DNA of 64,000 nucleotides from a virus. The position numbers were made by a program, and so were the translations under genes. The notes under the pieces were generated by a model. It searched no databases and had not been told where the DNA came from. It worked only from the letters and a program-made list of their open reading frames with translations. Positions within the stretch are counted from its first letter, which is position 1. Each line of letters opens with the position of its first letter. The DNA lies in IMG/VR virus record IMGVR_UViG_3300007513_001761, positions 49,249 through 113,248 of that record, one strand, 5' to 3'. Shown one piece after another: positions 1-64,000 of this stretch.

Positions 1-308
1 AGAATGCGCTCGTTTGTGGCCAACAAATCGTAAGCATATTTATGGAAATATGTGATACCACCGATCATAGCTGCGCCGGCAACAATGTATTGAATATCTT
101 GAAGTACTTCTGGAACATTATTCGGATCAAAGTCAATCACATCCATCTCAATCAGATGAAAGTTTGGATGAGTATCGTGAGGGCGTGTGATTGGCCCATA
201 CTTTGAGAAGTTGTCAACCCCAACAACCGTGTATCCTTTATCCAAAAACTCGGCACACAGGTATGAGCCGATAAAGCCTTGACTTCCTGTGATTAGTATT
301 TTACTCAT
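1..308 (-). CDS. NAD-dependent epimerase/dehydratase (extended SDR), truncated by window edge
   Basis: Manual translation MSKILITGSQGFIGSYL...VVGVDNFS; TGxxGxxG Rossmann motif. Confidence 0.85.
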   Translation of the reverse strand, partial: MSKILITGSQGFIGSYLCAEFLDKGYTVVGVDNFSKYGPITRPHDTHPNFHLIEMDVIDFDPNNVPEVLQDIQYIVAGAAMIGGITYFHKYAYDLLATNERI

Positions 309-1129
309 TAGTTTGGACTCATTGGTTGGCGTGGGATCATATTAATATAAGTTTTATCACTTCCTTTTCTCTTTGCCCAAATTGGAATCCCTATCGTTTG
401 ACAGGGTATTACCACGACTTCTTCACCAAAAGAATCATATACAGCCTGTATTACGCCAGGATGGCACCCAGTTTTTTCGTCTAATTGTAAATAATGAGAG
501 TTAATCTGTTCATCAGTAAAAGTGTTGGCCAAGTTTATATCTAAGCAATCATGCCCACAAATAATGCCACCTTCTTTTACCTTCGGCAAATATGCTTCAA
601 TATCTCTCTTAACACCTTTATAGGTGTGATCCGCATCAATAAAACATAAATCTAACGAATTATCGCGTATGTGTTTGCTCATTGCAACCGAATCCCCTTT
701 CAATATTTCCACTGTGTCTTCTATGTTGGCCGCTTTCAAATTATGCTGCAGTCTTTGTTCTGTTAACATCATCTGGTTTTCATCATTATCGTAAGCGTGG
801 CGATCTCCTCCCTTTAAAGTACGCGGCGAATCGTGCCCTTCGTTTCCTTTAAACCAATCGATAGCATATATTTTTCCGTTTAAATTTTTTATCGTAGGTG
901 CGTAGTGTAATAATGTTTCTCCACACCAAACACCAACTTCAGCCATCGTAAAGGTGGGTTTTATTACACTGTGGATCAGCCAAAGCAACGCATCAATAGG
1001 TTCATCTTGTATAGCTAATGGCATTACGTGTATACCCCCTTCTTGTACCTCCAACCAATACGGGATGCCGTTAAGCAAATAAGGTCCATTATTAAGCTTT
1101 CGATAATAGCTGAGTTTGTGTTTTTTCAT
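308..1129 (-). CDS. Class I SAM-dependent methyltransferase (Methyltransf_24-like)
   Basis: AEVGVWCG motif I; DLCFIDADHTY...GGIICGHD. Confidence 0.85.
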   Translation of the reverse strand: MKKHKLSYYRKLNNGPYLLNGIPYWLEVQEGGIHVMPLAIQDEPIDALLWLIHSVIKPTFTMAEVGVWCGETLLHYAPTIKNLNGKIYAIDWFKGNEGHDSPRTLKGGDRHAYDNDENQMMLTEQRLQHNLKAANIEDTVEILKGDSVAMSKHIRDNSLDLCFIDADHTYKGVKRDIEAYLPKVKEGGIICGHDCLDINLANTFTDEQINSHYLQLDEKTGCHPGVIQAVYDSFGEEVVVIPCQTIGIPIWAKRKGSDKTYINMIPRQPMSPN

Positions 1130-2145
1130 TTTAGCTTTCCTTTGGTATATGGCAACATTTCAAAATCAGCGGCACGAAAAGTATGAATAATGTCCATTAT
1201 TTCATCCGTATACCAATCTAATATGTTTTCAGGCATATATTCTTTCCATTTCGCCCCCAAGTTTAAAATATGCGGCATTTTCATAGATTTGCGCGGTATC
1301 TTTTGGTTTACACATAACCGATTATAATCTTCTTCGATGTGTTCTAATCGAATAAGATATAATGGTCGCAGGGGATCGCCAACGAACTGATCACCTGGCG
1401 AAAGGTAAAAGGCTTGATCCGGCAGACCCCCAAATCGCATGCTCTGCGGATCGACAGAAGGACGTGGTCCTGGGGTTGGGAGTGTTGGGCAATCCCAAGC
1501 ATCAGTCACATGTGGATGTGGGGCTCTTCCTGCATGCGCACTGTTTATCATCCACTGTTCCCATGCTTTTTGTACAAACTCTCGCTTCTTTAAGGCGTCG
1601 GCGCGGGCAAAATTGAGATCTTTCAGCTTGTTTTGGAGAGTATGAGAATTTTGATAAAAAAACCATGAAACTTCTCTGGTGTACGGGTTCCTGCAGCTTC
1701 CGTAAAATGTATACTCATCCATCTCCAAAAAGCTTTTATATAGAGAGAAGCGCGGATCGCCCATAAGCTGCAACCACCAAAACAGAGGTAAATGTTTTAT
1801 ATTTCCCTGTCCAACATCCGGGATCCCGGATGTGACACTAAAAACAGCATCTGCCCCCCACAGCATGTGTGGGAGACGATAGTCTATTGGGATATCGTTC
1901 GCTATAGCCCACTCAACCCCTCCATCATGTTTCGCTGCGGTGCTGTATACCCAGGGCGACCACCAGGGGAAATCTTCACCGGGCGGGTAAATAGCTGCAA
2001 TAGCGCCTTTTCCCAGGCGCGCGTCTTCTTCTTCATATACCACAGAACACTCTTGACCTGTGTCCGCATGAAGGGCTGTATTAATAGAAGTTCCGCCGGC
2101 TTTAGATGTATGAATGTATATAAATCTATATTTATTAGAAATCAT
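1126..2145 (-). CDS. Sulfotransferase family 2-like protein
   Basis: FIYIHTSKAGGTS (5'-PAPS motif), RNPYTREVSWF (3'-PAPS motif), C-terminal DFEMLPY. Confidence 0.75.
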   Translation of the reverse strand: MISNKYRFIYIHTSKAGGTSINTALHADTGQECSVVYEEEDARLGKGAIAAIYPPGEDFPWWSPWVYSTAAKHDGGVEWAIANDIPIDYRLPHMLWGADAVFSVTSGIPDVGQGNIKHLPLFWWLQLMGDPRFSLYKSFLEMDEYTFYGSCRNPYTREVSWFFYQNSHTLQNKLKDLNFARADALKKREFVQKAWEQWMINSAHAGRAPHPHVTDAWDCPTLPTPGPRPSVDPQSMRFGGLPDQAFYLSPGDQFVGDPLRPLYLIRLEHIEEDYNRLCVNQKIPRKSMKMPHILNLGAKWKEYMPENILDWYTDEIMDIIHTFRAADFEMLPYTKGKLK

Positions 2146-2927
2146 TTTCGCATCCCCTTGAAAACTGTAACTCTATATTTACTGTTTTCATCCAAAAGAT
2201 CTTCGAAAAAGTCTACTCCAGTATCCGCCATCAACTTGGCCATGGCAGAAACATCTTTGGGCAAACACATTCCCCCAAACCCTCTGAAGTTATCATTACA
2301 TTCTAGATAATTGCTGTGGATGTGCTTTCGTTTAACGACAGCATTCTTTACATTGGTATAGTCAACACCTTGTATTTTGCATGCTTCGTAAAAGCTGTTA
2401 GCAAAAATAATCAGCATTGCGTTGTATACGTTGTTGAAATACTTACAGAATTCTGCCTCGGAGGGCGTCAGGCGCACAAATTCGTCCGGAAAGGAGCCGT
2501 GACAATCTTTGAGGATCTTGTAGGTCTTGTCGTCTTCGCAACCTAAAATACAAACATCGTGATTTTCGGTGAAGTCTGTGATGGCGCACCGCTCACGCAA
2601 AAACTCGGGAACGAAGCAAACGTTCAAACCTGTTTCTTCGCGAAGGCGATCTGTTGTTCCAGGAACGACTGTAGACTTAATGGCTACAATGCCTTCATAA
2701 CCTTTTGTTTTAAGTTCACCAATGACTTCTTCAACGATTGAAACATCGCAAGACCCGTCATTATCGCGTGGTGTTGGTACACAAATGAAAACAGCTTCAG
2801 TGTCTAAAACCGCATCGATGGTGGTACCCAAAACAATATCGTGTGCGGACACATTATGGCCCAACAACTCAAATCCAAACTGACAGGCACCACCTACCAC
2901 GCCGATTCCTACAACTCCAATATTCAT
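2142..2927 (-). CDS. ugd: UDP-glucose/GDP-mannose 6-dehydrogenase (short, lacking C-terminal domain)
   Basis: GxGxVG, ICVPTP, KSTVVPGT, PEFLRE, GFGGMCLPKD. Confidence 0.9.
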   Translation of the reverse strand: MNIGVVGIGVVGGACQFGFELLGHNVSAHDIVLGTTIDAVLDTEAVFICVPTPRDNDGSCDVSIVEEVIGELKTKGYEGIVAIKSTVVPGTTDRLREETGLNVCFVPEFLRERCAITDFTENHDVCILGCEDDKTYKILKDCHGSFPDEFVRLTPSEAEFCKYFNNVYNAMLIIFANSFYEACKIQGVDYTNVKNAVVKRKHIHSNYLECNDNFRGFGGMCLPKDVSAMAKLMADTGVDFFEDLLDENSKYRVTVFKGMRK

Positions 2928-3754
2928 TCGTATCCAAGCTCCTTGTAACTCTGCGGCAATTTGCCGTCTTTAAATTCAAACCTTCGTTTCCAAATCGGAG
3001 ATGATTGTTGCCAGTTGTCTAAATCTATTTGAATGCGCTGGTTGGCAGCGGCAGGCTGCATATAAATCTCATCAAACTTGGGCTTGTCAGAGAATGTTTG
3101 CGCATCGAAGATTGGTGCATGATCCTTTGTCTTGTTAACATAATGATTACATGTAGTTGCGTCCGTTTGAGAGTCGAACAAGCGCCCCCCATCAGCCTGA
3201 ACTCTGAACATCAGATCGTGAAGGGGATGGTTGATGTATTCAAATTGACAGTCCCAGCCGCCAAGCTCCTTAAAGTAATCCATCATCATAAAGTGATGAA
3301 GAGAGATCTTATATTCCTGGGGGATCCCTGGTAATCTCAGTTCGTTGTGGAAGTGTGCAGTCCAGAATCCCATGGGGAGCGTTTGTCCGCCGTACATCGC
3401 GCCTTCTCGATAGCGCATGTTGATTACATCTTTAGTTGTGCAAATATCGCGATGAAATCTAACAGCATTGTCGATAGCATCCGGCAAGAAGATCGCATCA
3501 TCTACGCAGTGATACATATACTCGCCTGTACATTGCAAGGCGCCAATTTGTGCGGCCCTAGTCGGGGCGCCATAATCCTTAATCAATTTGACATTATCAA
3601 AGTGAGTCATTTCTGAAGGTAAATCAAAAGGACTTACCAACACCAATTCCCAAGTATGCTCTTTGCATGCGTTAAATAAACTGCCATACATCATCAGCCA
3701 TTGGTGCGTTCGAATTGCCGGCATTAAAACCGATACATCATACTCAAAGCTCAT
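2924..3754 (-). CDS. GT-A (family 2-like) glycosyltransferase
   Basis: VSVLMP N-terminus, VDD motif, GGWD motif. Confidence 0.75.
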   Translation of the reverse strand: MSFEYDVSVLMPAIRTHQWLMMYGSLFNACKEHTWELVLVSPFDLPSEMTHFDNVKLIKDYGAPTRAAQIGALQCTGEYMYHCVDDAIFLPDAIDNAVRFHRDICTTKDVINMRYREGAMYGGQTLPMGFWTAHFHNELRLPGIPQEYKISLHHFMMMDYFKELGGWDCQFEYINHPLHDLMFRVQADGGRLFDSQTDATTCNHYVNKTKDHAPIFDAQTFSDKPKFDEIYMQPAAANQRIQIDLDNWQQSSPIWKRRFEFKDGKLPQSYKELGYE

Positions 3755-4733
3755 AGCCTACTCCTCCCATAACTTCATTCCAAAAGGTTGTGGCGTTGAA
3801 TTTCTTCTTGTAAATTTTGTAACCTTTCTCTACAATATAATTCCTTTCTTTCTCGTTGTCAAGATAATACTGCATCTTTTCTACCAAATCTTCTTCGTTT
3901 TCAAACTCTACATAATGCACGCTTGGTTTCAGGTAGTTTTCGATGGGGCTGTTTTTCCGCTCTAATAACAACGACTTACTTGCCAGGATCTCCCAGACGC
4001 GACCTTTACATTGGTCATAGCCATCGGGACCCTCTGGGAAGTTGAGGCTAATCTTGCTTTGTCTCATTAATTGAGCATAGCGCTCGGGGCTTAAGCCTTC
4101 TTCGCGTTGACCTCCTCCCACATGAACCTGAACCCCGTTGGTGATAAGGTGAGTCAAATAACGTTGTCGCTCTGGATATCGAGGAGATCCTAAAAAGCTC
4201 ACATTAATCGTTTGATGTTCTTTGCTCTCAATTGGATGATACAAGTTTTCGTCTTGAGGAGCCCAGAGCCACACTAAGTTATCAATCTTGGTGTTAGTGT
4301 TGCGCTCGGATCCCCAGCACACATGCAAGTCCGCAAATCCTTTCTCGTTCAGTTCTTGGATTTCGGGCAATCCCCACCCATCAAAAACATCGGGCCACAT
4401 AAACACGGTTTTGCATCCCTTTTCGCGGATGTATTCATAGCTTGCTGCTGTAGGGTTTAAATGGGATTTCCCCAAGAGAGAAAAAATCACCACGGTTGGC
4501 TCAACCCGATCAATAAGGGTTGGCATAAATGCGTCAATGTGCTTCTTTTTAATGAGAGAATACTCATCCATATGCACAATGTTGAATTCTACATCGGGGT
4601 ATGTTGTTTTAAACGTTCGAAACAAGTTGTGATAGTTGTTTGTGAGTCCTCGGGCCGGATTCGCGTCACACCATTTCTCTGTTACAAACAACACTTTTGC
4701 GCTATTTTTCTCCATAATAATCTCCATATTCAA
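3744..4733 (-). CDS. Glycosyltransferase (CgeB/Glyco_trans_1_2-like)
   Basis: VSFLGS..R, SKISLN, KGRVWE, YYLDNEKER..I...GY. Confidence 0.8.
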   Translation of the reverse strand: MNMEIIMEKNSAKVLFVTEKWCDANPARGLTNNYHNLFRTFKTTYPDVEFNIVHMDEYSLIKKKHIDAFMPTLIDRVEPTVVIFSLLGKSHLNPTAASYEYIREKGCKTVFMWPDVFDGWGLPEIQELNEKGFADLHVCWGSERNTNTKIDNLVWLWAPQDENLYHPIESKEHQTINVSFLGSPRYPERQRYLTHLITNGVQVHVGGGQREEGLSPERYAQLMRQSKISLNFPEGPDGYDQCKGRVWEILASKSLLLERKNSPIENYLKPSVHYVEFENEEDLVEKMQYYLDNEKERNYIVEKGYKIYKKKFNATTFWNEVMGGVGYEL

Positions 4734-5241
4734 CCACTAAAGTGCTTTTTCCGTCAGTTCTATTATATGCCTTATAATATGCTGGGAATATATCCGATGG
4801 TTCTTCCAACCGAATCACTTCAATGTTATTTACCATCAATCGCAAACCATCGGTAAAATCGCCAACATGTTGCGCTTGCGGATGTAGTGGCCTTTCGGAT
4901 CCAATTCCAGTGCGGATGATAACCTTTGGGATGTATTCCCCATGCGAGAATTCAGGCATCCTGTCTAAGTGATTGATTAGCTGATTCATTGTGAGCAACA
5001 AAAAGTTCCATCTAGGATAAATGCTAATTGGCACCGTACCGGCCACTGCAAGTCCGTTGGTGATGCCCATCTGCATTTCTTCATCTACGGGCATTTCTAA
5101 AAGCTTTTCTCTCGCGACATCCTGGAGCGTGTTAGTCATTGCTGTACCTTTATAGGCAACCGCTTGTCCTAAAAACAAGGTATCTGGCTGTTCTCCCAGA
5201 TAGGTCATGGCTCTCTGCAATTCGTCAAAATACTGTCCCAT
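4702..5241 (-). CDS. ThDP-dependent enzyme, E1-beta/transketolase pyrimidine-binding subunit
   Basis: FLGQ, EMPVDE..QMG...GLA, NQLIN, HPQAQH; adjacent to alpha-like subunit. Confidence 0.8.
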   Translation of the reverse strand: MGQYFDELQRAMTYLGEQPDTLFLGQAVAYKGTAMTNTLQDVAREKLLEMPVDEEMQMGITNGLAVAGTVPISIYPRWNFLLLTMNQLINHLDRMPEFSHGEYIPKVIIRTGIGSERPLHPQAQHVGDFTDGLRLMVNNIEVIRLEEPSDIFPAYYKAYNRTDGKSTLVVEYGDYYGEK

Positions 5242-5855
5242 TAAAATTGTACCCTCTTTCCTGCACCAGCGTGCGGATATTTATCTAGTTTATAGCTGTA
5301 ATATGTCACATAGTCGTCATTAACACCTTCATAGGTGAGCTTTTCTTGGTTCCAGGTTGCGCGGGTGTCAGTACAGACTGATTTACCGTTATCTTCGACA
5401 ATAAAGTGAATAGGCAATTCATGATTACGAGAGTACTTGATACACTCGTGTGCAATACCTGTTTCGGATGTCATGTCTCCCATGAAGCAGTATACCTTGT
5501 TCGTACCCCCATTGCGCTTGATATCGAGAGCAAGCCCAACTGAAATCGGTAGCACTCCGGTCACAATGCCCGATGATAACACTCTGTATTCTTTGAAACA
5601 CAGTGAAATGCTTCGGCCTTGTAGAATTGCAGCCTTAAGCTCCTCTGGCGGGACTCCCTTTAATAGGCATTGATAATGACTTCTCCAAGAGCAAAGAACC
5701 CAATCTTCGGGTCCTATGTTATGTTTTTGGAATATCTCGATTACCTGTTCTTCGTTGCCGTTATATAAGTGTACCGGAGCACGGATTTGAGCGTCGTCAA
5801 AACATCGCGCAATCTCAGTTTCAAATTCAACCAATTCTTCTTTTGAAAGCACCAT
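5241..5855 (-). CDS. ThDP-dependent enzyme, E1-alpha-like subunit
   Basis: PVHL..GNE, WRSH, GD...(x)n...VEDN ThDP-binding motif. Confidence 0.85.
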   Translation of the reverse strand: MVLSKEELVEFETEIARCFDDAQIRAPVHLYNGNEEQVIEIFQKHNIGPEDWVLCSWRSHYQCLLKGVPPEELKAAILQGRSISLCFKEYRVLSSGIVTGVLPISVGLALDIKRNGGTNKVYCFMGDMTSETGIAHECIKYSRNHELPIHFIVEDNGKSVCTDTRATWNQEKLTYEGVNDDYVTYYSYKLDKYPHAGAGKRVQF

Positions 5856-7363
5856 TAATCTCCTAAAAGTTTTCGTTTGAGCTTAATCTTCGTCATCTTT
5901 TCAAGATCGGCTCTTGTGTTCAGCCCGAACTTATCTTCTATCATATTAAGATATCGTTCATTTGTATAGTATTTTAAGAACGCTTCATCCCGAAACTTGA
6001 GAACGTCAGCGGCCGAGATGTGTTTCGTTGGAAGTGGTTGTGTTTCATACGAATGCTGAGAATATCCCACATATTCTTCTGGCAGTTCCCATCCCTCTTT
6101 TAAGGCGTCCAAATAGAGCTTTGAGCCGGGGTATGCCATAGCCGAATAATAGTTGGCAAATTCACAATTAAGCTCCATAGACAAGTCTAACGTGTCTTGC
6201 ATGGTATCAACAGTATCTTCTGGAAGTCCAAAAATATAGTTACCGATTACGTTAATGCCGTGACCTTGAATCTTTTCGACCAAATCTCGGATGTTTACTT
6301 CCGTAAATTTTCCCTTAACCACATCCTTGCGAACTACTGTGTTTCCCGACTCGATGCCCAGGGCCAACCAGTTGATACCAGCGTTCTTGAGGGTTTCAAG
6401 GTACTCTTCTTTGACTGTGTCAATACGAGCATATGCCCAAATGTTAAAGTCATAATTCCTTTCAATCAACAGATCACACAGCTTCATAAAGTGATCCTTG
6501 TACAAGACAAACATCTCGTCAGCTATCTTAACGTTCTTAATACCCATCTGATGGAGTAGTTCGAACTCCGAGACGATGAATTCCGGATCCCAAAAACGGA
6601 ATTTATTGCGACCGTAGTCCCAATTTTCCAGATTATTGTTACCAAAGGGCGCATTAATGCAGCAAAAACTGCACTTAAACGGGCATCCTAGGCTGGTGTA
6701 TAAAGATGCGAATGGGGTCTTGTCATTGTCATTAGACATCGCATGCCAATTGGAGGTTCTATATCGATCCATTGGCAACAAGTCCCAAGCCATTCCTGGC
6801 AATTCACTTGGCAACTCTTCTTGTGTAATTAAAGGCGCGGGTCTTGTGCACAAAACATGCCCGTCGTCCCGATACCAAAGTCCCGGCACCTTTTTTAGTT
6901 GTGTAGGATCATCCATATCCACATTGAGCAATCCGGCGATTGTGAGTGGACCTTCACCCTGACACACAAAGTCGGTTTCTTCCTCTTCCATCGTTTGGCG
7001 AGAAACGGCGGACGGATGAAGTCCTATCATGAGCGTTTTTAAATCGGGGTACCTCTGCTTAAGCTCTTGCACCAACAGGCGCGCCCCAATCATATTCTGC
7101 GTGGAAGCAGAGGGCTGCTGTCCATAGATCACAATCGCCACCAACTTGGGGCGATAGTAACCGATCATAGACGCAGATTCGGCAGCATCGATACGTGCAG
7201 CCTCACAATCCAAGATTTTGGCAGAATAGCCGTTTTTGCGTGCATTGTTAGCTAACAACGCAGCCCAAATCGGAGGTTCAATCGCAGAATACTCTTTACT
7301 GAGTTTCTGATAAATGATTGGTGCACCGTTGGGATGCACGAATAATACGTCTAATTGTTTCAT
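5855..7363 (-). CDS. B12-binding radical SAM protein (class B methyltransferase-like)
   Basis: N-terminal cobalamin-binding region (PP..LA, GxHP, GEG), SLGCPFKCSFC (CxxxCxxC), GIESG, IFGLPED, YPGS. Confidence 0.9.
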   Translation of the reverse strand: MKQLDVLFVHPNGAPIIYQKLSKEYSAIEPPIWAALLANNARKNGYSAKILDCEAARIDAAESASMIGYYRPKLVAIVIYGQQPSASTQNMIGARLLVQELKQRYPDLKTLMIGLHPSAVSRQTMEEEETDFVCQGEGPLTIAGLLNVDMDDPTQLKKVPGLWYRDDGHVLCTRPAPLITQEELPSELPGMAWDLLPMDRYRTSNWHAMSNDNDKTPFASLYTSLGCPFKCSFCCINAPFGNNNLENWDYGRNKFRFWDPEFIVSEFELLHQMGIKNVKIADEMFVLYKDHFMKLCDLLIERNYDFNIWAYARIDTVKEEYLETLKNAGINWLALGIESGNTVVRKDVVKGKFTEVNIRDLVEKIQGHGINVIGNYIFGLPEDTVDTMQDTLDLSMELNCEFANYYSAMAYPGSKLYLDALKEGWELPEEYVGYSQHSYETQPLPTKHISAADVLKFRDEAFLKYYTNERYLNMIEDKFGLNTRADLEKMTKIKLKRKLLGD

Positions 7364-7375
7364 TTCTTGCCTAGG

Positions 7376-8308
7376 TTAATAATTTGCATACCAAGGAGAT
7401 TCAATAATACTGTATGCCTTAATAAGCTGCTGAATGCCATCATCTAAATCATATTGACATTCAAATCCTTTGTCGTAAAACTTCTGACTACTCACAATAT
7501 AATCACGAGTGTCGGGATCGGAAGTAAATTCTGCCCTCATAATTTCGAGAGGCAAGTGTTCTTGAATCTTTTCGGCCAACTGAAGCTTGTTCATGTTCAA
7601 GCTGTCGTTGCCAACGTTATAGGTTTCGTTCTTACAAGATTCCCAATTGTCGATGACGTGCTTAAATGCCAGACATACATCCTGCAAGTGTACGTAATTT
7701 CTCATAAATTCGCACTCATATAAAACCAAAATGCGCTCACGCAATGTCTTCAGAACAAAGCTATTAACCAACAAATCGGTGCGCATGCGAGTACCAGGGC
7801 CAAAAACAGTGGCCAGTCTAAATGTAACGTGGTTTTCCACATTCTGGTATTCTTTTTCAGCTTCTACTTTTGTAATTCCATAGAGTGAAACTGGATTTAA
7901 TGGAGACTCTTCTGTACAAACAGAACCATCGACGCTAACGCCGTACCCTGAATTAGTGCAAGGATAAATTACCAATTGCTCATCAGTTTTGTTCTGAGCA
8001 ATCCAGGCGTTTACTCCGTGATTGATTTCGACGGCGCTGCGCTTGTCTTTCTCACATAGCGGAAATCCTACCAGCGCTGCCAGCGGAATAATGATATCCG
8101 CTTTCTCTACGTTTTCTTTTAGTGTGGGAATATCTCTCACATCTGCTTTAATGAATTCGAAATTAGGATGAATTGTATACCTCAACAATGAAGTAGGATC
8201 ATACATCAAGTTATCGTATGCCACGACTTTGTGTCCATCATCCAACAAATGCTGCGTCAGTTCGCTACCAATGTAGCCTGCGCCGCCTGTAATTAAAATA
8301 TTAGCCAT
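7376..8308 (-). CDS. NAD-dependent epimerase/dehydratase
   Basis: TGGAGYIG; YGITK (YxxxK); RLATVFG. Confidence 0.92.
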   Translation of the reverse strand: MANILITGGAGYIGSELTQHLLDDGHKVVAYDNLMYDPTSLLRYTIHPNFEFIKADVRDIPTLKENVEKADIIIPLAALVGFPLCEKDKRSAVEINHGVNAWIAQNKTDEQLVIYPCTNSGYGVSVDGSVCTEESPLNPVSLYGITKVEAEKEYQNVENHVTFRLATVFGPGTRMRTDLLVNSFVLKTLRERILVLYECEFMRNYVHLQDVCLAFKHVIDNWESCKNETYNVGNDSLNMNKLQLAEKIQEHLPLEIMRAEFTSDPDTRDYIVSSQKFYDKGFECQYDLDDGIQQLIKAYSIIESPWYANY

Positions 8309-8599
8309 TTACCACTCCAATTTTCCTGTTAAAATGTCTTTGAGCATTACCCAATCGCAGGCTTTGGCCCAGATGGGACGAGAGAATGCTGCGGGTTTGT
8401 TCTTTTCGATAAAAAAGTGACCACTCCACGCAAAAGGATACACAATAAATGGTGCAGCCACAAGCAGCAGCCATACCTTCATATATATTACCGCAGCTAC
8501 AAAGCCAATTGTAGCCATTTGTCCCATAACATGCAGCCGACGCGTCCATTTGTTTTGATGAAGCGTCAGATAGTATTCATAATATTCTTTAAACGTCAT
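8309..8599 (-). CDS. DUF962/Mpo1-like membrane protein
   Basis: YL..H....R.LH..G and AW.GHFFIEKNKPA. Confidence 0.8.
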   Translation of the reverse strand: MTFKEYYEYYLTLHQNKWTRRLHVMGQMATIGFVAAVIYMKVWLLLVAAPFIVYPFAWSGHFFIEKNKPAAFSRPIWAKACDWVMLKDILTGKLEW

Positions 8600-8811
8600 T
8601 CTTTTGTTTTTACCTTCCCATATGATATTTGATTACAAACTCTTTCATAAAAATAATAAATAATAAACCCAGTTATGTTCATAAATAAAGCATTTAATAA
8701 AGCATCATCAGTTGTAGTACTCACTAAAATAACAAAACTATTGAGAATCGCAATTATTCTCCATATGACAGTCTTTAAGATGCTTCTTTGTCGGGTCTCC
8801 CTAATTTCCAA
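8596..8811 (-). CDS. DUF2061-like small membrane protein
   Basis: RSILKTVIWR...YYFYER. Confidence 0.7.
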   Translation of the reverse strand: MEIRETRQRSILKTVIWRIIAILNSFVILVSTTTDDALLNALFMNITGFIIYYFYERVCNQISYGKVKTKE

Positions 8812-9209
8812 CTAATCTCCCAATCTTTAAACTCGGCTGCTAGGCAGTCAATTTTATAATCTTTTCTACCACCTACAATCTCTTGAATTTTGTTTTTAGC
8901 CGTATTTCTAATACCATTCAGACCATGAGTTAGCTCAAGATTATTTCCATCTTTAATTCCCTTGCGATAATTTGACTCATTGTGCCAAATGTGTAAATTC
9001 ATCTGTGAAAGCACAACAATAGATCTAATCAAATCTGCGTCAATCCCTTCGCTTTCAGGCAACAAAATATCAATATCATGACAAATGTCAGCAATTTCCT
9101 GAGCATATTCTGCTTTGTGTTCTGTGATAAATACTTCTTTTAACTGTGCAATGGAAAGCCTATCTACGAGTTCAGAGAGGGTTGGTAAATATCGCCGTTC
9201 GTCAGCCAT
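8775..9209 (-). CDS. Hypothetical helical protein of sugar-modification clusters
   Basis: ELVDRLSI..LK, N..IWH.E, LN..RN..K pattern. Confidence 0.5.
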   Translation of the reverse strand: MADERRYLPTLSELVDRLSIAQLKEVFITEHKAEYAQEIADICHDIDILLPESEGIDADLIRSIVVLSQMNLHIWHNESNYRKGIKDGNNLELTHGLNGIRNTAKNKIQEIVGGRKDYKIDCLAAEFKDWEISWKLGRPDKEAS

Positions 9210-10857
9210 TTAATTCTCCTGTGTATTGTTGAAAATATCCTTTGTATTGATCAAAGTTTCTTTGTCCAAATATTTCTTTGTATTTAAAAAACACTGTCGA
9301 TTCTTCTTGCAATCGTTTTTCTGAGTGTTCGGTCGAAGTGGACAACCCTTCATTATTATAATAATATAATCCAAGGGGAATGTTAACCTTTTTAAATTTG
9401 AATCCAGACTCGACCATACGCAAGAACATCTCCCAATCGCCAGCGTGTGCTAGCTCGTCATTAAAATAACCAGCTTTCTCGTGAATACTTTTTCTCCACA
9501 TCGGCATTGGCCCTGGCAAACACTTAATCATATTCTCTTTAGAAAACGAATTGCGTGAGTGTTCATAGAAAGCGCCTTGCGCAGAATTGTTCTCAAAAGT
9601 TTCGTTTGCGACAGTCGTTTGATAGCAATCAGCGTAAACCAAGTCAATTCCTGTGGAGTAGTGCAAATGTTTTGCGAGAGTTTCTAAGTAGTGTGGTGAG
9701 TGTCGATCATCCACACATGCTTGCGCAAAAAACTCGCCAGTGGCCATTTTGAGGGCCATGTTCTCAGTTTCCATGACTGTTGCTCTATAATCAAGCTTTT
9801 TGTAAACCACGTTTTTATTGGTTTTCATGAACTCTCTAATATACTTTTCTTCATTCTCCGGTGAGTTGGCGTCAATAATGATCAATTCACACTGGTCAAA
9901 AATGGTCTGATTTTTGATGCTTTGTAAAAAATTTTCAATGTATTTTTCCCCAGCATACAGGGGACAGAAAACGGTAACTTTGGGTAATTCGGGTGCTGGG
10001 AAGTAATTTGCTTTGTTGTTATCAATCAGATCGAACCACTTATTAAGAAGCGTGGTGTTGTTCTCTCGAATGAAGTCCAACATCTCCTTCCCGTTCAATT
10101 TAAAATAATCTTCACTAGCTGCGCCAATCAAAGTGTTGGTGATTATCTTACATCCCACGATTTTGGCTTCAATCGAAAGGCGATTATATGTTTCCAGCCA
10201 TTGAGGGAAAAACACTAGATGCTTTACTTGGGCCAAATTGGCAACAAAGCTTTCAAATGGCTGATGACGTAACAGTTCATATTCCAAGCCATGGTGAGCA
10301 CAAAAGCTGATAGCTGCTGGCATGCCTTTGTTTTTATTCTGAGAATCCAGCAGCGCATATTCAATCGTCTTTTCGGTTCCGATATTTTCTTCTAGAACGT
10401 TTAATTGCTCTTCTGTCCAAATGTTGCCGCTTAAACTTACAATATTATTGAGCAACAAGTTCTTCTGAATTACGCTAGCATGCTTTTTGCTCTGACACAT
10501 AACTGCAGCAGCGTTGGCATAAAAATCTTTGTTGATTAATTGATTTTCTGGCGCAAGAAAGTCTTTGTAAAGAGATGGATTGTTGGAAGCCACATATTTG
10601 TGGTCATGCTCCAGAATTGCGTATGTCATGCCAGCAAACGCATGTTTAAATGCTTCTGCCAACATAAAAAAATTAGCTATAATGAAAAAACTATCTCTAT
10701 TGTTTTCCAACAGTGGTCCTGTTACATTGATAGATTTTACTGTTTCTACTGTATATTTCTCGCGCAATAATCGAATGAGGGCGTCATTGCAAAGTTCTGC
10801 GCCGCCCCTTATTTCATCCGCAAAAAAGTCAGAAATAAAAACAATTTTTTTAATCAT
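9202..10857 (-). CDS. Two-domain glycosyltransferase (GT-B-like N-terminus plus GT2 C-terminus)
   Basis: GGAE and ET..R..IEA (GT-B); LIIIDANS, VDD, GDWEMFLR (GT2). Confidence 0.85.
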   Translation of the reverse strand: MIKKIVFISDFFADEIRGGAELCNDALIRLLREKYTVETVKSINVTGPLLENNRDSFFIIANFFMLAEAFKHAFAGMTYAILEHDHKYVASNNPSLYKDFLAPENQLINKDFYANAAAVMCQSKKHASVIQKNLLLNNIVSLSGNIWTEEQLNVLEENIGTEKTIEYALLDSQNKNKGMPAAISFCAHHGLEYELLRHQPFESFVANLAQVKHLVFFPQWLETYNRLSIEAKIVGCKIITNTLIGAASEDYFKLNGKEMLDFIRENNTTLLNKWFDLIDNNKANYFPAPELPKVTVFCPLYAGEKYIENFLQSIKNQTIFDQCELIIIDANSPENEEKYIREFMKTNKNVVYKKLDYRATVMETENMALKMATGEFFAQACVDDRHSPHYLETLAKHLHYSTGIDLVYADCYQTTVANETFENNSAQGAFYEHSRNSFSKENMIKCLPGPMPMWRKSIHEKAGYFNDELAHAGDWEMFLRMVESGFKFKKVNIPLGLYYYNNEGLSTSTEHSEKRLQEESTVFFKYKEIFGQRNFDQYKGYFQQYTGELNG

Positions 10858-12115
10858 ATGTTACAACTTGATCCAACACATCACGCCATTCTTTTTCTTC
10901 GGCAGTTTCAACAAAATGAGATAAACTTTCTACAAAAAGCGCATTCTGTTTGGTTTCTGAGAATCTTTCGTGAACTTCCATGGAATACTCACACGAATTG
11001 AGAGCAATACTATCTTCCTTTTTCTCTACAATATCATTGTAGCACAAGCGTAATTGCTCCTTAGTTGACGATTCACGAGGATAAGCCCACATCGACTCCT
11101 TAATCAGCACGCCATCCCAGACGACCTCGTCGGGTACGGGCGCCATATCATAGGCCACGTTGTAAAACTGATCCTTTCCTTTTTCATCCACTAAAAAGTC
11201 TAATTGTCCGGACCACCCTGTACAAACTACAGGGAGACCTGAATAGCATGCTTCATAAATAGGAAGACCAAAACCTTCACCGTGAGCCAAAGAAATCAAT
11301 GCAGCAATTTGTGGGTGTACATAGAGGGAATGAATTTCGTCGTCCTCCATGTCGCCATGAAGGAGATATACCTTACAAGCATGCTCACCAAGGGGTCTCA
11401 AAAAGGCTCTAAGATCGTTTTCTACCTTCTCGCGATCCATTAAACAATTCTTAGCAAAATTGGTTTTAAGCACGAGTCCGACTTCTTCGTCTCTAAACTC
11501 CTCCACAAACCACTTTACCGTGTTCGGAATGTTCTTTCGTGGCCCAAATTGCGCAACGGTCAAAAAGTTAACATCGAAATCAAGCTCAATACCCAAATCT
11601 GGCAAATTATCGAAAGTCTTAGTCGGATAATCGACTGCATCAATTTCTGTCGTTAAGGCGAATTCTTGCTCAGAGCCGGGGACATTTTGTTGTGCAACAA
11701 TATATTTCGTATCTTCGTAAACTTTTTTAGAGTGATTCGAAACAACAATGATTCTATCCATTTGATTGCCTTTTTCAATCCACTGGTGTGCTACTTTTGT
11801 CGTTTCAATACCGGCGGTATACCCAATATTTACGGGTGCCATTCTTTCCCACTCGTTGGGAATCGTTACCTGAAGAGAAATGTCAAATTGACCACCTTGT
11901 TGAACATATGCGATTGTCTTTTCGATAGTTTGGTCGATCCAGGCGCGCTCTGTGTCTACCATCGCCATCCAAGATGTCTGTCCCCACTGCAATGGCTGAA
12001 TATAAATATCAAACAGGTCTTCTCGCGAGCGTAGGGCTCTCAGAGCAAACCTTGATTGCTCTCCATACCCAGAGCGTGTCAAGAGAGGAGCCTTTAAAAT
12101 AATCTTCTTTTTCAT
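10850..12115 (-). CDS. GT4-family glycosyltransferase
   Basis: SGYG, RKN, GEGFGLPIYEA..GLPVV. Confidence 0.9.
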   Translation of the reverse strand: MKKKIILKAPLLTRSGYGEQSRFALRALRSREDLFDIYIQPLQWGQTSWMAMVDTERAWIDQTIEKTIAYVQQGGQFDISLQVTIPNEWERMAPVNIGYTAGIETTKVAHQWIEKGNQMDRIIVVSNHSKKVYEDTKYIVAQQNVPGSEQEFALTTEIDAVDYPTKTFDNLPDLGIELDFDVNFLTVAQFGPRKNIPNTVKWFVEEFRDEEVGLVLKTNFAKNCLMDREKVENDLRAFLRPLGEHACKVYLLHGDMEDDEIHSLYVHPQIAALISLAHGEGFGLPIYEACYSGLPVVCTGWSGQLDFLVDEKGKDQFYNVAYDMAPVPDEVVWDGVLIKESMWAYPRESSTKEQLRLCYNDIVEKKEDSIALNSCEYSMEVHERFSETKQNALFVESLSHFVETAEEKEWRDVLDQVVTYD

Positions 12116-13401
12116 TAGGCCACCTCCATCAAGTGCCATCTATCATAACCCTTTCGAGTTTCCCAGGATCCGTGAGTTTCAACTGCATTGTCCATAACTT
12201 CAATCCATTGCTTTTCAAAATTTTCAAAATTGTAATTGGTCTTAACATGCTTGATACCCTTTTCCGACATTTTCTTATATACGGCCGGGCGCATGTCAAT
12301 TGCTGATTGAAGAGCTTTATTAAAGTCTTCCTGAGCAATGCGATCCTCATAAATATAAGGCACCTCAAGGGAGCCAATTATCGCTTTCGACGAAGGTTGA
12401 AGTCCAAAGCCAAACCAGTCCTTTCCATCAGTTACCTGCTCTTGTAGTCCGCCGGTCATGTTCACAATAATAGGTGTTCCGCAAGACATCGATTCTAATG
12501 TTGCTAGTCCAAAACCTTCGGCGTCGGAAATGTTGATTGTGAAGTCTGCTGCATTATACATCCCGGCCAATTCCAATGAGTCCACTTTTTGTGTCGAAAG
12601 TAAAACTTGTCCGTCACCGACATTTAGATGCTCAATAAGATGTGGTAAATCTTGTCCGTGGGGATCTCGTGCATCTGTATGCATCAATAAAGTGGCCTTG
12701 TCGTGGCCCACTTCGTCCAAGAATTCTTTAAACCACCAAATTAGAGTGCCCGACTGTTTGCGCCGTGCGTTGCGATTGTTCCAAAAGAAAATTTTCTTAT
12801 CTTTATTTTTATGGTGAAAACTAGATTCTACGCAAATACGCTCACGCAGAATTTCAACCTTTGCCTTATCTTCAGCAGATTTATATTTATAAAAAATACT
12901 TGAATTAACAGCATGAGGGAGGTAATGACTCCGCACTCCTGGTGAAACTGTTTTAACAATATCGTGCGTTACCTTTGAGATACACACAATTTCGTCAGTA
13001 GAGCGATAGAATCTTCCATTAAAGTGCGGATGAGGAAAATTATCCCAGACATGATAATACATCATGGGAACATTCGCTCGTATTTCGTTTTCAATTTCCC
13101 ACAGCCAGCCAAAAAAGCGAGGATCGGTCATAAACCAAAGCATATCCGGCTTTTCCTTCTGAAGAATAGAACGAATAATCTCGTGGTTACCATATCCATC
13201 TACTGGATAAATAATCCAATCGTCTTTCCACGGTTCAACTCGTTGCGGTTGGTAGTCGGCGTGCTTCATGGCACCCCCCAAACACACAAACTCATAGCGC
13301 CCTGTCTTTAAGAGCGCCTCAATAAAATACTTCGTCTGGGTACCCACTCCAGAGGGTGATAACGGGTGATCTGACAGAGTCAGAATTTTTGTCTTTTTCA
13401 T
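12115..13401 (-). CDS. GT4-family glycosyltransferase
   Basis: NRNARRK, AEGFGLATLESMSCGTP, GGLQEQV. Confidence 0.9.
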   Translation of the reverse strand: MKKTKILTLSDHPLSPSGVGTQTKYFIEALLKTGRYEFVCLGGAMKHADYQPQRVEPWKDDWIIYPVDGYGNHEIIRSILQKEKPDMLWFMTDPRFFGWLWEIENEIRANVPMMYYHVWDNFPHPHFNGRFYRSTDEIVCISKVTHDIVKTVSPGVRSHYLPHAVNSSIFYKYKSAEDKAKVEILRERICVESSFHHKNKDKKIFFWNNRNARRKQSGTLIWWFKEFLDEVGHDKATLLMHTDARDPHGQDLPHLIEHLNVGDGQVLLSTQKVDSLELAGMYNAADFTINISDAEGFGLATLESMSCGTPIIVNMTGGLQEQVTDGKDWFGFGLQPSSKAIIGSLEVPYIYEDRIAQEDFNKALQSAIDMRPAVYKKMSEKGIKHVKTNYNFENFEKQWIEVMDNAVETHGSWETRKGYDRWHLMEVA

Positions 13402-13408
13402 TAATACC

Positions 13409-14170
13409 TCAAGGACAATGTTCGGTATGTCTAAAGTTGCAGTTCCTGCAAGACAACCTATTCTTAATATAACGTTTATTTTTAATATTGTATAGTGCCG
13501 TGTTCAACATTTTTATTGCATTCGCTGTTTTACGCGGTCCACTAGTGACTCTAAATAGTTCCACTCGGTTTTTCTTAGCAGTTCTTTTTAGCAGTGCAAA
13601 GTGCGTTTCCACATCTTTTGGATCTATATTCATCTTTTGACAGAAAAAATGTTTATACAAAGTTAACTGGTATGTGACCATCTTATCGCTGCGTTTGCGC
13701 GCATCCCAACCCCACGAACAAGTCTTCCAATCGAAGACGTGAACTTTTCCATCGGGAGTGGCCACAATCGCATCGATGTAGCCCTTAAACATATAATTAT
13801 CTTCGCCCTCTAAAGGTTCATAGAGCGGCATTTCTACTGCCATGACTTCGAACTCGTCAAAATATTCCTTTAACGCATCTTCAATTTCAGGCAAGATTTG
13901 CTTTCCTTGTCCGATCATATCATAGACAAGTTTTTTGTCTACCTCAATGTCGTCATCCAGACTAGCGATGTTCTTTTTAAATTCTTCAACAAAAAAAGCA
14001 TCATTTATCTCTTCTTGAAGCAGCTTCTTTTCGCAAACCGAATGAATAGCACTTCCAAAAGCAGTATAGGCGTTACCTCTAAAGCCGTCAATTTTGTCTA
14101 GGCGCGTCAACTTGTGGTAAAAGGCGCAAAAAACCCAATCTTTGAGTTCAGAGTATGAAATATGTGGCAA
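13409..14170 (-). CDS. PD-(D/E)XK nuclease, Cas4/AddB-like
   Basis: SYS..C, FGSAIH, GYID, DWKT, QLTLY, C-terminal CxxC...C. Confidence 0.88.
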   Translation of the reverse strand: MPHISYSELKDWVFCAFYHKLTRLDKIDGFRGNAYTAFGSAIHSVCEKKLLQEEINDAFFVEEFKKNIASLDDDIEVDKKLVYDMIGQGKQILPEIEDALKEYFDEFEVMAVEMPLYEPLEGEDNYMFKGYIDAIVATPDGKVHVFDWKTCSWGWDARKRSDKMVTYQLTLYKHFFCQKMNIDPKDVETHFALLKRTAKKNRVELFRVTSGPRKTANAIKMLNTALYNIKNKRYIKNRLSCRNCNFRHTEHCP

Positions 14171-14201
14171 AGTTTTCTCGTATTTTTAAATGTTATACTA
14201 C

Positions 14202-14230
14202 AGTATAACCACATTTTTAATGATTGTCAA
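14202..14230 (-). promoter_or_regulatory. sigma70-type promoter
   Basis: TTGACA-N17-TATACT just upstream of the nuclease and glycan cluster. Confidence 0.75.
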
Positions 14231-14915
14231 GATCTTTTTGACGTTGAAGCATTAATATTTTTTTATATAATGCTGGACTAATCTTTTGCAGAAAAGTGTG
14301 ATTTGGGTCCAGGTAAAACTCGGTGAACCCTGTGGCGTAATATTCTTTAAGGGATGTGGGAGCATACGCTGATAGGAATACCCCGGCCACCAATGAAGAT
14401 AGCTTGTCATATCCCACCGTCTTAAGGAGGAAAGCATCAAACTCTTCATTATATTCTGAATCCATGAAAAACGCCAAGGGTGCTTTAAATCCATGCTTCC
14501 ACAAAATATCATGCAAATACTTCCTCTTTCTTAAAAATTCTTTCTCAAGTTCTTTGTCACCGTAAATGTCATATCCGTAAACGGCTTCCAGCGAGTGTGC
14601 AATTTCGTGTACAATATCATCGAACATATCTTCTTCATCATCTTGCACATTGGAAATGTACAGGGCCCCATCTTTATAAAATGCATTCACAGAGCGCTTT
14701 TCGAATTCATCAAACCAGCCCACAACAATCATTTCTACTTCTTCGAGAAGATGTGTGGGTACAACCTCTTCTACTCTACTGATAACATTATCTAAACTAA
14801 TACTGTCGCTAACGGGCGGATCTTTTACATAGACGTGGATGCCCGTGCTGGTGTAGAAGTCTTGGATGTTAGCTTGCGTCCGCTGGTGGCTCTCTCGTAA
14901 GTAGTTCAGCATCAT
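14217..14915 (-). CDS. Putative zincin metallopeptidase
   Basis: VHEIAH (HExxH) and downstream EYYA..F. Confidence 0.6.
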   Translation of the reverse strand: MMLNYLRESHQRTQANIQDFYTSTGIHVYVKDPPVSDSISLDNVISRVEEVVPTHLLEEVEMIVVGWFDEFEKRSVNAFYKDGALYISNVQDDEEDMFDDIVHEIAHSLEAVYGYDIYGDKELEKEFLRKRKYLHDILWKHGFKAPLAFFMDSEYNEEFDAFLLKTVGYDKLSSLVAGVFLSAYAPTSLKEYYATGFTEFYLDPNHTFLQKISPALYKKILMLQRQKDLDNH

Positions 14916-15156
14916 CTAGTCCCTGTTGGTATCCTCGCAAAAAATTCTCTTCAGCAAAAGCAAACACAAATTCAGGAAAATCCGTGGCCAATACTTCCGC
15001 AATCATATTCACGGTGACCTCTTCATTATCTAGTTTTGTACCAACGTATTCTACCAGATATTCTTTAAGGGCAGAATCGGTTTCTACAACCATCGCCAGC
15101 ATAGGATTCTCGTGTAATTCCTGTTCGCTGATTACATTTTCAATTTCTTCACTCAT
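14869..15156 (-). CDS. Hypothetical acidic protein
   Basis: ORF with GGAG RBS in a co-directional gene run. Confidence 0.6.
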   Translation of the reverse strand: MSEEIENVISEQELHENPMLAMVVETDSALKEYLVEYVGTKLDNEEVTVNMIAEVLATDFPEFVFAFAEENFLRGYQQGLDDAELLTREPPADAS

Positions 15157-15209
15157 AATAATTTCTCCTTTATTAATATAACAACAAATTGAAGAGTTGT
15201 TTATTTTAT

Positions 15210-16547
15210 TTATAAAACTTTAGAGGCCAACGTTGCAAGGTCTGATCTCTCGCCTTTTCTAAACGTAACGTGGCCGGCTACTCGATATTCTTTAAAGCTC
15301 TCAATCGCATGCGCTAACCCATTAGAGGTCTCATTCACATATGCGTTGTCGATTTGTTCAATATCTCCAGTCATAACAATTTTAGTACCTTCGCCTATTC
15401 TAGTAATAATAGTCTTAACTTCGTGTTTTGTTAAATTTTGTGCTTCATCAATCACAATAAAAGCATTTGAAATAGAACGTCCCCGAATATAAGTCAGAGC
15501 TTCAATCTCAATTTTGCCTTTTTGTGTATACATCTCCAGCGACGAACGGTCTCCCATCAAAAATTTAAGATTATCCTGAATAGGCATCAGCCAGGGTAGC
15601 ATTTTCTCTTCCATCGTCCCTGGCAAGAATCCGATGTCTTTGCCCATGGGTTGAACAGGACGCGAAACTATCATGCGTGCATAATGATTGTGTTCCGTTC
15701 TGAGTCCTATGGTTTGTTGAAGCCCTGCTGCAATCGCACACAGTGTTTTACCAGAACCAGCGCGGCCAACCAATGTGACAAGCTTAATCTTGGGATCTAA
15801 CAACATGTCGATTGCAAACGCCTGTTCCTTGTTTCTTGAAGAAACTTTCCAATCGGGTACCTTGTCATGGATTGTCTTTTTGAGCGGCATCTCGTGGCTT
15901 TCAAAGCGCGCTAGCGCGCTCTTCTTGGGGTTGGAGTTGGATATCATTAGCAGATACTGGTTGGGATACCAAACTTCAGGTGCCTCGTCCTCTGAAACAA
16001 TAATTTCGTCTCCAGCATAAAACCGATCAATGATTTGATCGTCTGTAAGAAACTCAGAGAAGCCTTCATATAGCTGATCGGATGATATGACTGCCTTTTC
16101 AGAGATGTAGTCTTCTGTGAGAATTCCGATTGAATCACAAATCACACGCATGTTGATATCGCGGCTTACGACGATAGTTTTGCGCTTGGGGTGTGCTACT
16201 TGCACAGCTTTTCCTGTAGCAATGATTGCATGATCTGGAATACGCATGTCCAAATCAGAAGGAAACACCACATCTTTTAGTGATTCATAAGACATCACCC
16301 GGAGTAATCCGGCGCCCTTTGCAATTCGAACGCCCTTCTCAAGACTACCTCTTCCTCGAAGCTCATCCAAAGATCGAATAATAGCTCTAGCATTGATTCC
16401 TACGGAATCTTGGCGCTTTTTGTGCCCATCAATCTCTTCAAGCACTTTAAGAGGCAAAAACAAATCGTGATTGTCAAATTTATAAATGCAATCAGCATCT
16501 GTCAAACAAACACTAGTGTCTAATAAATAATTCTTTTTAACTGCCAT
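15210..16547 (-). CDS. phoH: PIN domain-PhoH ATPase (PhoH2/YlaK-type)
   Basis: LLDTS PIN start; GRAGSGKT Walker A; IGFLPG, RGRS, IDEAQN, TRIG, GD..QID. Confidence 0.95.
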   Translation of the reverse strand: MAVKKNYLLDTSVCLTDADCIYKFDNHDLFLPLKVLEEIDGHKKRQDSVGINARAIIRSLDELRGRGSLEKGVRIAKGAGLLRVMSYESLKDVVFPSDLDMRIPDHAIIATGKAVQVAHPKRKTIVVSRDINMRVICDSIGILTEDYISEKAVISSDQLYEGFSEFLTDDQIIDRFYAGDEIIVSEDEAPEVWYPNQYLLMISNSNPKKSALARFESHEMPLKKTIHDKVPDWKVSSRNKEQAFAIDMLLDPKIKLVTLVGRAGSGKTLCAIAAGLQQTIGLRTEHNHYARMIVSRPVQPMGKDIGFLPGTMEEKMLPWLMPIQDNLKFLMGDRSSLEMYTQKGKIEIEALTYIRGRSISNAFIVIDEAQNLTKHEVKTIITRIGEGTKIVMTGDIEQIDNAYVNETSNGLAHAIESFKEYRVAGHVTFRKGERSDLATLASKVL

Positions 16548-16579
16548 GCGATACCGTATGCTGGTTCGTTAATAAGTAG

Positions 16580-16891
16580 TTAAGCCTTTTTAATTCGACG
16601 GGTTTTGCGGTTGCGCCTCTTTTTCGGGGATATTTTTTTAACTATATCTTTTTCAAATACAAAAGTTTCCACATCATCAGGCCACTTAAAGGGAATGCAA
16701 CACTCCTTTCTTAGACGATCTACATCTGCTTCTTTTATCAATACCGCTTCCCACCCTACATACGCTGGCCAATCAAAGGTGCGTCCTTTTTGTGCTTTCG
16801 TTTCAATCCGCTGGACAAGCCTTAAGTGTACAACGGGCACTCCCTCTCCCGCAGGTGAGCCAGCTATCACAATGTCGCCGGCTTTATACAC
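16580..16891 (-). CDS. Hypothetical protein (KAGDIV N-terminus, basic tail)
   Basis: ORF track. Confidence 0.55.
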   Translation of the reverse strand: MYKAGDIVIAGSPAGEGVPVVHLRLVQRIETKAQKGRTFDWPAYVGWEAVLIKEADVDRLRKECCIPFKWPDDVETFVFEKDIVKKISPKKRRNRKTRRIKKA

Positions 16892-17155
16892 TTATTTTCG
16901 CGGCAATAACCAAATGTCATCGTCCTTTTCTTCAATCGCTTGTCCTACATCAGAACATACACATTTGCGAGACGTTACTGACTCCATGTGCGTACTAAAC
17001 CCTTTACACGAGTCTTCACAGGTAGTTATAAGCTCATCTTTAAGTTCATAAGAAGATATCATAAAATAAACACCAGTAGTTACGCAGATATAAAACACGA
17101 GTTTCATAATTGTGTTGGCTATGGTGGTAACTAAATGTTTGTCATTATCTTGCAT
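16892..17155 (-). CDS. Hypothetical membrane protein with Cys-rich C-terminus
   Basis: One hydrophobic segment; CxxxC...CxC. Confidence 0.55.
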   Translation of the reverse strand: MQDNDKHLVTTIANTIMKLVFYICVTTGVYFMISSYELKDELITTCEDSCKGFSTHMESVTSRKCVCSDVGQAIEEKDDDIWLLPRK

Positions 17156-17172
17156 ATTTCTCTCATATAAAC

Positions 17173-17247
17173 GGAGCCACCGATAGGAGTCGAACCTACG
17201 ACCTATTGATTACAAATCAATTGCTCTGCCAACTGAGCTACGGTGGC
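17173..17247 (-). tRNA. tRNA-Thr(UGU)
   Basis: GCCACCG/CGGTGGC acceptor stem, anticodon loop TT-TGT-AA, GGTTCGACTCC T arm. Confidence 0.95.
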
Positions 17248-17250
17248 AAA

Positions 17251-17323
17251 CTGGAGCGGCGGGATTCGAACCTGCAACTTCCGGGTTAACAGCCCGACGT
17301 TCTGCCAATTGAACTACACTCCA
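17251..17323 (-). tRNA. tRNA-Asn(GUU)
   Basis: TGGAGTG/CGCTCCA acceptor stem, CT-GTT-AA loop, G discriminator; no encoded CCA; one A-C mismatch in the T stem. Confidence 0.9.
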
Positions 17324-17326
17324 GAA

Positions 17327-17426
17327 TCCGGTTTTTGTCGCGAACTAGGAGAACCAGAAACCCCTGCCTACGTGTGGGTCGGGCAGCCCCCTACCGTTAA
17401 TTTTAATTCCGACGATACAGCGGAAT
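17327..17426 (-). ncRNA. Candidate structured (double-pseudoknot) leader RNA before tRNA-Asn
   Basis: Stems TTCCG/CGGAA, CTGCC/GGCAG, TCTGGTT/AACCGGA; loop pairings GACCC/GGGTT and TAGGGG/CTCCTA. Confidence 0.45.
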
Positions 17427-17432
17427 ATCTTT

Positions 17433-17461
17433 ATTATAATCCATCAAGCCTCTTTGTGCAA
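17433..17461 (-). promoter_or_regulatory. sigma70-type promoter for the leader RNA and tRNA pair
   Basis: TTGCAC-N17-TATAAT. Confidence 0.7.
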
Positions 17462-17466
17462 GAACT

Positions 17467-18060
17467 TTACAACATTTCTTCGATTTGTTCTCTGATATAG
17501 TCTTCATTGAATCCATAAATGCCCCAGTGTACATTTAATTCTCGGTCAATAAAAACGAAAGTTGGCCATGAAGAAACCGGGTATCCCGCTAGCGCGGTGT
17601 AGTCGATCAAATCGCGATTTCCTTGCAGCACAGAAGTGGTCTGAATACCGTGCGTGTCTGCCCAGCCCTGGACCTCGTCCAATTCGACAGTATCTGCGGT
17701 CGGATCGTCAATCAAGACGGTAATATAATTAAATCCTTGTGATTCGTAATCATCTTGCGTTTGTTGTACGGTTTGTGCGGCGTTTTGGCATGGGCCACAC
17801 CACATAGCAGAGAAATCTAACACGATTACATTCCCCTTCAGGGCGTGAAGGCTCCAAATTTCATCGTTCTGATCTTTGAGCACCATCTCACACACGGCGG
17901 CACCTACGGCTTGTCCACAATCATCGGTGGCATATATTCCCAGTACCGGCTCTTCTTCAACAATCGGCGCTGAATCTTCTGGAACTTCTTCTGTAGGAGT
18001 CTCCAGAGTGGGAGTGCACCCAACCAAGAAAGACAAAACCAAAGCCCATAGAAACACCAT
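17467..18060 (-). CDS. TlpA/ResA-like thioredoxin-fold lipoprotein
   Basis: Lipobox LVGC; LDFSAMWCGPC; cis-Pro WPT. Confidence 0.85.
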   Translation of the reverse strand: MVFLWALVLSFLVGCTPTLETPTEEVPEDSAPIVEEEPVLGIYATDDCGQAVGAAVCEMVLKDQNDEIWSLHALKGNVIVLDFSAMWCGPCQNAAQTVQQTQDDYESQGFNYITVLIDDPTADTVELDEVQGWADTHGIQTTSVLQGNRDLIDYTALAGYPVSSWPTFVFIDRELNVHWGIYGFNEDYIREQIEEML

Positions 18061-18080
18061 ATCTACAAGTAACTACTCGG

Positions 18081-18584
18081 TTATTTAAATTCCCACAGAT
18101 ATTCTTTCCATGATTCATTGATTTGCCCCTCTGGTAGCGACTTCAATAATGTGCTTTTTGGGCGCCGTGGAGACCGCAAAGGCAACATTCCCGATTCACG
18201 AGGAGTTTTGTTACCTTTTTTCTGATTACATTTTTTGCATGCAGTCACCAAATTTTCCCAAGTGTTTAAACCTCCGCGACTCTTTGGCAACACATGGTCC
18301 ATCGTGAGATTTTCATATTTAAAATATTTGGTACAATATTGACATTGGTTATTATCGCGCCACAGAACGTTTGGGCGGTTCGGAGAAACAGTCGAGCACC
18401 GAAACCGCACATATCTGTTTAACACAATAACAGCAGGAATATCAAAAGAACGATTTGGAGAATGGATTTTCTTTGCATAGTTTTCTATAGCTCTCGCTTT
18501 TCCTACCAAACAAAGTACTAGAGCCTCGACCGCATCCACAATCGCAACAGGACGATATGAGGAATCCAGTTTAAGTGCTTTCAT
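18081..18584 (-). CDS. HNH endonuclease (McrA-like)
   Basis: RD...CQYC, TMDHVLPKSRGG, WENLVTACKKCN..KG. Confidence 0.92.
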   Translation of the reverse strand: MKALKLDSSYRPVAIVDAVEALVLCLVGKARAIENYAKKIHSPNRSFDIPAVIVLNRYVRFRCSTVSPNRPNVLWRDNNQCQYCTKYFKYENLTMDHVLPKSRGGLNTWENLVTACKKCNQKKGNKTPRESGMLPLRSPRRPKSTLLKSLPEGQINESWKEYLWEFK

Positions 18585-18614
18585 ACTTTAACTAGGTGGG
18601 TTGAGTCTATCTAG

Positions 18615-19103
18615 TCATTTCTCAGAATGTCGATTTGTGGCCCGTTTAGGTGGTAACTCAAAATCTCTAGCTTTTTTAACCAAATCTGAGGAACTGCTAA
18701 GTTTTTGATTTCCTCCAATTCCCCACAACAACTCAACTCCAAGTTCTTCACAGACAGCCTGCTCGGGAGTATTACTACGCCCCCGATCACCGCCATTAGC
18801 AAAAAACGTTGGATTCAAGCGACGAATAGCCTCACACACCGTTCCATCGCTATCGTCTACTGAGTCCACCAGAATAACCCCCTTAATTGCATTCAAAATT
18901 TCTACCCGTTGGGTGAATTCCATAAAAACAAACCCCTTCTTACGAAACAACCAATCATCCGAATTTGTGATCACGATCACATCTCCATACTGGGCCGCGT
19001 CTCGAATCATTCGGATATGTCCAGCGTGCACAGGGTCAAATCCGCCAGAAACCATTACAGTCGGTTTCTTCTCCTCATCAAACATTCCATCAGCAATTGT
19101 CAT
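18615..19103 (-). CDS. Cytidylyltransferase-like (HIGH) nucleotidyltransferase
   Basis: SGGFDPVHAGH, NSD, NGGDR, KLSSSS. Confidence 0.9.
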   Translation of the reverse strand: MTIADGMFDEEKKPTVMVSGGFDPVHAGHIRMIRDAAQYGDVIVITNSDDWLFRKKGFVFMEFTQRVEILNAIKGVILVDSVDDSDGTVCEAIRRLNPTFFANGGDRGRSNTPEQAVCEELGVELLWGIGGNQKLSSSSDLVKKARDFELPPKRATNRHSEK

Positions 19104-19105
19104 CT

Positions 19106-19927
19106 TTATCTCCTATATTGTAAATCTTCTAAAATGTAAAAATCAATTATTTCAACTGTTTCTTCGGGGTTTCCAGTCTCAAAGGCTCTTCCTTTGGGTT
19201 TTAACAAGTTAAATATCTCATAATCATTGCCGTTAATCCCACAGCGATCTCCTACAAACCAAAAATCCCACTCATGTTCATCAAAATGATTAAGAGCGTA
19301 TGTTTTATCCCAGTTGCACGGATAAATATCAAAAGAGGTATTACCCCCAAGCTTTACAATAACATCAATTCCGAATTTTTTTAATTCTTCCTTCAAAATT
19401 TCTAAATATTTTTTACGAATCCCATAGAGTTTATCCATTGCTTTAAAATGATCGCGAGTGGATTGCTTAGCGTTTCTCCCAATTGGACACCAATTAATCA
19501 TCGATTGGCGATTTTGAACAAAATTGCCTGTCAGGGTTATATCATATTTTTCGGTAACTATTTCTCCTTGTAAAATACACACAGTGCGCATTAATTGATT
19601 AAATTCTTTGTCTCCTAGAAATTCGCGCATTGAGGCTTTAAAAATAGTTTGCATCCCCAGTGTTTCTTCTCCGACGGGGACCAAATATTCAGTTCCATTG
19701 CAGGGTAAAATGTGACAATTATCTCTAATAATTTTATTGTTTAAAGCTGGCCACAACTGTTCTTGTATGTATTCTAGTCCGGAGCCTGTGAGAAATCCAA
19801 TTTCTGCATATCTACACAATTCAGCTAAAGCTGTAATCATGGACATGGTTATGGGCTTCCTGGCTTCTGTAAGAGTTCCGTCTACATCAAAGAGAACCAG
19901 TGTGCCATGACTATTCGTGGGGGTCAT
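19106..19927 (-). CDS. HAD-IIB phosphomannomutase (eukaryote-type PMM)
   Basis: LFDVDGTLT, N..PIGR, GG.TSFD..P..WDKTYAL, FVGD....GND. Confidence 0.88.
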   Translation of the reverse strand: MTPTNSHGTLVLFDVDGTLTEARKPITMSMITALAELCRYAEIGFLTGSGLEYIQEQLWPALNNKIIRDNCHILPCNGTEYLVPVGEETLGMQTIFKASMREFLGDKEFNQLMRTVCILQGEIVTEKYDITLTGNFVQNRQSMINWCPIGRNAKQSTRDHFKAMDKLYGIRKKYLEILKEELKKFGIDVIVKLGGNTSFDIYPCNWDKTYALNHFDEHEWDFWFVGDRCGINGNDYEIFNLLKPKGRAFETGNPEETVEIIDFYILEDLQYRR

Positions 19928-19932
19928 GTATC

Positions 19933-20184
19933 CTACTTGGGTTTTGGGTATTTGTTTCGCTCATCGCGATATTCATTAATGTCTATTATTATAGGGGCTT
20001 TATCTATTTTTTTGTATTGCAAAATGTTATCAATTGTTTTGTTAAGCTCGTTGATTCTTTTACGCTCATTATCCTCTTTGACAAATTTAAGAAATTTTAA
20101 AAAATAATAAAATAAGACAGAGAGGCTTACAAACAGGAGTATGCCAAGTGCACTACCCACCATAGACGACGTAACCAACTTCAA
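19933..20184 (-). CDS. Hypothetical membrane protein
   Basis: N-terminal hydrophobic segment. Confidence 0.45.
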   Translation of the reverse strand: MKLVTSSMVGSALGILLFVSLSVLFYYFLKFLKFVKEDNERKRINELNKTIDNILQYKKIDKAPIIIDINEYRDERNKYPKPK

Positions 20185-21115
20185 CCAATGAGCCCTCCAC
20201 TGGAATAAAATCTAAATAAACTATATTAGTATTTGGTAAATAGTACCATTCTTCCGTTATCACATGATCAACATAGACGCTGATACTGTCCTCAACAGGT
20301 GTTTGAGATAATTCAATGTAATCTCTCGGTCCTGTTAAAAAGGTGCTATCAGCCAACGCTAGCTCCCAATCACTGCAAATGTCCGTGGGCATCTTACCGT
20401 AATAAGCGCTTAATTCAACGTACTTTTCTCCAATAGAGGCGGACCACCCACTTTCGCAATCACTGGTTTCTGTTTTTACTATCGACACTGTGTCGTGCTG
20501 AACTGCTACATATTCATCTTGAAGCCAGTAATGAAAGGTGTCGGCCGTAAAAATAGATTGTTCGTCTTCATCAGAAATAAAAATAATTAATTTATCAGAG
20601 TCCTCGCGAAAAAAGCTTAAACCCTCTGTTGTCGTTGTCGTAAACTCGTAAGTAGACCAGAAGGCATGCTCTACGCTATCATTAGCCAATAGCCATGGCG
20701 CTAATAAAAAATCGATAGCAGAAGAATAAATGTCATATGGTCCTGAAAAATAGGGCTCTTTCAAAGAGGTATTGATAAAAGCAATTTGATAATCGAACGT
20801 TATTGATTCGATATCTCCTCGCAAGATCTCGACGCCGCGACTAACCTGCTCGTAATTATCTGACATTGAACCAGAAGTATCAAGCACAACCAGCACATCC
20901 AATTGTACAGTCTCGCTAGGCTGCACCAGCGAATCTACGACTACATCGGTAGGCATGACTTCTTCTACGGCTGTCGTAGCTACGATGAACTCATTTTGAC
21001 AGCCTAGCAGTACAATTCCGCATATTAGAAAGGCGGCTTTTAAGGACTTAGTGATCGTCGCAGTCACACGGAGTATATCCGCAGCAAGGACATCTTTCAT
21101 CCTCTTCATCCACAA
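20153..21115 (-). CDS. VWA-domain lipoprotein (start uncertain)
   Basis: Lipobox LLGC; MIDAS DTSGSM; ISDEDE; paralogous to C-terminal half of 37815-39431. Confidence 0.8.
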   Translation of the reverse strand: MWMKRMKDVLAADILRVTATITKSLKAAFLICGIVLLGCQNEFIVATTAVEEVMPTDVVVDSLVQPSETVQLDVLVVLDTSGSMSDNYEQVSRGVEILRGDIESITFDYQIAFINTSLKEPYFSGPYDIYSSAIDFLLAPWLLANDSVEHAFWSTYEFTTTTTEGLSFFREDSDKLIIFISDEDEQSIFTADTFHYWLQDEYVAVQHDTVSIVKTETSDCESGWSASIGEKYVELSAYYGKMPTDICSDWELALADSTFLTGPRDYIELSQTPVEDSISVYVDHVITEEWYYLPNTNIVYLDFIPVEGSLVEVGYVVYGG

Positions 21116-21202
21116 CCACCTCCACAGTATCTAGTCTTCTCGACAGCAATAAAAACAAATTGCCTATTTTTTTTGTCAAATCTACCAGAATGGTACGAAT
21201 GC

Positions 21203-21709
21203 TTAATGAATCTCTTCCGGACATGGCGATAAGCCCTCCCATATACTTGCTTTCTCAAGCAGTATATTATATAGCATTCCGGGGGTCAAATCGCGATATC
21301 CAAAAACAGTTGTTTTTTCCCATTTTATAACATTCGCAAGAGTCAACGCGTATGCTATCCATTCGCTGCAGTACCATCTATTTCTGTGTTTTATTCTGAA
21401 GGGCAAGAACTGTGAGGCCAACATCCCAATCCAATCATATCGTGCGCCTTTGGTGAGGGAGTAGAACTTTATAATCTCTTTATATTGAGCATGTGTTATC
21501 TCAAAAAATAAAAATTCCCATTTACTGGGATCTATATTTATATTAACTCTCGAAGAAACTTTTGAATTGTGAAAAGGGCTAATGCTAACCCAAGTATAAC
21601 CATCCGGCATTACCATCTCTACATGGCTATAAATGCTTTTTGTCCACCAGCGAATAAGCTTATTGTGCCAGCGTCCTTTTCCTTTATAAAATGCTACTTT
21701 TATGATCAT
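21203..21709 (-). CDS. Permuted papain-like (YiiX/NlpC-P60) enzyme
   Basis: YSHVE, G..YD, WYCSE, TPG motifs. Confidence 0.7.
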   Translation of the reverse strand: MIIKVAFYKGKGRWHNKLIRWWTKSIYSHVEMVMPDGYTWVSISPFHNSKVSSRVNINIDPSKWEFLFFEITHAQYKEIIKFYSLTKGARYDWIGMLASQFLPFRIKHRNRWYCSEWIAYALTLANVIKWEKTTVFGYRDLTPGMLYNILLEKASIWEGLSPCPEEIH

Positions 21710-21716
21710 TATCAGA

Positions 21717-21926
21717 TTACGAGTCGAGGAAGTGTAAATCTTTATCTAACACTTTTTTATAAATGCCAGGGTCCTCATCAATATATATGTCATAATCGTA
21801 CATTGAGCGTTCACTTTCTTCATAAACATATAAAATAACTGCTCTTCTTGGATGTCTTAATACTGCATTGTTTCTAAATGGGTCATAAATCACCCATTCG
21901 TCCATCTGAAATCTCTTTAGTGTCAT
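21717..21926 (-). CDS. Hypothetical small protein
   Basis: ORF track. Confidence 0.5.
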   Translation of the reverse strand: MTLKRFQMDEWVIYDPFRNNAVLRHPRRAVILYVYEESERSMYDYDIYIDEDPGIYKKVLDKDLHFLDS

Positions 21927-22021
21927 CTTCTTCGTCTCTTATGCACATCACACAAACAACTTGACCATCTCTTATTTCATATTCGCCCTCATAAATACAT
22001 GTGTCACAGAAATCGCAAACT

Positions 22022-22219
22022 TTAATGCTGTAGGTTAGGTTCATTCGAATCTTCTTCTCCTTCGTCTTGTTCAATATCGATAGTAGCAGTAGGTCTGATC
22101 AAATGCTTGTTACCCAACTTCTCTTTCTTTTCAATTAAATACCAGGCATCTTCTAATTGGGCCTTAAAATCATCTTCGGCTCTAACTTTTTTATGCTTGA
22201 TTTTGCTTAATTTTCTCAT
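22022..22219 (-). CDS. Hypothetical protein (likely start MRKLSK; longer ORF runs into tmRNA)
   Basis: GAGG RBS before ATG at 22219. Confidence 0.5.
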   Translation of the reverse strand: MRKLSKIKHKKVRAEDDFKAQLEDAWYLIEKKEKLGNKHLIRPTATIDIEQDEGEEDSNEPNLQH

Positions 22220-22236
22220 TATGTCCTCATGATAAA

Positions 22237-22601
22237 TGGTGGAGGCGGCGGGAGTCGAACCCGCGTCCAAAATAATATCCAACAAAAGTCATTCACAAGT
22301 TTGTCAGCTTTACTATCACAAAACTGAAAAGATAGACAGACTTCCTACCATGCTTACTGTCCTGTTGCATCCCACCTGCTAAAAGCAGGAAACCCATTCT
22401 GATTTTTTAGCTTCGCAGGCATCTACCTGCTATCTCAAATTGGGTAAAAAGGCTTTGAGAAGCCCCTCGATTAGGCCGCTACTGCGACTGCTTCGAAGTG
22501 TGTGTTGTTATTAGCAACTATTGTTTTTGAACTGTTAAGGTCGTATCTAACCTACTTGCACTCTTTATTTTCCTTTACCTTGTCGAATCCGTTTCGCCCC
22601 C
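22237..22601 (-). ncRNA. ssrA: tmRNA, tag (A)ANNNTHFEAVAVAA
   Basis: 5' GGGGGCG...GGATTCGAC; 3' GACGCGGGTTCGACTCCCGCCGCCTCCACCA; G3-U wobble; internal reading frame ending VAVAA-stop; 365 nt. Confidence 0.95.
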
Positions 22602-22801
22602 TTTTTAGTTTTAACTATAATTCCGACCGCTGTGTGATCTTCATTTTCTAACCAAATCAGAACTTCCTTTGAAGTTTCTTCTTTAACTGTATAAGTATGT
22701 TCTATTTTTTCAATAGCGCTCTTTCTAGCCAATGCTTCTGTTTTATGTTGGCTAATTAGTTCGCCCTGGATATAGTGATTTGCTTTATACACTTTCCACA
22801 T
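22565..22801 (-). CDS. Hypothetical protein whose 3' end overlaps the tmRNA 5' end
   Basis: 78-aa ORF; last 37 nt lie inside the tmRNA. Confidence 0.6.
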   Translation of the reverse strand: MWKVYKANHYIQGELISQHKTEALARKSAIEKIEHTYTVKEETSKEVLIWLENEDHTAVGIIVKTKKGAKRIRQGKGK

Positions 22802-22806
22802 TTAAC

Positions 22807-23046
22807 TCACAAGGCTTCAATAGCATTGATCATTTCTTGTGGCTCAAAAACCGTTACGGTATCAATTCGAAACCAATTCGATGAAATATTTTTGCTTGGA
22901 GAATTGTATACGTTTGTTGGCTTTCCGCCTCTCCATTCGATTTGTAACCACTTCCAAGAATTCTCTTCTTTTTCTGCGATCACATTTCCAAATTGAATTT
23001 GTGTGGCATCATGAATGTGGTACACTGGCTTTCCTACTAATGACAT
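22807..23046 (-). CDS. Hypothetical small beta-rich protein
   Basis: GGAGG RBS. Confidence 0.6.
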   Translation of the reverse strand: MSLVGKPVYHIHDATQIQFGNVIAEKEENSWKWLQIEWRGGKPTNVYNSPSKNISSNWFRIDTVTVFEPQEMINAIEAL

Positions 23047-23394
23047 TTAGTCCTCCTTGTCAAAATAACTGTTAATATCATACTTTTTAGCGATGGTTCT
23101 AAATTCTGCGTATGTGATTCCTAAGAATCTTGCGGCATCCATCTTCGACTGCGTCGTTGAAATAGCAAATTTCAACAATGCTTCCTTTACAATATAGCAT
23201 GCCTTGTCCCAGATGTCAAGGCCATAAAGTCTCTTATTTACATGAGCACAAGATAGTTCCAATTTCACAGCTATCAAGTCTTCTAATGTTAAACTATTGA
23301 TCAAAACTAGTAGATCTTTACTAGCAATACCTTCACTAGTTAGTTTATTAATAACACTCTTATTAATAGTAGTTGATCTATTATCTACTTTCAT
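23047..23394 (-). CDS. Fis-type HTH DNA-binding protein
   Basis: C-terminal SKMDAARFLGI......KKY. Confidence 0.6.
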   Translation of the reverse strand: MKVDNRSTTINKSVINKLTSEGIASKDLLVLINSLTLEDLIAVKLELSCAHVNKRLYGLDIWDKACYIVKEALLKFAISTTQSKMDAARFLGITYAEFRTIAKKYDINSYFDKED

Positions 23395-23420
23395 TAACTT
23401 TCATAAACTAACACAAACTC

Positions 23421-23449
23421 ATTATAACCAGAGGTCAAAAGCTTGTCAA
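23421..23449 (-). promoter_or_regulatory. Consensus sigma70 promoter
   Basis: TTGACA-N17-TATAAT; second TTGAC 11 nt downstream of the first. Confidence 0.8.
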
Positions 23450-23467
23450 GGACTTTTTTAAAAAAAA

Positions 23468-24292
23468 TTAAAGTCCAAACTCTACTTCATCTGGCGTTGG
23501 ACCTTCGGGCACTCCCAAATCAGCTTCTGGTTCTGGTGGTGCACCCGCATCGACAGCATCTTCTTCTGCTCTAGCTGTGTCGTAGGCTTGGTTTGAAGGC
23601 TCGCTAACGGTGTCTGAAAGCTCAGCTTCAAACTTATCAAAATACAGTTTTGTGTTTGCGATCAAATAATCATAAAAGAGTTCTTGGTCTTCAGTGTTTG
23701 AGAGCAGTTCATACGAATCAATAATGGCGCTTTCAATCTTCTTAAAAGTCGAATATGCCATGTTACGGCCAGTTTCATCTTCGCTTTCTAGACCAGTTCC
23801 AAAGTCTGCGCGTGGATCTTCTGGTTCCTCATCAGCAGACTTTTCTGCGTCTGTGCGGATGTCAATAAACTTCTCATCTTCCTCATCACCGATGTCAATT
23901 TCAACTTCCTCGTCCAAGGCATCGATTTCTGCCTCTTCCTCGCCGGCCTCGTTGTTGGTTTCCACGGGAGTTAACGTGTCTACGATGGCTTTGACAATAT
24001 GAGAACGGAAAGAAGTTCTTTGTTCAATATTTGTTGTTAAGAGCTTGTAATCGTCTTCCAAAACTGGTATAATTTTCTTAAGGAGATCTTCTAGGACATT
24101 AATTCCTGTCGATTTGTTCGGTGTGGGGTTTACGTCGGAGACCTGCTTCTCGTTAATCAGTTTTGTCTCATGAGCAATGAGAGAACGGATGATATTCCGT
24201 AATTCTTTTTCCTCATTCAGTCTTTTCTGCTTGACGTGTTTAATCAATTGTCTTATATTAGATCTTAAGACTTTCTCTTCTTTTGGATTCAT
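23468..24292 (-). CDS. Acidic hypothetical protein (possible head-internal/scaffold-like)
   Basis: Repeated LR..IR.LI...LxE segments; very acidic. Confidence 0.55.
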   Translation of the reverse strand: MNPKEEKVLRSNIRQLIKHVKQKRLNEEKELRNIIRSLIAHETKLINEKQVSDVNPTPNKSTGINVLEDLLKKIIPVLEDDYKLLTTNIEQRTSFRSHIVKAIVDTLTPVETNNEAGEEEAEIDALDEEVEIDIGDEEDEKFIDIRTDAEKSADEEPEDPRADFGTGLESEDETGRNMAYSTFKKIESAIIDSYELLSNTEDQELFYDYLIANTKLYFDKFEAELSDTVSEPSNQAYDTARAEEDAVDAGAPPEPEADLGVPEGPTPDEVEFGL

Positions 24293-26742
24293 GTTAAAAT
24301 GCCTCTTTCAATAAATAGTTCATATACTTCGTTAACTAAGCTCATATATAAATTTTCCTGCTGGTGGCGCTTTCTTTCACCCCGTGTAGATGGGGAGCGC
24401 GTAACTAAAGGGCGATCATCGTCCTCCTCGTCATCGGTAGGACCAAGCGCAGGACCACCAGCGCCAGCCACTGCACCGCCAGCCATACAACTCGTCTCTT
24501 CTAATTGTTCGCCGCCGGCGTCAATGCCAAGAACACCCAAAACAGCCGCCACATTATCGGCACTCCCTACAAAATCTTCTAGGAGTTTAGCCGCCACTGG
24601 CGTCAATACTTGTCGCCCCCCAACATCTTCGGTTTGGCCAAGTAAAAAGCGCATATCTGACGCATGGAATTGGCGAGGTTCTTTGCCTTTTTTAACGCTA
24701 GGCATATCTTCCTTTAAATCAGCGCTTTCTAAGACGTTCATATATTCGGGAGAATGTTCAACAGGATCTACAGCGCAATTTTCGACCGGCCGCACAACAA
24801 CGCCGTCCTTAGCATATTTAGATGCCATATTGAATCGCGATGGATCATCACCCTTGGAACAAACACCCAAGATGACCTCATCTCCCGGCTCCAGAGGACC
24901 CTCGTCTCCGATAAATTCATACATAGCTGTAATTGGAGACGCGTGGTCTGAAACCTCTACTTCAACATTGTCTCCCAAGTGTTGTGTCATGATTTCCCAG
25001 ATTTTACGTGAGTCTGCTGCGGTAATCTCTCGGCCGTTCGGCAAGCTACGGCTTGCATTGACCGGATTGGAGATTAATACCACTACTTTCCCGTCTGGAT
25101 GGGAGGAAATCTCTTGGGCATACTGTTCTACCATCCCAAGATGTCCGCTGTGAGGTGGCTTGAACGCACCAGGGACCAAAGCGATAACTTTAGTGCCAGC
25201 AGGCGCTTGAATTGGGTCGGCCGCGCTAGCGTCCACTTGTTCTAACTCGTTTACAAACTCTAATTCTACTGTTTCTTTAATCTCGTGATTAATGTAGGTG
25301 TAGACCGTGTTGTATATGGCTTCTTGAGCGTCTTCCTTGCGCACGATGTCTACTAATGGTACGCCGTTCATAATATCTGCATAAACGTGATTAGGGATAC
25401 GCTTGGGAGTATGATTGTTGGTGCGCATCTCGTTCAGCCACTCTTGAGCCGTTTTTGTAACATCTCGTGTTTTGGAAATCTTAATTGTGATTTGTTTCGA
25501 CATTCCTTCGTTCATTCCGGAGCGTCTTGCTCTTCCAATGATTTGATTGGCCATGGCAAACGCTCCTGTAAGTTTATAGACCTTTCCAGAGCCGGGGGGA
25601 TATTCAAAAACAACCCCTTCTAAGGTTGAGGCTACGTTTTCGACTTTTTTGAGCTTTGCTAACTGTTTATCAATCAACTCACCCATTTTAACATCGCCCT
25701 GGTCGGATAATGCTTGTAAATGTTCAATTGATTGTTGAAGCTCTTGTTGCATCCGCAAAATTTCTTTATCATGTTCTGAAACAAAGAAACTTTGAAGGCC
25801 ACGCAAGACTTCGATGGCAAAATCGCTAATTGCGACTTCTAAAGGTTGCAAAATCGAAGCTATTACCTTTTTAGAGTTGGTTTTAGTACCCAGCTTGGAA
25901 ACAACAGCTTTTAAGTCCGGAGAAAGCCCCTTTTTCAAAGAGGAGGCTTTAATTCCCTTTTTAGCTGCCTTTTCGGGATCAAAAAGGAGCATCATCATCG
26001 AATCAGTGATATCGTCGGGTAATCCTTCTTCTCTGGCAAATTGGCGAAGATATAGCTTTACGAGATCTTTCAATGTAGCATCTACACCGAGAGGACGAGC
26101 AAATTCACGGATCTGCTCCTCAACTTCCGCTAAAGCCGTACCATCGGCCAATCTTCGCAATTCTACGATCTTGGGACCATTAATTGTCCACAATTCTTCC
26201 CCAACTGTTGCTTCAGCAGCATCAACCAGAGAAACTAGCTCATCAAAAGCTTCATCAGCCAGATCTTCGAGTCTTTTTTGCTCTTCTTTATCTTCTTTGC
26301 TTCCCACATACTTTAATCCATGCAAAACAACTTGAGGCGCCGCATAATGAATAATATTCGGATTTTCAGGATACATAATTTCCATATTTATGTACCTTTC
26401 CCCACCAGAAAAAAGATTCTGGAGGGTCTGTGGGTCTAGTCTTTTTAAAGCAGTTGTGAGCGCTCTGAAGCCGTTTGTAAAGGCAGACTCGGCGGGGTGG
26501 CCCCGCCATTTCTCGATATACTCTTCGGGAGTCATACCGCCTCGTTTGATGTCTGAGGAGTTGCGAGCGGTACGGATCAATCCCATAGAATCAACGGACA
26601 AAAACAAATTCTGCCCATCAACCTTTTCTGTAGTATTCTTTATGTCTGCGCGTGCTACCTTGCCGAGTACATCGATGATATCCTGAAAGGTGAGGTCCAA
26701 ATCTTCGGACAAGTGCGCCATATGTCCACCAAGTCCGCCCAT
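24289..26742 (-). CDS. Fusion of ligase-like covalent nucleotidyltransferase and HIGH-superfamily nucleotidyltransferase
   Basis: TEKVDGQN (KxDG), LEGVV, YKLTG; later PGAFKPPHSGH and HASDMR. Confidence 0.65.
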   Translation of the reverse strand: MGGLGGHMAHLSEDLDLTFQDIIDVLGKVARADIKNTTEKVDGQNLFLSVDSMGLIRTARNSSDIKRGGMTPEEYIEKWRGHPAESAFTNGFRALTTALKRLDPQTLQNLFSGGERYINMEIMYPENPNIIHYAAPQVVLHGLKYVGSKEDKEEQKRLEDLADEAFDELVSLVDAAEATVGEELWTINGPKIVELRRLADGTALAEVEEQIREFARPLGVDATLKDLVKLYLRQFAREEGLPDDITDSMMMLLFDPEKAAKKGIKASSLKKGLSPDLKAVVSKLGTKTNSKKVIASILQPLEVAISDFAIEVLRGLQSFFVSEHDKEILRMQQELQQSIEHLQALSDQGDVKMGELIDKQLAKLKKVENVASTLEGVVFEYPPGSGKVYKLTGAFAMANQIIGRARRSGMNEGMSKQITIKISKTRDVTKTAQEWLNEMRTNNHTPKRIPNHVYADIMNGVPLVDIVRKEDAQEAIYNTVYTYINHEIKETVELEFVNELEQVDASAADPIQAPAGTKVIALVPGAFKPPHSGHLGMVEQYAQEISSHPDGKVVVLISNPVNASRSLPNGREITAADSRKIWEIMTQHLGDNVEVEVSDHASPITAMYEFIGDEGPLEPGDEVILGVCSKGDDPSRFNMASKYAKDGVVVRPVENCAVDPVEHSPEYMNVLESADLKEDMPSVKKGKEPRQFHASDMRFLLGQTEDVGGRQVLTPVAAKLLEDFVGSADNVAAVLGVLGIDAGGEQLEETSCMAGGAVAGAGGPALGPTDDEEDDDRPLVTRSPSTRGERKRHQQENLYMSLVNEVYELFIERGILT

Positions 26743-27003
26743 TTAGATTTCCTCGTTTTCATTTAATGCTTCTTCAAGAATATTCAGCTTCTCTTCCAAT
26801 AAACTTACCCTATTCTGTAAACGACGAGAGTACTTCTTAATTTCAGAGAGATGCTGTTTTGCAAGCGTAATTCTACGCTGTTCGGCCATTGATTTTGGCT
26901 TCAAATTGCTGATAATCTCCTGCAAGCCCTGAATATACGTAAAAACGTTTTGTTCAAGGTCTTCATTTAGGAGGTACTTTCGCCAGTTACCATCCAGGGA
27001 CAT
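26743..27003 (-). CDS. Coiled-coil protein with NWRKYLLNE N-terminal tag
   Basis: ORF track. Confidence 0.6.
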   Translation of the reverse strand: MSLDGNWRKYLLNEDLEQNVFTYIQGLQEIISNLKPKSMAEQRRITLAKQHLSEIKKYSRRLQNRVSLLEEKLNILEEALNENEEI

Positions 27004-27006
27004 GAT

Positions 27007-28125
27007 TTATTTGTCCTGGCTAGTTTTAGCTGCAATTGCCTTTTTGAGGGCTTCACGAACCATCGCACGAATTTGGGCTTCATTGGCGCGCCTTCCTCGA
27101 TCTTTCGGCATTCGTGTCGCGTTTTCTGGTCTATCTGCCAGACCGCCTTCTTCAAGTTCGTCGCCATCCCCACAATCGCCATTCTCGCCTTCTTCCAAGC
27201 TTTCGTGGTCTTCATCATAATCACGATCACCCTCTAGGGCTTCAAGGTGATGACGAATCGCCTTGATGTGATCTTCATCACTCATAGCGTTGTCAGAATA
27301 GTGTCTGCCTTCTTCCGCACCGGAATCTTCGCTGAGCTTGACTTCGTTTGTTTCCTCTGTCTCCTCTGTCTCACCTGTTTTATAGTGCTCATGTCCCCCC
27401 GGACCCGGAACTTCGCCAGCCTTGTGACCGACAGGGTGCTCAGCACTCTTGCCTCGGCGTTTAAATTCGTGCTTGCCGCGTTTCCATTTGCTACCTTCTT
27501 CTTCCTCAAGCTCGACTTCTTCTTTTGTGACGTTGCCTTCTTCTTCGCGCTCTGTTGGCTTGTCTTTTTCTTTTGCGCCGGGTTCAAGGGTGCCCCCTGG
27601 CCCAATTTCTTCATTCAGGTGGTCTAGATTAAAGCTAAACCCCCACTGTTCTGTTAGGAGAGTTTTAATCTCTTTATTTTTCCAATCTTTTGTAGACATC
27701 GTTTTGTTAACTCCTTTATTTAGATGTTCAAAGTAAATAGTGCTCTTGATACTGTCTTCCCAGTCTCGAAAGCACAAATTTCCCATTTCATATGCTTCAC
27801 TTTCCATATTTCTTAAATGATCGTTGTTTTGGGCGTAACCTTCGCCCATTTCGTTTTCGCCCACCTCATCGAACTGGCCATTGCAATTTTGTGTATGATG
27901 TACCAATTCGTGCGATAATGACCGCATAATATCCTTTGGATGTCGATCTTGGACGTAAATAGTTACTGATTTGGCTCCTGGATCGTAATAAGCGGTCTTT
28001 CCAAGCGGATTTTTCGCATTTTCGGCGTCATTACGCAAAAAAAGCCTTGGCGGGTCCTTAAAACCCATCTTTTCTTGCGCAAAAGGCATAAATTGCTTGA
28101 TTAGCGGTTTCAAAACGTCAATCAT
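27007..28125 (-). CDS. HExxH metallopeptidase-like protein with acidic low-complexity tail
   Basis: RSLSHELVHH, E.EAY..G. Confidence 0.65.
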   Translation of the reverse strand: MIDVLKPLIKQFMPFAQEKMGFKDPPRLFLRNDAENAKNPLGKTAYYDPGAKSVTIYVQDRHPKDIMRSLSHELVHHTQNCNGQFDEVGENEMGEGYAQNNDHLRNMESEAYEMGNLCFRDWEDSIKSTIYFEHLNKGVNKTMSTKDWKNKEIKTLLTEQWGFSFNLDHLNEEIGPGGTLEPGAKEKDKPTEREEEGNVTKEEVELEEEEGSKWKRGKHEFKRRGKSAEHPVGHKAGEVPGPGGHEHYKTGETEETEETNEVKLSEDSGAEEGRHYSDNAMSDEDHIKAIRHHLEALEGDRDYDEDHESLEEGENGDCGDGDELEEGGLADRPENATRMPKDRGRRANEAQIRAMVREALKKAIAAKTSQDK

Positions 28126-28477
28126 CGTCTAAAAATACCTCTTTTTGATCTTGAGAGTACCAAATATATTCTAAATAGTTTCCAAACGGGTCTTTTACAT
28201 AAATACCTACAGTTCCATCTCGATGGTGCACCGCATCGCCCTTATCCTGCGGTAAATCGCAAAAATTCTCAACTAAAATCCCAAAATGAGGGTGAGCGTA
28301 GTGTTTTTTGTCTACCAGGGCAATATTTGTGTTTTCTATTTGCAATCTAATGTACTTTTCGTCTCGAAAGGTTACTTTTCCGCTCAAGTGTGCGGTATAC
28401 CACTCCTCGGCCACCTCTAAATCATCTACTAAGACGGCTATGTGATCAACTTTGGACTTCATTTGACAACTCTTCAC
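28118..28477 (-). CDS. VOC/glyoxalase family protein
   Basis: DHIAVLVDD, HFGI, YVKDPFGNYLE. Confidence 0.85.
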   Translation of the reverse strand: MKSCQMKSKVDHIAVLVDDLEVAEEWYTAHLSGKVTFRDEKYIRLQIENTNIALVDKKHYAHPHFGILVENFCDLPQDKGDAVHHRDGTVGIYVKDPFGNYLEYIWYSQDQKEVFLDDD

Positions 28478-28727
28478 GTTTTGAGGGGGATACTAATCGT
28501 AAACTAAGGGTAAAGAACTCGATTTCCCGACCACCATGCCCCTGCAGGGGTATAACACGAGAAACTGACACCAATCGATTGGATTTAATTTCGTTTTTAA
28601 TGTCGATAATGATGCCATAATGTACTTTCCAGTCGTTTTCTTCTTCATTCCACTTGGACCACTCCACGATATCTCCGACTGACAACTCTCGGGCTAATAA
28701 TTCTCCAAATTTTAATGATTCATCCAT
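28446..28727 (-). CDS. Small SH3/KOW-like protein (SVGDIV...GIII)
   Basis: Same pattern as the early-region family. Confidence 0.5.
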   Translation of the reverse strand: MDESLKFGELLARELSVGDIVEWSKWNEEENDWKVHYGIIIDIKNEIKSNRLVSVSRVIPLQGHGGREIEFFTLSLRLVSPSKREELSNEVQS

Positions 28728-29112
28728 TGTAGGCGACCATCCAGGCGCACTTTCCCTTAGATAAAAGGCTTTTCATGCAGTCAATGGCAGCGCTTTGGTC
28801 CTCAAAAGGGCCGTCTGTCATTAAAGTTACACTTTCCTCAGTATAAAAGTATACCAAATAGATTTTGGCTTGAAAGGTTTTGGTTTTATCATGAAAAATA
28901 AAACGTCTTTTGCTTCTTCTACGAACATTTTTACCCATTACGTAGAATAATTAGATTTTTTATTTATAAATACCTAGAATTCTTTGCTTGAGTGGCCAAA
29001 AGTGCTGCTAACAGAGTAATGGCAGTAAATTCAAACCCCCACACTCCATAAGAAACCCAACATAACACCATTATTGCAAGAACTTTCCAAAACAGATTAA
29101 ATTCAAATAACA

Positions 29113-29403
29113 TTAGTTATATCCAACACGGATTATTTCCGATTCTTCAATGAGTATCACCTCACCATTAATAGTATAAACCATTATTCTATCTAGTTCA
29201 TCTTTTTTTTCATCTAAGACATAACATACTACACCTCGCGCAATCATTGCAACGTTTCTTTGGGTAATATCATAACATCCGATGTATCCGGAACCTTTAA
29301 TAAGCACTGTGGGTAATAGATCTCCATGATCTTCCGGTAAATTGCCGGTAATCTGTTTAATTATCTTTTTCAGTAACGTTTTATTTAAGGTATGCGTACT
29401 CAT
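29113..29403 (-). CDS. Hypothetical protein
   Basis: ORF with CTAGTTA motif upstream. Confidence 0.5.
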   Translation of the reverse strand: MSTHTLNKTLLKKIIKQITGNLPEDHGDLLPTVLIKGSGYIGCYDITQRNVAMIARGVVCYVLDEKKDELDRIMVYTINGEVILIEESEIIRVGYN

Positions 29404-29496
29404 ATTGTAACTAGAGATGCAAAAGCTTAAAAAAAGTTACAAATATCGCTACTATTCTTGCCATCAAACCAATAATTCAAGATTTTGAAATTTATT

Positions 29497-29835
29497 TTAG
29501 AACATTTCCGAATATGCCATCATCGCGGCCATTAAAAACTGAACAACAGCAAAAACTGTCACGGCACGCGTTTTAAAGATCTTCAATTCTTCAATTTCAT
29601 CGAGGGCGCCCTTAAGTTGCGTCGGAGAAGCAACCTCATCTAGTTTTTCTTTCCAAGTTTTGAGATCTTGAACGCGATCTTCTTTTGCTTTCATCTCTGT
29701 TAATTGGTTTTTTACATCTTGTAATTCAGTTCGAAGTCCTTCGATTCCCGTGGTCAAAGTTTCAAGTTGTTGAATTACTAATTTAGAGTAAGTTTCCCAC
29801 CCGTTTGTGTCCGTCATTGTAAAATCCTCCGACAT
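29497..29835 (-). CDS. Coiled-coil protein with C-terminal membrane anchor
   Basis: Heptad pattern followed by hydrophobic C-terminus. Confidence 0.6.
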   Translation of the reverse strand: MSEDFTMTDTNGWETYSKLVIQQLETLTTGIEGLRTELQDVKNQLTEMKAKEDRVQDLKTWKEKLDEVASPTQLKGALDEIEELKIFKTRAVTVFAVVQFLMAAMMAYSEMF

Positions 29836-29870
29836 TTTTAAATAGTCAATTAATGGAGAACAATTTAAGA

Positions 29871-30458
29871 TTAATCGTCGCGGACGTAGTTTTCATCGAT
29901 ATCGTCGGCGTATCTCACCTTTCTTGCTCTAATTTTGAGGTCGGGAAAAACATCTTTTAGTTCTTCGACGGCTGCAACGTTCTTACCCGAGTCATCAAAG
30001 AACAAAACGTCTGTCGCACCCATCTGGATACGATCATGGATCCATGACGATTTAGCATGCGGATCCGAGTCGCCTAAAAGCTCGAATGTGATCTTCGACG
30101 TATCAAAACCTATACCCTCTAAGTAATCTCGGATAGGTTCCTCTGCCTCGGGCGCCCTCGCAGTTAAGATCGCAATTTCGCGACCTTCTGTGCCCGCATT
30201 GATAGCGTTCCTTAAGATATTTGTGATTTGCTTGATTTCTCGTGGATTAATGACTTGATCAAATTCAGTAAAATCATATACATAATCTTGGCGTGGTTCA
30301 TGAGTTGCATATTCAGCCGGCGTCATTTCCAAATTTTCTCCGGCGTCTGTTGTGATATGAATCTTGGAATCAGACTTGGCCAGAGTATCATCAAAATCAA
30401 AAACGCGAAGTTTGGATTCGCGTAAATACTCTCGCCAATTTTCAAGTAGGAGTTTCAT
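29871..30458 (-). CDS. HAD-superfamily phosphatase with MKLLLENWREYLRE tag
   Basis: VFDFDDTL, LTAR, K, FFDDS; start reassigned to ATG at 30458. Confidence 0.8.
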   Translation of the reverse strand: MKLLLENWREYLRESKLRVFDFDDTLAKSDSKIHITTDAGENLEMTPAEYATHEPRQDYVYDFTEFDQVINPREIKQITNILRNAINAGTEGREIAILTARAPEAEEPIRDYLEGIGFDTSKITFELLGDSDPHAKSSWIHDRIQMGATDVLFFDDSGKNVAAVEELKDVFPDLKIRARKVRYADDIDENYVRDD

Positions 30459-30462
30459 TATA

Positions 30463-31491
30463 CTAATTTGTAGGACCCTTCGAATGAGTAGTGGCAGTCG
30501 CATAAACAGGCTTGTCGGCACCCCCCGTGAGGTTCCATTTCCCCCAACCGACCTCCTCGCCCTCGGCATTAAAATATGCAACCTCGGCTGAGATTTCGGT
30601 TGTGCCCAAAGCCTTTGCGAGAGCCTGTTGTGCAGTATCTGTTGCTATCTGGCCCCCGTTTGCGCCTAATTCGGCTAGCCCAGGAATGGTTATAGTAATT
30701 GATGACTGGCCAGCAGCGGTTTTTGTCAATTTGTCGATTTCAAGATCTGCAATTTCACTTGTGCTGGCAGTATCCAAAGTACCTTCAGCACCATCGGTTG
30801 CTTGGGTTATATCCAATCCCAATGTTTCTTTAGCATTATCGGCCGCTTGTGCTATTTTTTGTAATCCCACATCAGCAGATTGGTTCAAAGTATTAGCAAC
30901 TTGCCCAAGTTTTTGTTTCCACTGTGGTACCACCTTTTCTGCAGTTTCTGGTGTAAAATCTTGGGACACCTGTGCCACTCCGTCTGCAACCTCCGGGTCA
31001 ATCGTCGACAGCGCGCTGGCGAGATCCGGCAATCCTTCGGGACTCCCACCGCTGGCCATGGCTTGAGACATCGCTGTTGTGGCGGCAGCAAGAGCTAGTC
31101 CCCTTAGTGTGAATTTAATGGCTTTTGCAATTGCTGGATTCTGCTTCTCGAATGCCTTAAGTTTCTTCATAACATTGATTACAGGACCAACTGCCTTACC
31201 TTTCAGTTTTTGAAGGGCCATATACGCTTGGGTTGACGCTTTTATAATAGAATCGTCAATTGCTGAATCTGTTGTTTGTTCTTTGAGGTTTGCAAACATA
31301 TAATCGATTGATTGTTCCCAGCTTTCTAAAAATCTGATTGTGTCTTCATTCGATTCGGATAGTGTGTTGATCGCCTCGTAGAATGATGTTTTGGATACAT
31401 CATTGGCTTCAAAAAGATACAAACTTCCGTAAATATCCGACACTTGTTCCTGCAAGAGATACTTTCGCCAATTTTCAAGTAGGAGTTTCAT
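30463..31491 (-). CDS. Ala/Thr-rich protein with MKLLLENWRKYLLQE tag (possible ejected protein)
   Basis: Shared tag; central hydrophobic helix. Confidence 0.65.
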   Translation of the reverse strand: MKLLLENWRKYLLQEQVSDIYGSLYLFEANDVSKTSFYEAINTLSESNEDTIRFLESWEQSIDYMFANLKEQTTDSAIDDSIIKASTQAYMALQKLKGKAVGPVINVMKKLKAFEKQNPAIAKAIKFTLRGLALAAATTAMSQAMASGGSPEGLPDLASALSTIDPEVADGVAQVSQDFTPETAEKVVPQWKQKLGQVANTLNQSADVGLQKIAQAADNAKETLGLDITQATDGAEGTLDTASTSEIADLEIDKLTKTAAGQSSITITIPGLAELGANGGQIATDTAQQALAKALGTTEISAEVAYFNAEGEEVGWGKWNLTGGADKPVYATATTHSKGPTN

Positions 31492-32171
31492 AATTTATTC
31501 TCCATAGGAGTTAAAACTTTTGGGTTTACCACAAAAACTTGTTCATATCCCTGATGAAAATCTTTTTTATTCCAAACAATATCATATTCCAACTCACGAA
31601 CTCTATTAATTTGTTCCTCATTATATCCAATCGAATCCATAGAAATCATAGCAACAGGCCCTATACTGAATTTTAAATCACTTAAATCCATCCATTTAGC
31701 GCCTTGAGAGATTTTAAAAGAGTTTAACTCTCCATGCATTGACGATAAATTCTTGTTTGCTGAGAGATATAAGGGAGTTAAATCTCCTTCTATCTTTCCA
31801 CCATGATACCAAGTTTCTTGGTTTTCATTTATAGTCCTCACTAATTCAGGATTCAACACAACAATCGAGGGTTCTTCTCCGTTGGGTTCTATAACTTTAA
31901 CAATATCATATCCTTTAAACATTTCTTGTGGCTGCCAAATTTCTTGAAACTCTTGCCACCAAAAAACCTTGGGATAAACATTTGCTTGAGACAAATCAAT
32001 TTCAACTTCAGATACTTGCCCATCTTTATGTTGTGCTGCATATTTTTCAGCATATGTTTTATCTTTTGAATAGAACGTTCCAATGCGAGTAGGTAAGAAG
32101 TCCTTACCGCCTCCGTGATAATATACTTCCTCTTTCAAATACTCTCGCCAATTTTCAAGTATAAGTTTCAT
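31488..32171 (-). CDS. Tandem ADP-ribosyltransferase-like domains with MKLILENWREYLKE tag
   Basis: Two repeats: (Y/W)YHGG ... (F/L)Y(L)S ... VVxNP. Confidence 0.55.
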   Translation of the reverse strand: MKLILENWREYLKEEVYYHGGGKDFLPTRIGTFYSKDKTYAEKYAAQHKDGQVSEVEIDLSQANVYPKVFWWQEFQEIWQPQEMFKGYDIVKVIEPNGEEPSIVVLNPELVRTINENQETWYHGGKIEGDLTPLYLSANKNLSSMHGELNSFKISQGAKWMDLSDLKFSIGPVAMISMDSIGYNEEQINRVRELEYDIVWNKKDFHQGYEQVFVVNPKVLTPMENKL

Positions 32172-32692
32172 TTCTTCAGCCCTTTTATATTGTGACCACC
32201 GCGCGCCCACTCTGAGTGCATGATGTGTCCTGTCTGATTATAGTCTCGCCAGCCCAGCGCATGACCAAGCTCGTGTTCCATAATTCTCTCCGAATCTCCC
32301 CAACCTGACATTATCTCTATTTTAGCTTTGAGGATTTGATTAGTATCCTTATGTACCCAGGTTCTTGTGATTGCTAAGTGTTCTGACATGTGAAAATCTT
32401 GACTCGCTAGATTAATTAGTATTTCTCCATACAAAACAATATCTTTGAGACAACTAAAATCATCAGAGTCAGCCACAATTACTTCTCCAATGGTGTATCC
32501 CAGCTTTCGCCAAAACTCGGCCGCTTGTTCTACTCGTGCAGGCTTAACCGGCGCACCATCGCAGATGATGATCGTTGGCTCAACTTTCCATTCGGCGTTT
32601 TGAATCGGAGGTCCAAAAACGATTGAAGCCTCTTCCGGCGGTTGAGTACTGATCCCATACGAGAATACTAAAAACCACAACAGAGACTTCAT
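32168..32692 (-). CDS. Matrixin-like (M10) secreted metallopeptidase
   Basis: Signal peptide; HELGHALG and Met-turn (HIM); third Zn His apparently replaced. Confidence 0.75.
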   Translation of the reverse strand: MKSLLWFLVFSYGISTQPPEEASIVFGPPIQNAEWKVEPTIIICDGAPVKPARVEQAAEFWRKLGYTIGEVIVADSDDFSCLKDIVLYGEILINLASQDFHMSEHLAITRTWVHKDTNQILKAKIEIMSGWGDSERIMEHELGHALGWRDYNQTGHIMHSEWARGGHNIKGLKK

Positions 32693-32786
32693 TCATTGAT
32701 ACTCCTAATCACCACCATAAGTGATCCAAAGTTCGATCACCTCTTCATACTCTGCGATGTCACTGGCTTTCAATTCTTCCAGCCCA

Positions 32787-33206
32787 TCATCCAGATGTTT
32801 CGTCTTTTCTTCTGTTTCCATATCGTTCTCTCACTTTGTCGGCTAATGGAATAGGTTCTCCATCACCGTCTACTCTTATATAGGTAATTTCTGTCTCACA
32901 AACCGCTTTTTGTGTTCCATTATATGGGCTATGCCTACGAGCCTCCAGCCGGATACACACAGAGGTCGTCCCAACGCCGCACACTTCCCCGTAAATTTTG
33001 ATTAGATGTCCAGGTCTCACTGGCTTTTTGAAGGTGGTCTCAGACATCTTGAGGGTCACCATGCGCGGTGTATCGCAGCACTGGGCCGCATATGCACCAC
33101 CGGCTTCGTCTAGCCAACTGAGCATGACTCCTCCGAAGAGATTGCCATGGACTCCGATGTTCTGCCCCTTGCAGATGTGGGTTGAAATCAGTTCCATCTC
33201 ATCCAT
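32787..33206 (-). CDS. HotDog acyl-CoA thioesterase (YciA-like)
   Basis: HGNLFGG..LSWLDEAG, FKKPV..G, VGTTS. Confidence 0.88.
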   Translation of the reverse strand: MDEMELISTHICKGQNIGVHGNLFGGVMLSWLDEAGGAYAAQCCDTPRMVTLKMSETTFKKPVRPGHLIKIYGEVCGVGTTSVCIRLEARRHSPYNGTQKAVCETEITYIRVDGDGEPIPLADKVRERYGNRRKDETSG

Positions 33207-35817
33207 TCAACGCAGCGAGCAAACGCTCGACTTTCAATAACTGAGTCTCTTCATTTTTGTAGCTTTCAGCATAACCACCAGCGCCAGAACCCACTTGTGT
33301 TCCACTAAGGGGGATTTTCTCCTGAAGCATGTCCCGAAAAACCTCGTTAGCAACTCGATTAATTTCGTCTTGATCGTCCCAAACCTCTACAAGGTTGCGT
33401 AAAACTGCGGCTTGTGCGTCAGAACTCTCCTCGTGTACCGAAAACATAACATTAAGCTCTTCGCTTTCACCTTCGGTACCATGAATGCCGACAAGGTCAA
33501 TATCTAAGGGCATTTCTGGGTAGTGTTCCATTTTTGTGTTTTTGAATGCTGGTGCTGTCATTCGTCGTCTAATCTCAAGCCAGTAATTGCGATCTGCGAA
33601 AATCTGAGCGGCTTGTTCTTCTGTGGCACCCAAATCAGCATACCACACTTCTGGGTGGGCTGTGAAATTGATAAATTCGAATTCATCCATTTCATAACCT
33701 TCTTCTGCGTGGGTTTCCCAATGATACAAATCCAGATTGTCATTCACTACATCGTTTCCTAAGTGCATCACACCACCGCCTTTCATTGCGCCTTCGCGCT
33801 TAAAGAAGTTCGTTAAAAGAAACTTGATAGGTTCGCGTTTTTCGTCAACTTCGGCATCAACCGCCTCACAAAAATCTTCATAGTCTTCTGGAGCATAGGC
33901 ATATTCTTGACCACCCCTACCTAAAAGCTTGCTTGGTTCAACATCAATTCGTAAATAGTTTCGCGCCTGCCCTCCAGCGCCCGGAGTCCGACGCATCTGG
34001 TTGGGATAATCTGCCTTAACCCACGGAAAGCCATATTCTTGCAATTGTTCTAGCGCATAACCAATTACCTCAATGCCAGGCCATATTTTCCATTCATCAT
34101 CATCCCAGGTTATAATGATGTCAGCCTCACATGCTATATACACGCCATCACCACCATCATCAAGAGCAGTAGCTTCAACTGAGGTGACTGCCATCATTTC
34201 ATTAACGCGTTCTGATATTGCGTTACATTCGGCTTGATAGCGTTCCAGCAATCCACTCACTAGGTTTGAATCAAGCTCGTCTTCTGTGGTTTCATCGCGC
34301 TTGGGTGTCCCGGAGACTTGTGCTTTTTTGCCGAACAGTGCTGCCACTAAACTAGAAATAGGGGTGTCTTCGTAAGAACCTCCAAATTTAATGAAGTTGC
34401 TAAGATCGATTGTTCCAAATTGCCATGGTTCATCGCCCCATTTATCACCGTAAGCGCGACTAGTATCTCTGGGTGCGTCTTCTAGCTGTTTGGCTTGATT
34501 TTCTTGAGCCCAAGTCATTACGCGTTTGCGGAATCCGGGTATTGCCGCTCCGTAAACCCGGCTTTCGGGTACCGCTAGTTGCACGCCGTCATAGGGATTA
34601 AATTCCTTCTCGCCGGCGCGCTTGATACGCAAAAAGAGCGCACGCAACTCTTCCTTGCTCAAATGATCCGGAAGATCATCGAGTTTGCCGTACTTGGCTA
34701 GCAAAGACTCTTGCTCCTCGGCGCTGTAGTAACGTACTTGTCGTATACGCAAACGAGAAACAGGATTAATCCAGCCATTATCGTAATGACTTCGCGTGTC
34801 ATCAAAAAAGACCTCATCTTCTTGAAATTCGCGGCTGTCAACAATTTGGTCTAAGGTTACATCTTTGCCGTAGTTCTCTAAAATGTTTTCTGTTTTCGCA
34901 ACATATGCGACGGCGCCGTGTCCATGAGCTTCGGCCACTGCACATTTATAATAGGAGTCACCACCGCCGCGCGATGGAGGAGAATGACAAGAAGTAATAT
35001 CCTCAAAGTCACTCATCCGTAAAATATCGATAGGATTGCGAGTGATAATAATAGAATATTGATTTCCGCTCGCCTTGTCAAGATTCTTTTTAATATAATC
35101 AGCATTTTCTTGCCAATAACGCGCCAACTCCTGAATAGCTTTAGTTGACGCCAACTCTCGGGGAATTCCACCCCTGACTTGGGCGCCCATCATGTCAATG
35201 TAAGATCCTAATCTATAATAATTTTTTAATTCTTCTTCACTTAATGCTGCCTCGATCTCTGTACCGGTAAATCCAGTAACAGTGTTCGGGGTCTTCTCTT
35301 CTATTTTTTTTCTTAAAACATCATATTTGATGCGATAATCTATCATTTTGGATAAAAACTTACCAATTTTCATCTTAATTTTCTTGCTTTTGTGGGACAT
35401 TCCACGACCCAAATTCATAATCGTGTTTGTCATTCCATCGGGACTTAAGTCAACCAATTGGCGTTCACCTTCAATTGTGCCTTTTTCCCAATCAACGGTG
35501 TAGCCCAGATCGTCCCATAATCTTATAAACCTTCCTAGCTCTGTACCGGCATCCAAGGTGGGAAAATCAAGAATTAAGCGCATTTTGCCATCGAAAATCT
35601 TATCGAATGCCATGTCTTCGCTTGGCATGTCATCAATGGCCGTTCGAATGTGCTCTATTTCATCTTCCGAGATTTCTCTAAGTAATCTGTCTTTCTTTTC
35701 CAGCTTGATGATTTGTTTTTTGTATAATTCTTTACTTTCTTCGTCTGCGGGCGGCGTTCCTTGTCCAAAACCACCCTCAGTAAGAAATTTCTTCCATGTA
35801 TTATTAAAAGTTCTCAT
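33199..35817 (-). CDS. Large hypothetical protein (872 aa) with TWKKFLTE N-terminal tag
   Basis: Long ORF; ITRNPIDILRMSD....SCH segment; function unknown. Confidence 0.7.
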   Translation of the reverse strand: MRTFNNTWKKFLTEGGFGQGTPPADEESKELYKKQIIKLEKKDRLLREISEDEIEHIRTAIDDMPSEDMAFDKIFDGKMRLILDFPTLDAGTELGRFIRLWDDLGYTVDWEKGTIEGERQLVDLSPDGMTNTIMNLGRGMSHKSKKIKMKIGKFLSKMIDYRIKYDVLRKKIEEKTPNTVTGFTGTEIEAALSEEELKNYYRLGSYIDMMGAQVRGGIPRELASTKAIQELARYWQENADYIKKNLDKASGNQYSIIITRNPIDILRMSDFEDITSCHSPPSRGGGDSYYKCAVAEAHGHGAVAYVAKTENILENYGKDVTLDQIVDSREFQEDEVFFDDTRSHYDNGWINPVSRLRIRQVRYYSAEEQESLLAKYGKLDDLPDHLSKEELRALFLRIKRAGEKEFNPYDGVQLAVPESRVYGAAIPGFRKRVMTWAQENQAKQLEDAPRDTSRAYGDKWGDEPWQFGTIDLSNFIKFGGSYEDTPISSLVAALFGKKAQVSGTPKRDETTEDELDSNLVSGLLERYQAECNAISERVNEMMAVTSVEATALDDGGDGVYIACEADIIITWDDDEWKIWPGIEVIGYALEQLQEYGFPWVKADYPNQMRRTPGAGGQARNYLRIDVEPSKLLGRGGQEYAYAPEDYEDFCEAVDAEVDEKREPIKFLLTNFFKREGAMKGGGVMHLGNDVVNDNLDLYHWETHAEEGYEMDEFEFINFTAHPEVWYADLGATEEQAAQIFADRNYWLEIRRRMTAPAFKNTKMEHYPEMPLDIDLVGIHGTEGESEELNVMFSVHEESSDAQAAVLRNLVEVWDDQDEINRVANEVFRDMLQEKIPLSGTQVGSGAGGYAESYKNEETQLLKVERLLAALNG

Positions 35818-35955
35818 AATTTATCCATCCATTCGTACAGTGCCACAACCATCACAACCTGGAAAACACAAAATGTTAAATACAACACGCATGCTTTCAA
35901 ATCTCCATAATAATCAGTCTCGTCAATCCAGAATTCTCTCCAAATATGGTGAAAC

Positions 35956-36435
35956 CTAATCATCTTTTACATTTTTTAATGCCTTGTCTAATAAATAGAC
36001 TGGAAATGTTCTTAATTCGAGAGCTTTTTCGCTTTTTATTTCCTCAATTGTTGCCCATTTGTGATCTGAATGTTCAATAATTCCTGTTTTTGGGTTTTTA
36101 ACAAACTTTACATCACCGCTCCACTGCGTAGTGACGTAATAATATTTGTCTGCGTCATCAGTTTGTATTTTATCAACGTATTTTAAATTTGTTAAGGAAG
36201 AGTCAAGCCCAGTTTCTTCTTGTAGTTCTCTTAGGGCCCCAGCCTCAATAGAATTATCGTCATCGTCTATGTGACCACCGGGCAAATCCCAATATCCTTG
36301 TTTAGAATCTTCGCCAGGCGAACGTTTAATTACAAGAATCTTCATATCTTCGTCTATACAAACGATTGAAGCTATGGATTTACGTTCTTTTTTATTTTCT
36401 TTAAGATAAGTGGTCCATGTAGTCGAATAACTCAT
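35956..36435 (-). CDS. NUDIX hydrolase with TWTTYLKE N-terminal tag
   Basis: WDLPGGH...ALRELQEETG Nudix box. Confidence 0.92.
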   Translation of the reverse strand: MSYSTTWTTYLKENKKERKSIASIVCIDEDMKILVIKRSPGEDSKQGYWDLPGGHIDDDDNSIEAGALRELQEETGLDSSLTNLKYVDKIQTDDADKYYYVTTQWSGDVKFVKNPKTGIIEHSDHKWATIEEIKSEKALELRTFPVYLLDKALKNVKDD

Positions 36436-36438
36436 GGG

Positions 36439-37203
36439 TTAGCGGCATGCCCTGTGTTTGTTATTTTTCGCTTCGCATAACATTTGCAATGCTAAATCCA
36501 TGTGGATGTTTTGAATTGGAGCCACCCACATCAAATTTGCGATTACTTGATGATAGCCCGTAGAGTGTGCGTGCTCAACGTCTATGCCCCACAAAACTCC
36601 CACGATGTCTCCAGTCGAATCATAAACCAAAGAGCCGCTGCAGCCAAACCAGCCGTGCGTATGTAGCAGTATTTGCATCCCCGCATCCGTTAAAATCTCA
36701 TACCCCGCTACCCGGCCACGAAAGGTCATCAATCGATGATCGGAGGGATATCCAGAGTAAGTAATTTCTTCTCCTACGTCTATAATGTCTTTGCGCGGAG
36801 AGAACTTCAAAGGTTTCGCAAATTGAAATTCTTGTAGAACATATAAAACAGCTACATCGTGCAATTCGTCAGAATAAACCAAGACACATTCTCTAATTTC
36901 TGTTCCTTGGAGCGCATAGTACCGGCCACCTAAAATCCCGTCTGCTACATGTTGTGCAGTGAAAACCAAGGTTAAACCTTTGTAATTAACCAAAGCGCCA
37001 CTTCCATGACCTCCGCGTGCACCAGCCTTAACTACTTTTACAGCAGCATCCCGGACCTTTTGTTCGACTGCGGTGATAGTAGAGCTAATGGGGACCGGCT
37101 CTGTGTTCATAGATGTATCTAAAAACGGGGCAACTTCTTCCATGCTTGCAGCCTGCACAGTTGTCGAAAACAAGAGCGCGGCAATGATCATAATGTATTT
37201 CAT
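36439..37203 (-). CDS. Trypsin-like serine protease, secreted
   Basis: Signal peptide from MKYIM; TAQH, DVA, GCSG catalytic triad contexts. Confidence 0.85.
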   Translation of the reverse strand: MKYIMIIAALLFSTTVQAASMEEVAPFLDTSMNTEPVPISSTITAVEQKVRDAAVKVVKAGARGGHGSGALVNYKGLTLVFTAQHVADGILGGRYYALQGTEIRECVLVYSDELHDVAVLYVLQEFQFAKPLKFSPRKDIIDVGEEITYSGYPSDHRLMTFRGRVAGYEILTDAGMQILLHTHGWFGCSGSLVYDSTGDIVGVLWGIDVEHAHSTGYHQVIANLMWVAPIQNIHMDLALQMLCEAKNNKHRACR

Positions 37204-37205
37204 TT

Positions 37206-37781
37206 TTATAATGTTCTCCTTTTTGAATCTAAAATGGTACTCACTAAATGAATTCGATTGGATTCTCCTCCGTTTAGCGCTGTATGATATCTTAATGTGT
37301 TGGTATAATAAACTGAACCATTGGCCGGCAAGTGCGTACAAAAATTATCCGCTATAAACAAGCAGCCTGGATTGGTTAGAAGTGGGATGTGGAGCCGAGG
37401 TTCTGGATCTCGATGGTAACTTAAACATCCGCGAGGTTCCAATAAAAGAAGGCGCATGCGCCCCAACGTAAAATATGCGGATAATTCTTCATACACTGTT
37501 TCAAAATACGTGTTTTTTATTTCGGGAATTAATTCTGTGTAAAGACTTTCATCTACAAAGTTTTCGCGTTGAACTTCTTTATACTCATCGTTTTTCATCC
37601 AAAATATTCCACGTGGATCCACTTCTTCTCTATTGGGAATGCAATTTAAGCTAATGGCTTTTACTAATCCGTTAGAATGCTCAATGTCATCCAATAATGT
37701 AACATATGCAACCAATAATTCATCTATGTCAAATCTAACAAACGAGAGGTCGTATATATCATTGTTATAAATCATACCCAA
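37206..37781 (-). CDS. 2OG-Fe(II) oxygenase (Asp/Asn beta-hydroxylase-like)
   Basis: HRD..RLHIP, HTALNGG..R.HL. Confidence 0.85.
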   Translation of the reverse strand: MGMIYNNDIYDLSFVRFDIDELLVAYVTLLDDIEHSNGLVKAISLNCIPNREEVDPRGIFWMKNDEYKEVQRENFVDESLYTELIPEIKNTYFETVYEELSAYFTLGRMRLLLLEPRGCLSYHRDPEPRLHIPLLTNPGCLFIADNFCTHLPANGSVYYTNTLRYHTALNGGESNRIHLVSTILDSKRRTL

Positions 37782-37814
37782 TCCTGAATAAGAACAAAGT
37801 AATTAGAACCATTT

Positions 37815-39431
37815 TTAAGTACCCGTATCCTTTTCTTCAGGACAGTCATAAATTGGAGCATAACTGATGTAAATCTCAGAACCCGCCGAAGGGATATTGC
37901 TGTTATCAAAAACCACTACATTCCCGGTAGACTCGTAGGTCCAATCAGTGCTGGTAACCCCGTCTACCTTTACATAAATCGATTGTTCTATGGGTTCTTG
38001 TGTCAGAAGAAACGAGGACTTTAAGATCGATTCGTTGGCCAAAGTCTCCAGCGGGGTACCCCAGTCATCTTCGCAGATTGATAAGTACACTCCATTTAAA
38101 TATGAAACAGTAGTGTAGTACTCAGTGCCTTCTTGCGCTCCACCGTTGGCAGTGCAGCCACCAGGATAGTCGCCAGCCACAGCGTGCGCTGTAACATAGT
38201 CTGCATCGCCCTTTGCAGCTACCGTATATGTTTTGATACTAGTAGGAGTAATTCCACTTGAAGAATCATCTTCGTCAGATACATATATAATGATTAATTT
38301 GGAATCAGTTCTCCAAAAATCACTTCCAGGTCCAAAGTCGTAACCGGCTTGAAGGGCGTAATAAGAATAGAAAAGACCTTTTTCGCTAGCGCTGCCTTGT
38401 GTTCCAATATCATCAATGATGGTGGCTACTTCTGAGACAGGGTCAAGAGTGGAAGTGGTAATTAGAGTTCCTTCTGCGTGATAGCTGTCGGTGGTAATAA
38501 ATCCTATGTGATAATCCACACCAGACGTATCTAATACGTTCATAAACGTATCAAAGTTGGTAGCCAGTTGTGTTTGTTTATCGTTCATGGAACACGAATT
38601 GTCTACGACAAATAAAATATCCACTGCATCAATTTGGCTTTGCTCAAACGTTTCTTCATAAGTTGAGGTATAGGCGCCATCAGCTACTTGATCAGCACTA
38701 GCTAACGGCGTTTGAGGATCATTAGACTGAATCTCGATAACAGCAGCATCCGTATCAATGTCTGTTGGATAATATTGTACCTGCAAGACTACAGCATCCC
38801 CCGGAGCCAAAATCCAAGGCAGAGCACCATATGTGTCTTCGTAATCTTCTATCGCAAAATCGGCTGGGTATGTCACAAAATAATCAATTTGGTCGATAAC
38901 TAGCTCTACATCTCCGATATTGGTAATTGTAACGTCGAGACTCTCCTCGCAGCCAACCAACACAGAATTAAAGTCAAAAGTTTCAGGCTCAACGCTAATA
39001 ACAGGGGCCGAACCGTCTCCTACCAATGTGACAGGAACCGTTGGTGTCTCATAATCATTAGAGAGAATAGAGACAGAATTAGAATTCGTCTCATATGTTT
39101 CAGGGTCGTAAGTTACTGTAAATGTTGCGCTTTCTTCCGGTTCAAGCGAATCATTACCCACGAGAGAAGAGACGGTAAATGCACTGCTAGCAATATCAAG
39201 CTGGATGCTATCTATATCTAATGTATCGGTGCCACCATTTGTGATTGTCACAGTCTCGGTAACCGTATCCCCATCTGCATTGAGGGTTCCGAAATTTATG
39301 AGTGTAGGGTCCACCAGTATATCTGGATTCTCGGGAGGTGGCGGATTGTCAGTTTCTATCTTAGTTACACTATAATCGCTGCATGCTCCCAAAAGTACTA
39401 CAAAAGGTAGTAATTTTAATAGGTGCCCCAT
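37815..39431 (-). CDS. Lipoprotein with two Ig-like (ASH/choice-of-anchor D) domains and VWA domain
   Basis: Lipobox LGAC; repeated I.V.P....FG..ITN.G..L, SND; DILFVVDNSCSM; VSDEDD. Confidence 0.85.
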   Translation of the reverse strand: MGHLLKLLPFVVLLGACSDYSVTKIETDNPPPPENPDILVDPTLINFGTLNADGDTVTETVTITNGGTDTLDIDSIQLDIASSAFTVSSLVGNDSLEPEESATFTVTYDPETYETNSNSVSILSNDYETPTVPVTLVGDGSAPVISVEPETFDFNSVLVGCEESLDVTITNIGDVELVIDQIDYFVTYPADFAIEDYEDTYGALPWILAPGDAVVLQVQYYPTDIDTDAAVIEIQSNDPQTPLASADQVADGAYTSTYEETFEQSQIDAVDILFVVDNSCSMNDKQTQLATNFDTFMNVLDTSGVDYHIGFITTDSYHAEGTLITTSTLDPVSEVATIIDDIGTQGSASEKGLFYSYYALQAGYDFGPGSDFWRTDSKLIIIYVSDEDDSSSGITPTSIKTYTVAAKGDADYVTAHAVAGDYPGGCTANGGAQEGTEYYTTVSYLNGVYLSICEDDWGTPLETLANESILKSSFLLTQEPIEQSIYVKVDGVTSTDWTYESTGNVVVFDNSNIPSAGSEIYISYAPIYDCPEEKDTGT

Positions 39432-39631
39432 ATTATTAACTATGCTGCCGCCACGCTATTTTCGTAAGAAAATGAAATTAAGCAACAAAACATTTATGAT
39501 AGAGAGAACCTGCAAATGAGAAAGTTGCAGATGTGTAGCCAACACAAACAACACAATGTTGGCCACAATAGCCGAGATGCACGAATAAAAGTAGATTTTT
39601 CCTAGCACTTTAAATAACTAGGGAATTAAAT

Positions 39632-39877
39632 TTAAGAATGTGAAATTATTCTTATATTGTGCGTGATTTCAATTTTCCTTTGGCGCCCAGTATCGAACAT
39701 ATAGGCATATACATGAGGAAACATTCCCATCTGATAGTCGTCTTCTCGTTCAATCTTGTCAGTTACGACAATTCCATAACTTTCTTGCTCGATTTCCATT
39801 TCATAGCTCATTTGTCTTAAGCTAATCAAATCGCCCTTTTTAATTTCCCAAGTTACATGACTGTAATTACGGCTCAT
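39632..39877 (-). CDS. Small SH3/KOW-like protein (KKGDLI...YGIVV)
   Basis: Motif pattern. Confidence 0.55.
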   Translation of the reverse strand: MSRNYSHVTWEIKKGDLISLRQMSYEMEIEQESYGIVVTDKIEREDDYQMGMFPHVYAYMFDTGRQRKIEITHNIRIISHS

Positions 39878-40341
39878 AAGTTGTCAATTTCCTCTTGCAT
39901 CCACTCTTCGGCCATTTCGAAATTAGCGAAGATAGGCGAGAAGCCAGCGAGATATCGAGACGTGCCCATCTCCAAGAGTGCCCATTGCCACTTCCAGTCG
40001 CTCTCAGCACATAGGGTAAGGGCAGCACAGGCGTGCACCCCCGCTTCAATTTTCACGTCCTTTAGGCGCCCGCGCACGACGCGAGAACGTTTGCGCATGT
40101 CAGCTTCCTTGGTTAGTGATTGTCTTTCTTGCTCTCGCATTTGTGGCAAATCTCCTCTCAAGATGAGTACATGCGAATCGCGATATTTTTTACTAAATTT
40201 TTTTCTAACATTTTCGTTGTAATACTCATTCACCGTTTCCGGGTCACCATACTCAAACACATGAAAGGGAGCTTTAGCGCGTCTCCCGTTTTTAAAAAGC
40301 TTATACACATTCCAATTATAATTCAAAAGAACCTCCGTCAA
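39874..40341 (-). CDS. Hypothetical protein
   Basis: ORF track. Confidence 0.6.
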   Translation of the reverse strand: MTEVLLNYNWNVYKLFKNGRRAKAPFHVFEYGDPETVNEYYNENVRKKFSKKYRDSHVLILRGDLPQMREQERQSLTKEADMRKRSRVVRGRLKDVKIEAGVHACAALTLCAESDWKWQWALLEMGTSRYLAGFSPIFANFEMAEEWMQEEIDNL

Positions 40342-40615
40342 TAGATTGCCATTTTATTATACCAAGAATTATAGATAATTTCAACTGTTCTTCTTCCCAA
40401 AGTGAAAGTTTTAGAGCTTCATTGGTGCGGAATTGGCCTCCACGCTCTCCACTTGTCCACTTGATTTCCCAAAAATATAAATCGTCTTGAAGGATGTCGA
40501 TTCGACGTTCGCGCTTAAGCAAGAAACCTATCGCGTTAGTAGAAGCATCAATTATCACATCGCCAACAGCGAGAGTGATTTGATTTAGTTCTTCTTTAAG
40601 TGCATCGATTGTCAT
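40316..40615 (-). CDS. Small SH3/KOW-like protein (AVGDVI...IGFL)
   Basis: Similar to neighbour 40626-40895. Confidence 0.6.
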   Translation of the reverse strand: MTIDALKEELNQITLAVGDVIIDASTNAIGFLLKRERRIDILQDDLYFWEIKWTSGERGGQFRTNEALKLSLWEEEQLKLSIILGIIKWQSIDGGSFEL

Positions 40616-40625
40616 GCATTAATTA

Positions 40626-40895
40626 TCACCCAGGTGCACTTAAAACGCATGTTTCTATTAAAAGAATTAATCCTTCTTCGGTATAGGTTTGCAAGCGATC
40701 CAGTGGCCATGGTCCAGGACCCACCCAAAAAATATCCCAGACCCACACAACTCCCGCCTCATAATTGATTTCTTCCATAACCAAGACTAAATCGTCATCT
40801 TCTTCGAAGATGTTATATCGTCTGACTAGCACGCCGATTTCTCTCGCAGCGTGGTCTATAAGTATGTCGCCAGATTTAAGGGGTTTTTGCTCCAT
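40626..40895 (-). CDS. Small SH3/KOW-like protein (KSGDIL...IGVL)
   Basis: Similar to neighbour 40316-40615. Confidence 0.6.
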   Translation of the reverse strand: MEQKPLKSGDILIDHAAREIGVLVRRYNIFEEDDDLVLVMEEINYEAGVVWVWDIFWVGPGPWPLDRLQTYTEEGLILLIETCVLSAPG

Positions 40896-41151
40896 GCATG
40901 CGAACTCTCAACCAATTAGGTTCTTCGTTGATGCAAGATGCAATTTGTGTATATGTATTGTCGCTCGCATCAACTATACATATGTTGTTCGGGCCCTTAA
41001 TCGGCACAATGTTCGAATCCGAAGTGTTTCTAAACATATTTGCGGCAAAATTGACAGCAGTTGTGGGTCGATCTTCCACAATCGGTCTCTCCGCATAATC
41101 AAAACCAAATAAAAAAGCGGCTACTAAGCCAAACATGGTTAAAAGTTTCAT
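40876..41151 (-). CDS. Hypothetical secreted protein
   Basis: Signal-like N-terminus, GAGG RBS. Confidence 0.55.
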   Translation of the reverse strand: MKLLTMFGLVAAFLFGFDYAERPIVEDRPTTAVNFAANMFRNTSDSNIVPIKGPNNICIVDASDNTYTQIASCINEEPNWLRVRMHGAKTP

Positions 41152-41166
41152 TTTTTACAATCCTCG

Positions 41167-41361
41167 TTATACTACTTTGTAATGACCATAATTAGTCCAC
41201 ATAATCCAAGCATCCTTTTTAATTTTCGGAAATCGAACATACATCATTTTAGTTTCTCGATTGACTTCCAACACAAAACCAAGCGAGCGCTTTTGTTTTG
41301 TCATATCTTTGACAAAGTCGCCTTTCTTGGCAATTTTAAAAGGGGCAGCAAACGGATCCAT
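41167..41361 (-). CDS. Small SH3/KOW-like protein (KKGDFV...LGFV)
   Basis: Start reassigned to MDPFAA. Confidence 0.55.
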   Translation of the reverse strand: MDPFAAPFKIAKKGDFVKDMTKQKRSLGFVLEVNRETKMMYVRFPKIKKDAWIMWTNYGHYKVV

Positions 41362-41362
41362 T

Positions 41363-41632
41363 CTATACCTTAATGCGATCAATAATATACGGATGATGGA
41401 ACGACAAATCTTTGTACAACTTCTTGATGACCTTCTTGGCAATTTCGCCAATGTCTTCTTTCGTCTTTTTAGAGTCCAAAGCTTTTGCTAGTTCGTCTTC
41501 TAAAGCTTTCTTTAGCTCCTTTTGGAAAGAATTGTCCAATTCCTTGGAAATCATTTTTTTGATTTCGGCCTTATCGGTCTTGGTCAATTCTTCCACAATG
41601 AGTTGCTTGAGTCGTTGTTCAGTTAATCGCAT
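41363..41632 (-). CDS. Small helical protein with RLKQLIVEE N-terminus
   Basis: ORF track; CTATTTA motif upstream. Confidence 0.65.
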   Translation of the reverse strand: MRLTEQRLKQLIVEELTKTDKAEIKKMISKELDNSFQKELKKALEDELAKALDSKKTKEDIGEIAKKVIKKLYKDLSFHHPYIIDRIKV

Positions 41633-41676
41633 TCCATCACACCTTTAAACAGTATACCATAAATAGTTCGCAAAAG

Positions 41677-41928
41677 CTATTGGGAATCAGATTTTTTATC
41701 AGCAATTTTCTGAAGGATTAGATCGTACTTATCCGAGGGTAGATCAGAGAGGTAGTCAGCCACCACATTAGACGCCGCCTCTATGTACACAGTACCCTGG
41801 TCATCGCAATAAGGGCACGCAGCCCACCTACCGGGCTCCATCGCATTGTAATAGCCTCCAGCGCTGAAATGGCCGCCCCCCGAACACATTGTACACTTAA
41901 TTCGAACATACAGCTTATCTAAAGGCAT
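41677..41928 (-). CDS. DnaJ-type Zn-finger small protein
   Basis: CTMCSGGG...CPYCDDQG. Confidence 0.6.
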   Translation of the reverse strand: MPLDKLYVRIKCTMCSGGGHFSAGGYYNAMEPGRWAACPYCDDQGTVYIEAASNVVADYLSDLPSDKYDLILQKIADKKSDSQ

Positions 41929-41939
41929 ACTGTAAGTAA

Positions 41940-42239
41940 CTATGGCATTGGATACCTTTTACGCACTACGCGGTGTGGAACAAGACGATTATCTAAATTG
42001 TATATGCGCACGTCTCCATCCGGCATACGCACCACTGTGCCCACCCACTCGCATATAAAGATATTACGCGGGTCTGTAATGATTCTCGTGGCCGAACCAT
42101 TGTTCGCGCAATGCGCGGGTGCGGAGGCGCCGGATTTACCACTGATTAGTGACCAATAAATAGGTGCACGGCACATTGGGCACATAGGCACCAATTCGAA
42201 CCGTTCGCCCGTTTCCTTCCTCACATACGCGCGCTTCAT
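41940..42239 (-). CDS. Zn-ribbon hypothetical protein
   Basis: CPMC...C...C. Confidence 0.5.
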   Translation of the reverse strand: MKRAYVRKETGERFELVPMCPMCRAPIYWSLISGKSGASAPAHCANNGSATRIITDPRNIFICEWVGTVVRMPDGDVRIYNLDNRLVPHRVVRKRYPMP

Positions 42240-42248
42240 TCATACTAA

Positions 42249-42521
42249 CTATGCGCGGTTCACCAATCTTAGGAACCTGGCGCTATTAATTCTCGCTTTT
42301 TCCTGGTATATGTTTGTATCCCTAAACCAATACACTAATATGTTAGGGGTACCATTTTTATTTGTGCTCTCTCGCACTTCTAATACAATCCCATACGGCT
42401 GCGGGATCGTATACTTATTGATATCGTTGTCTTCTCCGAGTAACGGATCCCCTATACTATACGCTCTATACGTTCTCGTTACTAGGTCTCCGACCTTGAA
42501 TTTCTTCTTCTTGATGCTCAT
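42249..42521 (-). CDS. Small SH3/KOW-like protein (FKVGDLV)
   Basis: FKVGDLV...YGIV...VYW. Confidence 0.65.
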   Translation of the reverse strand: MSIKKKKFKVGDLVTRTYRAYSIGDPLLGEDNDINKYTIPQPYGIVLEVRESTNKNGTPNILVYWFRDTNIYQEKARINSARFLRLVNRA

Positions 42522-42791
42522 GTTTGTATAGGTATCTGTTCTCGACCTCTGTATTAAGTAGTCTCTCGCACTCCGGACATCTCGCCGGCAATTCCCTCAC
42601 TGTGCCTGTGCGGCAGTGTGCGCATGTGTAGCTCATGATACCCTCCTTAGTATGTATCCATCATACCACAAAATGCGGGGGTGTGCAAGTCCTAGTTTTC
42701 AGTTTTTTATAATCTGAAATTTTTAGGCGCGTATCGAGAACGGGCCATACCACGGCATGGCACGGTGCGTCTATGCAGGGACATAGATCCC

Positions 42792-42811
42792 GGAGGGGAG
42801 GGGGAGGGGGG
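42792..42811 (+). repeat. Homopurine tract GGAGGGGAGGGGGAGGGGGG at the early/late boundary
   Basis: Directly visible; lies in a gene-poor interval. Confidence 0.8.
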
Positions 42812-43639
42812 TACTACCGCATAGCTGACGTTGCAAGCGCATTACTAGCGATGTTAAGTGAGTGTCAAGTGTTACGGTTGTAAAGTATATGTCATTTGTT
42901 ACTGTATACGTTGTTATACAATACTCTTATATACACTAACGCAATGATAGTACCCCAGAATGTAATGTTAGTTGGTAACTGTAATAGCTTTTTAATATAT
43001 CTTTTTGTATTACTCTCGGACATTTTCCTACTCTCCCTCAATGTATATAGTGTAACTCTCGCACACACGGCCCCATCGCAACGCTGTCACAAAAAAGCGC
43101 GAAAGAAAAAGGCGTGAGATTACAGCTACTTAGTTAACGTTCGCCTTAAGGGGAGACGATTAGTTCTGCTGTTGGTATGCCAATGGTGAACGACAGCACA
43201 GCCGTGGCCACTAAGACCGCACACAAGACCAACGCACCAACGCCGTCTACGATTGTATCGGTATCACGCATAGTGATTCTCCTTTATAGTATATGTTTTG
43301 ATAGGGTGAAAGCTCATACGGTAGCGTATACATAGTTATACGGACAGTAAAAGACTTGACAAAAGATTGCGCTTGACATGCGGTGGGTATATGTATATGG
43401 CCCCCTCGCACAACTCCCACAATACTATTACAAATATAATCACATAACAAACGCAATCCCTTTATGTACTTCGGGCTATTCATTACCTATATCCACTTTG
43501 TTTAATGTTGTGTTAAATGCTACTCTCACACAAAAGCCTCTACCTGTCCATTCTCTGAATGCATTAATAGCATCATCTATAGCTGTGAATGTATTGAACA
43601 GTGTACCGTTAATGAATAGCTGATGTACCATATATATTT

Positions 43640-43912
43640 TTATACCTCTCGGAACTTTGTCTTGTTACCATGACGCCACAACTTTACAATCTCGCCGTGC
43701 GGAGTTAAAACTTTATAGCGGTGTTCTCCGTCTTCGCCCATACACAAGAACACATCGCCATCGGTGTAAATGTGTACGTTGGATCGTATTGAGTTATCAG
43801 TAGATGTATTCGCTAGCGCGCCGTACATGGTTCGCATCCACTTCTCGTGTTTGTTCTTTTGTAACCCTTGCAACATATACAAGTTGCCAAGTTTCATCTG
43901 TAGTCTATTCAT
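43640..43912 (-). CDS. Hypothetical protein
   Basis: Likely start MNRLQM. Confidence 0.5.
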   Translation of the reverse strand: MNRLQMKLGNLYMLQGLQKNKHEKWMRTMYGALANTSTDNSIRSNVHIYTDGDVFLCMGEDGEHRYKVLTPHGEIVKLWRHGNKTKFREV

Positions 43913-44011
43913 AACGTTGCCTTTATTAAGTTGCCTGCGAATGTTACAATCTCTACTCTGTACTCCCAAAGTACGATTGTAATCGCGGCTGTGATTAGTC
44001 TGTCTACCATT

Positions 44012-44969
44012 TTATTCTCCCTTTTGTACTCTCATATGTTTTAGTAATGACTTGTCGAACAGTCGAGGTTGACTGTCACCAACTAACAATACTTTGTGAT
44101 TCTCTATTACAACTCCATCGGTGCGGTTGATCCGATTGATGCCCAGATAGATACCTGTGCGTCGGTTAATGTCTCGGCAATGGCCATTGATGTAATCAAG
44201 TTTGAATAGTTCACCGGGTTTCATTAATCACCTCTAAATCTCTATCCAAAACGCGGCGAGGGGCGCGGTTGCCGATGAAGTGAACCTCAAGCAAAGTGTG
44301 CGCACCCTGGATGTGCGTCTGATCAAACTTACGCAAGATAAGGCCAACAGAACCAGCAGGTAAAAGGATTGAACTGCGCGTTATTCTCACTAAATCACCG
44401 GGCTGCATTGATAACCTCCAACCACTTAATAGGTTCCCATGATATCTCTTGATCTTGAATCCAATAAACTTTAACGCGCGGTCGTGTACTCGGATCAACA
44501 CGCAGCGCACCATTAGCGGTAGTCTGTAAAACAACACCGAGAGGCACGATCTTTTCATCACAAGGAAACTTTACCAGATCACCGACTTTCATTTTTTACC
44601 ACCTCGATGTCGTCAACGTTTGCAATCTGAACGCAACCGTTACCCCACGCAACGAGCCAGTGGTGTACGCCCTCAAGCAGATATAGCCCCATGTCCGCGT
44701 CTGCTGGGCGAACAAGCACACCAAGTGTACCACCATAAAGGGTCCACAGCGGATCGGTCTCAATCTCTCTAACCAGATCACCGACTTTCATTTAGAACCT
44801 CCACATCGCACAGAGCAGCCGAACACCAGCGCCCATCGGAAAGCTGCACATCGATGATTGTGTTTGACTCTTCTTCTGCGTCAATCACCATTGCAATGCC
44901 GATCACATACTGACCGCCATGGCGTGCGTTGGCGCGCCGATAGACGCGAACCAGATCACCGACTTTCAT
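44012..44969 (-). repeat. Cassette run 1: five chained GDLV mini-genes (44012-44224, 44211-44408, 44395-44592, 44579-44791, 44778-44969)
   Basis: Each begins M(K/Q)(V/P)G(D/E)L; successive genes overlap by exactly 14 nt. Confidence 0.88.
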
Positions 44970-45270
44970 TTTTTACCCCCTCGATGTGACGGCAACGACG
45001 CCGAAACTGATAGCCGGGACACGAGCAACGCCATGCGCCGCCGAACTCTTCCACCCGGTACGTCGCACCCTTGGAGCCTGTCACGGTCCACCGCTGCATC
45101 TGCGTGGCCGTCTCGCTCGGAGCGTTCCACGTCATGTACTTGGGAAGGTCTGCGCGAGTTGTGCCATCGGGCACAGGGATCCACGTCCCACCGCTGATCG
45201 CGTACAACTGCCCGTCCAGCATGCGGGACAGGATCGGGTTCCATGGAACGGTGACGGGTTTATCGGTCAT
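44956..45270 (-). CDS. SWIM zinc-finger protein using the same 14-nt junction
   Basis: V.GSKG..Y.V...WRCSCPGYQFRRRCRH; ends KNESR. Confidence 0.8.
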   Translation of the reverse strand: MTDKPVTVPWNPILSRMLDGQLYAISGGTWIPVPDGTTRADLPKYMTWNAPSETATQMQRWTVTGSKGATYRVEEFGGAWRCSCPGYQFRRRCRHIEGVKNESR

Positions 45271-45496
45271 TGATAGCCTCAAAATAATGTACGTTAAAGG
45301 TTTCTTTTCGGCTACCTGCCAAGAAGGTGGCCATCGGGTTGCCAGACAAACAGGTAGAAAGGCTCACCAGTACGCCGACCGTGCCGTGCAAGGCTGTGAA
45401 GGAGCCGCTCCCAGACCGGGATCCGCTGCTGATGTCTTTGAAGCGAACGAGATCGCCCACTTTCAGTCCGGTATCGTTTTCAAAATATGGGTTCAT
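45260..45496 (-). CDS. GDLV mini-protein
   Basis: MNPYFENDTGLKVGDLV...FEAINDR. Confidence 0.7.
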   Translation of the reverse strand: MNPYFENDTGLKVGDLVRFKDISSGSRSGSGSFTALHGTVGVLVSLSTCLSGNPMATFLAGSRKETFNVHYFEAINDR

Positions 45497-45702
45497 GCTT
45501 GGGCAACCTCGGAGATTTCGGCAGCAAAGAGCAACGCATTCACGCGCTGCATGTTTGTTTGCACTGCATCGTTGGGCGGTGTGGCCAAGTCGGCATAGAT
45601 GGCAAGCTGGAGCACCAGCACGTTGCACGCAGCAGCTTGCTGCTCCATGGGCGTGAGTGCCTTTGGGGCGTTGCTGGCGGAAAGGGTCAGGTCGCTGAAC
45701 AT
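45493..45702 (-). CDS. Hypothetical helical protein
   Basis: GAGG RBS; first gene after promoter copy 1. Confidence 0.55.
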   Translation of the reverse strand: MFSDLTLSASNAPKALTPMEQQAAACNVLVLQLAIYADLATPPNDAVQTNMQRVNALLFAAEISEVAQA

Positions 45703-45745
45703 GTAAATCCTCGGGGGGTGCGGGCAAATCTCTAACTTATGATCT

Positions 45746-45798
45746 ATTATCTCATATGCGAGCGAGAAAAGCAAGCCGATCCTGTCAAGAGAATGTCA
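45746..45798 (-). promoter_or_regulatory. Composite promoter copy 1
   Basis: TGACA-N6-TGACA-N8-TTGCTT-N17-GATAAT. Confidence 0.8.
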
Positions 45799-46020
45799 AG
45801 TCACAGCCTCCAACCACATCGGGTGAAAACACAGGATCTTCGCGCCAAACTGGACATGGTACAGATCCCTGTTTTTATGCCGTCTCTCTGATCTGACGAC
45901 TTCCACAACCAGACCGGTCCTGCTCTCTGGGAGCATCGGATCGTGGGTGCCGTCAATCACCCGAACCAGATCGCCAACGGCGAAAGGTTTATTCGTCTTC
46001 GTCGGTGTAGTAGCCATCAA
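45796..46020 (-). CDS. GDLV mini-protein
   Basis: FAVGDLV...GLVV...LEAV; stop is the TGA of the promoter box. Confidence 0.75.
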   Translation of the reverse strand: MMATTPTKTNKPFAVGDLVRVIDGTHDPMLPESRTGLVVEVVRSERRHKNRDLYHVQFGAKILCFHPMWLEAVT

Positions 46021-46198
46021 GGTTTGTTTGGGAAGAGGACAAGGGCATTCGATAAACCATCTCGTCCTGAATGAAATAGGCGTGCTGCTCCATATCGGGC
46101 AAATAAGCTAGGATATGGTCAAGTAGTTCTTTGAGTTTCTCAATCTCTTCTTCGTTGCGCATGCGCCGGTAGTCGTCAAGGTTTATTAGCTCGCCCAT
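45989..46198 (-). CDS. Hypothetical protein
   Basis: Start MGELINLDDYR with GAGG RBS. Confidence 0.6.
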   Translation of the reverse strand: MGELINLDDYRRMRNEEEIEKLKELLDHILAYLPDMEQHAYFIQDEMVYRMPLSSSQTNLDGYYTDEDE

Positions 46199-46503
46199 CA
46201 GAAAGGCACCTCTAAATAGGGGTCTTGCGTGAAGGGTGTCGCCTCGAAGATAATCGGCAACATGACGAGAGTAACCCCGGAACGCATGGCCAAGCCGACG
46301 TGACAACTTGTGGTCTGAGACTTGAAGGCGTTGCCGCCTGCCATGTACTCGGCCACAATGGTGCCGCCCATGCTTGTACGATGTCCGATCTTGAGATGGT
46401 AGGAATAAAGGTTTGTTCCGTCTGTGCTCATGGTGCAACGTCCATTGCGTGCGCGCTCTCCGCGCTTCCATGCTTCAATAACTCCTTGATTGGTGGTTCT
46501 CAT
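46198..46503 (-). CDS. Hypothetical phage protein
   Basis: AGGAG RBS; LYSY...IG, SQTTSCH. Confidence 0.7.
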   Translation of the reverse strand: MRTTNQGVIEAWKRGERARNGRCTMSTDGTNLYSYHLKIGHRTSMGGTIVAEYMAGGNAFKSQTTSCHVGLAMRSGVTLVMLPIIFEATPFTQDPYLEVPF

Positions 46504-46515
46504 GGTTGTAACTCC

Positions 46516-47799
46516 TTAATCGACCGCAATGACGCGCTCGTTGGTTTCAAAGTAGGGACGATCCGCATATGCCTTCGTCGTCATCCACATACGCTGGCAT
46601 GCGCTGGGAATGGGCTTAGGAGCACACATATCGGTGAGGATGATGTGACCGTCAAAGTTGTTTTCGTTGACGTACTTGGTGGGTGCATCAAAACACGTCC
46701 CACCGCAAAGCACTCGTTCCCATGCGCGGGTCTGTCCACGCTTCCAAGTATAAATCTTGTCCTCTGCAACGGCAGAATCAAAGGGGATCACCGTGAACTC
46801 TGCGATCTCGGCCAACTCGTTCAACTCGTTGAAAAACGCCGCCAGCATGCCGTCATCCACCGATCCGCTCTGATCAATGCTGATCGCGATCTTGGCGTGG
46901 CGACGGACGCGCTTGCCAGGATGGATCTTGGGGAAGCGACGGTTGATCCGTCGTGGCGTCGAGCGCCGATCAGCGCGTTGGGAAGTTTTAACGAAGTACC
47001 GCAGCACCTTGCGCCAGTCCACGCGGGTCTGGATGCGCTCAAGAATGTCTTTGCGCATGGATGCAGACACGGATCCCCAGCTACGAGCCTTTTCGGCTTC
47101 TTCTGCTGCCTTCTTGATCGCGTCCTTCAATCGCTCCGTGGCGATGTCTTTGGCAGTGCCTTCGGCATCACCGAACTGCTCGTGTGAATCAAAGCTATCG
47201 GCACCACCGAACGGATCGCCGTTGCCAGGCTGACCGGGCTGGCCACCTTCACCGGGCTGACCTTCGCCCGGCTGGCCTTCGCCGCCGCCGTCGCCTTCAC
47301 CTTCGCCCATCTTCTTGAGGGCTTCCAGATACCACTCGTAGGTCTGGTTGGCTGGCAGGTCGGCAAATGGACCTTCGCCCGGAATGCAACCCTTCATAGG
47401 CTCGCCGTTAATGTCCGGTCCTGGGTCGGTCTCACCTGGCAGCTTGCCGATCATTTCGGGCAAGCCGTTGATGGCCAAGTCCATCGCGATATTGTCGATG
47501 CGCTTCAAGCCGTCGATGGGCTTGCGACCGGTCACATGCTCAAAGATGATGTGATAGAACTCGTGCATGAGAACGCCCAGCTTGTGCTCGTCCTTCAAAG
47601 CGCCCATAAAAGAAGGGTTATAAAGAAGCTCAAACTGCTGCCGTTCTGGGTTCACGCGCACGCCCGCAGTCGGGATCGCAGTTGATGCGGTCTTGTCAAT
47701 CCGACGCGACAACGCAGCAAAAAACGGCTCTTGCATCAGCAAGCGCGCGGTGTGCATGTTCAAGTTGAAGGGGGTTTTAGTTGCGTTGTCGTCGTTCAT
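46516..47799 (-). CDS. HExxH metallopeptidase-VWA protein (DUF2201-like)
   Basis: MHEFYH, NIAMDLAIN, Gly/Glu linker, IDQSGS, GGT.F, LTD. Confidence 0.9.
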   Translation of the reverse strand: MNDDNATKTPFNLNMHTARLLMQEPFFAALSRRIDKTASTAIPTAGVRVNPERQQFELLYNPSFMGALKDEHKLGVLMHEFYHIIFEHVTGRKPIDGLKRIDNIAMDLAINGLPEMIGKLPGETDPGPDINGEPMKGCIPGEGPFADLPANQTYEWYLEALKKMGEGEGDGGGEGQPGEGQPGEGGQPGQPGNGDPFGGADSFDSHEQFGDAEGTAKDIATERLKDAIKKAAEEAEKARSWGSVSASMRKDILERIQTRVDWRKVLRYFVKTSQRADRRSTPRRINRRFPKIHPGKRVRRHAKIAISIDQSGSVDDGMLAAFFNELNELAEIAEFTVIPFDSAVAEDKIYTWKRGQTRAWERVLCGGTCFDAPTKYVNENNFDGHIILTDMCAPKPIPSACQRMWMTTKAYADRPYFETNERVIAVD

Positions 47800-47819
47800 T
47801 TCCTTACCTCACTATACTA

Positions 47820-47872
47820 AGTATAGCAGTTGAACGGTTTGAAGTCAATAGTTTCGTGTCAAGAGAATGTCA
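47820..47872 (-). promoter_or_regulatory. Composite promoter copy 2
   Basis: TGACA-N6-TGACA-N8-TTGACT-N17-TATACT. Confidence 0.88.
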
Positions 47873-48154
47873 AGACTCATTTTTCTCGTCATCGTCTGCC
47901 ATGATCTCAGCGACCTCGGCCACCGTTAGCTGACGATCAGCCTTCCGGCGCTTGTTGTACTCGCGCAACAGGCGGTTGTACCGCTTGGAGTTGGGCTTAC
48001 AAACATGGATATGAGGCACTCCGATCCGGCTCATGCGCCGGAACATCTCGCGCGTTGCCTGCTCCGTGTCAGGGCGCGTTAGTGGCACCTCGGTTGCAAC
48101 AGGTTTGCCATCGACGATGGCCACAGACGTTTGACTCACATACCACTTGCTCAA
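47870..48154 (-). CDS. Hypothetical protein
   Basis: AGGAG RBS, TTG start; stop lies inside promoter box. Confidence 0.65.
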   Translation of the reverse strand: MSKWYVSQTSVAIVDGKPVATEVPLTRPDTEQATREMFRRMSRIGVPHIHVCKPNSKRYNRLLREYNKRRKADRQLTVAEVAEIMADDDEKNES

Positions 48155-48183
48155 GATAAGCTCCTTTCTCTAGCTGATGATCT

Positions 48184-48236
48184 ATTATCTCATTTTTTGA
48201 CCTAAAAGTCAACCTCCACATGTCAGGAGAATGTCA
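48184..48236 (-). promoter_or_regulatory. Composite promoter copy 3
   Basis: TGACA-N6-TGACA-N8-TTGACT-N17-GATAAT. Confidence 0.85.
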
Positions 48237-48241
48237 AAGGT

Positions 48242-48454
48242 CTAAGGTTTGTTTGGGGTGTAATACTTGGCGCGCACTTCGATGTCCTTCATCCAAAAGT
48301 ATCGACCCTCTTGAAAGAGCCGGTAGATCCTGCGTGGTTGCTTGATGTTGCCGTACTCGTGTAGGTAGTCATCATTGACCTCGGTCACAATCGCCGGTTG
48401 ACCGGTCTTGTACTGGATGAGGAGCGCGCCAAGCTCAAAGGTTTGTTTGCTCAT
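48242..48454 (-). CDS. Divergent GDLV-type mini-protein (FELGALL)
   Basis: Motif pattern. Confidence 0.6.
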   Translation of the reverse strand: MSKQTFELGALLIQYKTGQPAIVTEVNDDYLHEYGNIKQPRRIYRLFQEGRYFWMKDIEVRAKYYTPNKP

Positions 48455-48678
48455 AGCTTCTCGCCTGGCACACGCATGAGGACATCGCCGTGGAAGATCA
48501 TGGACTTCCTACTTTTCAACCAGCGCACGGTGTAGCGGGCACGATAGGGTTTCTCAGTTATAACCTCGGTTATCATCCCTGGCCCGCTGGTTTCCGTGAA
48601 CGCCTGGTCAGGCGACCCTCTTGCAAGGCGGTTGGTCAGATAGACCAACTCGCCCAAAGAGAAGGTTGGATCAGACAT
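48451..48678 (-). CDS. GDLV-type mini-protein (FSLGELV)
   Basis: GMITEV...YTVRW. Confidence 0.65.
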   Translation of the reverse strand: MSDPTFSLGELVYLTNRLARGSPDQAFTETSGPGMITEVITEKPYRARYTVRWLKSRKSMIFHGDVLMRVPGEKL

Positions 48679-48679
48679 T

Positions 48680-49759
48680 TTAGCCTCCCAAGATGCTGAC
48701 CAAGTGATCGCTGACGCGCTTGCCGCCAGTAGTTTCTGCCTTGTGCAGTGCGACCACGTTGTTCACGTTGTCGGCATCACCCAGGACGGTCCACATCTTC
48801 ATAGCCACCTCGGAGGGCAGCGTGACGAAGTAGTTGGCCAGGTTCTGCACCTGCGTCTCGGTCAGATCCGCTGCAAAGGTCTCCGCAGCTTCAAACTTTT
48901 GGATCATGGCAGCGTGATCGTTGATGCCCCACTCGGAGGTCTTAGCGATATCGCCACTATCAAGGATGTCCTCAATGGTCACCTGCCAAGCGTAGTTAAC
49001 AACGAAGTCCTTGAGTGCTACCGCTGCCTCGAAACCGAGAAACGCAGTGGCCAGGTTGAAAAGCAGGTCTTGATCGCCGCCCTCTTCAAACACGCCAGCA
49101 GGTGCGGCGGTGTTGTTGAACCGTGCCCAAGACCGGCGAGAAGGATAAACCTTGTTGGGCTCAAAGTCGCCCTTGTGCTCAAGGTGCAACCGGTTGTGGT
49201 TGATGAAGTCCCAGACAACGGTGTTCACCTTGCCGTCCTTCGCCCAGTTCAGCCAGTCCTCGTCAGAGGGATCCACATCGAAGACGGTCCAGCGGTCGAG
49301 TTCTGCCGGGTCCATCTCACCGACTTGGTACTGGGCACCATGCTCGCCACCGTTCACGGCTGCGATGATGATGGTCTCCGGGTGAAGGTTCCACCCGTTG
49401 ATCTTGCGGGAATCGGTCAACTCGAAGAGACCCTGACGGACCTCCATCGTTGCGCGGTCTACCTCATCGAGAAACAGCACCACCGGCTGCTCGCATGCGG
49501 TCACGAGCCAGTCGGGCGCGTTCCACGTCGTGGCCTTGCGACCGTTGATCGAAGTGTCTGCCGTGTCGGGCAGACCGAGAAGATCGCCCTCGGTCATCTG
49601 GGACGCCCGGCGCTCCACCACAGGCAGAGTCATCTGATCAGCGATCATGTAGACCACCTCGGACTTGCCGACGCCATGGCGACCGCGAATAAGCACGGGC
49701 AGCTTGGCGCTGATGATGTGAGGGGCGACGGAAAGGAAGGTTGCGAAATCGACGGACAT
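48680..49759 (-). CDS. MoxR/dynein-related AAA+ ATPase
   Basis: GRHGVGKS Walker A; LFLDEVDRA Walker B; AAVN; DPAELDRW; PSRRSW. Confidence 0.92.
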   Translation of the reverse strand: MSVDFATFLSVAPHIISAKLPVLIRGRHGVGKSEVVYMIADQMTLPVVERRASQMTEGDLLGLPDTADTSINGRKATTWNAPDWLVTACEQPVVLFLDEVDRATMEVRQGLFELTDSRKINGWNLHPETIIIAAVNGGEHGAQYQVGEMDPAELDRWTVFDVDPSDEDWLNWAKDGKVNTVVWDFINHNRLHLEHKGDFEPNKVYPSRRSWARFNNTAAPAGVFEEGGDQDLLFNLATAFLGFEAAVALKDFVVNYAWQVTIEDILDSGDIAKTSEWGINDHAAMIQKFEAAETFAADLTETQVQNLANYFVTLPSEVAMKMWTVLGDADNVNNVVALHKAETTGGKRVSDHLVSILGG

Positions 49760-49800
49760 TTAGGCTCCAGAGATTAGTTGTTTCTCACTCTTACTTTATA

Positions 49801-49853
49801 AGTATACAGGAAAAAAGGTTTCAGGTCAAGGTTTATTTGTCAAGAGAATGTCA
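49801..49853 (-). promoter_or_regulatory. Composite promoter copy 4
   Basis: TGACA-N6-TGACA-N8-TTGACC-N17-TATACT. Confidence 0.88.
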
Positions 49854-50106
49854 AAGGAAAGCCGCCGTCTGCCCATTGCAAACCCGACTCTGTGATGGTC
49901 CACTCATCGAGCCAACGCCCATCCATGGATCGCTCACGCTCGATCAAACCTTCGAGCACAAGCATGTCCAGGGCAAGACGTGGCCACGAGGTTTCGGGCG
50001 CTTGCAGGCTATACATGCCATCGCGACTGGTCACGACACGACGCAGCATGTAGATATCCCGCCTCGAAAGCAGCTTATCGTTGAACATATAAAGTCTCTC
50101 TCTCAT
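49840..50106 (-). CDS. Putative winged-helix protein
   Basis: L..L...GLI......W.ITE.G pattern. Confidence 0.55.
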   Translation of the reverse strand: MRERLYMFNDKLLSRRDIYMLRRVVTSRDGMYSLQAPETSWPRLALDMLVLEGLIERERSMDGRWLDEWTITESGLQWADGGFPLTFS

Positions 50107-50936
50107 GCTTTCTTTGCCTTAAAGGCGGCAACGATGGTGTCTGATTCCCCGGAAAGCCAGTTAGCAGGGGGATTAATCTTGTCCGCGCTGACGGGGGAAA
50201 CCAGGGCACGGCGCTGGTAGTCGTTTTCTGAATCGTCCAGCTTCCAAGCTCCCAGGGTGCTGCCCATGCGAGGGGTAACATCGCCATGCACATCGACTCG
50301 AAGGATGTCCTGGTCCTCATTACGAAGATAGGGAAGCTCCATAGACTCACGGCGCTGGGTGTCCAGCTTATCCATCCGATGCAGAACGAGCACCGGGGCG
50401 CGCGAGTTGTAAATAGACATTTTATCCCACATTACATCGGTCACCATGCACACCACCTCGCGGCGATCCCAGCGCTTCTCGCCTGGGTTCTCGGGATCTG
50501 GGAAGTAGTCAGAATACCTTTGTGAAACGAGAGATCCCACCCCGATACCAGCGGCGCGCATGCCCTCAAGCACTACGCTGCGCATGGCGGCGGTCTTTTC
50601 GATGGCCCTCTGAATGTCTGCTTTTAGGGCAGAGCAGGTGCGGCGCGTGTGCCCCAAACCTTCTTCGGCCTCATCGCCATACTTGTACTTGCAGTAGGAG
50701 CAGCGGCGAGTGGGTCCGCGCTTTTCCAGCTTGTCGCCGGTCAGCGGGTTAACACCAGTCCGCACGGCGATCTTATCGGCCATCATTTTAGCCATGCGCT
50801 TGTCATAATCACAATCGCTAGCGTTGAAGCGATCAAAACGTTTTTGCAAACGCTTGAGTGCTTCAGGGCAAGACCTTCTGTTGTGTCCGCGCTGGTAGCA
50901 CGCGCCGCATCGAACTGTTCCGTAGTGATTACCCAT
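50103..50936 (-). CDS. Protein with two CCHC-type zinc knuckles
   Basis: CGAC...GHNRRSC and CSYC...GHTRRTC. Confidence 0.75.
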   Translation of the reverse strand: MGNHYGTVRCGACYQRGHNRRSCPEALKRLQKRFDRFNASDCDYDKRMAKMMADKIAVRTGVNPLTGDKLEKRGPTRRCSYCKYKYGDEAEEGLGHTRRTCSALKADIQRAIEKTAAMRSVVLEGMRAAGIGVGSLVSQRYSDYFPDPENPGEKRWDRREVVCMVTDVMWDKMSIYNSRAPVLVLHRMDKLDTQRRESMELPYLRNEDQDILRVDVHGDVTPRMGSTLGAWKLDDSENDYQRRALVSPVSADKINPPANWLSGESDTIVAAFKAKKA

Positions 50937-50981
50937 GTTTTCTATCCTCTCGGGGGGGTGTCTTTCTCGACTTGATGATCT

Positions 50982-51034
50982 ATTATCTCATATGCGGCGC
51001 GCAAAGTCAACGCCCAAATGCAAAGTGAATGTCA
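50982..51034 (-). promoter_or_regulatory. Composite promoter copy 5
   Basis: TGACA-N6-TTGCA-N8-TTGACT-N17-GATAAT. Confidence 0.8.
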
Positions 51035-51262
51035 AGAGACGATTTCCAAGGCCGAAGCTGCCATACGAGCAGGTTTCTTCTCGCCCGCCCAGAGCACCAG
51101 CGGATCACCCTTGTCGGGGTTCACATCTCCAAAGTGATCGAAGGCGACGAGAACGCCGACCTTGCGAGCATGCACGGACAGACGAAGTCGGGCGCGCTCG
51201 GCAGCGCGATCCGCCTTGAAGCGGACCAGGCAGCCGGGGGAAATGTCGTCTTTCGTCATCAT
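51032..51262 (-). CDS. GDLV-type mini-protein (SPGCLV), probably leaderless
   Basis: ATG 6 nt after the -10; ends LEIVS with stop in promoter box. Confidence 0.7.
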   Translation of the reverse strand: MMTKDDISPGCLVRFKADRAAERARLRLSVHARKVGVLVAFDHFGDVNPDKGDPLVLWAGEKKPARMAASALEIVS

Positions 51263-51268
51263 GTATAC

Positions 51269-51321
51269 ATTATCCCATGAAACAGGGAAGAAGTCAAGGT
51301 TGGTTTGTCAGGAGAATGCAA
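51269..51321 (-). promoter_or_regulatory. Composite promoter copy 6
   Basis: TTGCA-N6-TGACA-N8-TTGACT-N17-GATAAT. Confidence 0.8.
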
Positions 51322-51323
51322 AA

Positions 51324-51506
51324 GGAGGCGATAGAGAGTGTGCGCTGTCCTTACCGCGCACGTCGCTTAGTCCCGCTTCAACTGCCACTTCGCGGCTAGC
51401 CTGCCTAAGAAGTCCGCGTTATGTGACTTCTAACCCTTGTTTTCAGCAGATGGGTTCGTTTGGGACGGTGAACCCGTTACTTTAGTTATGGCTCTCTATC
51501 GCCTCC
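51324..51506 (-). ncRNA. Candidate 183-nt multi-stem structured RNA
   Basis: Perfect 15-bp terminal inverted repeat GGAGGCGATAGAGAG/CTCTCTATCGCCTCC followed by TTTT; several internal stems; possible pseudoknot. Confidence 0.7.
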
Positions 51507-51522
51507 GGCACTTACTCCTCCA

Positions 51523-52338
51523 TTATCGACTTTCTCCCTTCTTTTTCTTGGGTACTCGATGGGTTTTAAGATCGCGCTCTTCTGCGATGATCGTTTGGGT
51601 GCCTCCCACCGGCAGAAGTTTGTAAACCTTGTTGCCGCGCGCTGCGGCGACGGGAATCTCGGCGTTGGCTTGAATGACCACGGCCATTTCGGAAGGCATC
51701 TTGCGCCGGAGCGCCCAGGAAGCACTACCGCGCAGCGATACCATGCTTCCAACCTCGTATTTCGGGGCATCGAAGTAGCCCGCTAGTACCTTGGTTGCGT
51801 ACTTGTTGTTGGTCAAGCGGTCATAATCGCCCTTTGATGGTACACTTTCGGGGCTCAGACGCGCGCGCGACACGATCCGCTGAAAGTAGCCGTTCTTCCG
51901 GTAGTATTCCACCATCACATCAAACTTTTGACGCATCTCTGGGGTAAAGTCCTTCTCCCATGAGGCGCGCGTGGCCACTTGTCCGGCGGTCCAGTTGCTT
52001 TCAATGTTGGCCAAAACCTCTTGCTGACGAGGAGACAACGCGCTGCCTGCCATCAGTTGCTTCAGAAGGCTCTCGGTGAAGCCGAGCCCCCACTGTGCAT
52101 CGTCTCCACTCATGCGAGAACGCAACCCCTTGATGCGCGCGATCATTTCTTCATCGCGTGCAGGAGGGCTGTCATAGCGCGCTTCCAGTTGCAGCAGGCA
52201 ACGCTTCCGTCCGGCGGTCAGCGTGCGGCGGTGTTTGTAAGAACCATAGAGAGATTCCGCAAACGTCCGATCTCGCTCGCTCAAGTAATCTTTGGCGAGA
52301 AGGGCGGCGAAGCGGTCAGCGTAAGTGATGCGAGGCAT
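51523..52338 (-). CDS. Hypothetical protein with repeated F.ESL...L(S/T) helical units and C-terminal SH3-like domain
   Basis: AGGAG RBS; YEVGSMV...YK.L. Confidence 0.75.
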   Translation of the reverse strand: MPRITYADRFAALLAKDYLSERDRTFAESLYGSYKHRRTLTAGRKRCLLQLEARYDSPPARDEEMIARIKGLRSRMSGDDAQWGLGFTESLLKQLMAGSALSPRQQEVLANIESNWTAGQVATRASWEKDFTPEMRQKFDVMVEYYRKNGYFQRIVSRARLSPESVPSKGDYDRLTNNKYATKVLAGYFDAPKYEVGSMVSLRGSASWALRRKMPSEMAVVIQANAEIPVAAARGNKVYKLLPVGGTQTIIAEERDLKTHRVPKKKKGESR

Positions 52339-52363
52339 GGGTTAAACTCCTTTCTACTCTCTA

Positions 52364-52416
52364 AGTATCTCATAGAACGAGGTAGAAGTCAAGGTTTCTT
52401 TGTCAGGGAAATGTCA
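52364..52416 (-). promoter_or_regulatory. Composite promoter copy 7
   Basis: TGACA-N6-TGACA-N8-TTGACT-N17-GATACT. Confidence 0.82.
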
Positions 52417-52424
52417 ACAAAGGT

Positions 52425-52820
52425 TTATTCGTCTTCTTCCACGATCACAGGGGTTGCTGTGCCCTGCATCATGCGCTGGAGGGCTGCACGTCGCTGTGCT
52501 GCCATCGAGCCCAGCCGCACATCAGAATCACCAAAAGCCTGTTGAGACCTGGCTTTCTTTATTTCGCGCGCTTGGAGTCCAATCTGAATAAACTGCTCTG
52601 CTGCTGCGGGCGGTGCTTCGTTGAACCTATCGTCCCACCCATCATCGCGGTGCAACATTTCGCGCAAGTCATCCTCCAATGCTGTAAGTTCGTTGATGCG
52701 ATCAGCAAGCTCCGGCGACGGCAAACAACCTGCTGACGTTTTGCCCACTTCAATGATGTGTGCGCCGACTGCCGTCATCAGCAGGGAAAGTTCGCGATCT
52801 GTTAGTTCGAGGGTTTTCAT
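52425..52820 (-). CDS. Hypothetical protein
   Basis: GGAG RBS. Confidence 0.65.
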   Translation of the reverse strand: MKTLELTDRELSLLMTAVGAHIIEVGKTSAGCLPSPELADRINELTALEDDLREMLHRDDGWDDRFNEAPPAAAEQFIQIGLQAREIKKARSQQAFGDSDVRLGSMAAQRRAALQRMMQGTATPVIVEEDE

Positions 52821-52845
52821 GTGTCATATCTCCAAGTGATGCTCT

Positions 52846-52898
52846 ATTATCTCATTAAACAGGGGGAAAGTCAAGGTTTGTTTGTGAGGGAAATGTCA
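52846..52898 (-). promoter_or_regulatory. Composite promoter copy 8
   Basis: TGACA-N6-TCACA-N8-TTGACT-N17-GATAAT. Confidence 0.8.
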
Positions 52899-53180
52899 AG
52901 TAATCTTCTGGAACATGTCGAACCGGTCATCAACAAAGTTTTTGACTTCGCGCAGCCCATCAAAACGTGGAGGTTCGCCGGACCCGCGTGCTGTTTCTGC
53001 CATTTTTGCGCATTCATGCCCGTAAGCACGGAGCAACTTGATCAACTCGATCTTGCTGAAAATCGCCTTTCTTCCGTAAGAAGAAAGACCTGCGTGTTTG
53101 CGCGCAAGAATGTTTGCGATCTGAAGTGCGTCTTTCAAACCTTCTCGATCTTCCGTGTCTAAAACTAGTGTAACTTTCAT
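52896..53180 (-). CDS. Protein with ribosomal L7/L12 C-terminal-like motif
   Basis: KIELIKLLR.....GLREVKNFVD. Confidence 0.55.
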   Translation of the reverse strand: MKVTLVLDTEDREGLKDALQIANILARKHAGLSSYGRKAIFSKIELIKLLRAYGHECAKMAETARGSGEPPRFDGLREVKNFVDDRFDMFQKIT

Positions 53181-54059
53181 TTAACTGCCTCAATGCTTCG
53201 GTGGTGGAATGGCCAAACCTTTCCCTGAACGAGCACATCGTAAAAGGTGTTGTTGACCCCGTGGCGCGGTTCACTCACAATGATCCCGATGGGCTTACCA
53301 TCAATATACTTGCAACGTACTAAATCACCGACTTTCACTGATCACCTCTGCTTCGTCGGCTCGCACTTCCACGGCTCCAAGTTTGTCCGCAACTTTCAGC
53401 ACTCGCACCAAGCCCTCCATGCGCTCGCCTATGATGATGCCTCGATACTGTGTGTATTCCCACGGCTCAAAAGCTGAGCCGGTACCGGTTGAGTACCATT
53501 TCCAACGGATAAGATCACCGATTTCCATTTAGAACCTCCACTTCACCCAAGTGACAAGAATAATACTCGCCGTTCCATAAAACCCTTGCACGAGCATAGA
53601 CATGGGGATCGTAATCATCAAACGACATGAAGATCCCGATAACCTTCTTACCCTCAACTGTGAACCTCACCAGATCACCCTTTTCCATTAACCACCTCCC
53701 ATTCGCTCGCCATGCCGCGATACTTGGTGCTACCGACTAAAACCGTGATCACTTCATAAGGGGTACCAAGCACGCCTATGGTGATCACAACACCAGGCTT
53801 ATCAGTGTACGTGAAGCGCTTGTTGTTTTTAGCAGCCCAAAACATCATAGGTTTCATTTTCACCAAATCACCGACGTTCATTGATCACCTCAATATCTCG
53901 GCGGTAGTAAGCCGATGGCTGCTCGTGGGCATAGCCGTGAAAAGCAATAATCGGATCGTTGTCGCTGTCGAAACTGACCACAATGCCAGTTCCTAAGCGG
54001 GACGGCTTTTCCACATCTTCACGGGCATCAGCGAAAACTACCAGATCACCGACGTTCAT
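53177..54059 (-). repeat. Cassette run 2: five chained GDLV mini-genes (53177-53338, 53325-53528, 53515-53688, 53675-53881, 53868-54059)
   Basis: Two members (53 and 57 aa) translated by hand, below the ORF-track cutoff; 14-nt overlaps. Confidence 0.88.
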
Positions 54060-54204
54060 CTGCTTGCCCCTTGTGCTTGCCGTGCCGCACGTAACCGCGC
54101 TTGCTGTGAAATCCTGCGCCTTTGCGTCCAGTGAGACCTTTGGCGTGTGCGATCACCCAGTTGCGGGCTTTCGGCGTCTTGTTCTTGCTCTTTCTCTTAC
54201 TCAT
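54046..54204 (-). CDS. 52-aa basic protein with ArfA-like C-terminal motif, leaderless
   Basis: Manual translation MSKRKSKNKTPKARNWVIAHAKGLTGRKGAGFHSKRGYVRHGKHKGQADERR. Confidence 0.6.
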   Translation of the reverse strand: MSKRKSKNKTPKARNWVIAHAKGLTGRKGAGFHSKRGYVRHGKHKGQADERR

Positions 54205-54210
54205 ACATGT

Positions 54211-54263
54211 ATTATAGAGGATTTCGCCCTCAGAGTCAAGGGTTTAATGTCAGGAGAATGTCA
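54211..54263 (-). promoter_or_regulatory. Composite promoter copy 9
   Basis: TGACA-N6-TGACA-N8-TTGACT-N17-TATAAT. Confidence 0.9.
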
Positions 54264-54446
54264 GGTCTTTGCCATCCTCTCAAGCCGACTTTCCCGAAAA
54301 GGTTTAATCAGGTTCCGCTTCGTGAGGTATACATAGTAGCATAAATGCCCGACTATCGGCTCGGGATGTTTGCGCATCACGATACCCGTATGCAGAATGT
54401 GGCCAGTCCCCACAATACGCACCAGATCGCCTTTCTTAAAGCTCAT
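54261..54446 (-). CDS. GDLV mini-protein (MSFKKGDLV)
   Basis: GAGG RBS; stop lies in promoter box. Confidence 0.75.
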   Translation of the reverse strand: MSFKKGDLVRIVGTGHILHTGIVMRKHPEPIVGHLCYYVYLTKRNLIKPFRESRLERMAKT

Positions 54447-54454
54447 TTCAATCC

Positions 54455-54772
54455 TCAACCCTGCAACTGGGTTTGTACCACGGCAATCCGATACTCGGCG
54501 TGGCTTTGGTCCCAGAGCACATCGCACCATGAGCGAAAGATGGAATACAGATCGCCGCTCGATTTTGCCTTAAGCTCTTCGGTGGAACCGACAAAGCAAC
54601 GTTCGCCGTTGTCATCCACATATGTGGACAACGAGCCCTGTTGTGGCAGCGCGCCTATCAGATACTCATAGATGTCTTCAATAGCGCAGATTAAAGCCCC
54701 CTTACGGGTCATGTGAACGCTCGTAAAAGCCTCACCATCATAGGTGCCCACTGTGGAATATACTTTTATCAT
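54455..54772 (-). CDS. Hypothetical protein
   Basis: Start MIKVYS with ATGA overlap. Confidence 0.6.
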   Translation of the reverse strand: MIKVYSTVGTYDGEAFTSVHMTRKGALICAIEDIYEYLIGALPQQGSLSTYVDDNGERCFVGSTEELKAKSSGDLYSIFRSWCDVLWDQSHAEYRIAVVQTQLQG

Positions 54773-55113
54773 GCGCTTCTCTTCTCTTTGCTCTCGGCCA
54801 ACATCTTCTCTACCCATGCACCACCAAACTCGGCTGCGTACTTGTCGCGGAGAACCAGCAACTTCTCGCCGTCCTTCACTTCGTTGCGCAGCTTGTAGCC
54901 AGGAATCAAAAACTCGGTCCCTGGAGGCATGCCGATAAACACAGAGCACACAGCATAGGGCACAGACTTCCACCGGGTTTTTTGCTCTCCGGTCTTCTTG
55001 TCCTTCCAACTGCTGCGGAAGCGCCGAAAGCGCATGTCAATCACGCGCGCTTGAAGCAAGCCGCCGTCTGGTTTTTGAATCATTACGATGTCGTCTTTGG
55101 TCAGATAAGCCAT
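54769..55113 (-). CDS. Hypothetical beta-rich protein
   Basis: AAGGA RBS. Confidence 0.7.
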   Translation of the reverse strand: MAYLTKDDIVMIQKPDGGLLQARVIDMRFRRFRSSWKDKKTGEQKTRWKSVPYAVCSVFIGMPPGTEFLIPGYKLRNEVKDGEKLLVLRDKYAAEFGGAWVEKMLAESKEKRSA

Positions 55114-55143
55114 TGAATGTGTCCTTTCTTGAGGTTATGCCTT

Positions 55144-55196
55144 ATTATGCCACAGGGAGATTGAGAAGTCAACCCTCAAATGTCAAGAGGATGTCA
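55144..55196 (-). promoter_or_regulatory. Composite promoter copy 10
   Basis: TGACA-N6-TGACA-N8-TTGACT-N17-CATAAT. Confidence 0.85.
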
Positions 55197-55739
55197 GGAC
55201 TTCAAGGGTGTGCGTTGGAGTTTGAAAGGTGCCGTAAGATCCCCAGCAAACCTTGGCAATCCCCGCATTCATCTCTACAATGATTCCGATTCCCTTCCAG
55301 GTGCTGCGCTTGGCCAGTAGTCCATACTTCTTGCGGACCAGATCGCCAATGGCCAAAGGTTTATTCACAGTTTCAGAGTTTTTCATAGTAGTAGCTCGGA
55401 TCTTGAATGATTCCCTCAGAAAGAGAATGGATTTTGAGAATGGGATATTCGGACTCTCCCCACCCTAGTGCTTTTGATTCTGGAGTTTCAACGTGGATAA
55501 TATCCAAAATGACACAAACACCACCGGGCTTGCGATGTTGCCACACCAAATCACCCACTTTCATTTAGCACCTCTAAGTTCGCACCCAGACACGAGAAAC
55601 TATGGCCATCAAGAGCGCGCAAGTCGTAAATAAACCGCGTTTCACCAGCGGAATCTTTGACTGAATGGCGAACACGCACAATCAAAGCCAAGATCATGCC
55701 AGGGTGGGTTTTGACCACCACCAGATCACCGACTTTCAT
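55183..55739 (-). repeat. Cassette run 3: three chained GDLV mini-genes (55183-55386, 55373-55564, 55551-55739)
   Basis: 14-nt overlaps. Confidence 0.85.
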
Positions 55740-56114
55740 TTAGAAGTCCAGATTGATGGTGGTGTAGGGGTAGATATCCTGAAAGCCGTATCCGCGACTC
55801 TCAATGTCTGTACTATTTTCGCCCACTCGAACAAAGCGATAAAGCTCATCCAGTTGCATGCGTTGGCCATTAACTTCAATCTCAGTGCCCTCGTCGAGCT
55901 TTTCCATGAACGCCTCAATGGCTTCAATGACTGCATAGGAACTATACCATTTAATAGAGTTCCACCGAAACATGATCCCATCTTCGCGTTCTCTCTTTTC
56001 GTCGCAATCCTCATGGCACAAAGTGTGTGCGCCTGGACAACTTGTGAAAAGATGCATCAGCATTCCTTCGATTCGCTTGTCAACCACCAACACTACTTCT
56101 GAACGATAACCCAT
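55740..56114 (-). CDS. Hypothetical phage protein (MGYRSEV family)
   Basis: AGGAG RBS; W..IKWY, RFVRVGE...D. Confidence 0.75.
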   Translation of the reverse strand: MGYRSEVVLVVDKRIEGMLMHLFTSCPGAHTLCHEDCDEKREREDGIMFRWNSIKWYSSYAVIEAIEAFMEKLDEGTEIEVNGQRMQLDELYRFVRVGENSTDIESRGYGFQDIYPYTTINLDF

Positions 56115-56143
56115 GTGCTCTCCTTTTTTGAGCTTGTGATAAG

Positions 56144-56196
56144 AGTATAGCAGAAGACCAGAGCGCGGTCAAGGACCAAATGTCAGAGACATGTCA
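56144..56196 (-). promoter_or_regulatory. Composite promoter copy 11
   Basis: TGACA-N6-TGACA-N8-TTGACC-N17-TATACT. Confidence 0.88.
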
Positions 56197-56200
56197 AAGG

Positions 56201-56621
56201 TCATGCGCTGCTGATTAAATCCAGTTCTCCCAAATGAAACCAGACTGAGGGCACCCACTTGTGCTCGGAGTTAATGTGGTTAGTGTGAAAGTAAACACGA
56301 TAGGAGGTATCTATCAGCGGATGTTTTGACCGTTCTATTTCCACAATAATGCCCACCATGTGGTGCGCCGTTCGTCGTTTGGGTTTAACCAAGTCACCGA
56401 CTTTCACTTAGTACCTCAAATCGTTCCAACGCAAAGTGTGAGAGGGTAGTAGCATGGCCACCGTGGACCGGCAACGGCTCAAACCATCGCACTGCTAAAC
56501 GAGGCTTACCATCGACCGGAGCAACCGGCGTAAAGTGTGTAATGTAACCCACATGCCCGATGAAGTGATGATAACTCTCACCTTCGGACAACCCAACGTA
56601 TTTAATAATCGATCCAATCAT
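56201..56621 (-). repeat. Cassette run 4: 56201-56407 (GDLV) and 56394-56621 (MIGSII..., leaderless)
   Basis: 14-nt overlap; 56201-56407 is a paralog of 56685-56891. Confidence 0.8.
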
Positions 56622-56627
56622 GTTATG

Positions 56628-56680
56628 ATTATAGTCTCTGGCGATCAAAAAGTCAAGCGCCACATGTCAGAGAAATGTCA
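56628..56680 (-). promoter_or_regulatory. Composite promoter copy 12
   Basis: TGACA-N6-TGACA-N8-TTGACT-N17-TATAAT. Confidence 0.9.
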
Positions 56681-56684
56681 AACG

Positions 56685-58061
56685 TCAGGCGCTGCTGATC
56701 AAGTCCAGTTCTCCCAAATGAAACCACACGGACCTCACCCACTTGTGCTCGGAGTTGATGTGGTTCGTGTGGAAATAGACGAGATAGGATGTGTCTATCA
56801 TCGGATGTGGCGGTCGGCTGATCTCCACGATAATGCCCAGCATGTGGTGTGCTGTAAAACGTTTGGGTTTGACCAAATCACCGATTTTCACTGATCACCT
56901 CTATGTTTTCGGGACACTCAGCCGAAAGACCCTCAACATCGGTCCACATAGGAGTATCCCAGTGTACCAGCACTTGTTTGTGATCCCACCCGGTATTTAT
57001 ACACATCACAATACCGAATCGTCTTGATCCAGACAGTAGGTTAGCTTTCGTTGGGCGTACTAGATCACCCACTTTCATCGTACACCTCAAAAGGTTTATA
57101 TGTAAGTCGGTTAAACCATTTGGCTGGGTAGGCGGTAAGACCATGACCCCACAAAATGTGATATTCGCTCGGGTGTCCCTCGTGCATGACGATTTTTACC
57201 AACAAACCCAGCCAAGATTGGGTGTAGTCTAGCCCTGGCCTTGCTTGATGCGCCTTAGAAAACATCACCAGATCACCCACTTTCATTTACAACCTCCATT
57301 TGTTCAAGGGGTGTGGAGTAGATTTGGCCATCCCACAACACATAGGCGCGAGTAATGACCGGATAGCCTTCGGCGTCTCTGCCGATAGCAACGATGTCAT
57401 CCCGAATAAAAACCCCAAGAACGGGTTTCTCATGCGGACCAAACATTACTTTCACCAAATCACCGGGCTTCACTGATCACCTCTGCTTCGTCATTAGCCA
57501 GTTCCCACTCGCCACAATCAAACTGAACGATCCACATCTGACAGCCGTGTCGGTATTCTTCTTGCTTCTTCACCACTCCGAGGCGGCTGCTTTCATGGAA
57601 GCAAAAGAAACATTCACACTCTCCTTGGCTGTACCCAGGACAATCCGCAACCTTTACTAAGTCACCCACTTTCATTTACAACCTCCAACATCGCGCGCAT
57701 GTGCCAGCTTTTGCCATGGCGTGGCCAGATCACGATGGCATCATTCCACACATCACAATCGAGATCGCGGTCCAGCGAATAGCCTCTTTGTTCAAAAGCA
57801 ATCACAATGCCATATCCCATCTCATCAATGGTTTTGCGGAGAGCGTCACGGTCTAGTAGCTCGTCATTCTTTAGTCTAACGATGTCACCCACTTTCATTG
57901 ATCACCTCATAGTTCCAGCCTTGTAGCCAGCCCGCCTCTCCGATAACCTTTATCCACCCCCCATCTGTGGCACGCACCAAGTAGGCTTTATCATAGCGAG
58001 TTGTGATAGACTTGGCTCTCACTAAGTCACCCACTTTAATCCGGGGCTTCACCTGCCTCAT
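56685..58061 (-). repeat. Cassette run 5: seven chained GDLV mini-genes (56685-56891, 56878-57078, 57065-57286, 57273-57473, 57460-57675, 57662-57898, 57885-58061)
   Basis: Six 14-nt overlaps; last member (58 aa) translated by hand. Confidence 0.9.
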
Positions 58062-58088
58062 CAATGCCTCTTTCTTTAGGTTGTGTCA

Positions 58089-58141
58089 ACTATACCACAG
58101 CCCCCTTAAACGGTCAAGCCTGTTTTGTCAGAGGCTTGTCA
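58089..58141 (-). promoter_or_regulatory. Composite promoter copy 13
   Basis: TGACA-N6-TGACA-N8-TTGACC-N17-TATAGT. Confidence 0.82.
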
Positions 58142-58267
58142 AGTTCAACGCGGCGAAGCTGCTCGCGAATAGTTTTTACGTTCTGATCTGTGAGGGTGGT
58201 CTGCACAGGCTCACAAAGATACCCGCGCAGCCACCACACAAACTGTGCGGCCGAAAGGTTTGTTTGG

Positions 58268-58567
58268 TCAAGACTCAAACTTGATGACTCCCGGCGGTAG
58301 TTCGCCATCCACCATCCCACCATGCTTGGCGATGACGGTGGCCACAGTGAACACGGGAACGTATGCGTACACGGTTTCGGTGGGCTTGGCATGATCCTCC
58401 ACGTATTCCATCAGCATCTCTTCTTTTTCGGAAGGAAAGCCCACTTCCACCTCGGTGTAACGTGTGGCGTGGTCCATTCGCGGGCTACAGTATGCTCCAT
58501 CGTGCGCTTGGACGCTCATTGTAAAGCCGTCCGCACACACTACCATTTTATTGCGTTTAAGGTTCAT
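58268..58567 (-). CDS. Hypothetical phage protein (CADGFTMSVQA family)
   Basis: GGAGG RBS before MNLKRN. Confidence 0.7.
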   Translation of the reverse strand: MNLKRNKMVVCADGFTMSVQAHDGAYCSPRMDHATRYTEVEVGFPSEKEEMLMEYVEDHAKPTETVYAYVPVFTVATVIAKHGGMVDGELPPGVIKFES

Positions 58568-58571
58568 TGTT

Positions 58572-58778
58572 TTATCCTCCTCTCTTGTCAAACAATGTGT
58601 CAATGCTTCCAGTGAAGCTGTTGGGCGCCATGTCGCGGAGATTTTCTCGCGTTCTCTTGGCAGCAATGCGACGTGCGGAATGATCCCCGCATGTCAGACA
58701 TGTATCATAGCCCAGTTCTTTGCGGCGGTAGTTGTACTCCTCTCCGCATTTAATGCATTCAGCGATTTTCGCTAACAT
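58572..58778 (-). CDS. C4 zinc-finger small protein (TraR/DksA-like spacing)
   Basis: CIKCGEE...R..LG...CLTC. Confidence 0.6.
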   Translation of the reverse strand: MLAKIAECIKCGEEYNYRRKELGYDTCLTCGDHSARRIAAKRTRENLRDMAPNSFTGSIDTLFDKRGG

Positions 58779-59019
58779 AATATTCTCCTTGGTTGTTGTA
58801 AAAGTGATATTGCCTTCTCAAATTGAAAAGGTTTGTTTCGCACTCTCGGGGTACTGCCCATCGTGCGCCGGGTTTCTTGGTGGTCCAGTGAATCTCCCAA
58901 AAGGCTGTGCCGTATTCTATCTTTCTCTCCGTCAAGATACCCTGACATCCTGGCTCCGCGTGGTGTGCGCTGGTGACTACGAGGTCACCTGGACTAAACT
59001 TATAGCGATTGTAGCTCAT
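58759..59019 (-). CDS. GDLV mini-protein (FSPGDLV)
   Basis: Motif pattern. Confidence 0.7.
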   Translation of the reverse strand: MSYNRYKFSPGDLVVTSAHHAEPGCQGILTERKIEYGTAFWEIHWTTKKPGARWAVPRECETNLFNLRRQYHFYNNQGEYYVSENR

Positions 59020-59261
59020 TTATTTCCTTTGCTGATTAGCTCAAGGTCAGTAGGGAGCCAGTCAAAGACGGAGCCGTCAGTGTGACGAACCTCCACCACT
59101 TCCGTGTGTTGAAAACTTGTACCGGCTGCTTTCATTTCTCCCTCCGAAACATTTATAACGACACCCGGATTGTAGATGGCAACGGGGAATCCTCCGTTTT
59201 CGGTGTGCCAGTCTGCGATGTTTGAATGCATTTGCACCAAGTCTCCAACTTCAAACTTCAT
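59016..59261 (-). CDS. GDLV mini-protein (FEVGDLV)
   Basis: GVVI...DLELI. Confidence 0.75.
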   Translation of the reverse strand: MKFEVGDLVQMHSNIADWHTENGGFPVAIYNPGVVINVSEGEMKAAGTSFQHTEVVEVRHTDGSVFDWLPTDLELISKGNK

Positions 59262-59285
59262 TTGTGCCTCCTAAAAAGGAAAAAT

Positions 59286-59534
59286 TTAGCGCGAAGTTTC
59301 GGCGGGTTCTTCGCCAACAATGCACACCACCTCTGCGTCTGTCTCAATCCACACGCGCGCGCCGCATGACAAAGGTTTATCTGGTGAGTATATAACTCGA
59401 CATGGCCCGTCAATGCGGGCTTCATGGCAATAGTCATTTGATTTATAAGTTTTAACCGTCAATACGGGCTCTCGCTCTCCTTTCTTTTGATTGGAGCGAA
59501 TGATGTGTTGATTAACGTGGATTCTTCTCTTCAT
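59286..59534 (-). CDS. Conserved phage hypothetical protein
   Basis: IHVNQH, YSPDKPLSCGARVWIET. Confidence 0.75.
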   Translation of the reverse strand: MKRRIHVNQHIIRSNQKKGEREPVLTVKTYKSNDYCHEARIDGPCRVIYSPDKPLSCGARVWIETDAEVVCIVGEEPAETSR

Positions 59535-59549
59535 CTTTCCTCTGCGGTC

Positions 59550-60041
59550 TTACCAGTTCACGCCTGTGGTTGCGGCGAAACGCCAATAATCATTTACATC
59601 TGGAATGTAGATAGCATGCACTGGCACACTAAACTTTCCGGCTGTCAAGGTATAGCCCACCGCGCCAACCAAATGAAAATAGTTATTTTCCCCACCTGGG
59701 TCAAAAGCTGAGAGGTTTGGTCCTACTCCTACTTGAAGCTGGTTGTTGATCTCAAAGCCAGCCAACACACTCACAGAGGGTGCAGCAAAACTCTGGTCTA
59801 ATCCTGCAATACTAAGGTTTTGAATGAAAAGCAAATCTAGCCATTCGCCCCCTTCCATCGTCTGCTGAAGCTCAAACCCCAACACGGTCATGTGAGGCGA
59901 ATTTACATCTGCGTCTGCTTCTTCGGCGCCGTTAACATAGTTATACCCAAAACGCAAACCTTTCCGAGAATCCCAGTTCTCGGCCATAGCTGTGGATGAC
60001 AACGTCAATGCTGCCATGCACGTCAAAATCTTCTTAATCAT
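59550..60041 (-). CDS. Small outer-membrane beta-barrel protein
   Basis: Signal peptide (AMA), alternating strands, C-terminal TGVNW. Confidence 0.7.
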   Translation of the reverse strand: MIKKILTCMAALTLSSTAMAENWDSRKGLRFGYNYVNGAEEADADVNSPHMTVLGFELQQTMEGGEWLDLLFIQNLSIAGLDQSFAAPSVSVLAGFEINNQLQVGVGPNLSAFDPGGENNYFHLVGAVGYTLTAGKFSVPVHAIYIPDVNDYWRFAATTGVNW

Positions 60042-60070
60042 ATCTTTCTCCTATTTCGTTTAAGAATCTG

Positions 60071-60147
60071 TGGCACCCCCAGCAGGATTCGAACCTGCGG
60101 CCCACGGCTTAGAAGGCCGTTGCTCTATCCATCTGAGCTATGGGGGT
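60071..60147 (-). tRNA. tRNA-Arg(UCU)
   Basis: ACCCCCA/TGGGGGT acceptor stem, CT-TCT-AA loop, encoded CCA. Confidence 0.95.
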
Positions 60148-60160
60148 GTAGCTCTATGAT

Positions 60161-60189
60161 AGTATACTATTTTGTAGGTCCAGTGTCAA
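60161..60189 (-). promoter_or_regulatory. sigma70 promoter for tRNA-Arg
   Basis: TTGACA-N17-TATACT. Confidence 0.8.
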
Positions 60190-60374
60190 GTGTTATTTTG
60201 CTTTATGTACACTTCATTCTCGCCTGCAACTAACGCAATCACAGTCACCGCTGGTGGCCAAAACTCACCAAACTTTTTCTGTGCTTCCTCTAGTGCTGCA
60301 CGCTTGTCATTAGATCCATAAAAGACCTTGTGAGAGTATGCGCTGCCATCATGTAAAATAGCTGTCCATGTCAT
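60186..60374 (-). CDS. Hypothetical small protein
   Basis: AGGAG RBS. Confidence 0.6.
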   Translation of the reverse strand: MTWTAILHDGSAYSHKVFYGSNDKRAALEEAQKKFGEFWPPAVTVIALVAGENEVYIKQNNT

Positions 60375-60393
60375 TTTGTTTCTCCTATTGAAG

Positions 60394-60469
60394 TGGTGGG
60401 TTGTCAGGGGTTCGAACCCTGGACCTAAAGGTTAAAAGCCTTTTGCTCTCCCGACTGAGCTAACAACCC
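60394..60469 (-). tRNA. tRNA-Lys(UUU)
   Basis: GGGTTGT/ACAACCC acceptor stem, CT-TTT-AA loop, CCA. Confidence 0.95.
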
Positions 60470-60476
60470 CTAAAAG

Positions 60477-60553
60477 TGGTGGGCTCTCTGGGACTTGAAC
60501 CCAGGACCATTCGGTTATGAGCCGAGTGCTCTGACCAACTGAGCTAAGAGCCC
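60477..60553 (-). tRNA. tRNA with CAU anticodon (Ile2-like or elongator Met)
   Basis: GGGCTCT/AGAGCCC acceptor stem, CT-CAT-AA loop, CCA; paired 1-72 so not an initiator. Confidence 0.9.
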
Positions 60554-60677
60554 ATAAAAAAACCCCCCAGCACCATCTCCTTACGCATACGCTAGCAGAT
60601 AATCGCCGCTTATGTGTATCCTGGTGGCCTGCAGTGACTATGCGAACGCAACTTCGCCGCTGAACAAGGGCATGCAC

Positions 60678-60763
60678 TGGTAGCTCCGGTGGGAGTCGAA
60701 CCCACAAGCCCAATCGGGCGCGAGATTTTAAGTCTCGTGTGTATACCATTCCACCACGGAGCC
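60678..60763 (-). tRNA. tRNA-Leu(UAA)
   Basis: Long variable arm GCCCGATTGGGC, CT-TAA-AA loop, ACCA end. Confidence 0.95.
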
Positions 60764-60783
60764 TCTTAAATGATTACTCTACT

Positions 60784-60812
60784 AATATAGCAGATTTGGA
60801 GAGCAATGTCAA
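60784..60812 (-). promoter_or_regulatory. sigma70 promoter for tRNA cluster
   Basis: TTGACA-N17-TATATT. Confidence 0.75.
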
Positions 60813-60821
60813 CCCCTAACC

Positions 60822-61055
60822 CTAAAGTATTGTCATTTCCCAAGTGGTAAAATACCGTCGTTCGCCATCAACACACAACACCTCAAAATGGGCGGACTGA
60901 TCAAGAAAAATGGTGGCACCACTCCGCTTGCCTATGATGATTCCGATGTAATACACATCTTTGGCGTCATATGGAAAGGTGGTGATAAAGTAATAATCGA
61001 AATCATATTTGCATACCACCAAATCCCCCACCTTGAATTTTTCAGTTGGTACCAC
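60822..61055 (-). CDS. GDLV mini-protein
   Basis: FKVGDLV...GIII. Confidence 0.7.
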   Translation of the reverse strand: MVPTEKFKVGDLVVCKYDFDYYFITTFPYDAKDVYYIGIIIGKRSGATIFLDQSAHFEVLCVDGERRYFTTWEMTIL

Positions 61056-61069
61056 ATACTAACTATCAA

Positions 61070-61453
61070 CTAATACTTCTTAAACCAGTCGATGGGAAAC
61101 CATCCAGACTTTTGTTTCATTTCGCTCATTTCATAATCGGATGGCAGCTTAATCCATGATACCCACACAAATTCACGTTTGAGACGATTGTGTTCTCGAA
61201 TAGAGGGGGAATAAAAGGAATTATAGTGCATGAAGGCTTCGGCTATAGCTTTATTCTTGGACTTCTTAGTGAACAAATGGCGCAATGATTCGCGTTCTTT
61301 CCAAGTTCCTGCTTGGTGCCAATCGGTAAGAATCTCATCAAGGTCATCACAGATGTCTAGCTCTTCAATGGCATCCTCCATATGTTTAACCACCAACCCA
61401 AGACCCGGCTTCTTGCGCCGATAAAGGTATACTAAATCTCCTACTTTCACCAT
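61070..61453 (-). CDS. GDLV protein with helical insertion
   Basis: VKVGDLV...GLVV...V.W. Confidence 0.7.
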   Translation of the reverse strand: MVKVGDLVYLYRRKKPGLGLVVKHMEDAIEELDICDDLDEILTDWHQAGTWKERESLRHLFTKKSKNKAIAEAFMHYNSFYSPSIREHNRLKREFVWVSWIKLPSDYEMSEMKQKSGWFPIDWFKKY

Positions 61454-61454
61454 T

Positions 61455-61739
61455 TCAACCTGCCTTTAACACCAACGCATCAATGTACCCGTAAGGAACC
61501 TTTAGAAGAATAAAACGCCACCCCCTCCACTTAGGAGTGTGAAGAGCGTCACTTAAATAAGCCTCCAAAGGTTCAGAAGGTTCTTCTACCTCCACGTACA
61601 ACACCATGTGATTACCTCCATCGTCAGACTCAAACCTAACTGCATGCCGCAAATCACAAATCTCTTTCACATGTTTCTTTAAGGCAGCAGATGCCTTATC
61701 TTTAGTTTCTTTTTCACCTGCAAAATGTAAGTTAGCCAT
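61455..61739 (-). CDS. Hypothetical protein
   Basis: GGAG RBS. Confidence 0.65.
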   Translation of the reverse strand: MANLHFAGEKETKDKASAALKKHVKEICDLRHAVRFESDDGGNHMVLYVEVEEPSEPLEAYLSDALHTPKWRGWRFILLKVPYGYIDALVLKAG

Positions 61740-61979
61740 CTAATCTCCTCCGTTCAAGATTTCAAATTCATCATGTATCATGTTTAATATAGTCCATCCC
61801 TCATTATCAAAACAAAAGATAACGGCGTTGTAAGGTTCTACTGGTGAGATTTCCATCACAATTCCGTAGTTGTATATTGGCCCTTCCAGAACCACCCCGG
61901 TTGAATTAGGGGGCGCTGTATAGTATTTATAGTCTACCACCCAGCGCACTAGTGAACCTTTTTGCGGCCGCTGCTCCAT
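61740..61979 (-). CDS. GDLV-type mini-protein (QKGSLV)
   Basis: YGIVM...FEILN. Confidence 0.6.
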   Translation of the reverse strand: MEQRPQKGSLVRWVVDYKYYTAPPNSTGVVLEGPIYNYGIVMEISPVEPYNAVIFCFDNEGWTILNMIHDEFEILNGGD

Positions 61980-62053
61980 GTTATAACTATGTTCAACACA
62001 AAACAACTCTATACATTATAATTCATTCGTGTGTCGCTGTCCACCTTCTCATC

Positions 62054-62317
62054 TTATTCTTTCAGTTTTGTTTTAATGATCTTAGCTACACTTGGGCCGC
62101 TGCGATAGCGCACAAGCACATCACACTTTCCCTTAAGCATGTTTCGAAGGGTAGTAAGGGAAGGCTCGACACTTCGGCCTCCAATCTCTACTCTCACCGG
62201 TCGATTGCCTTGGTTAGCGATCTTTAGCGCATCACGGTGAACTGATTTAATAGAAGAATAAACCCCAAAGAAGTTATCTCCCCCGTCGAAGAGGCAATAA
62301 ATGTAGATGTTGGTCAC
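62054..62317 (-). CDS. Hypothetical protein
   Basis: ORF track. Confidence 0.55.
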   Translation of the reverse strand: MTNIYIYCLFDGGDNFFGVYSSIKSVHRDALKIANQGNRPVRVEIGGRSVEPSLTTLRNMLKGKCDVLVRYRSGPSVAKIIKTKLKE

Positions 62318-62586
62318 TGTGTATACTCATCTAAGTGACTAAACATTTTAGTAGCCAAAGCTATCATGCTTTCACACATCTCTAATTCTTCTCGCTTTTG
62401 GAGAATTAAAGATTTGTTTTCGCTCAACAAAACCTCCTCGTATTCTTGCATTAATTCTTGTTGATGTTTCATGGTGGTGTCAAAGTAATGTCCAGCGTAC
62501 AGGTTGGTTCCAAACTCTTGGATGTTTTTCACAGCATCCGCGAATGGCCCACAACTAAAGAAAGGCTCATAGCTCATTTGCCACAC
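62314..62586 (-). CDS. Hypothetical protein
   Basis: ORF track. Confidence 0.55.
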   Translation of the reverse strand: MWQMSYEPFFSCGPFADAVKNIQEFGTNLYAGHYFDTTMKHQQELMQEYEEVLLSENKSLILQKREELEMCESMIALATKMFSHLDEYTQ

Positions 62587-62831
62587 TTTTTACACCCTCC
62601 CGAGCGAGGAATAGGTCCGCGCCGAGTGTTCTTTTTTACTTTAATCTTTTGAAAATTTTCAATTTTGTCTTCCAGGACGCGGCCTTTTGCAATTGCTTTA
62701 ATAGTCCCTGCATCTGGCTTGTAAGCGCCACACAACACAATTTGCTGGGTCGGCTTGTGAAGAATATACTCTCCAGGGTGAACCTTTATTTTGTCGGTTA
62801 TCTTTTCAAACTCCATTTCATTCCTCTTCAA
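62574..62831 (-). CDS. Hypothetical basic protein
   Basis: ORF track. Confidence 0.55.
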   Translation of the reverse strand: MKRNEMEFEKITDKIKVHPGEYILHKPTQQIVLCGAYKPDAGTIKAIAKGRVLEDKIENFQKIKVKKNTRRGPIPRSGGCKKCGK

Positions 62832-63753
62832 TGCTCATGAGTTGATCATATGCCACATACTTCAAGTCGTGTAGCTTTTTTAAGGCGTCGTCGCGGCGCA
62901 AAATCTTAAACGCAATGTTCTCCGGTGAGAAAACGCTGTCAGGCGAACTCAAACCTGCCTTGCGCATGTCGCGGATCTTCTCTTTGATGCGGTCGATACA
63001 CCGCAAAGCTAACTCGTAGTCCTGACGGTTCTCCATGACCTCTGTCGCAATGCAGTCGATCCTATCTTTATAGTCTTGAGCTTTCTTGTCGGCGGTTTCA
63101 TAATCAATGGTCTGCTCGCTGGGCGGTATAGGCTGTGCAATCCATTCGTTATCTAACAAAGAGTAGATTCCTGTAGAGTAGTGTTCCTCGTCTACATTCT
63201 CCAGGTACACCTCTACCTCAAAGCCATGTATCATAATGCGATGCTTGTCGTTCCAGCGCATCCGTGCCTGGTCAAAAAATGCTTTGACTAGCTCGACATT
63301 GTCATCAATTTTGGAGAAGTCTACAACGATGTGTAGGTCGATGTCTGAGTACTTTGACCAGGTATAGTTGGCCAGCGAACCGGTGAACCTCAAGTCCTCC
63401 ATCCTCACCGGCACATCCAGGTCTTCTAGAAAGTCGTGGGTGATTTCCATGAGACGCTGGCGTACTTCAGGGCGAAGCTCGTCACCATCCCAAATGTCAG
63501 GTTGTAACTCGTCATGTGGCTGAAAGCTCTCCTCCTCTGCTTCTTCCAATGCTGGGGCTGAAATATCATCAAAATTCTTCCCCTTAAAGCTCACCTTAAC
63601 ATTGTCAAGTGGGCTTCCTTCTTGTGCTTTTTTCGATCCTTTATTCGAACCCACACCATAATCGCCCATGTCGCTCTTAAGGCGCGCCGGCTCTACTCGC
63701 TTTCGGTAACCCTCGGCCTCCCGTAACACCTGTAAGTATTCATTCCAACTCAT
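62818..63753 (-). CDS. Pol-beta-superfamily nucleotidyltransferase with WNEYL..LRE N-terminus
   Basis: FTGSLANY.W..YSDIDLH, EVEVY, ENIAFKILRR. Confidence 0.85.
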   Translation of the reverse strand: MSWNEYLQVLREAEGYRKRVEPARLKSDMGDYGVGSNKGSKKAQEGSPLDNVKVSFKGKNFDDISAPALEEAEEESFQPHDELQPDIWDGDELRPEVRQRLMEITHDFLEDLDVPVRMEDLRFTGSLANYTWSKYSDIDLHIVVDFSKIDDNVELVKAFFDQARMRWNDKHRIMIHGFEVEVYLENVDEEHYSTGIYSLLDNEWIAQPIPPSEQTIDYETADKKAQDYKDRIDCIATEVMENRQDYELALRCIDRIKEKIRDMRKAGLSSPDSVFSPENIAFKILRRDDALKKLHDLKYVAYDQLMSIEEE

Positions 63754-63757
63754 CTTA

Positions 63758-64000
63758 TCACCTCATTCCTGCGCCAATTATGTCACAAGATACAGAATAT
63801 AGAATATAAGTAATAGCGGGCGAGTGAGTTACAATCGTCCAATCGATTGCATTCGTGCTCGTAACAACAGTTCCGTTATTACCCACGGCAACAATAGTAG
63901 TGCCATCTGTTGCAATTCCGCGCAGACTATATGATGTAGGATTGGGTGTGACTGCGGTCCATGTTGCACCATCCGCACTGTATGAAGTTTTTCCGTTACT
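63758..64000 (-). CDS. C-terminus of a beta-propeller (BNR/YCF48-like repeat) protein, truncated by window edge
   Basis: Manual translation ...YSADGATWT...IVAVGNNGTVVTSTNAIDWT... Confidence 0.65.
   Translation of the reverse strand, partial: SNGKTSYSADGATWTAVTPNPTSYSLRGIATDGTTIVAVGNNGTVVTSTNAIDWTIVTHSPAITYILYSVSCDIIGAGMR

Follow-up and report, generated by a model that had tools for sequence, protein, structure and literature searches.

The window analysed here is a 64,000-nt stretch from an uncultured marine T4-type phage, one of a clade with genomes of ~190 kb. In its hyperplastic region, between positions 44012 and 58064, the minus strand holds arrays of small genes (Table 1), 20–24 of which, encoding 53–78 residues, form a small-barrel family whose proteins begin MKVGDLV and end EV-x-NES(R/G). 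A motif scan of the whole 113-kb record for open reading frames starting [M]xxGD[LIV][VI] returned 22 on the minus strand and none on the plus strand, and a profile search assigned 24 members to the family; Pfam and PHROG models gave no match to its proteins. Across the clade, where ~190 related loci were compared, 1,181 family matches were found at 187 loci. Cassette interiors are anciently diverged, with 492 clusters at 50% identity. The small open reading frames are, as judged from their substitution patterns, shown to be real genes under purifying selection, with a family dN/dS of ~0.16 and no pair above 1.

Table 1. Coordinates of the arrays, backbone genes and promoter modules
Feature	Position	Strand	Description
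Array A	44012-45282	-	SWIM zinc-finger gene heads five family genes; every join a 14-nt overlap
Array A SWIM zinc-finger gene	44956-45282	-	Head of array
Array A family genes	44778-44969, 44579-44791, 44395-44592, 44211-44408, 44012-44224	-	
Array B	53177-54204	-	Basic leader peptide, then five family genes
Array B leader	54046-54204	-	Basic, 52 aa
Array B family genes	53868-54059, 53675-53881, 53515-53688, 53325-53528, 53177-53338	-	
Array C	55183-56114	-	Conserved leader gene (55740-56114), then three family genes
Array C family genes	55551-55739, 55373-55564, 55183-55386	-	Degenerate junction at 55373
Array D	56201-56663	-	Divergent 89-aa member (56394-56663) and family gene (56201-56407)
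Array E	56685-58064	-	Seven family genes
Array E family genes	57885-58064, 57662-57898, 57460-57675, 57273-57473, 57065-57286, 56878-57078, 56685-56891	-	
Backbone between arrays	46516-49759	-	Conserved; served as synteny anchor
Zincin/vWA gene (backbone)	46516-47799	-	
MoxR-like AAA ATPase gene (backbone)	48680-49759	-	
Sigma-70-like promoter	58089-58117	-	Heads array E
Similar promoter modules	56628-56656, 56144-56172, 55144-55172, 54211-54239 and eight more up to 47820		Upstream TGACA repeats

The gene at the head of array A retains the SWIM label of a preliminary description of this DNA (PF04434 at 22.1 bits against a gathering cut-off of 19.6, residues 84–104). The ArfA-like label given there to the array B leader is unsupported: this peptide had no Pfam match (E up to 1), and its PDB matches (E up to 10) included no ArfA chain. 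In array B the last gene is without the NESR tail and shares 4 nt with 52896-53180, a conserved backbone gene. The sigma-70-like promoter module is repeated 13 times in the window, where a terminator stem-loop beside each module was not consistently found.

An AF2 model of the family (pLDDT 86, declining over the last six residues) has five strands, at residues 6–9, 18–27, 41–47, 50–55 and 59–61, and its best Foldseek neighbours are Tudor, chromo-barrel, KOW and SH3 domains (TM 0.55–0.72). Profile searches of the PDB gave weak matches to NusG KOW (E 0.033) and uL24/eL26 (E 0.04–0.19), all below significance, and Pfam at the gathering threshold gave no KOW match for the family proteins. The modelling shows the family to consist of predicted SH3/KOW/Tudor-like five-strand barrels. 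They resemble KOW/Tudor/SH3-like domains (NusG KOW, uL24, Mfd, chromo-barrel Tudor) in this barrel and KOW motifs in their G-D-x-V first strand, but differ in being stand-alone single domains with highly variable loops. That they are diversified binders of host molecules is inferred without functional data, and an anti-defence or host-takeover role is conjecture.

Anatomy of the junctions

Neighbouring genes are joined through ~33 nt comprising a GAGGT Shine–Dalgarno sequence, a 5-nt spacer, ATG or GTG, and the codons K-V-G-D-L-V. The preliminary description had proposed that the genes overlap by 14 nt and punctuate one another, and its 19 overlaps are genuine: all lie on the minus strand with an ATG or GTG start, upstream Glu-Val codons provide the GAGGT ribosome-binding site of the next gene, and at 19/19 the upstream stop is the TGA made by GGT-GA, codons 4–5 of the downstream gene. 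The same nucleotides are read as the downstream N terminus and, shifted by a single base, also give the upstream tail and its TGA stop. Their supposed identity holds for length, but not for sequence; exact ATGAAAGTCGGTGA occurs at 4 sites only, the non-exact junctions depart from it at 1–4 positions, and the consensus is RTGAAAGTSGGTGA. Site 55726-55739 matches ATGAAAGTCGGTGA exactly but is a TAA-ATG abutment with no overlap. The degenerate junction at 55373 is without GAGGT, and the gene downstream of it is extended by 10 aa at the N terminus.

Junction recurrence far exceeds chance. Shuffled sequences give an expectation of 0 for the exact 14-mer, and the junction pattern matches 10–21 times per genome, compared to 0 for reversed-pattern controls. 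The clade survey found the 14-nt overlap in 688 of 1,024 family genes with canonical starts, and it is present in 190 of 331 family genes at loci that were not chosen by the junction pattern. The NES(R/G) tail is a passenger by-product of the overlap, because array-terminal genes are without NESR and pLDDT drops over the last six residues.

Codon use at the junction, which the preliminary description had proposed to test against what the protein requires, also came out in its favour: GGT encodes Gly4 in 73–80% of the family members that lack an upstream gene in need of a stop, compared to 33% genome-wide. Glutamate is encoded by GAG in 97% of cases before a family gene, 68% before a gap and 47% in the background, and Leu and Val codons 3′ of the start are biased even in genes without an upstream partner. 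This start-proximal bias could instead be a constraint of translation initiation, not recombination. Junctions are more similar between adjacent than between distant pairs (P ~3e-7), and the adjacent gene bodies are unrelated.

Rearrangement among related genomes

Fixed cassette order in relatives, or homology ending at random positions, would have counted against the cassette system proposed in the preliminary description. Order is not fixed: the backbone is syntenic and the cassettes vary in number, order and array, with more than one neighbour type in 88 of 191 cassette groups. Homology ends are concentrated at the junction rather than random, with 249 of 284 5′ ends falling within −25 to +10 of the start codon and 134 of 142 distinct 5′-neighbour changes ending within −25 to +11. 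This clustering is no proof of homology-guided exchange, because in overlapping genes selection for intactness alone would eliminate most breakpoints that fall elsewhere.

Individual events are more specific. Two 99.8%-identical genomes (L178 and L202) differ by one 176-bp cassette with exact 20-nt junction repeats as flanks; L175 and L202 are distinguished by an insertion following the SWIM gene. Junction-bounded body swaps are seen in the pairs L057/L069, L170/L198 and L045/L080, and for swapped bodies the genome concerned holds a donor-like copy at another place. The minus-strand cassette 53868-54059 has a 95% nucleotide-identical copy in a relative (L158:13724-13915) with backbone genes only 57–80% identical, and that copy sits in a different array, on the opposite side of the vWA gene, with unrelated flanks. 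Within the window, 56168-56417 and 56652-56901 (minus strand) are duplicates with 81% identity, the homology running from the junction GAGGT as far as the −35 box of the promoter that follows. Exchanged cassettes have their stop, their ribosome-binding site and their start intact. Between near-identical relatives, two indels bypass the junctions: the first coincides with promoter repeats, the second with an ATGA overlap unrelated to the junctions.

All genome comparisons rest on metagenome-assembled contigs without read-level data, and some apparent rearrangements may be assembly chimeras. Speaking against chimeras, no exact junction repeat reaches 30 nt, and three independent assemblies recovered one arrangement at 99.8–99.9% identity. 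Within the limits of such comparisons, the anatomy of the junction is demonstrated, and so is the occurrence in related genomes of indels, swaps and relocations bounded by it.

Exchange at junctions and its alternatives

We favour, at a probability of roughly 0.8, the reading that a lineage-expanded family of ~60-residue barrel proteins is encoded in early-region operons, early expression being inferred without expression data, and that the junctions coupling these genes double as homology patches for exchange. Each operon begins at a sigma-70-like promoter and is chained by the ~33-nt junction, which is inferred, with no coupling data, to couple the translation of neighbours. Because the same 20–33 nt recur in one orientation, ~10–20 times per genome, junctions could serve as homology patches for the phage recombination machinery (UvsX/RecA-type); a junction-to-junction crossover would then delete, duplicate, insert or swap whole genes, and in its product the stop, the ribosome-binding site and the start would all be whole again. 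That exchange proceeds by homologous recombination remains an inference. The earlier cassette reading is supported in its junction-bounded gain, loss and reordering among relatives, but plug-and-play capacity for unrelated cargo was overstated. The downstream partner is a family member at ~88% of junctions, because the junction holds the family's first seven codons, and unrelated genes such as SWIM are upstream partners only, at array heads. Selection for shuffling, as opposed to mere permissiveness of the junction, is not shown.

The alternative that we consider unlikely, while giving it more weight than those below, is a dedicated site-specific system in which a phage nuclease, a recombination mediator or an unrecognised recombinase would recognise the junction and actively move cassettes out and in, perhaps through mini-circles, as an integron would without an integron integrase. 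Conservation of the junction beyond codon need, its homogenisation within arrays and the frequent relocation between arrays would fit such a system, and the mini-circles of PeSL (promoter-early stem-loop) cassettes offer a T4-type precedent (PMC2839356). No specific enzyme has been observed, however, and there are no read-level data on circles. In agreement with the integrase-free claim of the preliminary description, neither the window's record nor any of four complete relatives contains a PF00589 tyrosine integrase, the controls being positive. The four relatives encode a gp23-type capsid and a RecA/UvsX-type recombinase, and since less than 50 bp of homology suffices for recombination in T4-type phages (PMC2839356, discussion), a special enzyme need not be invoked. 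Plain tandem duplication and divergence, with the junction kept for its ribosome-binding site, start, first strand and upstream stop and no role in exchange, is a still weaker candidate; differences between phages would be differential loss, fast divergence or assembly chimeras. It can draw on the three overlapping constraints on the junction, the ancient divergence of interiors, the purifying rather than diversifying selection on orthologues and the reliance on assemblies alone. It does not account for the relocated 95%-identical cassette, the exact one-cassette indel, the body swaps from junction to junction for which the genome itself holds a donor-like copy, GGT kept without need for a stop, or homogenised neighbouring junctions.

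T4 RegB and RegA act on early-message ribosome-binding sites of this type, and the junction might be mainly an RNA-level site, for a translational repressor or a RegB-like endoribonuclease cutting GGAG-type ribosome-binding sites of early messages, with recombination incidental. The stereotyped GAGGT and start context at >600 junctions and the location of the genes in a region of early-type promoters speak for this, but no regulator has been identified, and neither the GGT-GA and downstream Leu/Val codon bias in partnerless genes nor the junction-bounded rearrangements would be explained; we regard it as improbable. Hardly credible to us is frameshifting at junctions into tandem-barrel polyproteins, in which the genes would be domains of long products. 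The constant single-base offset and the lack of intergenic space between successive genes fit this reading, but every unit has its own Shine–Dalgarno sequence and start codon at standard spacing, the junction holds no recognised slippery heptamer, and array length and order vary freely among relatives.

Relation to known modular systems

Since about 1980 it has been disputed whether phage mosaicism arises by recombination at short conserved linkers or whether illegitimate joins form at random and are then sorted by selection. At the present locus, single-gene exchange events at explicit linkers can be counted in public metagenomes, and the array shows that one and the same signal can serve translational coupling (itself inferred) and recombination. 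The array also brings to light a very large unannotated small-barrel family (~500 clusters in the sampled loci) behind early-type promoters in abundant ocean phages, whose proteins are candidates for host-takeover or counter-defence factors. More tentatively, and with doubt prevailing, the junction may be kept as an evolvability device by which populations of marine T4-type phages draw on a pool of small binder genes, numbering in the hundreds, and trade them across arrays and lineages, maybe through junction-to-junction circles. If true, the device would be an integrase-free, translation-level counterpart of the integron and would equip every phage with host-directed early proteins in combinations that are rapidly reshuffled.

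Like integron arrays, these arrays hold small, promoterless, same-orientation genes, proximal to a promoter and varying in number and order among close relatives; they differ in the absence of an IntI-type tyrosine recombinase and of an attC-like imperfect inverted repeat, the joint being a direct repeat within coding sequence. The conserved linkers of Botstein/Campbell modular evolution, known as short boundary sequences in lambdoid phages and mycobacteriophages (PMC2839356, PMC3029335) and not findable at the mosaic joints of most phages (PMC3029335), are matched in kind: interchangeable modules have short homologous flanks that position an incoming module and preserve regulation, as the junction conserved at 688 joints does. 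Here, by contrast, the linkers are explicit and standardised at hundreds of joints, and the exchange unit is one gene of 50–80 codons.

The system is a coding-sequence variant of such linker shuffling and of that by PeSL cassettes, described from T4-type phages, in their hyperplastic regions (Arbiol et al. 2010, PMC2839356; Comeau et al. 2014, PMC4122927). The PeSL repeat is an intergenic sigma-70-like promoter with a stem-loop terminator, whereas the junction is a dual-frame stop, ribosome-binding site and start within coding sequence; the 14-nt overlap in the window contains no promoter and no stem-loop and lies wholly inside two reading frames. PeSL cassettes are self-contained transcription units, whereas here single genes, inferred to be coupled, are moved, with downstream cargo limited to one family, since the first strand of its proteins is encoded in the linker. 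Common to both are a T4-type phage with a gp23-type capsid, a plastic early region packed with small uncharacterised genes, many same-orientation copies of a short motif that bounds insertions, deletions and replacements between close relatives, and general phage recombination assumed in place of a dedicated integrase. The window shares the promoter modules as well, and one indel between near-identical relatives and one end of the window's 484-bp duplicate fall within them.

Architecture and distribution of the junctions

The window makes up the final 64 kb of a linear IMG/VR virus record of 113 kb, whose completeness is estimated at 61%; every gene between 43 and 59 kb of the window lies on the minus strand. 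Here, small genes whose products start MKVGDLV and end EV-x-NES(R/G) are chained into arrays by a junction of about 33 nt. All 19 of the 14-nt overlaps listed in the preliminary description are borne out: in each, an ATG or GTG codon starts 14 nt before the final base of the TGA that closes the preceding ORF. The junction core, RTGAAAGTSGGTGA, encodes M-K-V-G-D in the downstream frame and, one base out of register, (N/S)-E-S-(R/G)-stop in the upstream frame. The upstream TGA takes its T from the end of the downstream Gly codon (GGT at all junctions) and its GA from the Asp codon that follows; the upstream Glu-Val codons provide GAGGT, 5 nt before the downstream start. The overlaps had also been called identical, which holds for their length and not for their sequence, since only 4 sites match ATGAAAGTCGGTGA exactly.

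A motif scan of the record detects 22 family ORFs, all on the minus strand, and a profile search detects 24 members. Others with a weaker motif or an extended N terminus lie outside or between the arrays, and family-like genes continue beyond the interval first reported, one of these outliers being a 126-aa protein with an MKVGDLV start and a long C-terminal extension (Table).

Features of the window by position and strand
Feature	Position	Strand	Remark
Two glycosyltransferase-like genes and a PhoH-like gene	10850-16547	-	PHROG matches
tRNA genes	17173-17324; 60071-60763	-	six: Thr, Asn, Arg, Lys, Met, Leu
tmRNA gene	22237-22601	-	tag ANNNTHFEAVAVAA
Family-like gene	28446-28685	-	beyond the interval first reported
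SWIM gene	44956-45282	-	leads array A
Weaker-motif or N-terminally extended member	45796-46020	-	example
Zincin/vWA and MoxR-like AAA ATPase pair	46516-49759	-	vWA gene 46516-47799
Promoter modules	47820-58117	-	13 copies
Weaker-motif or N-terminally extended member	48242-48678	-	example
Weaker-motif or N-terminally extended member	51032-51262	-	example
Relocated cassette	53868-54059	-	relative's copy at L158:13724-13915
Highly basic 52-aa peptide	54046-54204	-	heads array B
Weaker-motif or N-terminally extended member	54261-54530	-	example
Duplicate	56168-56417; 56652-56901		484-bp spacing
Weaker-motif or N-terminally extended member	58759-59019	-	example; beyond the interval first reported
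Weaker-motif or N-terminally extended member	61070-61450	-	example; beyond the interval first reported

The pattern is present in at least 119 IMG/VR stretches. Of the 1,024 canonical-start family genes in the loci that we fetched, 688 share exactly 14 nt with the gene upstream and 160 share 4 nt. The 62 loci retrieved by way of the vWA gene, a choice independent of the junction, hold 331 such genes, including 190 with the 14-nt overlap, 56 with a 4-nt overlap and 60 with a gap.

Unrelated cargo had been said to use the same junction, and genes such as SWIM do so as upstream partners only. Non-redundant genes starting within a 14-nt overlap number 763, and 88% of them begin xxxG(D/E)hh; the downstream partner is therefore almost always a family member. 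The gene cluster of the basic peptide heading array B recurs in other loci of relatives; its proposed ArfA identity has no support in Pfam or PDB matches and is dropped.

Exchange of cassettes at junctions

In gene maps of the window and 11 related metagenomic loci, backbone order is constant and the cassettes, each a single exchanged family gene, vary in number, order and array. Fixed cassette order, which would have told against the shuffling proposal, is thus not what the relatives display. We compared 610 inter-locus cassette pairs with at least 70% nucleotide identity. Homology continues into the 5′ flank in 326 pairs and stops in 284, and 249 of these 284 ends lie within −25 to +10 relative to the start codon; a similar clustering of 3′ ends is seen around the next junction. 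When recurrences were merged into distinct events, 88 of 191 cassette groups had neighbours of more than one type, and 134 of 142 distinct changes of 5′ context end between −25 and +11. Breakpoints are therefore concentrated at junctions, not randomly placed.

Single events were drawn from pairs of near-identical genomes. Only one 176-bp cassette, flanked by the exact 20-nt repeat ATGAAAGTCGGTGATTTGGT, interrupts the 99.8% identity that loci L178 and L202 share over 15.9 kb. L057 and L069 (98.6% identical) carry different 140-nt cassette bodies between two junctions, and L057 holds a 93%-identical copy of one swapped body elsewhere. Between L170 and L198 (99.1% identical) divergence starts directly after a junction, and L175 differs from L202 by a cassette insertion after the SWIM gene with a 15-nt flanking repeat. 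One window cassette is 95% identical to a copy in L158, with two interior differences in about 170 nt, and that copy, with unrelated flanks, belongs to an array on the opposite side of the vWA gene. Since backbone genes of the two phages share only 57–80% DNA identity, the cassette must have moved between lineages after their divergence. Within the window, a duplicate at 81% identity starts exactly at GAGGT and stops at the next promoter's −35 box. Exceptions to junction use are an indel at promoter repeats between the near-identical L176 and L182 and an insertion where two genes overlap by a common ATGA.

The relatives all come from metagenome assemblies, and a chimera cannot be excluded for any single event. 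Against chimeras as a general explanation, final assembly k-mers are typically longer than the exact repeats, and one arrangement was assembled from three samples (L176, L182 and L206) at 99.8–99.9% identity. Selection for intact genes alone would also concentrate surviving breakpoints at the junctions, because the genes overlap. Gly4 is encoded by GGT in 73–80% of family genes lacking the 14-nt overlap, where there is no stop to supply, against 33% genome-wide, the codon excess that the preliminary description had proposed looking for; Leu6 and Val7 are skewed as well. Over 33 positions, adjacent junctions differ at 8.7, non-adjacent junctions of the same genome at 10.2 and junctions of different genomes at 10.6 (P about 3 × 10−7), yet only 4 of 272 adjacent pairs of gene bodies fall in a common cluster at 45% identity. 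The codon skew and the likeness of adjacent junctions point to conservation or homogenization of junction DNA beyond amino-acid need. The last-strand Glu is GAG in 97% of genes preceding a family gene, 68% of those preceding a gap and 47% genome-wide, which fits a Shine–Dalgarno role. Genes at array ends keep the final E-V-like strand without the NESR tail (window endings include EVLTSS, DLISSA and EAVK), and the tail is a by-product of the overlap.

The simplest account of these observations is that a family with a conserved first strand (MKVGDLV) and last strand (h-E-V-h) expanded in tandem, keeping a fixed start/stop overlap that would couple translation. Such expansion would leave many direct repeats of 20–33 nt in a phage replicating through recombination; T4-type recombination needs less than 50 bp of homology (discussed in PMC2839356). 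Crossovers between junction repeats could then add, remove, duplicate or swap whole genes in frame, within or between genomes. The crossover mechanism proposed at the outset is supported by junction-bounded indels, swaps and relocations among relatives; selection for the shuffling property, the involvement of a circular intermediate or a dedicated enzyme, and the role of the proteins remain unproven.

The closest described system is the modular shuffling of T4-type hyperplastic regions mediated by promoter-early stem-loop (PeSL) cassettes (PMC2839356, PMC4122927), which is described as exemplifying Botstein's linker model (PMC2839356). In contrast to PeSLs, the linker here is coding and dual-frame, the exchanged unit is one gene whose translational coupling is inferred, and the cargo is tied to one family. 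Like PeSLs, promoter modules also hold breakpoints, namely the L176/L182 indel and one end of the window's duplicate.

A family of small barrels under constraint

Aligned members display a five-strand pattern (G-D-L-V, h-G-h-V, V-x-W, a short strand and h-E-V-h) with inter-strand loops of widely varying length. An AlphaFold2 model from a 123-sequence alignment likewise has five strands at a mean pLDDT of 86, its confidence falling across the last six residues, the NES(R/G) tail. Its Foldseek neighbours are Tudor, chromo-barrel, KOW (eS4, uL24), SH3 and Mfd Tudor-like domains (TM 0.55–0.72, E 0.07–0.3), with no PDB match at E ≤ 0.001, and the family profile matches NusG KOW and uL24 weakly (E 0.03–0.2). 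The predicted model supports a fold class only, and no function.

Pfam and PHROGs searches with ten array genes placed SWIM alone above threshold, no model matching the family. The family profile retrieved only unnamed metagenomic proteins without Pfam domains from a 5.8-billion-protein collection, ESM Atlas and BFVD searches returned only uncharacterized viral or metagenomic proteins, and a full-text literature search on the motif found no paper. The best BFVD matches of the model include sets of closely numbered UniProt accessions (for example, A0A516MB48, MB52, MB56 and MB61), which suggests that deposited but unannotated genomes of uncultured viruses already hold similar arrays.

The family had been called hypervariable. 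Its interiors are deeply diverged, the 1,024 genes forming 492 clusters at 50% identity. Interior dN/dS for orthologous cassettes of different phages is about 0.16, with none of 68 pairs above 1, which rules out diversifying selection on these orthologues; the cassettes are thus real, constrained genes, and the variability reflects deep divergence of paralogues instead of rapid diversifying selection. A frameshift polyprotein was ruled out on sequence grounds. A role as diversified binders of host components is suggested by the early-type promoters and the variable-loop scaffold, by inference only and without function data.

A probable early region of marine T4-type phages

Between the arrays, the coding strand carries 13 repeated sigma-70-like promoter modules, each composed of TTGAC(T/C), 17 nt of spacer and (G/T)ATA(A/C)T, with TGACA direct repeats upstream. 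Each module heads a short operon, and each array is thus one such operon. The intervening backbone encodes a zincin/vWA protein, a MoxR-like AAA ATPase and several conserved unknowns. The vWA protein is 38–83% identical in 79 loci, many on marine contigs of 185–200 kb. Four complete relatives measure 191–195 kb, and one of them has repeats at its termini. They carry genes for a T4 gp23-type capsid protein and a RecA/UvsX-type recombinase, along with 14–29 family genes each, and none has a tyrosine integrase. GenBank phages yielded no match to the whole region in a near-identity search or to a family member by tblastn. We therefore regard the region as a hyperplastic early part of the genome in an uncultured clade of marine T4-type phages.

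The vWA and AAA ATPase genes form a conserved pair whose only cultured-phage relatives are distant (24–31% identity), in the Bacillus jumbo phages PBS1/AR9 for both genes and, within the same range for the ATPase, in N4-like and Vibrio phages. With these relatives so distant and the GenBank searches empty, no cultured relative anchors function. G+C content steps from 0.38–0.45 in window positions 1-44000 to 0.49–0.55 in 44000-60000, the array and early region. Elsewhere the window carries a phage-borne tmRNA gene, six tRNA genes, two glycosyltransferase-like genes and a PhoH-like gene (Table).

Follow-up and report, generated by a model that had tools for sequence, protein, structure and literature searches.

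The region at 45746-58141 of the window, the whole 64,000-nt stretch analysed here (positions 49,249 to 113,248 of the viral record IMGVR_UViG_3300007513_001761), carries 13 minus-strand copies of a composite promoter with the pattern TGACA-N6-TGACA-N8-TTGMYY-N17-NATAMT (Table 1). The full 53-bp pattern was recovered at exactly the 13 positions given by an earlier sequence-only reading, and the genome-wide motif check proposed there, run over the whole 113,248-bp contig, found no composite outside this region. Ten of the 13 copies were perfect, and the other three had one or two mismatches in one box. Exact TGACA-N6-TGACA pairs occurred 10 times, all on the minus strand and all within 45783-58141, whereas shuffled sequences contained 0.11 on average and never more than 1. 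The spacing N6/N8/N17 was the same in 13/13 copies, with variable N8 and N17 sequences.

The elements have a TTGACA-like -35 and a TATAAT-like -10, as expected of sigma70-type promoters, for which the spacer is 17 ± 1 bp. Core promoters reached a consensus score of 9-11/12 with a 17-bp spacer, except for promoter 13, and most of the 13 carried a TG extended -10. Many -10 elements lie within short inverted repeats. At all 13 promoters a same-strand ORF started 6-45 nt past the -10, and at three of them the ATG stood at the expected transcription start (leaderless type). The sequence evidence supports these elements as probable host-type promoters forming one co-oriented set, and we infer that the genes behind them are early. 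Among public sequencing runs, none of RNA was listed as carrying the phage.

Table 1. Composite promoters and the promoter-less box array (positions in the window; minus strand throughout)
Feature	Position	Strand	Boxes	-35	-10	Downstream	Upstream ORF
Composite promoter 1	58089..58141	-	TGACA/TGACA	TTGACC	TATAGT with TG	58-aa ORF 57885-58061	
Composite promoter 2	56628..56680	-		TTGACT	TATAAT	ORF 56394-56621; ATG 6 nt past -10, leaderless type	
Composite promoter 3	56144..56196	-		TTGACC	TATACT	ORF 55740-56114	
Composite promoter 4	55144..55196	-		TTGACT	CATAAT with TG	ORF 54769-55113	stop = TGA of box 2
Composite promoter 5	54211..54263	-		TTGACT	TATAAT	52-aa very basic ORF 54046-54204; leaderless-type ATG	stop = TGA of box 1
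Composite promoter 6	52846..52898	-	box 2 TCACA (1 mismatch)		GATAAT with TG	ORF 52425-52820	
Composite promoter 7	52364..52416	-			GATACT with TG	ORF 51523-52338	
Composite promoter 8	51269..51321	-	box 1 TTGCA (2 mismatches)			ORF 51032-51262; leaderless-type ATG	
Composite promoter 9	50982..51034	-	box 2 TTGCA (2 mismatches)			ORF 50103-50936	stop = TGA of box 1
Composite promoter 10	49801..49853	-				MoxR-type AAA ATPase gene 48680-49759	
Composite promoter 11	48184..48236	-			GATAAT with TG	ORF 47870-48154	
Composite promoter 12	47820..47872	-				VWA/metallopeptidase-like (DUF2201) gene 46516-47799	stop = TGA of box 1
Composite promoter 13	45746..45798	-		TTGCTT	GATAAT with TG	ORF 45493-45702	
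Promoter-less array	42852..42901	-	six T(G/T/A)ACA boxes; two 11-bp pairs within 27-bp unit				

The upstream site spans 18 bp at about -60 to -44 (consensus cTTGACA-TTCTCT-TGACA), and the centre of the box pair lies at -51.5/-52.5. Among 42 N8-type copies from five contigs, the boxes were conserved at least as well as the -35 and -10, and the N8 and N17 spacers drifted between copies. The inter-box spacer of these copies was almost purely pyrimidine (consensus TTCTCT, C frequent, A nearly absent), although it lay outside the search pattern. In box 2 the first T of the hexamer was dispensable, being C in one third of the copies. The upstream direct repeat is supported as a putative protein-binding site.

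Spacing was surveyed in 106 promoters from 13 related contigs. The box-to-box period was 11 bp in 106/106, and the gap between box 2 and the -35 was always -1, 8, 9 or 19 bp, with no promoter at 0-7 or 10-18 bp. These allowed distances are steps of about one helical turn, which points to a face-of-helix constraint. The sister clade has GTGACA boxes with a period of 10 bp, and its distances of 9 or -1 bp reproduce the same two geometries; the abutting arrangement is present in that clade and in G011. TTTACA box variants occur in relatives, and five of them keep N8 at the orthologue of composite promoter 7. The invariant geometry described earlier therefore holds for this genome and is lineage-specific, since relatives use N9, abutting or N19 arrangements. 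The twin-box design is common to a whole clade of marine phages. The group is widespread and entirely uncultured, with genomes of 185-195 kb; there are about 10-17 cassette copies per genome and more than 100 instances across the relatives.

Plain sigma70 promoters, with -10 elements at 14202, 17433, 60161 and 60784, were present and lacked boxes, as first described. In the same phages, plain promoters carried an A-rich, UP-like tract at the position of the boxes. The sixth base of the -35 was A in 5/72 composite promoters versus 43/61 plain ones (Fisher p=5e-15). The real -35 of the composite promoters thus appears to avoid the box sequence, that is, to avoid becoming a third box. A gene for a phage DNA-binding candidate stands behind plain promoters.

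Boxes were also found apart from promoters. In this phage and its relatives, promoter-less arrays of four to six phased boxes sit in a conserved non-coding element; here it is found shortly downstream of the early region, with a conserved C-rich tract following the array at about 42793-42813. Clearer homologues of the array were seen in L012 (five direct and two inverted boxes) and G004.

The composite promoters coincide with the boundaries of gene modules. At 7 of the 13, blocks of homology with six relatives started 1-5 bp before box 1, and at composite promoter 10 the DNA homology to six relatives began exactly at box 1. Upstream ORFs extend into the boxes, and at no fewer than 8 of the 13 promoters such an ORF is terminated by a TGA belonging to either box or to the -35. 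These three TGAs are each in a different frame in the N8 type; the N9 type lacks full three-frame cover. Terminator-like sites numbered 29, versus 19.4 ± 4.4 in shuffles, but were scattered, and none adjoined any of the 13 promoters. In evolution, the cassette of stop codon, boxes and promoter has probably served as the left-hand joint for the exchange of gene modules between related phages.

We consider it probable (roughly 0.6) that a regulator docks on the boxes as a tandem dimer and touches RNA polymerase from one helix face, and that the cassettes double as module joints. Each element would be a strong sigma70-type promoter for the host RNA polymerase with an added 18-bp upstream site, most likely bound head to tail by two copies of one DNA-binding protein. 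The bound protein would contact RNA polymerase from a fixed face of the helix, in a class-I or OmpR-like geometry, and would set the expression level of all the early genes jointly. The layout found here, a tandem direct repeat of 10-11-bp period, co-directional and centred near -50, is that of class-I sites of the OmpR/PhoB family. Activation or boosting would be the most likely effect, with timed shut-off as the alternative. A point against this reading is that the core promoters are so near consensus that they should fire without an activator. The earlier proposal of a single regulon under one regulator is partly supported by the co-oriented host-type promoters, the conserved boxes, the strict phasing and the whole-turn coupling to the core, but its link to PhoB and phosphate is not.

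According to that link, host PhoB would recognise the boxes as inverted Pho boxes, and the early genes would respond to phosphate status. The opposite strand does read TGTCA-N6-TGTCA with an 11-bp period, the core of Escherichia coli PhoB sites such as that of pstS (TGTCATAAAACTGTCATA), where a tandem winged-helix dimer binds. However, this match was found only on the strand opposite transcription, so that the boxes run against the direction of a Pho box. Nor does a co-directional box take the place of the -35 at a fixed distance from the -10: the -35 is intact and near consensus, and the site is found a helical turn upstream of it, at about -44 to -60. The spacer (GAGAA/TTCTCT) is not the A/T-rich 4-bp spacer between 7-bp repeats of a Pho box. 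PhoB-activated promoters require strict spacing to the core elements (PMC10294691), whereas three or four positions are in use for this site; in the sister clade the period is 10 bp. The phage PhoH gene, once taken as a pointer to phosphate sensing, is no evidence for Pho control, and we regard the PhoB reading as very improbable. RNA polymerase itself could instead dock at the boxes, through sigma region 4 of waiting holoenzymes or through alpha C-terminal domains, making them a surrogate UP element or "antenna". The boxes resemble the -35 consensus and fill -44 to -60, the zone of alpha C-terminal domain binding, where plain promoters of the same phages carry A-rich tracts. Yet boxes and real -35 elements would be expected to share preferences if sigma read both, and the boxes always end in A where real -35 elements almost never do; box 2 can do without the first T of the hexamer, and the sister clade has G at that position. 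Unlike UP elements, with A/T-rich tracts at -40 to -60, neither boxes nor spacer are A/T-rich. Docking of RNA polymerase alone does not explain the promoter-less arrays; these, and the strict period of 11 or 10 bp, are more in keeping with a dimeric factor. We therefore consider this docking unlikely.

Slightly less unlikely, although still doubtful, is that the boxes are operators at which a repressor made by the phage shuts down the early set. The core promoters appear to be strong and constitutive, the product of the DNA-binding candidate gene behind the plain promoters would be made first, and the short inverted repeats at many -10 elements could be a second operator. On the other hand, a box placed at the -35 would be of use to a repressor, but the -35 avoids the box sequence; sites at -44 to -60 leave polymerase unoccluded, and quantisation by helical turns is typical of contact-dependent activation. 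The boxes might also have no role in transcription, being recombination joints, stop-codon pads or duplicated -35 relics spread with the cassette. Homology beginning exactly at box 1 and the frequent use of a box or -35 TGA as the upstream stop, in three frames in the N8 type, would suit such an origin. A stop pad, however, needs TGA alone, rather than TGACA with a fixed period and a pyrimidine spacer, and the N9 type does not cover all frames. Relics should decay like the N8 and N17 spacers, and neither the quantised -35 distance nor the sixth-base dichotomy is expected for a pure recombination site. We judge this absence of a role improbable.

Returning to a bound regulator, the co-directional orientation and the centre of the box pair match published activating positions of two bacterial systems. 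Cyanobacterial RpaB binds HLR1, two direct 8-mers (G/T)TTACA(T/A)(T/A) that activate when centred near -51 (PMC6525291). The phage site, TTGACATT-CTC-TTGACAA, is centred alike, relatives have TTTACA variants, and the 8+2 layout of HLR1 is matched exactly in the sister clade (GTGACATT-TC-GTGACA). Unlike HLR1, the phage core is TGACA rather than TTACA, and the period of this clade is 11 rather than 10. The phage gave no pointer to a cyanobacterial host, psbA being absent, and the nearest cultured relative, Microcystis phage Mel-JY01, had no such promoters. The CenR sites of alphaproteobacteria (TGA-N8-TGA) are likewise co-directional direct repeats of 11-bp period, lying directly upstream of the -35 in 28/31 activated units, for example TGACATGATCGTG and TTACATTCGCGTGAT (PMC9275681). 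The CenR motif, in contrast to the phage site, is low in information, and CenR target promoters are below consensus strength.

A host response regulator of the OmpR/PhoB family is a possible binder, and the phage clade's own Cys-rich, stand-alone sigma-region-4 protein is equally so; the remaining probability falls to another factor. No winged-helix regulator gene (Trans_reg_C domain) was found in seven phage contigs, two of them complete genomes, so any winged-helix regulator would be the host's. A phage factor had been named earlier as the other option, and relatives do encode a candidate: all those with enough coverage have a stand-alone, Cys-rich Sigma70_r4 protein of 82-87 aa. Its gene lies 16-28 kb upstream, occurs in both box clades and is absent from this contig; this sigma4-like gene alone is present on 288 IMG/VR contigs. 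The co-occurrence with boxes is limited to two related clades and hence has little statistical weight.

The protein has the region 4.2 helix-turn-helix (Pfam PF04545, 36.8 bits versus a cut-off of 24.1), and its family profile matched only sigma factors in the PDB (RpoH 7.5e-5, RpoD, FliA); the AF2 model was moderate (pLDDT 69). In E. coli sigma70, the -35 is read by R584, E585, R588 and Q589. The almost invariant recognition helix of the phage protein, SFAR(V/I)KQIE, lacks this residue set: F stands in place of R584 and A in place of E585, with K and Q retained at positions 588/589. We tentatively suggest, with some doubt, that this Cys-rich N-terminal module joined to a detached sigma region-4.2 helix-turn-helix reads the boxes. 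It could equally be a polymerase-binding late factor.

Phage-made factors with comparable roles are known. T4 middle promoters (reviewed in PMC2988021) combine a MotA box with AsiA "sigma appropriation", and lambda CII binds TTGC-N6-TTGC; in both, a factor encoded by the phage recognises a short motif that adjoins or replaces the -35 of a promoter used by host polymerase, and sets a temporal class apart. G011 and the sister clade, with their abutting geometry, resemble this arrangement. In T4 and lambda, however, the -35 is weak or has been replaced, and there is one factor site, at a fixed position, whereas here a near-consensus -35 is kept and the site of this genome lies one turn further upstream. 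As a cassette, the element resembles the PeSL (promoter-early stem-loop) of T4-type phages (Arbiol 2010, PMC2839356; Comeau 2014, PMC4122927), which likewise occurs as many copies of a conserved early-promoter cassette in a hyperplastic region of small genes of a large contractile-tail phage, at points where relatives differ in gene content. PeSL joins a terminator stem-loop to a promoter; the present cassettes have no upstream terminator, what they add to the promoter is two phased, -35-like boxes, and it is these that provide the stop codons.

The composite promoters are a compact and highly regular cis-regulatory design, and they extend the use of regulatory cassettes as joints for gene-module exchange beyond the classical T4 group. 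They also offer a natural experiment on the coupling of an upstream tandem site to a consensus promoter, in three or four helical registers and with two periods. Its 18-bp site lends itself to use as bait for the binder and, should that be a host regulator, perhaps for the host too. The design may reveal how a response regulator of the host is put to use by a phage for its first genes, or alternatively that sigma region 4 has given rise to a phage transcription factor of a new kind. If the latter is true, a sigma domain freed from sigma would have become a dimeric transcription factor on -35-like boxes, giving the phage a private regulon on top of host promoters; the real -35 would have evolved to escape the factor, and the 11-bp and 10-bp clades would represent two co-evolved pairs of factor and site.

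The 13 composite promoters described in the sequence-only reading, each built from two TGACA boxes (TGACA-N6-TGACA, box 1 and box 2), N8, a -35 element, N17 and a -10 element on the minus strand, were borne out by our searches, and the interpretation placed on them was partly supported. The window contained 10 TGACA-N6-TGACA pairs, all on the minus strand, far above the 0.11 expected by chance, and when the full 53-bp composite was searched with up to three substitutions, exactly these 13 sites were recovered and none elsewhere on the 113,248-bp contig. The window spans bases 49249-113248 of an IMG/VR contig; the source is an uncultured marine phage with a contractile tail, and the contig is estimated to be 61% complete. 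The sequencing runs listed as containing the phage came from seawater and were DNA only, with no RNA run among them. No near-identical DNA was found among cultured phages, no composite pattern was found across 185,579 bacterial and archaeal genomes, and such a promoter design was not found in the searched literature. The G+C content of the early region (44000-60000) was 49-55% vs about 38-45% in the rest of the window, and a local rise was also present in G005 and G006, two complete related marine viral genomes.

The consensus of 42 copies with 8 bp between box 2 and the -35 (N8 type, five contigs) was c-TTGACA-TTCTCT-TGACA-N7-C-TTGAC(T/C)TT-N..-TG-n-(T/G)ATA(A/C)T, in which the two boxes matched the -35 and -10 in information content. 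The spacer between the boxes was almost purely pyrimidine, though it lay outside every search pattern; the N8 and N17 spacers drifted freely, and most copies had an extended -10 TG. Box 2 was ruled out as the -35 of a tandem alternative promoter, as there was no -10 at 17 bp downstream. An ORF started 6-45 nt past the -10 in every copy (13/13), and in three copies the ATG lay 6 nt past the hexamer, implying leaderless mRNAs. One of these three ORFs encodes an extremely basic protein of 52 aa without a family match. Pfam and PHROGs detected no DNA-binding domain in the first gene behind each promoter or in the ORFs at 58-64 kb. The -10 hexamer frequently formed an arm of a short inverted repeat extending to about +10, such as CTATACT-T-AGTATAG; arms of at least 5 bp occurred in 53% of 90 promoters vs 17% of random windows, a figure inflated by A/T palindromy.

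The stop codon of the upstream ORF was the TGA of box 1 in five cases, of box 2 in two and of the -35 in one to three, and the remaining upstream ORFs stopped 5-11 nt ahead of box 1. In the N8 layout these three TGAs lie in three different reading frames, so any ORF reading in from upstream would be terminated inside the cassette. When the early region was compared with six relatives by blastn, 7 of the 13 promoters had a homology block whose start lay 1-5 bp ahead of box 1, and the sequences upstream of box 1 at those joints were unrelated between genomes. This is reminiscent of the PeSL cassettes of T4-type phages, but those are defined by a terminator stem-loop, and no terminator-like hairpin was found beside any of the 13 copies.

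Composite promoters were also found in a clade of marine viral contigs, with 106 copies counted over 13 contigs; two complete clade genomes of 187 and 195 kb had 9 and 15 copies, respectively. The box-to-box period was 11 bp in all 106 copies. Between the end of box 2 and the -35 there were 8 bp in 50 copies and 9 bp in 52, without compensation by the length of the -35/-10 spacer; the interval was -1 bp in two or three copies of contig G011, with box 2 directly adjoining the -35, and 19 bp in two copies, including a three-box array. Intervals of 0-7 or 10-18 bp did not occur. The geometry that had been called invariant is so within this genome, but across the clade the site shifts in steps of about one helical turn, as expected for a bound protein obliged to face RNA polymerase. 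A sister clade of marine phages carried cGTGACA-N4-GTGACA, with a period of 10 bp, in front of promoters of this kind and in two registers also found in the main clade, either adjoining the -35 or 9 bp away from it; the 10-bp period was never used in main-clade promoters.

Plain consensus promoters, which lack boxes, formed a separate class in these phages; the four sigma70 promoters listed in the earlier reading were present and belong to it. The sixth base of the -35 was A in 43 of 61 plain promoters vs 5 of 72 composite ones (Fisher p=5e-15), where T (48) and C (17) predominated, and the last base of the boxes was always A. The true -35 of composite promoters thus avoids being a third box, an argument that the boxes are read by something other than sigma70 and that this reader would do harm if bound at the -35. 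In place of the box 2 of composite promoters, plain promoters had an A-rich UP-like tract at about -44 to -39.

Boxes also occurred without promoters. Directly downstream of the early region, a conserved non-coding element carried four to six T(G/T/A)ACA boxes in 11-bp phase without a core promoter (five direct and two inverted boxes in sequence L012, four direct and one inverted in contig G004, and a degenerate array in the window), and a conserved C-rich tract (GTACCCCCCTCCCCC...) lay about 40-50 bp beyond each array. These arrays support a factor that would bind phased TGACA boxes without the help of RNA polymerase. Replication origin, titration site and autoregulatory control region of the regulator are possible roles for this element.

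Features of the composite-promoter system and their coordinates
Feature	Sequence	Position	Remark
TGACA-N6-TGACA pairs	window	45783-58141	
-10 elements with ATG 6 nt past	window	51269, 54211, 56628	start codons 51262, 54204, 56621
ORF of basic 52-aa protein	window	54046-54204	
Cassette TGA as upstream stop codon	window	47870-47872, 49840-49842, 54261-54263	examples
-10 inverted repeats	window	47808-47828, 51258-51272, 54200-54214	among others
Plain promoters	window	14202-14230, 17433-17461, 60161-60189, 60784-60812	TTGACA, A at position 6
Promoter-less element, degenerate	window	42793-42901; also 43340-43385	boxes 42852-42901
Promoter-less array	L012	2416-2540	
Promoter-less array	G004	~21.3-21.5 kb	
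Sigma4-like gene	L029 (G004)	16957-17220	minus strand
Sigma4-like gene	L025 (G003)	14106-14369	minus strand
Sigma4-like gene	G005	~64.0 kb	
Sigma4-like gene	G006	~141.7 kb	nearest upstream consensus promoter at 144,084
Sister-clade promoters	L157, L211, L212, L199, L201; contigs G019, G020, G023		10-bp period

As for the protein that reads the boxes, the proposal of PhoB acting on a Pho box did not hold up: a Pho-box match exists, but only on the opposite strand, in the wrong position beside an intact -35 and with the wrong spacer between the repeats, making PhoB a most improbable reader. The geometry is a far better match for other OmpR-family regulators of the host. The sites of CenR (TGA-N8-TGA) run in the direction of transcription and lie immediately upstream of the -35 (PMC9275681), and RpaB activates when its HLR1 repeats are centred at -51 (PMC6525291), similar to the centre of the phage box pair at -51.5/-52.5. 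By this analogy, a host OmpR-family regulator may be considered a tentative candidate. The seven phage contigs, two of them complete, encoded no OmpR-type or winged-helix regulator, so a reader of this type would be the host's.

Equally tentative as a reader is a phage protein of 82-87 aa, the sigma4-like protein, which was encoded by every relative covering the relevant region, in both box clades, and is not encoded on this contig; in this phage its gene would lie past the contig end at window position 64000. It combines five invariant Cys with a stand-alone sigma region-4.2 helix-turn-helix (Pfam, 36.8 bits), and its only sequence relatives in the PDB were RpoH, RpoD and FliA. The recognition helix, SFAR(V/I)KQIE, shows almost no variation, like the TGACA core, and differs only in V/I (ARVKQIE in the 11-bp clade, ARIKQIE in the 10-bp clade), which is compatible with a host regulator and the sigma4-like protein alike and does not tell them apart. 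In sigma70, R584 and E585 read the -35; the sigma4-like protein has F and A at these positions, which counts against box reading. In relatives, the box cluster is 16-28 kb downstream of the gene, which sits in an operon between the genes for a conserved 107-aa protein and a highly acidic 200-aa protein; the first consensus promoters upstream of it belong to the plain class. A ribbon-helix-helix assignment for the 107-aa neighbor, whose gene is the upstream one, was unsupported (AF2 pLDDT 69, no Foldseek or PDB profile match). An alternative role for the sigma4-like protein would be that of a late factor bound to the polymerase, which is conceivable because the phages also have a strand-specific motif, (a)aCTATTTA(t/a), found 28 times on the coding strand vs 0 on the other in this contig and 39:2 in G006; this motif probably marks a class of late or middle promoters without a -35. 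It often stands 15-30 nt before the ribosome-binding site of structural genes.

The sigma4-like gene was present in 288 marine viral contigs and 0 cultured phages. Its only match in cellular assemblies was L149 (PBLX01000020.1), a phage-like contig of 48.7 kb in the marine MAG 'Legionellales bacterium SP228', probably a phage contig binned in the MAG. The boxes were not enriched in this MAG (4 matches vs 3 in the control), making it at best a weak host lead. No psbA, sought as a test for cyanophages, was found in five contigs. By baseplate wedge, the nearest cultured relative was Microcystis phage Mel-JY01 (31% identity), which had no TGACA pairs and, in its first 150 kb, neither consensus promoter arrays nor HLR1-like repeats, and so differs from this clade in lacking the boxed-promoter design.

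Taken as a whole, the feature reads as an activator-type tandem site on a sigma70 promoter that is at the same time a repeated early-promoter cassette at module joints, at which a bound factor would presumably regulate, and may activate, early transcription.

Follow-up and report, generated by a model that had tools for sequence, protein, structure and literature searches.

Species 1 and 2 of phage T4 (rnaC and rnaD) are stable RNAs, of unknown function, that are encoded within the tRNA gene cluster. RNAs of the size considered below that combine a pseudoknot, a GNRA loop and near-invariant junctions are usually ribozymes, riboswitches or the cores of ribonucleoproteins, and new classes of such RNAs are rare. 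In the Melnitz-like marine myophages a glutamine riboswitch is associated with the phage tmRNA (PMC9004378). A catalogue of 8,495 candidate structured RNAs has been drawn from IMG/VR, with entries of 29-151 nt (PMC10690425). The RNA described here is a new family within this known kind of orphan phage structured RNAs, and its structure is well supported.

The window (the whole 64,000-nt stretch analysed, the final 64 kb of a 113-kb IMG/VR record whose completeness is estimated at 61%) carries at positions 51506-51324, on the minus strand, what is almost certainly the gene for a compact, pseudoknotted noncoding RNA of about 183 nt. Its family is uncatalogued and, as searched, is confined to uncultured marine myophages of 185-205 kb. 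A sequence-only reading of the window had pointed to a perfect 15-bp closing helix, a set of stems enclosed by it, a possible pseudoknot between a GTCCC loop and a distal GGGAC, and a trailing TTTT, all within a noncoding gap, and had suggested a new phage ncRNA, perhaps a decoy, a ribozyme or an sRNA set free by RNase III. The helix is present on the minus strand (51506-51492 with 51338-51324), the inner stems P2, P3a/P3b, P4 and P5 all lie where they had been placed and show compensatory changes in homologues, and the gap is real, extending from the stop codon of a 271-aa gene (51525-51523) to the next ATG (51262). The loop complementarity was found at 51466-51462 and 51374-51370 and is upheld by compensatory changes. 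The TTTT does follow P1 at 51323-51320, but it is no feature of the family, in which at least five T residues among the eight bases after P1 occur in 10 of 53 members. The features, read along the minus strand, are as follows.

52364-52392, minus strand: σ70-like promoter of the cassette made up of the 271-aa gene and the RNA, TTGACT-17-GATACT with TG, by consensus match only
51523-52338, minus strand: co-oriented upstream gene of 271 aa, of no named family, with 77 homologues; its stop lies 17 nt before P1
51324-51506, minus strand: the whole structured RNA, from the P1 5' strand to the P1 3' strand, 183 nt; supported by fold (z -4.74), covariance model scores (142-233 bits) and covariation
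51492-51506, minus strand: P1 5' strand, 15 nt; 15 of 15 pairs change on both sides in homologues
51476-51491, minus strand: J1/2, an A/U-rich linker with a conserved UA, from the conservation profile
51452-51475, minus strand: P2 hairpin with the 12-nt loop L2, 51475-51470 pairing with 51457-51452; 100% of cells paired, the stem nearly invariant
51462-51466, minus strand: pseudoknot 5' strand, GUCCC in L2, pairing with 51370-51374 in 100% of cells in 34 distinct sequences
51400-51450, minus strand: P3 (P3a plus P3b), a variable long hairpin; 10 of 10 pairs covary and the length varies
51450-51445 with 51405-51400, minus strand: P3a, enclosing P3b
51431-51425 with 51414-51408, minus strand: P3b, inside P3a
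51384-51396, minus strand: P4, a short hairpin, 51396-51392 pairing with 51388-51384; 3 of 3 core pairs covary, with GNRA-type loops in most homologues
51370-51383, minus strand: J4/PK, with a conserved A.U..AA, together with the pseudoknot 3' strand GGGAC (51370-51374), from pairing and the conservation profile
51340-51361, minus strand: P5 hairpin, 51361-51356 pairing with 51345-51340; inner CGC/GCG conserved, 10-nt loop with a near-invariant purine-rich AGGA
51324-51338, minus strand: P1 3' strand, 15 nt, from fold and covariation
51320-51323, minus strand: TTTT 3' of P1, particular to the window copy and not conserved in the family
51269-51297, minus strand: σ70-like promoter of the next cassette, TTGACT-17-GATAAT with an upstream TG, 27 nt after P1

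RNAfold applied to the locus recovers P1 and the inner hairpins. The minimum free energy of -74.2 kcal/mol compares with -54.6 ± 4.1 kcal/mol for 200 dinucleotide shuffles (z = -4.74), and none of the 200 shuffles was as stable. The minus strand is taken as the RNA strand because frequent G-U pairs and GNRA loops are readable in that sense alone; in the alignment the P4 caps are GAAA, GAGA, GUGA or GCAA in most members. The G-U pairs and the P4 caps argue for selection on RNA rather than on DNA or protein. The 15-bp stem followed by UUUU was also considered as an intrinsic terminator and rejected, the "loop" being 153 nt, the element not being called by a terminator scan, and the U-tract being limited to the 10 of 53 members noted above.

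Homologues were gathered by several routes. With the 271-aa protein as query, a related viral contig was recovered in which the same RNA follows the same gene; between the window and its nearest viral homologue the RNAs are 86% identical and the adjacent proteins 57% identical. A covariance model (R1) built from the window RNA and that first viral homologue matched five further lineages among 69 viral loci carrying the 271-aa gene. A fishing pattern that combined the flanks of the P2 loop with the P5 loop matched 8 viral and 44 metagenome loci, all of them marine or seawater where a source is named, and had 0 matches in 185,579 prokaryote species (one genome each). The alignment of model R2 comprises 51 hits, of which 34 are distinct sequences. 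Covariance models and pattern scan together bring the homologues to about 50 marine viral and metagenome loci, in which the RNA is 131-208 nt long and differs in length by gain or loss of whole hairpins. Models R2 and R3 define the family by the P1 closing helix, a P2 loop that pairs with the P4/P5 junction, and a P5 hairpin with an AGGA-type loop. The window copy has each of these, scoring 142-233 bits with all helices and the pseudoknot present.

Twenty public DNA runs, all of marine or seawater metagenomes, contain the stretch or part of it. Among GenBank phages, neither blastn of the locus nor megablast of the surrounding 8 kb returned anything similar. Model R3 had no hit in Microcystis phage Mel-JY01 or Flavobacterium phage immuto, the closest relatives in culture (baseplate protein identities of 31% and 30%, respectively), a result of low weight. 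In a comparison of exact 16-mers with viral contigs, one matched the known homologue alone, and the other matched 23 loci, all by chance except that homologue. A search for relatives of the locus through the downstream 277-aa protein found none.

Covariation across these homologues is strong and extends to the pseudoknot. In the close set (34 distinct sequences), 96.8% of cells pair, against 71.3% when shuffled and 40-49% (about 43%) when slid, and 34 of the 42 pairs change on both sides, among them every pair of P1 (15/15), P3 (10/10) and P4 (3/3). P2 is nearly invariant, yet compensations of G-C to A-U and of G-C to C-G are seen there. In a diverse set of 29 sequences, obtained by model search of whole genomes, 95.0% of cells pair against 63.4% when shuffled, with changes on both sides in 38 of 42 pairs. 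Such counts of nested pairs are inflated to the extent that model-fitted alignments lean to their model. The pseudoknot is unaffected by that lean; since it is absent from the model, the alignment was unable to favour it. It is nevertheless paired in 34 of 34 members of the close set (100% of cells), with 3-4 of its 5 pairs covarying, and all five pairs form in 24 of 28 members of the diverse set. About 15 combinations of the two 5-mers occur, including GUCCC/GGGAC, GCCGC/GCGGC, GCCUU/AAGGC and GUCAU/AUGAC. In the close set, part of the invariance of the L2 flanks and the P5 loop is built in, because the fishing pattern fixed those bases; in the distant set found by covariance model, the AGGA motif is still at least 75-90% conserved. 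A column-pair scan for additional tertiary pairs yielded purine/pyrimidine column artefacts and register neighbours alone.

Comparison with catalogued RNA families gave no match. Rfam 15 (4227 models), applied to the window at the gathering threshold, found six tRNAs and a tmRNA elsewhere and nothing on the RNA. With E values up to 10 the locus gave a 13.9-bit chance match to CRISPR-DR24 alone, and in 11 diverse homologue loci, with E up to 5, there was again nothing on the RNA. ARAGORN placed no tRNA, tmRNA or tRNA-like domain at 51324-51506, and covariance models of self-cleaving ribozymes (hammerhead, twister, twister-sister, pistol, hatchet and HDV-like) matched neither the window nor the homologues. 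The earlier impression that the RNA falls outside the tRNA, ribozyme and riboswitch consensus sequences is thus borne out by cmscan of the window and the 11 homologues. That it is a new phage ncRNA agrees with the lack of an Rfam match, the strong covariation and its not being a dispersed repeat. The family is new relative to Rfam 15; the catalogue of PMC10690425 was compared by entry length alone (at most 151 nt).

Several other identities were tried and rejected. A T-loop or tRNA-like reading of GGGUUCA is contradicted by covariation of P2, whose GUUCA pairs with UGAAC (with a compensatory A-U in 3 sequences) and is thus not a T-loop. An RNase P-like reading of P4 and a ZTP-like reading of ACUGGCG were considered and dropped, and a glnA-like reading of the GUUCACC hairpin is without covariance model support. 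A phi29-type pRNA gave no match to the RF00044 model, and the host genome is that of a 185-205 kb myophage with baseplate genes. Nor is the RNA a MITE or other dispersed repeat: it occurs once in the 113-kb record and at most twice per complete related genome, in syntenic places.

The RNA is present in 14 of 22 large records searched whole and in 8 of the 10 estimated to be at least 90% complete (phage genomes of 185-205 kb); five records hold two copies. Its contexts vary, since it may follow the 271-aa gene, lie between unrelated small ORFs or form part of a tmRNA module, and the genes downstream of it are unrelated from locus to locus. In other complete genomes it is found 4-12 kb or more from the 271-aa gene, or beside the tmRNA. 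Two records that are estimated to be complete and encode a relative of the 271-aa protein (G014 and G020, the genomes behind L074 and L091) contain no RNA detectable with R3, through either loss or divergence beyond the model. Weaker and shorter copies keep the core of P1, P2, pseudoknot and P5 with its AGGA-type loop, and have usually lost P3 and P4. Across both types, the bases that the conservation profile marks as the invariant core are single-stranded or loop bases.

Seven of the short copies lie 0-900 nt upstream of a phage tmRNA and on the same strand (L156, L160, L161, L164, L166, L167 and L168). The order of the module is conserved, with genes of about 280 aa and then about 120 aa preceding the RNA, and one of about 78 aa between the RNA and the tmRNA. 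In L156:1501-2054 the end of the RNA is the exact 5' start of the tmRNA. The corresponding region of a further member is:

L161:1501-2188, same strand as the tmRNA: tmRNA-adjacent paralogue locus

A weak match (E about 2e-4) at L169:1417-1649, minus strand, has no P2 and abuts a tRNA-Leu in a six-tRNA cluster; it may be a degenerate copy or a false positive. The window has a tmRNA module of its own at 22237-23400 (minus strand), with the tmRNA at 22237-22601 (tag ANNNTHFEAVAVAA) and genes of the 78-aa and 120-aa types. The slot taken elsewhere by the RNA is here filled by a 77-aa ORF (22812-23045). Model R3, run with filters off on 21500-24500 around this tmRNA, returned noise only, so that the window genome is without a detectable tmRNA-adjacent copy.

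The differing contexts, the unrelated downstream genes and, in the window, the promoter that intervenes before the next gene point to an independent RNA gene rather than the leader of any one gene. Together with the paralogue tied to tmRNA and tRNA, the P1 helix, the compact fold and the unpaired core, the varied contexts lead us to propose a gene for a stable, trans-acting RNA. The reading we favour, which is held tentatively and as something short of probable, is that the RNA acts early and in trans, binding a protein or the ribosome through its near-invariant unpaired bases. Early in infection, transcription from the promoter at 52392-52364 would pass through the 271-aa gene and yield the RNA as the tail of the transcript. 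The RNA would then persist as a stable species, presumably because P1 shelters both of its ends; size, ends and stability are all inferred. The bases that it would offer are the purine-rich AGGA of the P5 loop, the flanks of the P2 loop and the junction that precedes the pseudoknot, and in doing so it might serve as a scaffold, a sponge or a decoy. The copy that abuts tmRNA would fit a gene of the stable-RNA kind, released by the same processing that matures tmRNA and tRNA. The AGGA loop resembles Shine-Dalgarno and CsrA-binding motifs, a resemblance only, from which binding to a protein or to the anti-Shine-Dalgarno sequence is an idea. The complement of the P5 loop was found in the window at the locus itself alone, with no target site. 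Similar conservation of junctions is also typical of ribozymes and riboswitches.

Since the RNA has no promoter immediately in front of it in the window, it might just as well act in cis, as a 3' element of the 271-aa mRNA. More broadly, the RNA may be a processing or stability element that punctuates early transcripts, either a self-cleaving ribozyme of a new class or an entry or barrier site for a nuclease; its role would be to determine where the 271-aa mRNA has its 3' end or, in other genomes, to assist the release of tmRNA or tRNA. Its placement suits such a role: the RNA is invariably found on the coding strand, at a boundary between transcription or processing units, and copies abut tmRNA and, in the one weak match, tRNA. 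The U-tract is not conserved, so another way of making ends would be useful, and the RNA has conserved junction bases, a pseudoknot and a GNRA loop, much as a catalytic core would. Yet no self-cleaving ribozyme of Rfam matches, a long P1 that pairs both ends is not needed for a simple processing signal, and RNase P alone is able to cut the 5' end of tmRNA. We consider this explanation unlikely, although it deserves to be kept in mind.

The cassette order in the window is promoter, 271-aa gene, RNA and next promoter, and in most close homologues the same composite promoter lies 20-60 nt after the RNA. In the window's clade the ORF that follows the RNA has this promoter ahead of it, so the RNA is not its leader. 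The composite promoter consists of two upstream TGACA-type boxes, TTGACT, 17 nt and TG-n-GATAAT, and is found at cassette boundaries across related phages. In the window it occurs at 51269-51297, 50982-51010 and 52364-52392, and it occurs after the RNA in L027, L104, L114, L128 and others. A block at 44001-60000 has a G+C content of 49-55%, against 38-45% in the remaining window, and coincides with the promoter-rich region of small genes. A MoxR-type AAA ATPase (PF07728; 46516-47799) and a DUF2201 metallopeptidase/VWA-like protein (48680-49759) are encoded near each other on the minus strand; pairs of the MoxR and DUF2201-VWA type are common in phages.

A further proposal is that the RNA is a riboswitch-like element that senses a ligand and so adjusts how far whatever lies downstream, be it small early genes or tmRNA, is read through or translated. 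The highly conserved junctions and a pseudoknot near the 3' strand would be in keeping with a ligand sensor, and many members have an ORF that begins 5-50 nt beyond P1 without an intervening promoter. The window's P1 and UUUU could serve as a terminator, and Melnitz-like phages offer a precedent in the glutamine riboswitch next to their tmRNA (PMC9004378). What renders the proposal quite improbable is that the downstream genes are unrelated across loci and that a complete promoter precedes the next gene in the window's clade, while neither a U-tract nor the masking of a ribosome-binding site is conserved in the family. Nor does any Rfam riboswitch match, glnA and Downstream-peptide included.

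Relatives of the 271-aa protein number 77 in databases and are almost all viral. No Pfam or PHROG family was assigned, tblastn against GenBank phages found none, a sequence profile search of the PDB found none, and Foldseek returned nothing below E 0.001. The AF2 model (pLDDT 88) comprises a helical domain at the N terminus, for which no clear match was seen, and an SH3/KOW/Tudor-like barrel at the C terminus, whose match is generic (Z about 7). Among pattern-fished loci that have upstream DNA, the gene stands 10-70 nt ahead of the RNA in 31 of 31, and in the window one promoter would serve both. The RNA might accordingly be pictured as the dedicated partner of this protein, which would bind the RNA from its own transcript in a ribonucleoprotein or for autoregulation; the predicted barrel is of a fold that often binds nucleic acid. 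We regard such a partnership as very improbable. On the protein tree, the genes that adjoin the RNA fall into one clade or two (2 changes, 1 not being excluded), so that the arrangement looks inherited rather than required. At most loci with the gene the RNA does not directly follow it, and elsewhere the two are kilobases apart or the RNA is beside tmRNA. G014 and G020 have the gene and no detectable RNA, and the barrel match, with Z under 8, is generic.

That there is no functional RNA here, and that the locus is a chance inverted repeat, a MITE, a DNA-level site or a protein-coding gene that was missed, is scarcely credible: mechanical ORFs do run over the stretch on the plus strand (51162-51485 and 51277-51399), but every helix has compensatory changes with G-U pairs, length varies by whole hairpins, the genome holds a single copy, and the position is syntenic across dozens of loci.

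Most complete genomes in this abundant but uncultured lineage of large marine phages have retained the family, and a paralogue is tied to tmRNA. Together these facts offer a way into the question of how such phages reprogramme RNA metabolism or translation in the host. The alignments A4 and A6 and the model R3 supply a tested secondary structure, with which experiments are possible without a cultured host. Were the RNA a mere stabiliser of transcript ends, the result would be an ordinary one. A bolder suggestion, to which we attach only a small likelihood, is that it is the first member of a new functional class: a self-cleaving ribozyme, a ligand sensor, or a partner of the tmRNA module in the takeover of host translation. 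In the last of these the Shine-Dalgarno-like AGGA loop might be shown to ribosomes or to a regulator of the CsrA type.

How, then, does the family stand beside the phage RNAs already described? Like T4 species 1 and 2, which are released by tRNA-type processing, its members are small phage RNAs, some of them found beside tRNA-type genes, with paralogues just ahead of tmRNA and one abutting it. The likeness is by description only and, unlike the T4 species, the window copy ends an early protein-coding cassette outside the tRNA/tmRNA cluster. ROOL (RF03087) and GOLLD (RF01998) are likewise phage-linked, structured and pseudoknotted, and are often near tRNA genes, but both are several times larger than the family RNA and neither model matches it. 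Y RNAs of the YrlA type, the partners of Ro60/Rsr, share paired ends and a long stem closing a module, and by analogy the RNA might scaffold a protein. Unlike them, it has no Rfam match and no tRNA-like module, and a scan of nine neighbouring ORFs gave 0 Ro60/TROVE matches.

The glutamine riboswitch (glnA, RF01739, and Downstream-peptide, RF01704; PMC9004378) is, as are the short copies, a pseudoknotted element by the tmRNA of marine myophages; it differs in that the family RNA is about three times longer and matches neither covariance model, and in that the window copy is not beside tmRNA. The phi29 pRNA (RF00044) resembles the family in its length of about 170-180 nt, a long helix closing the 5' and 3' ends, a multi-branched core and a covarying short loop pairing. 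The phi29 loop pairing is made between molecules, which form a ring on the portal of podophages of about 20 kb, whereas the family belongs to myophages of about 200 kb and, unlike pRNA, is represented in some genomes by two divergent copies. By analogy with pRNA, the RNA described here could form a multimer through its own covarying loop pairing.
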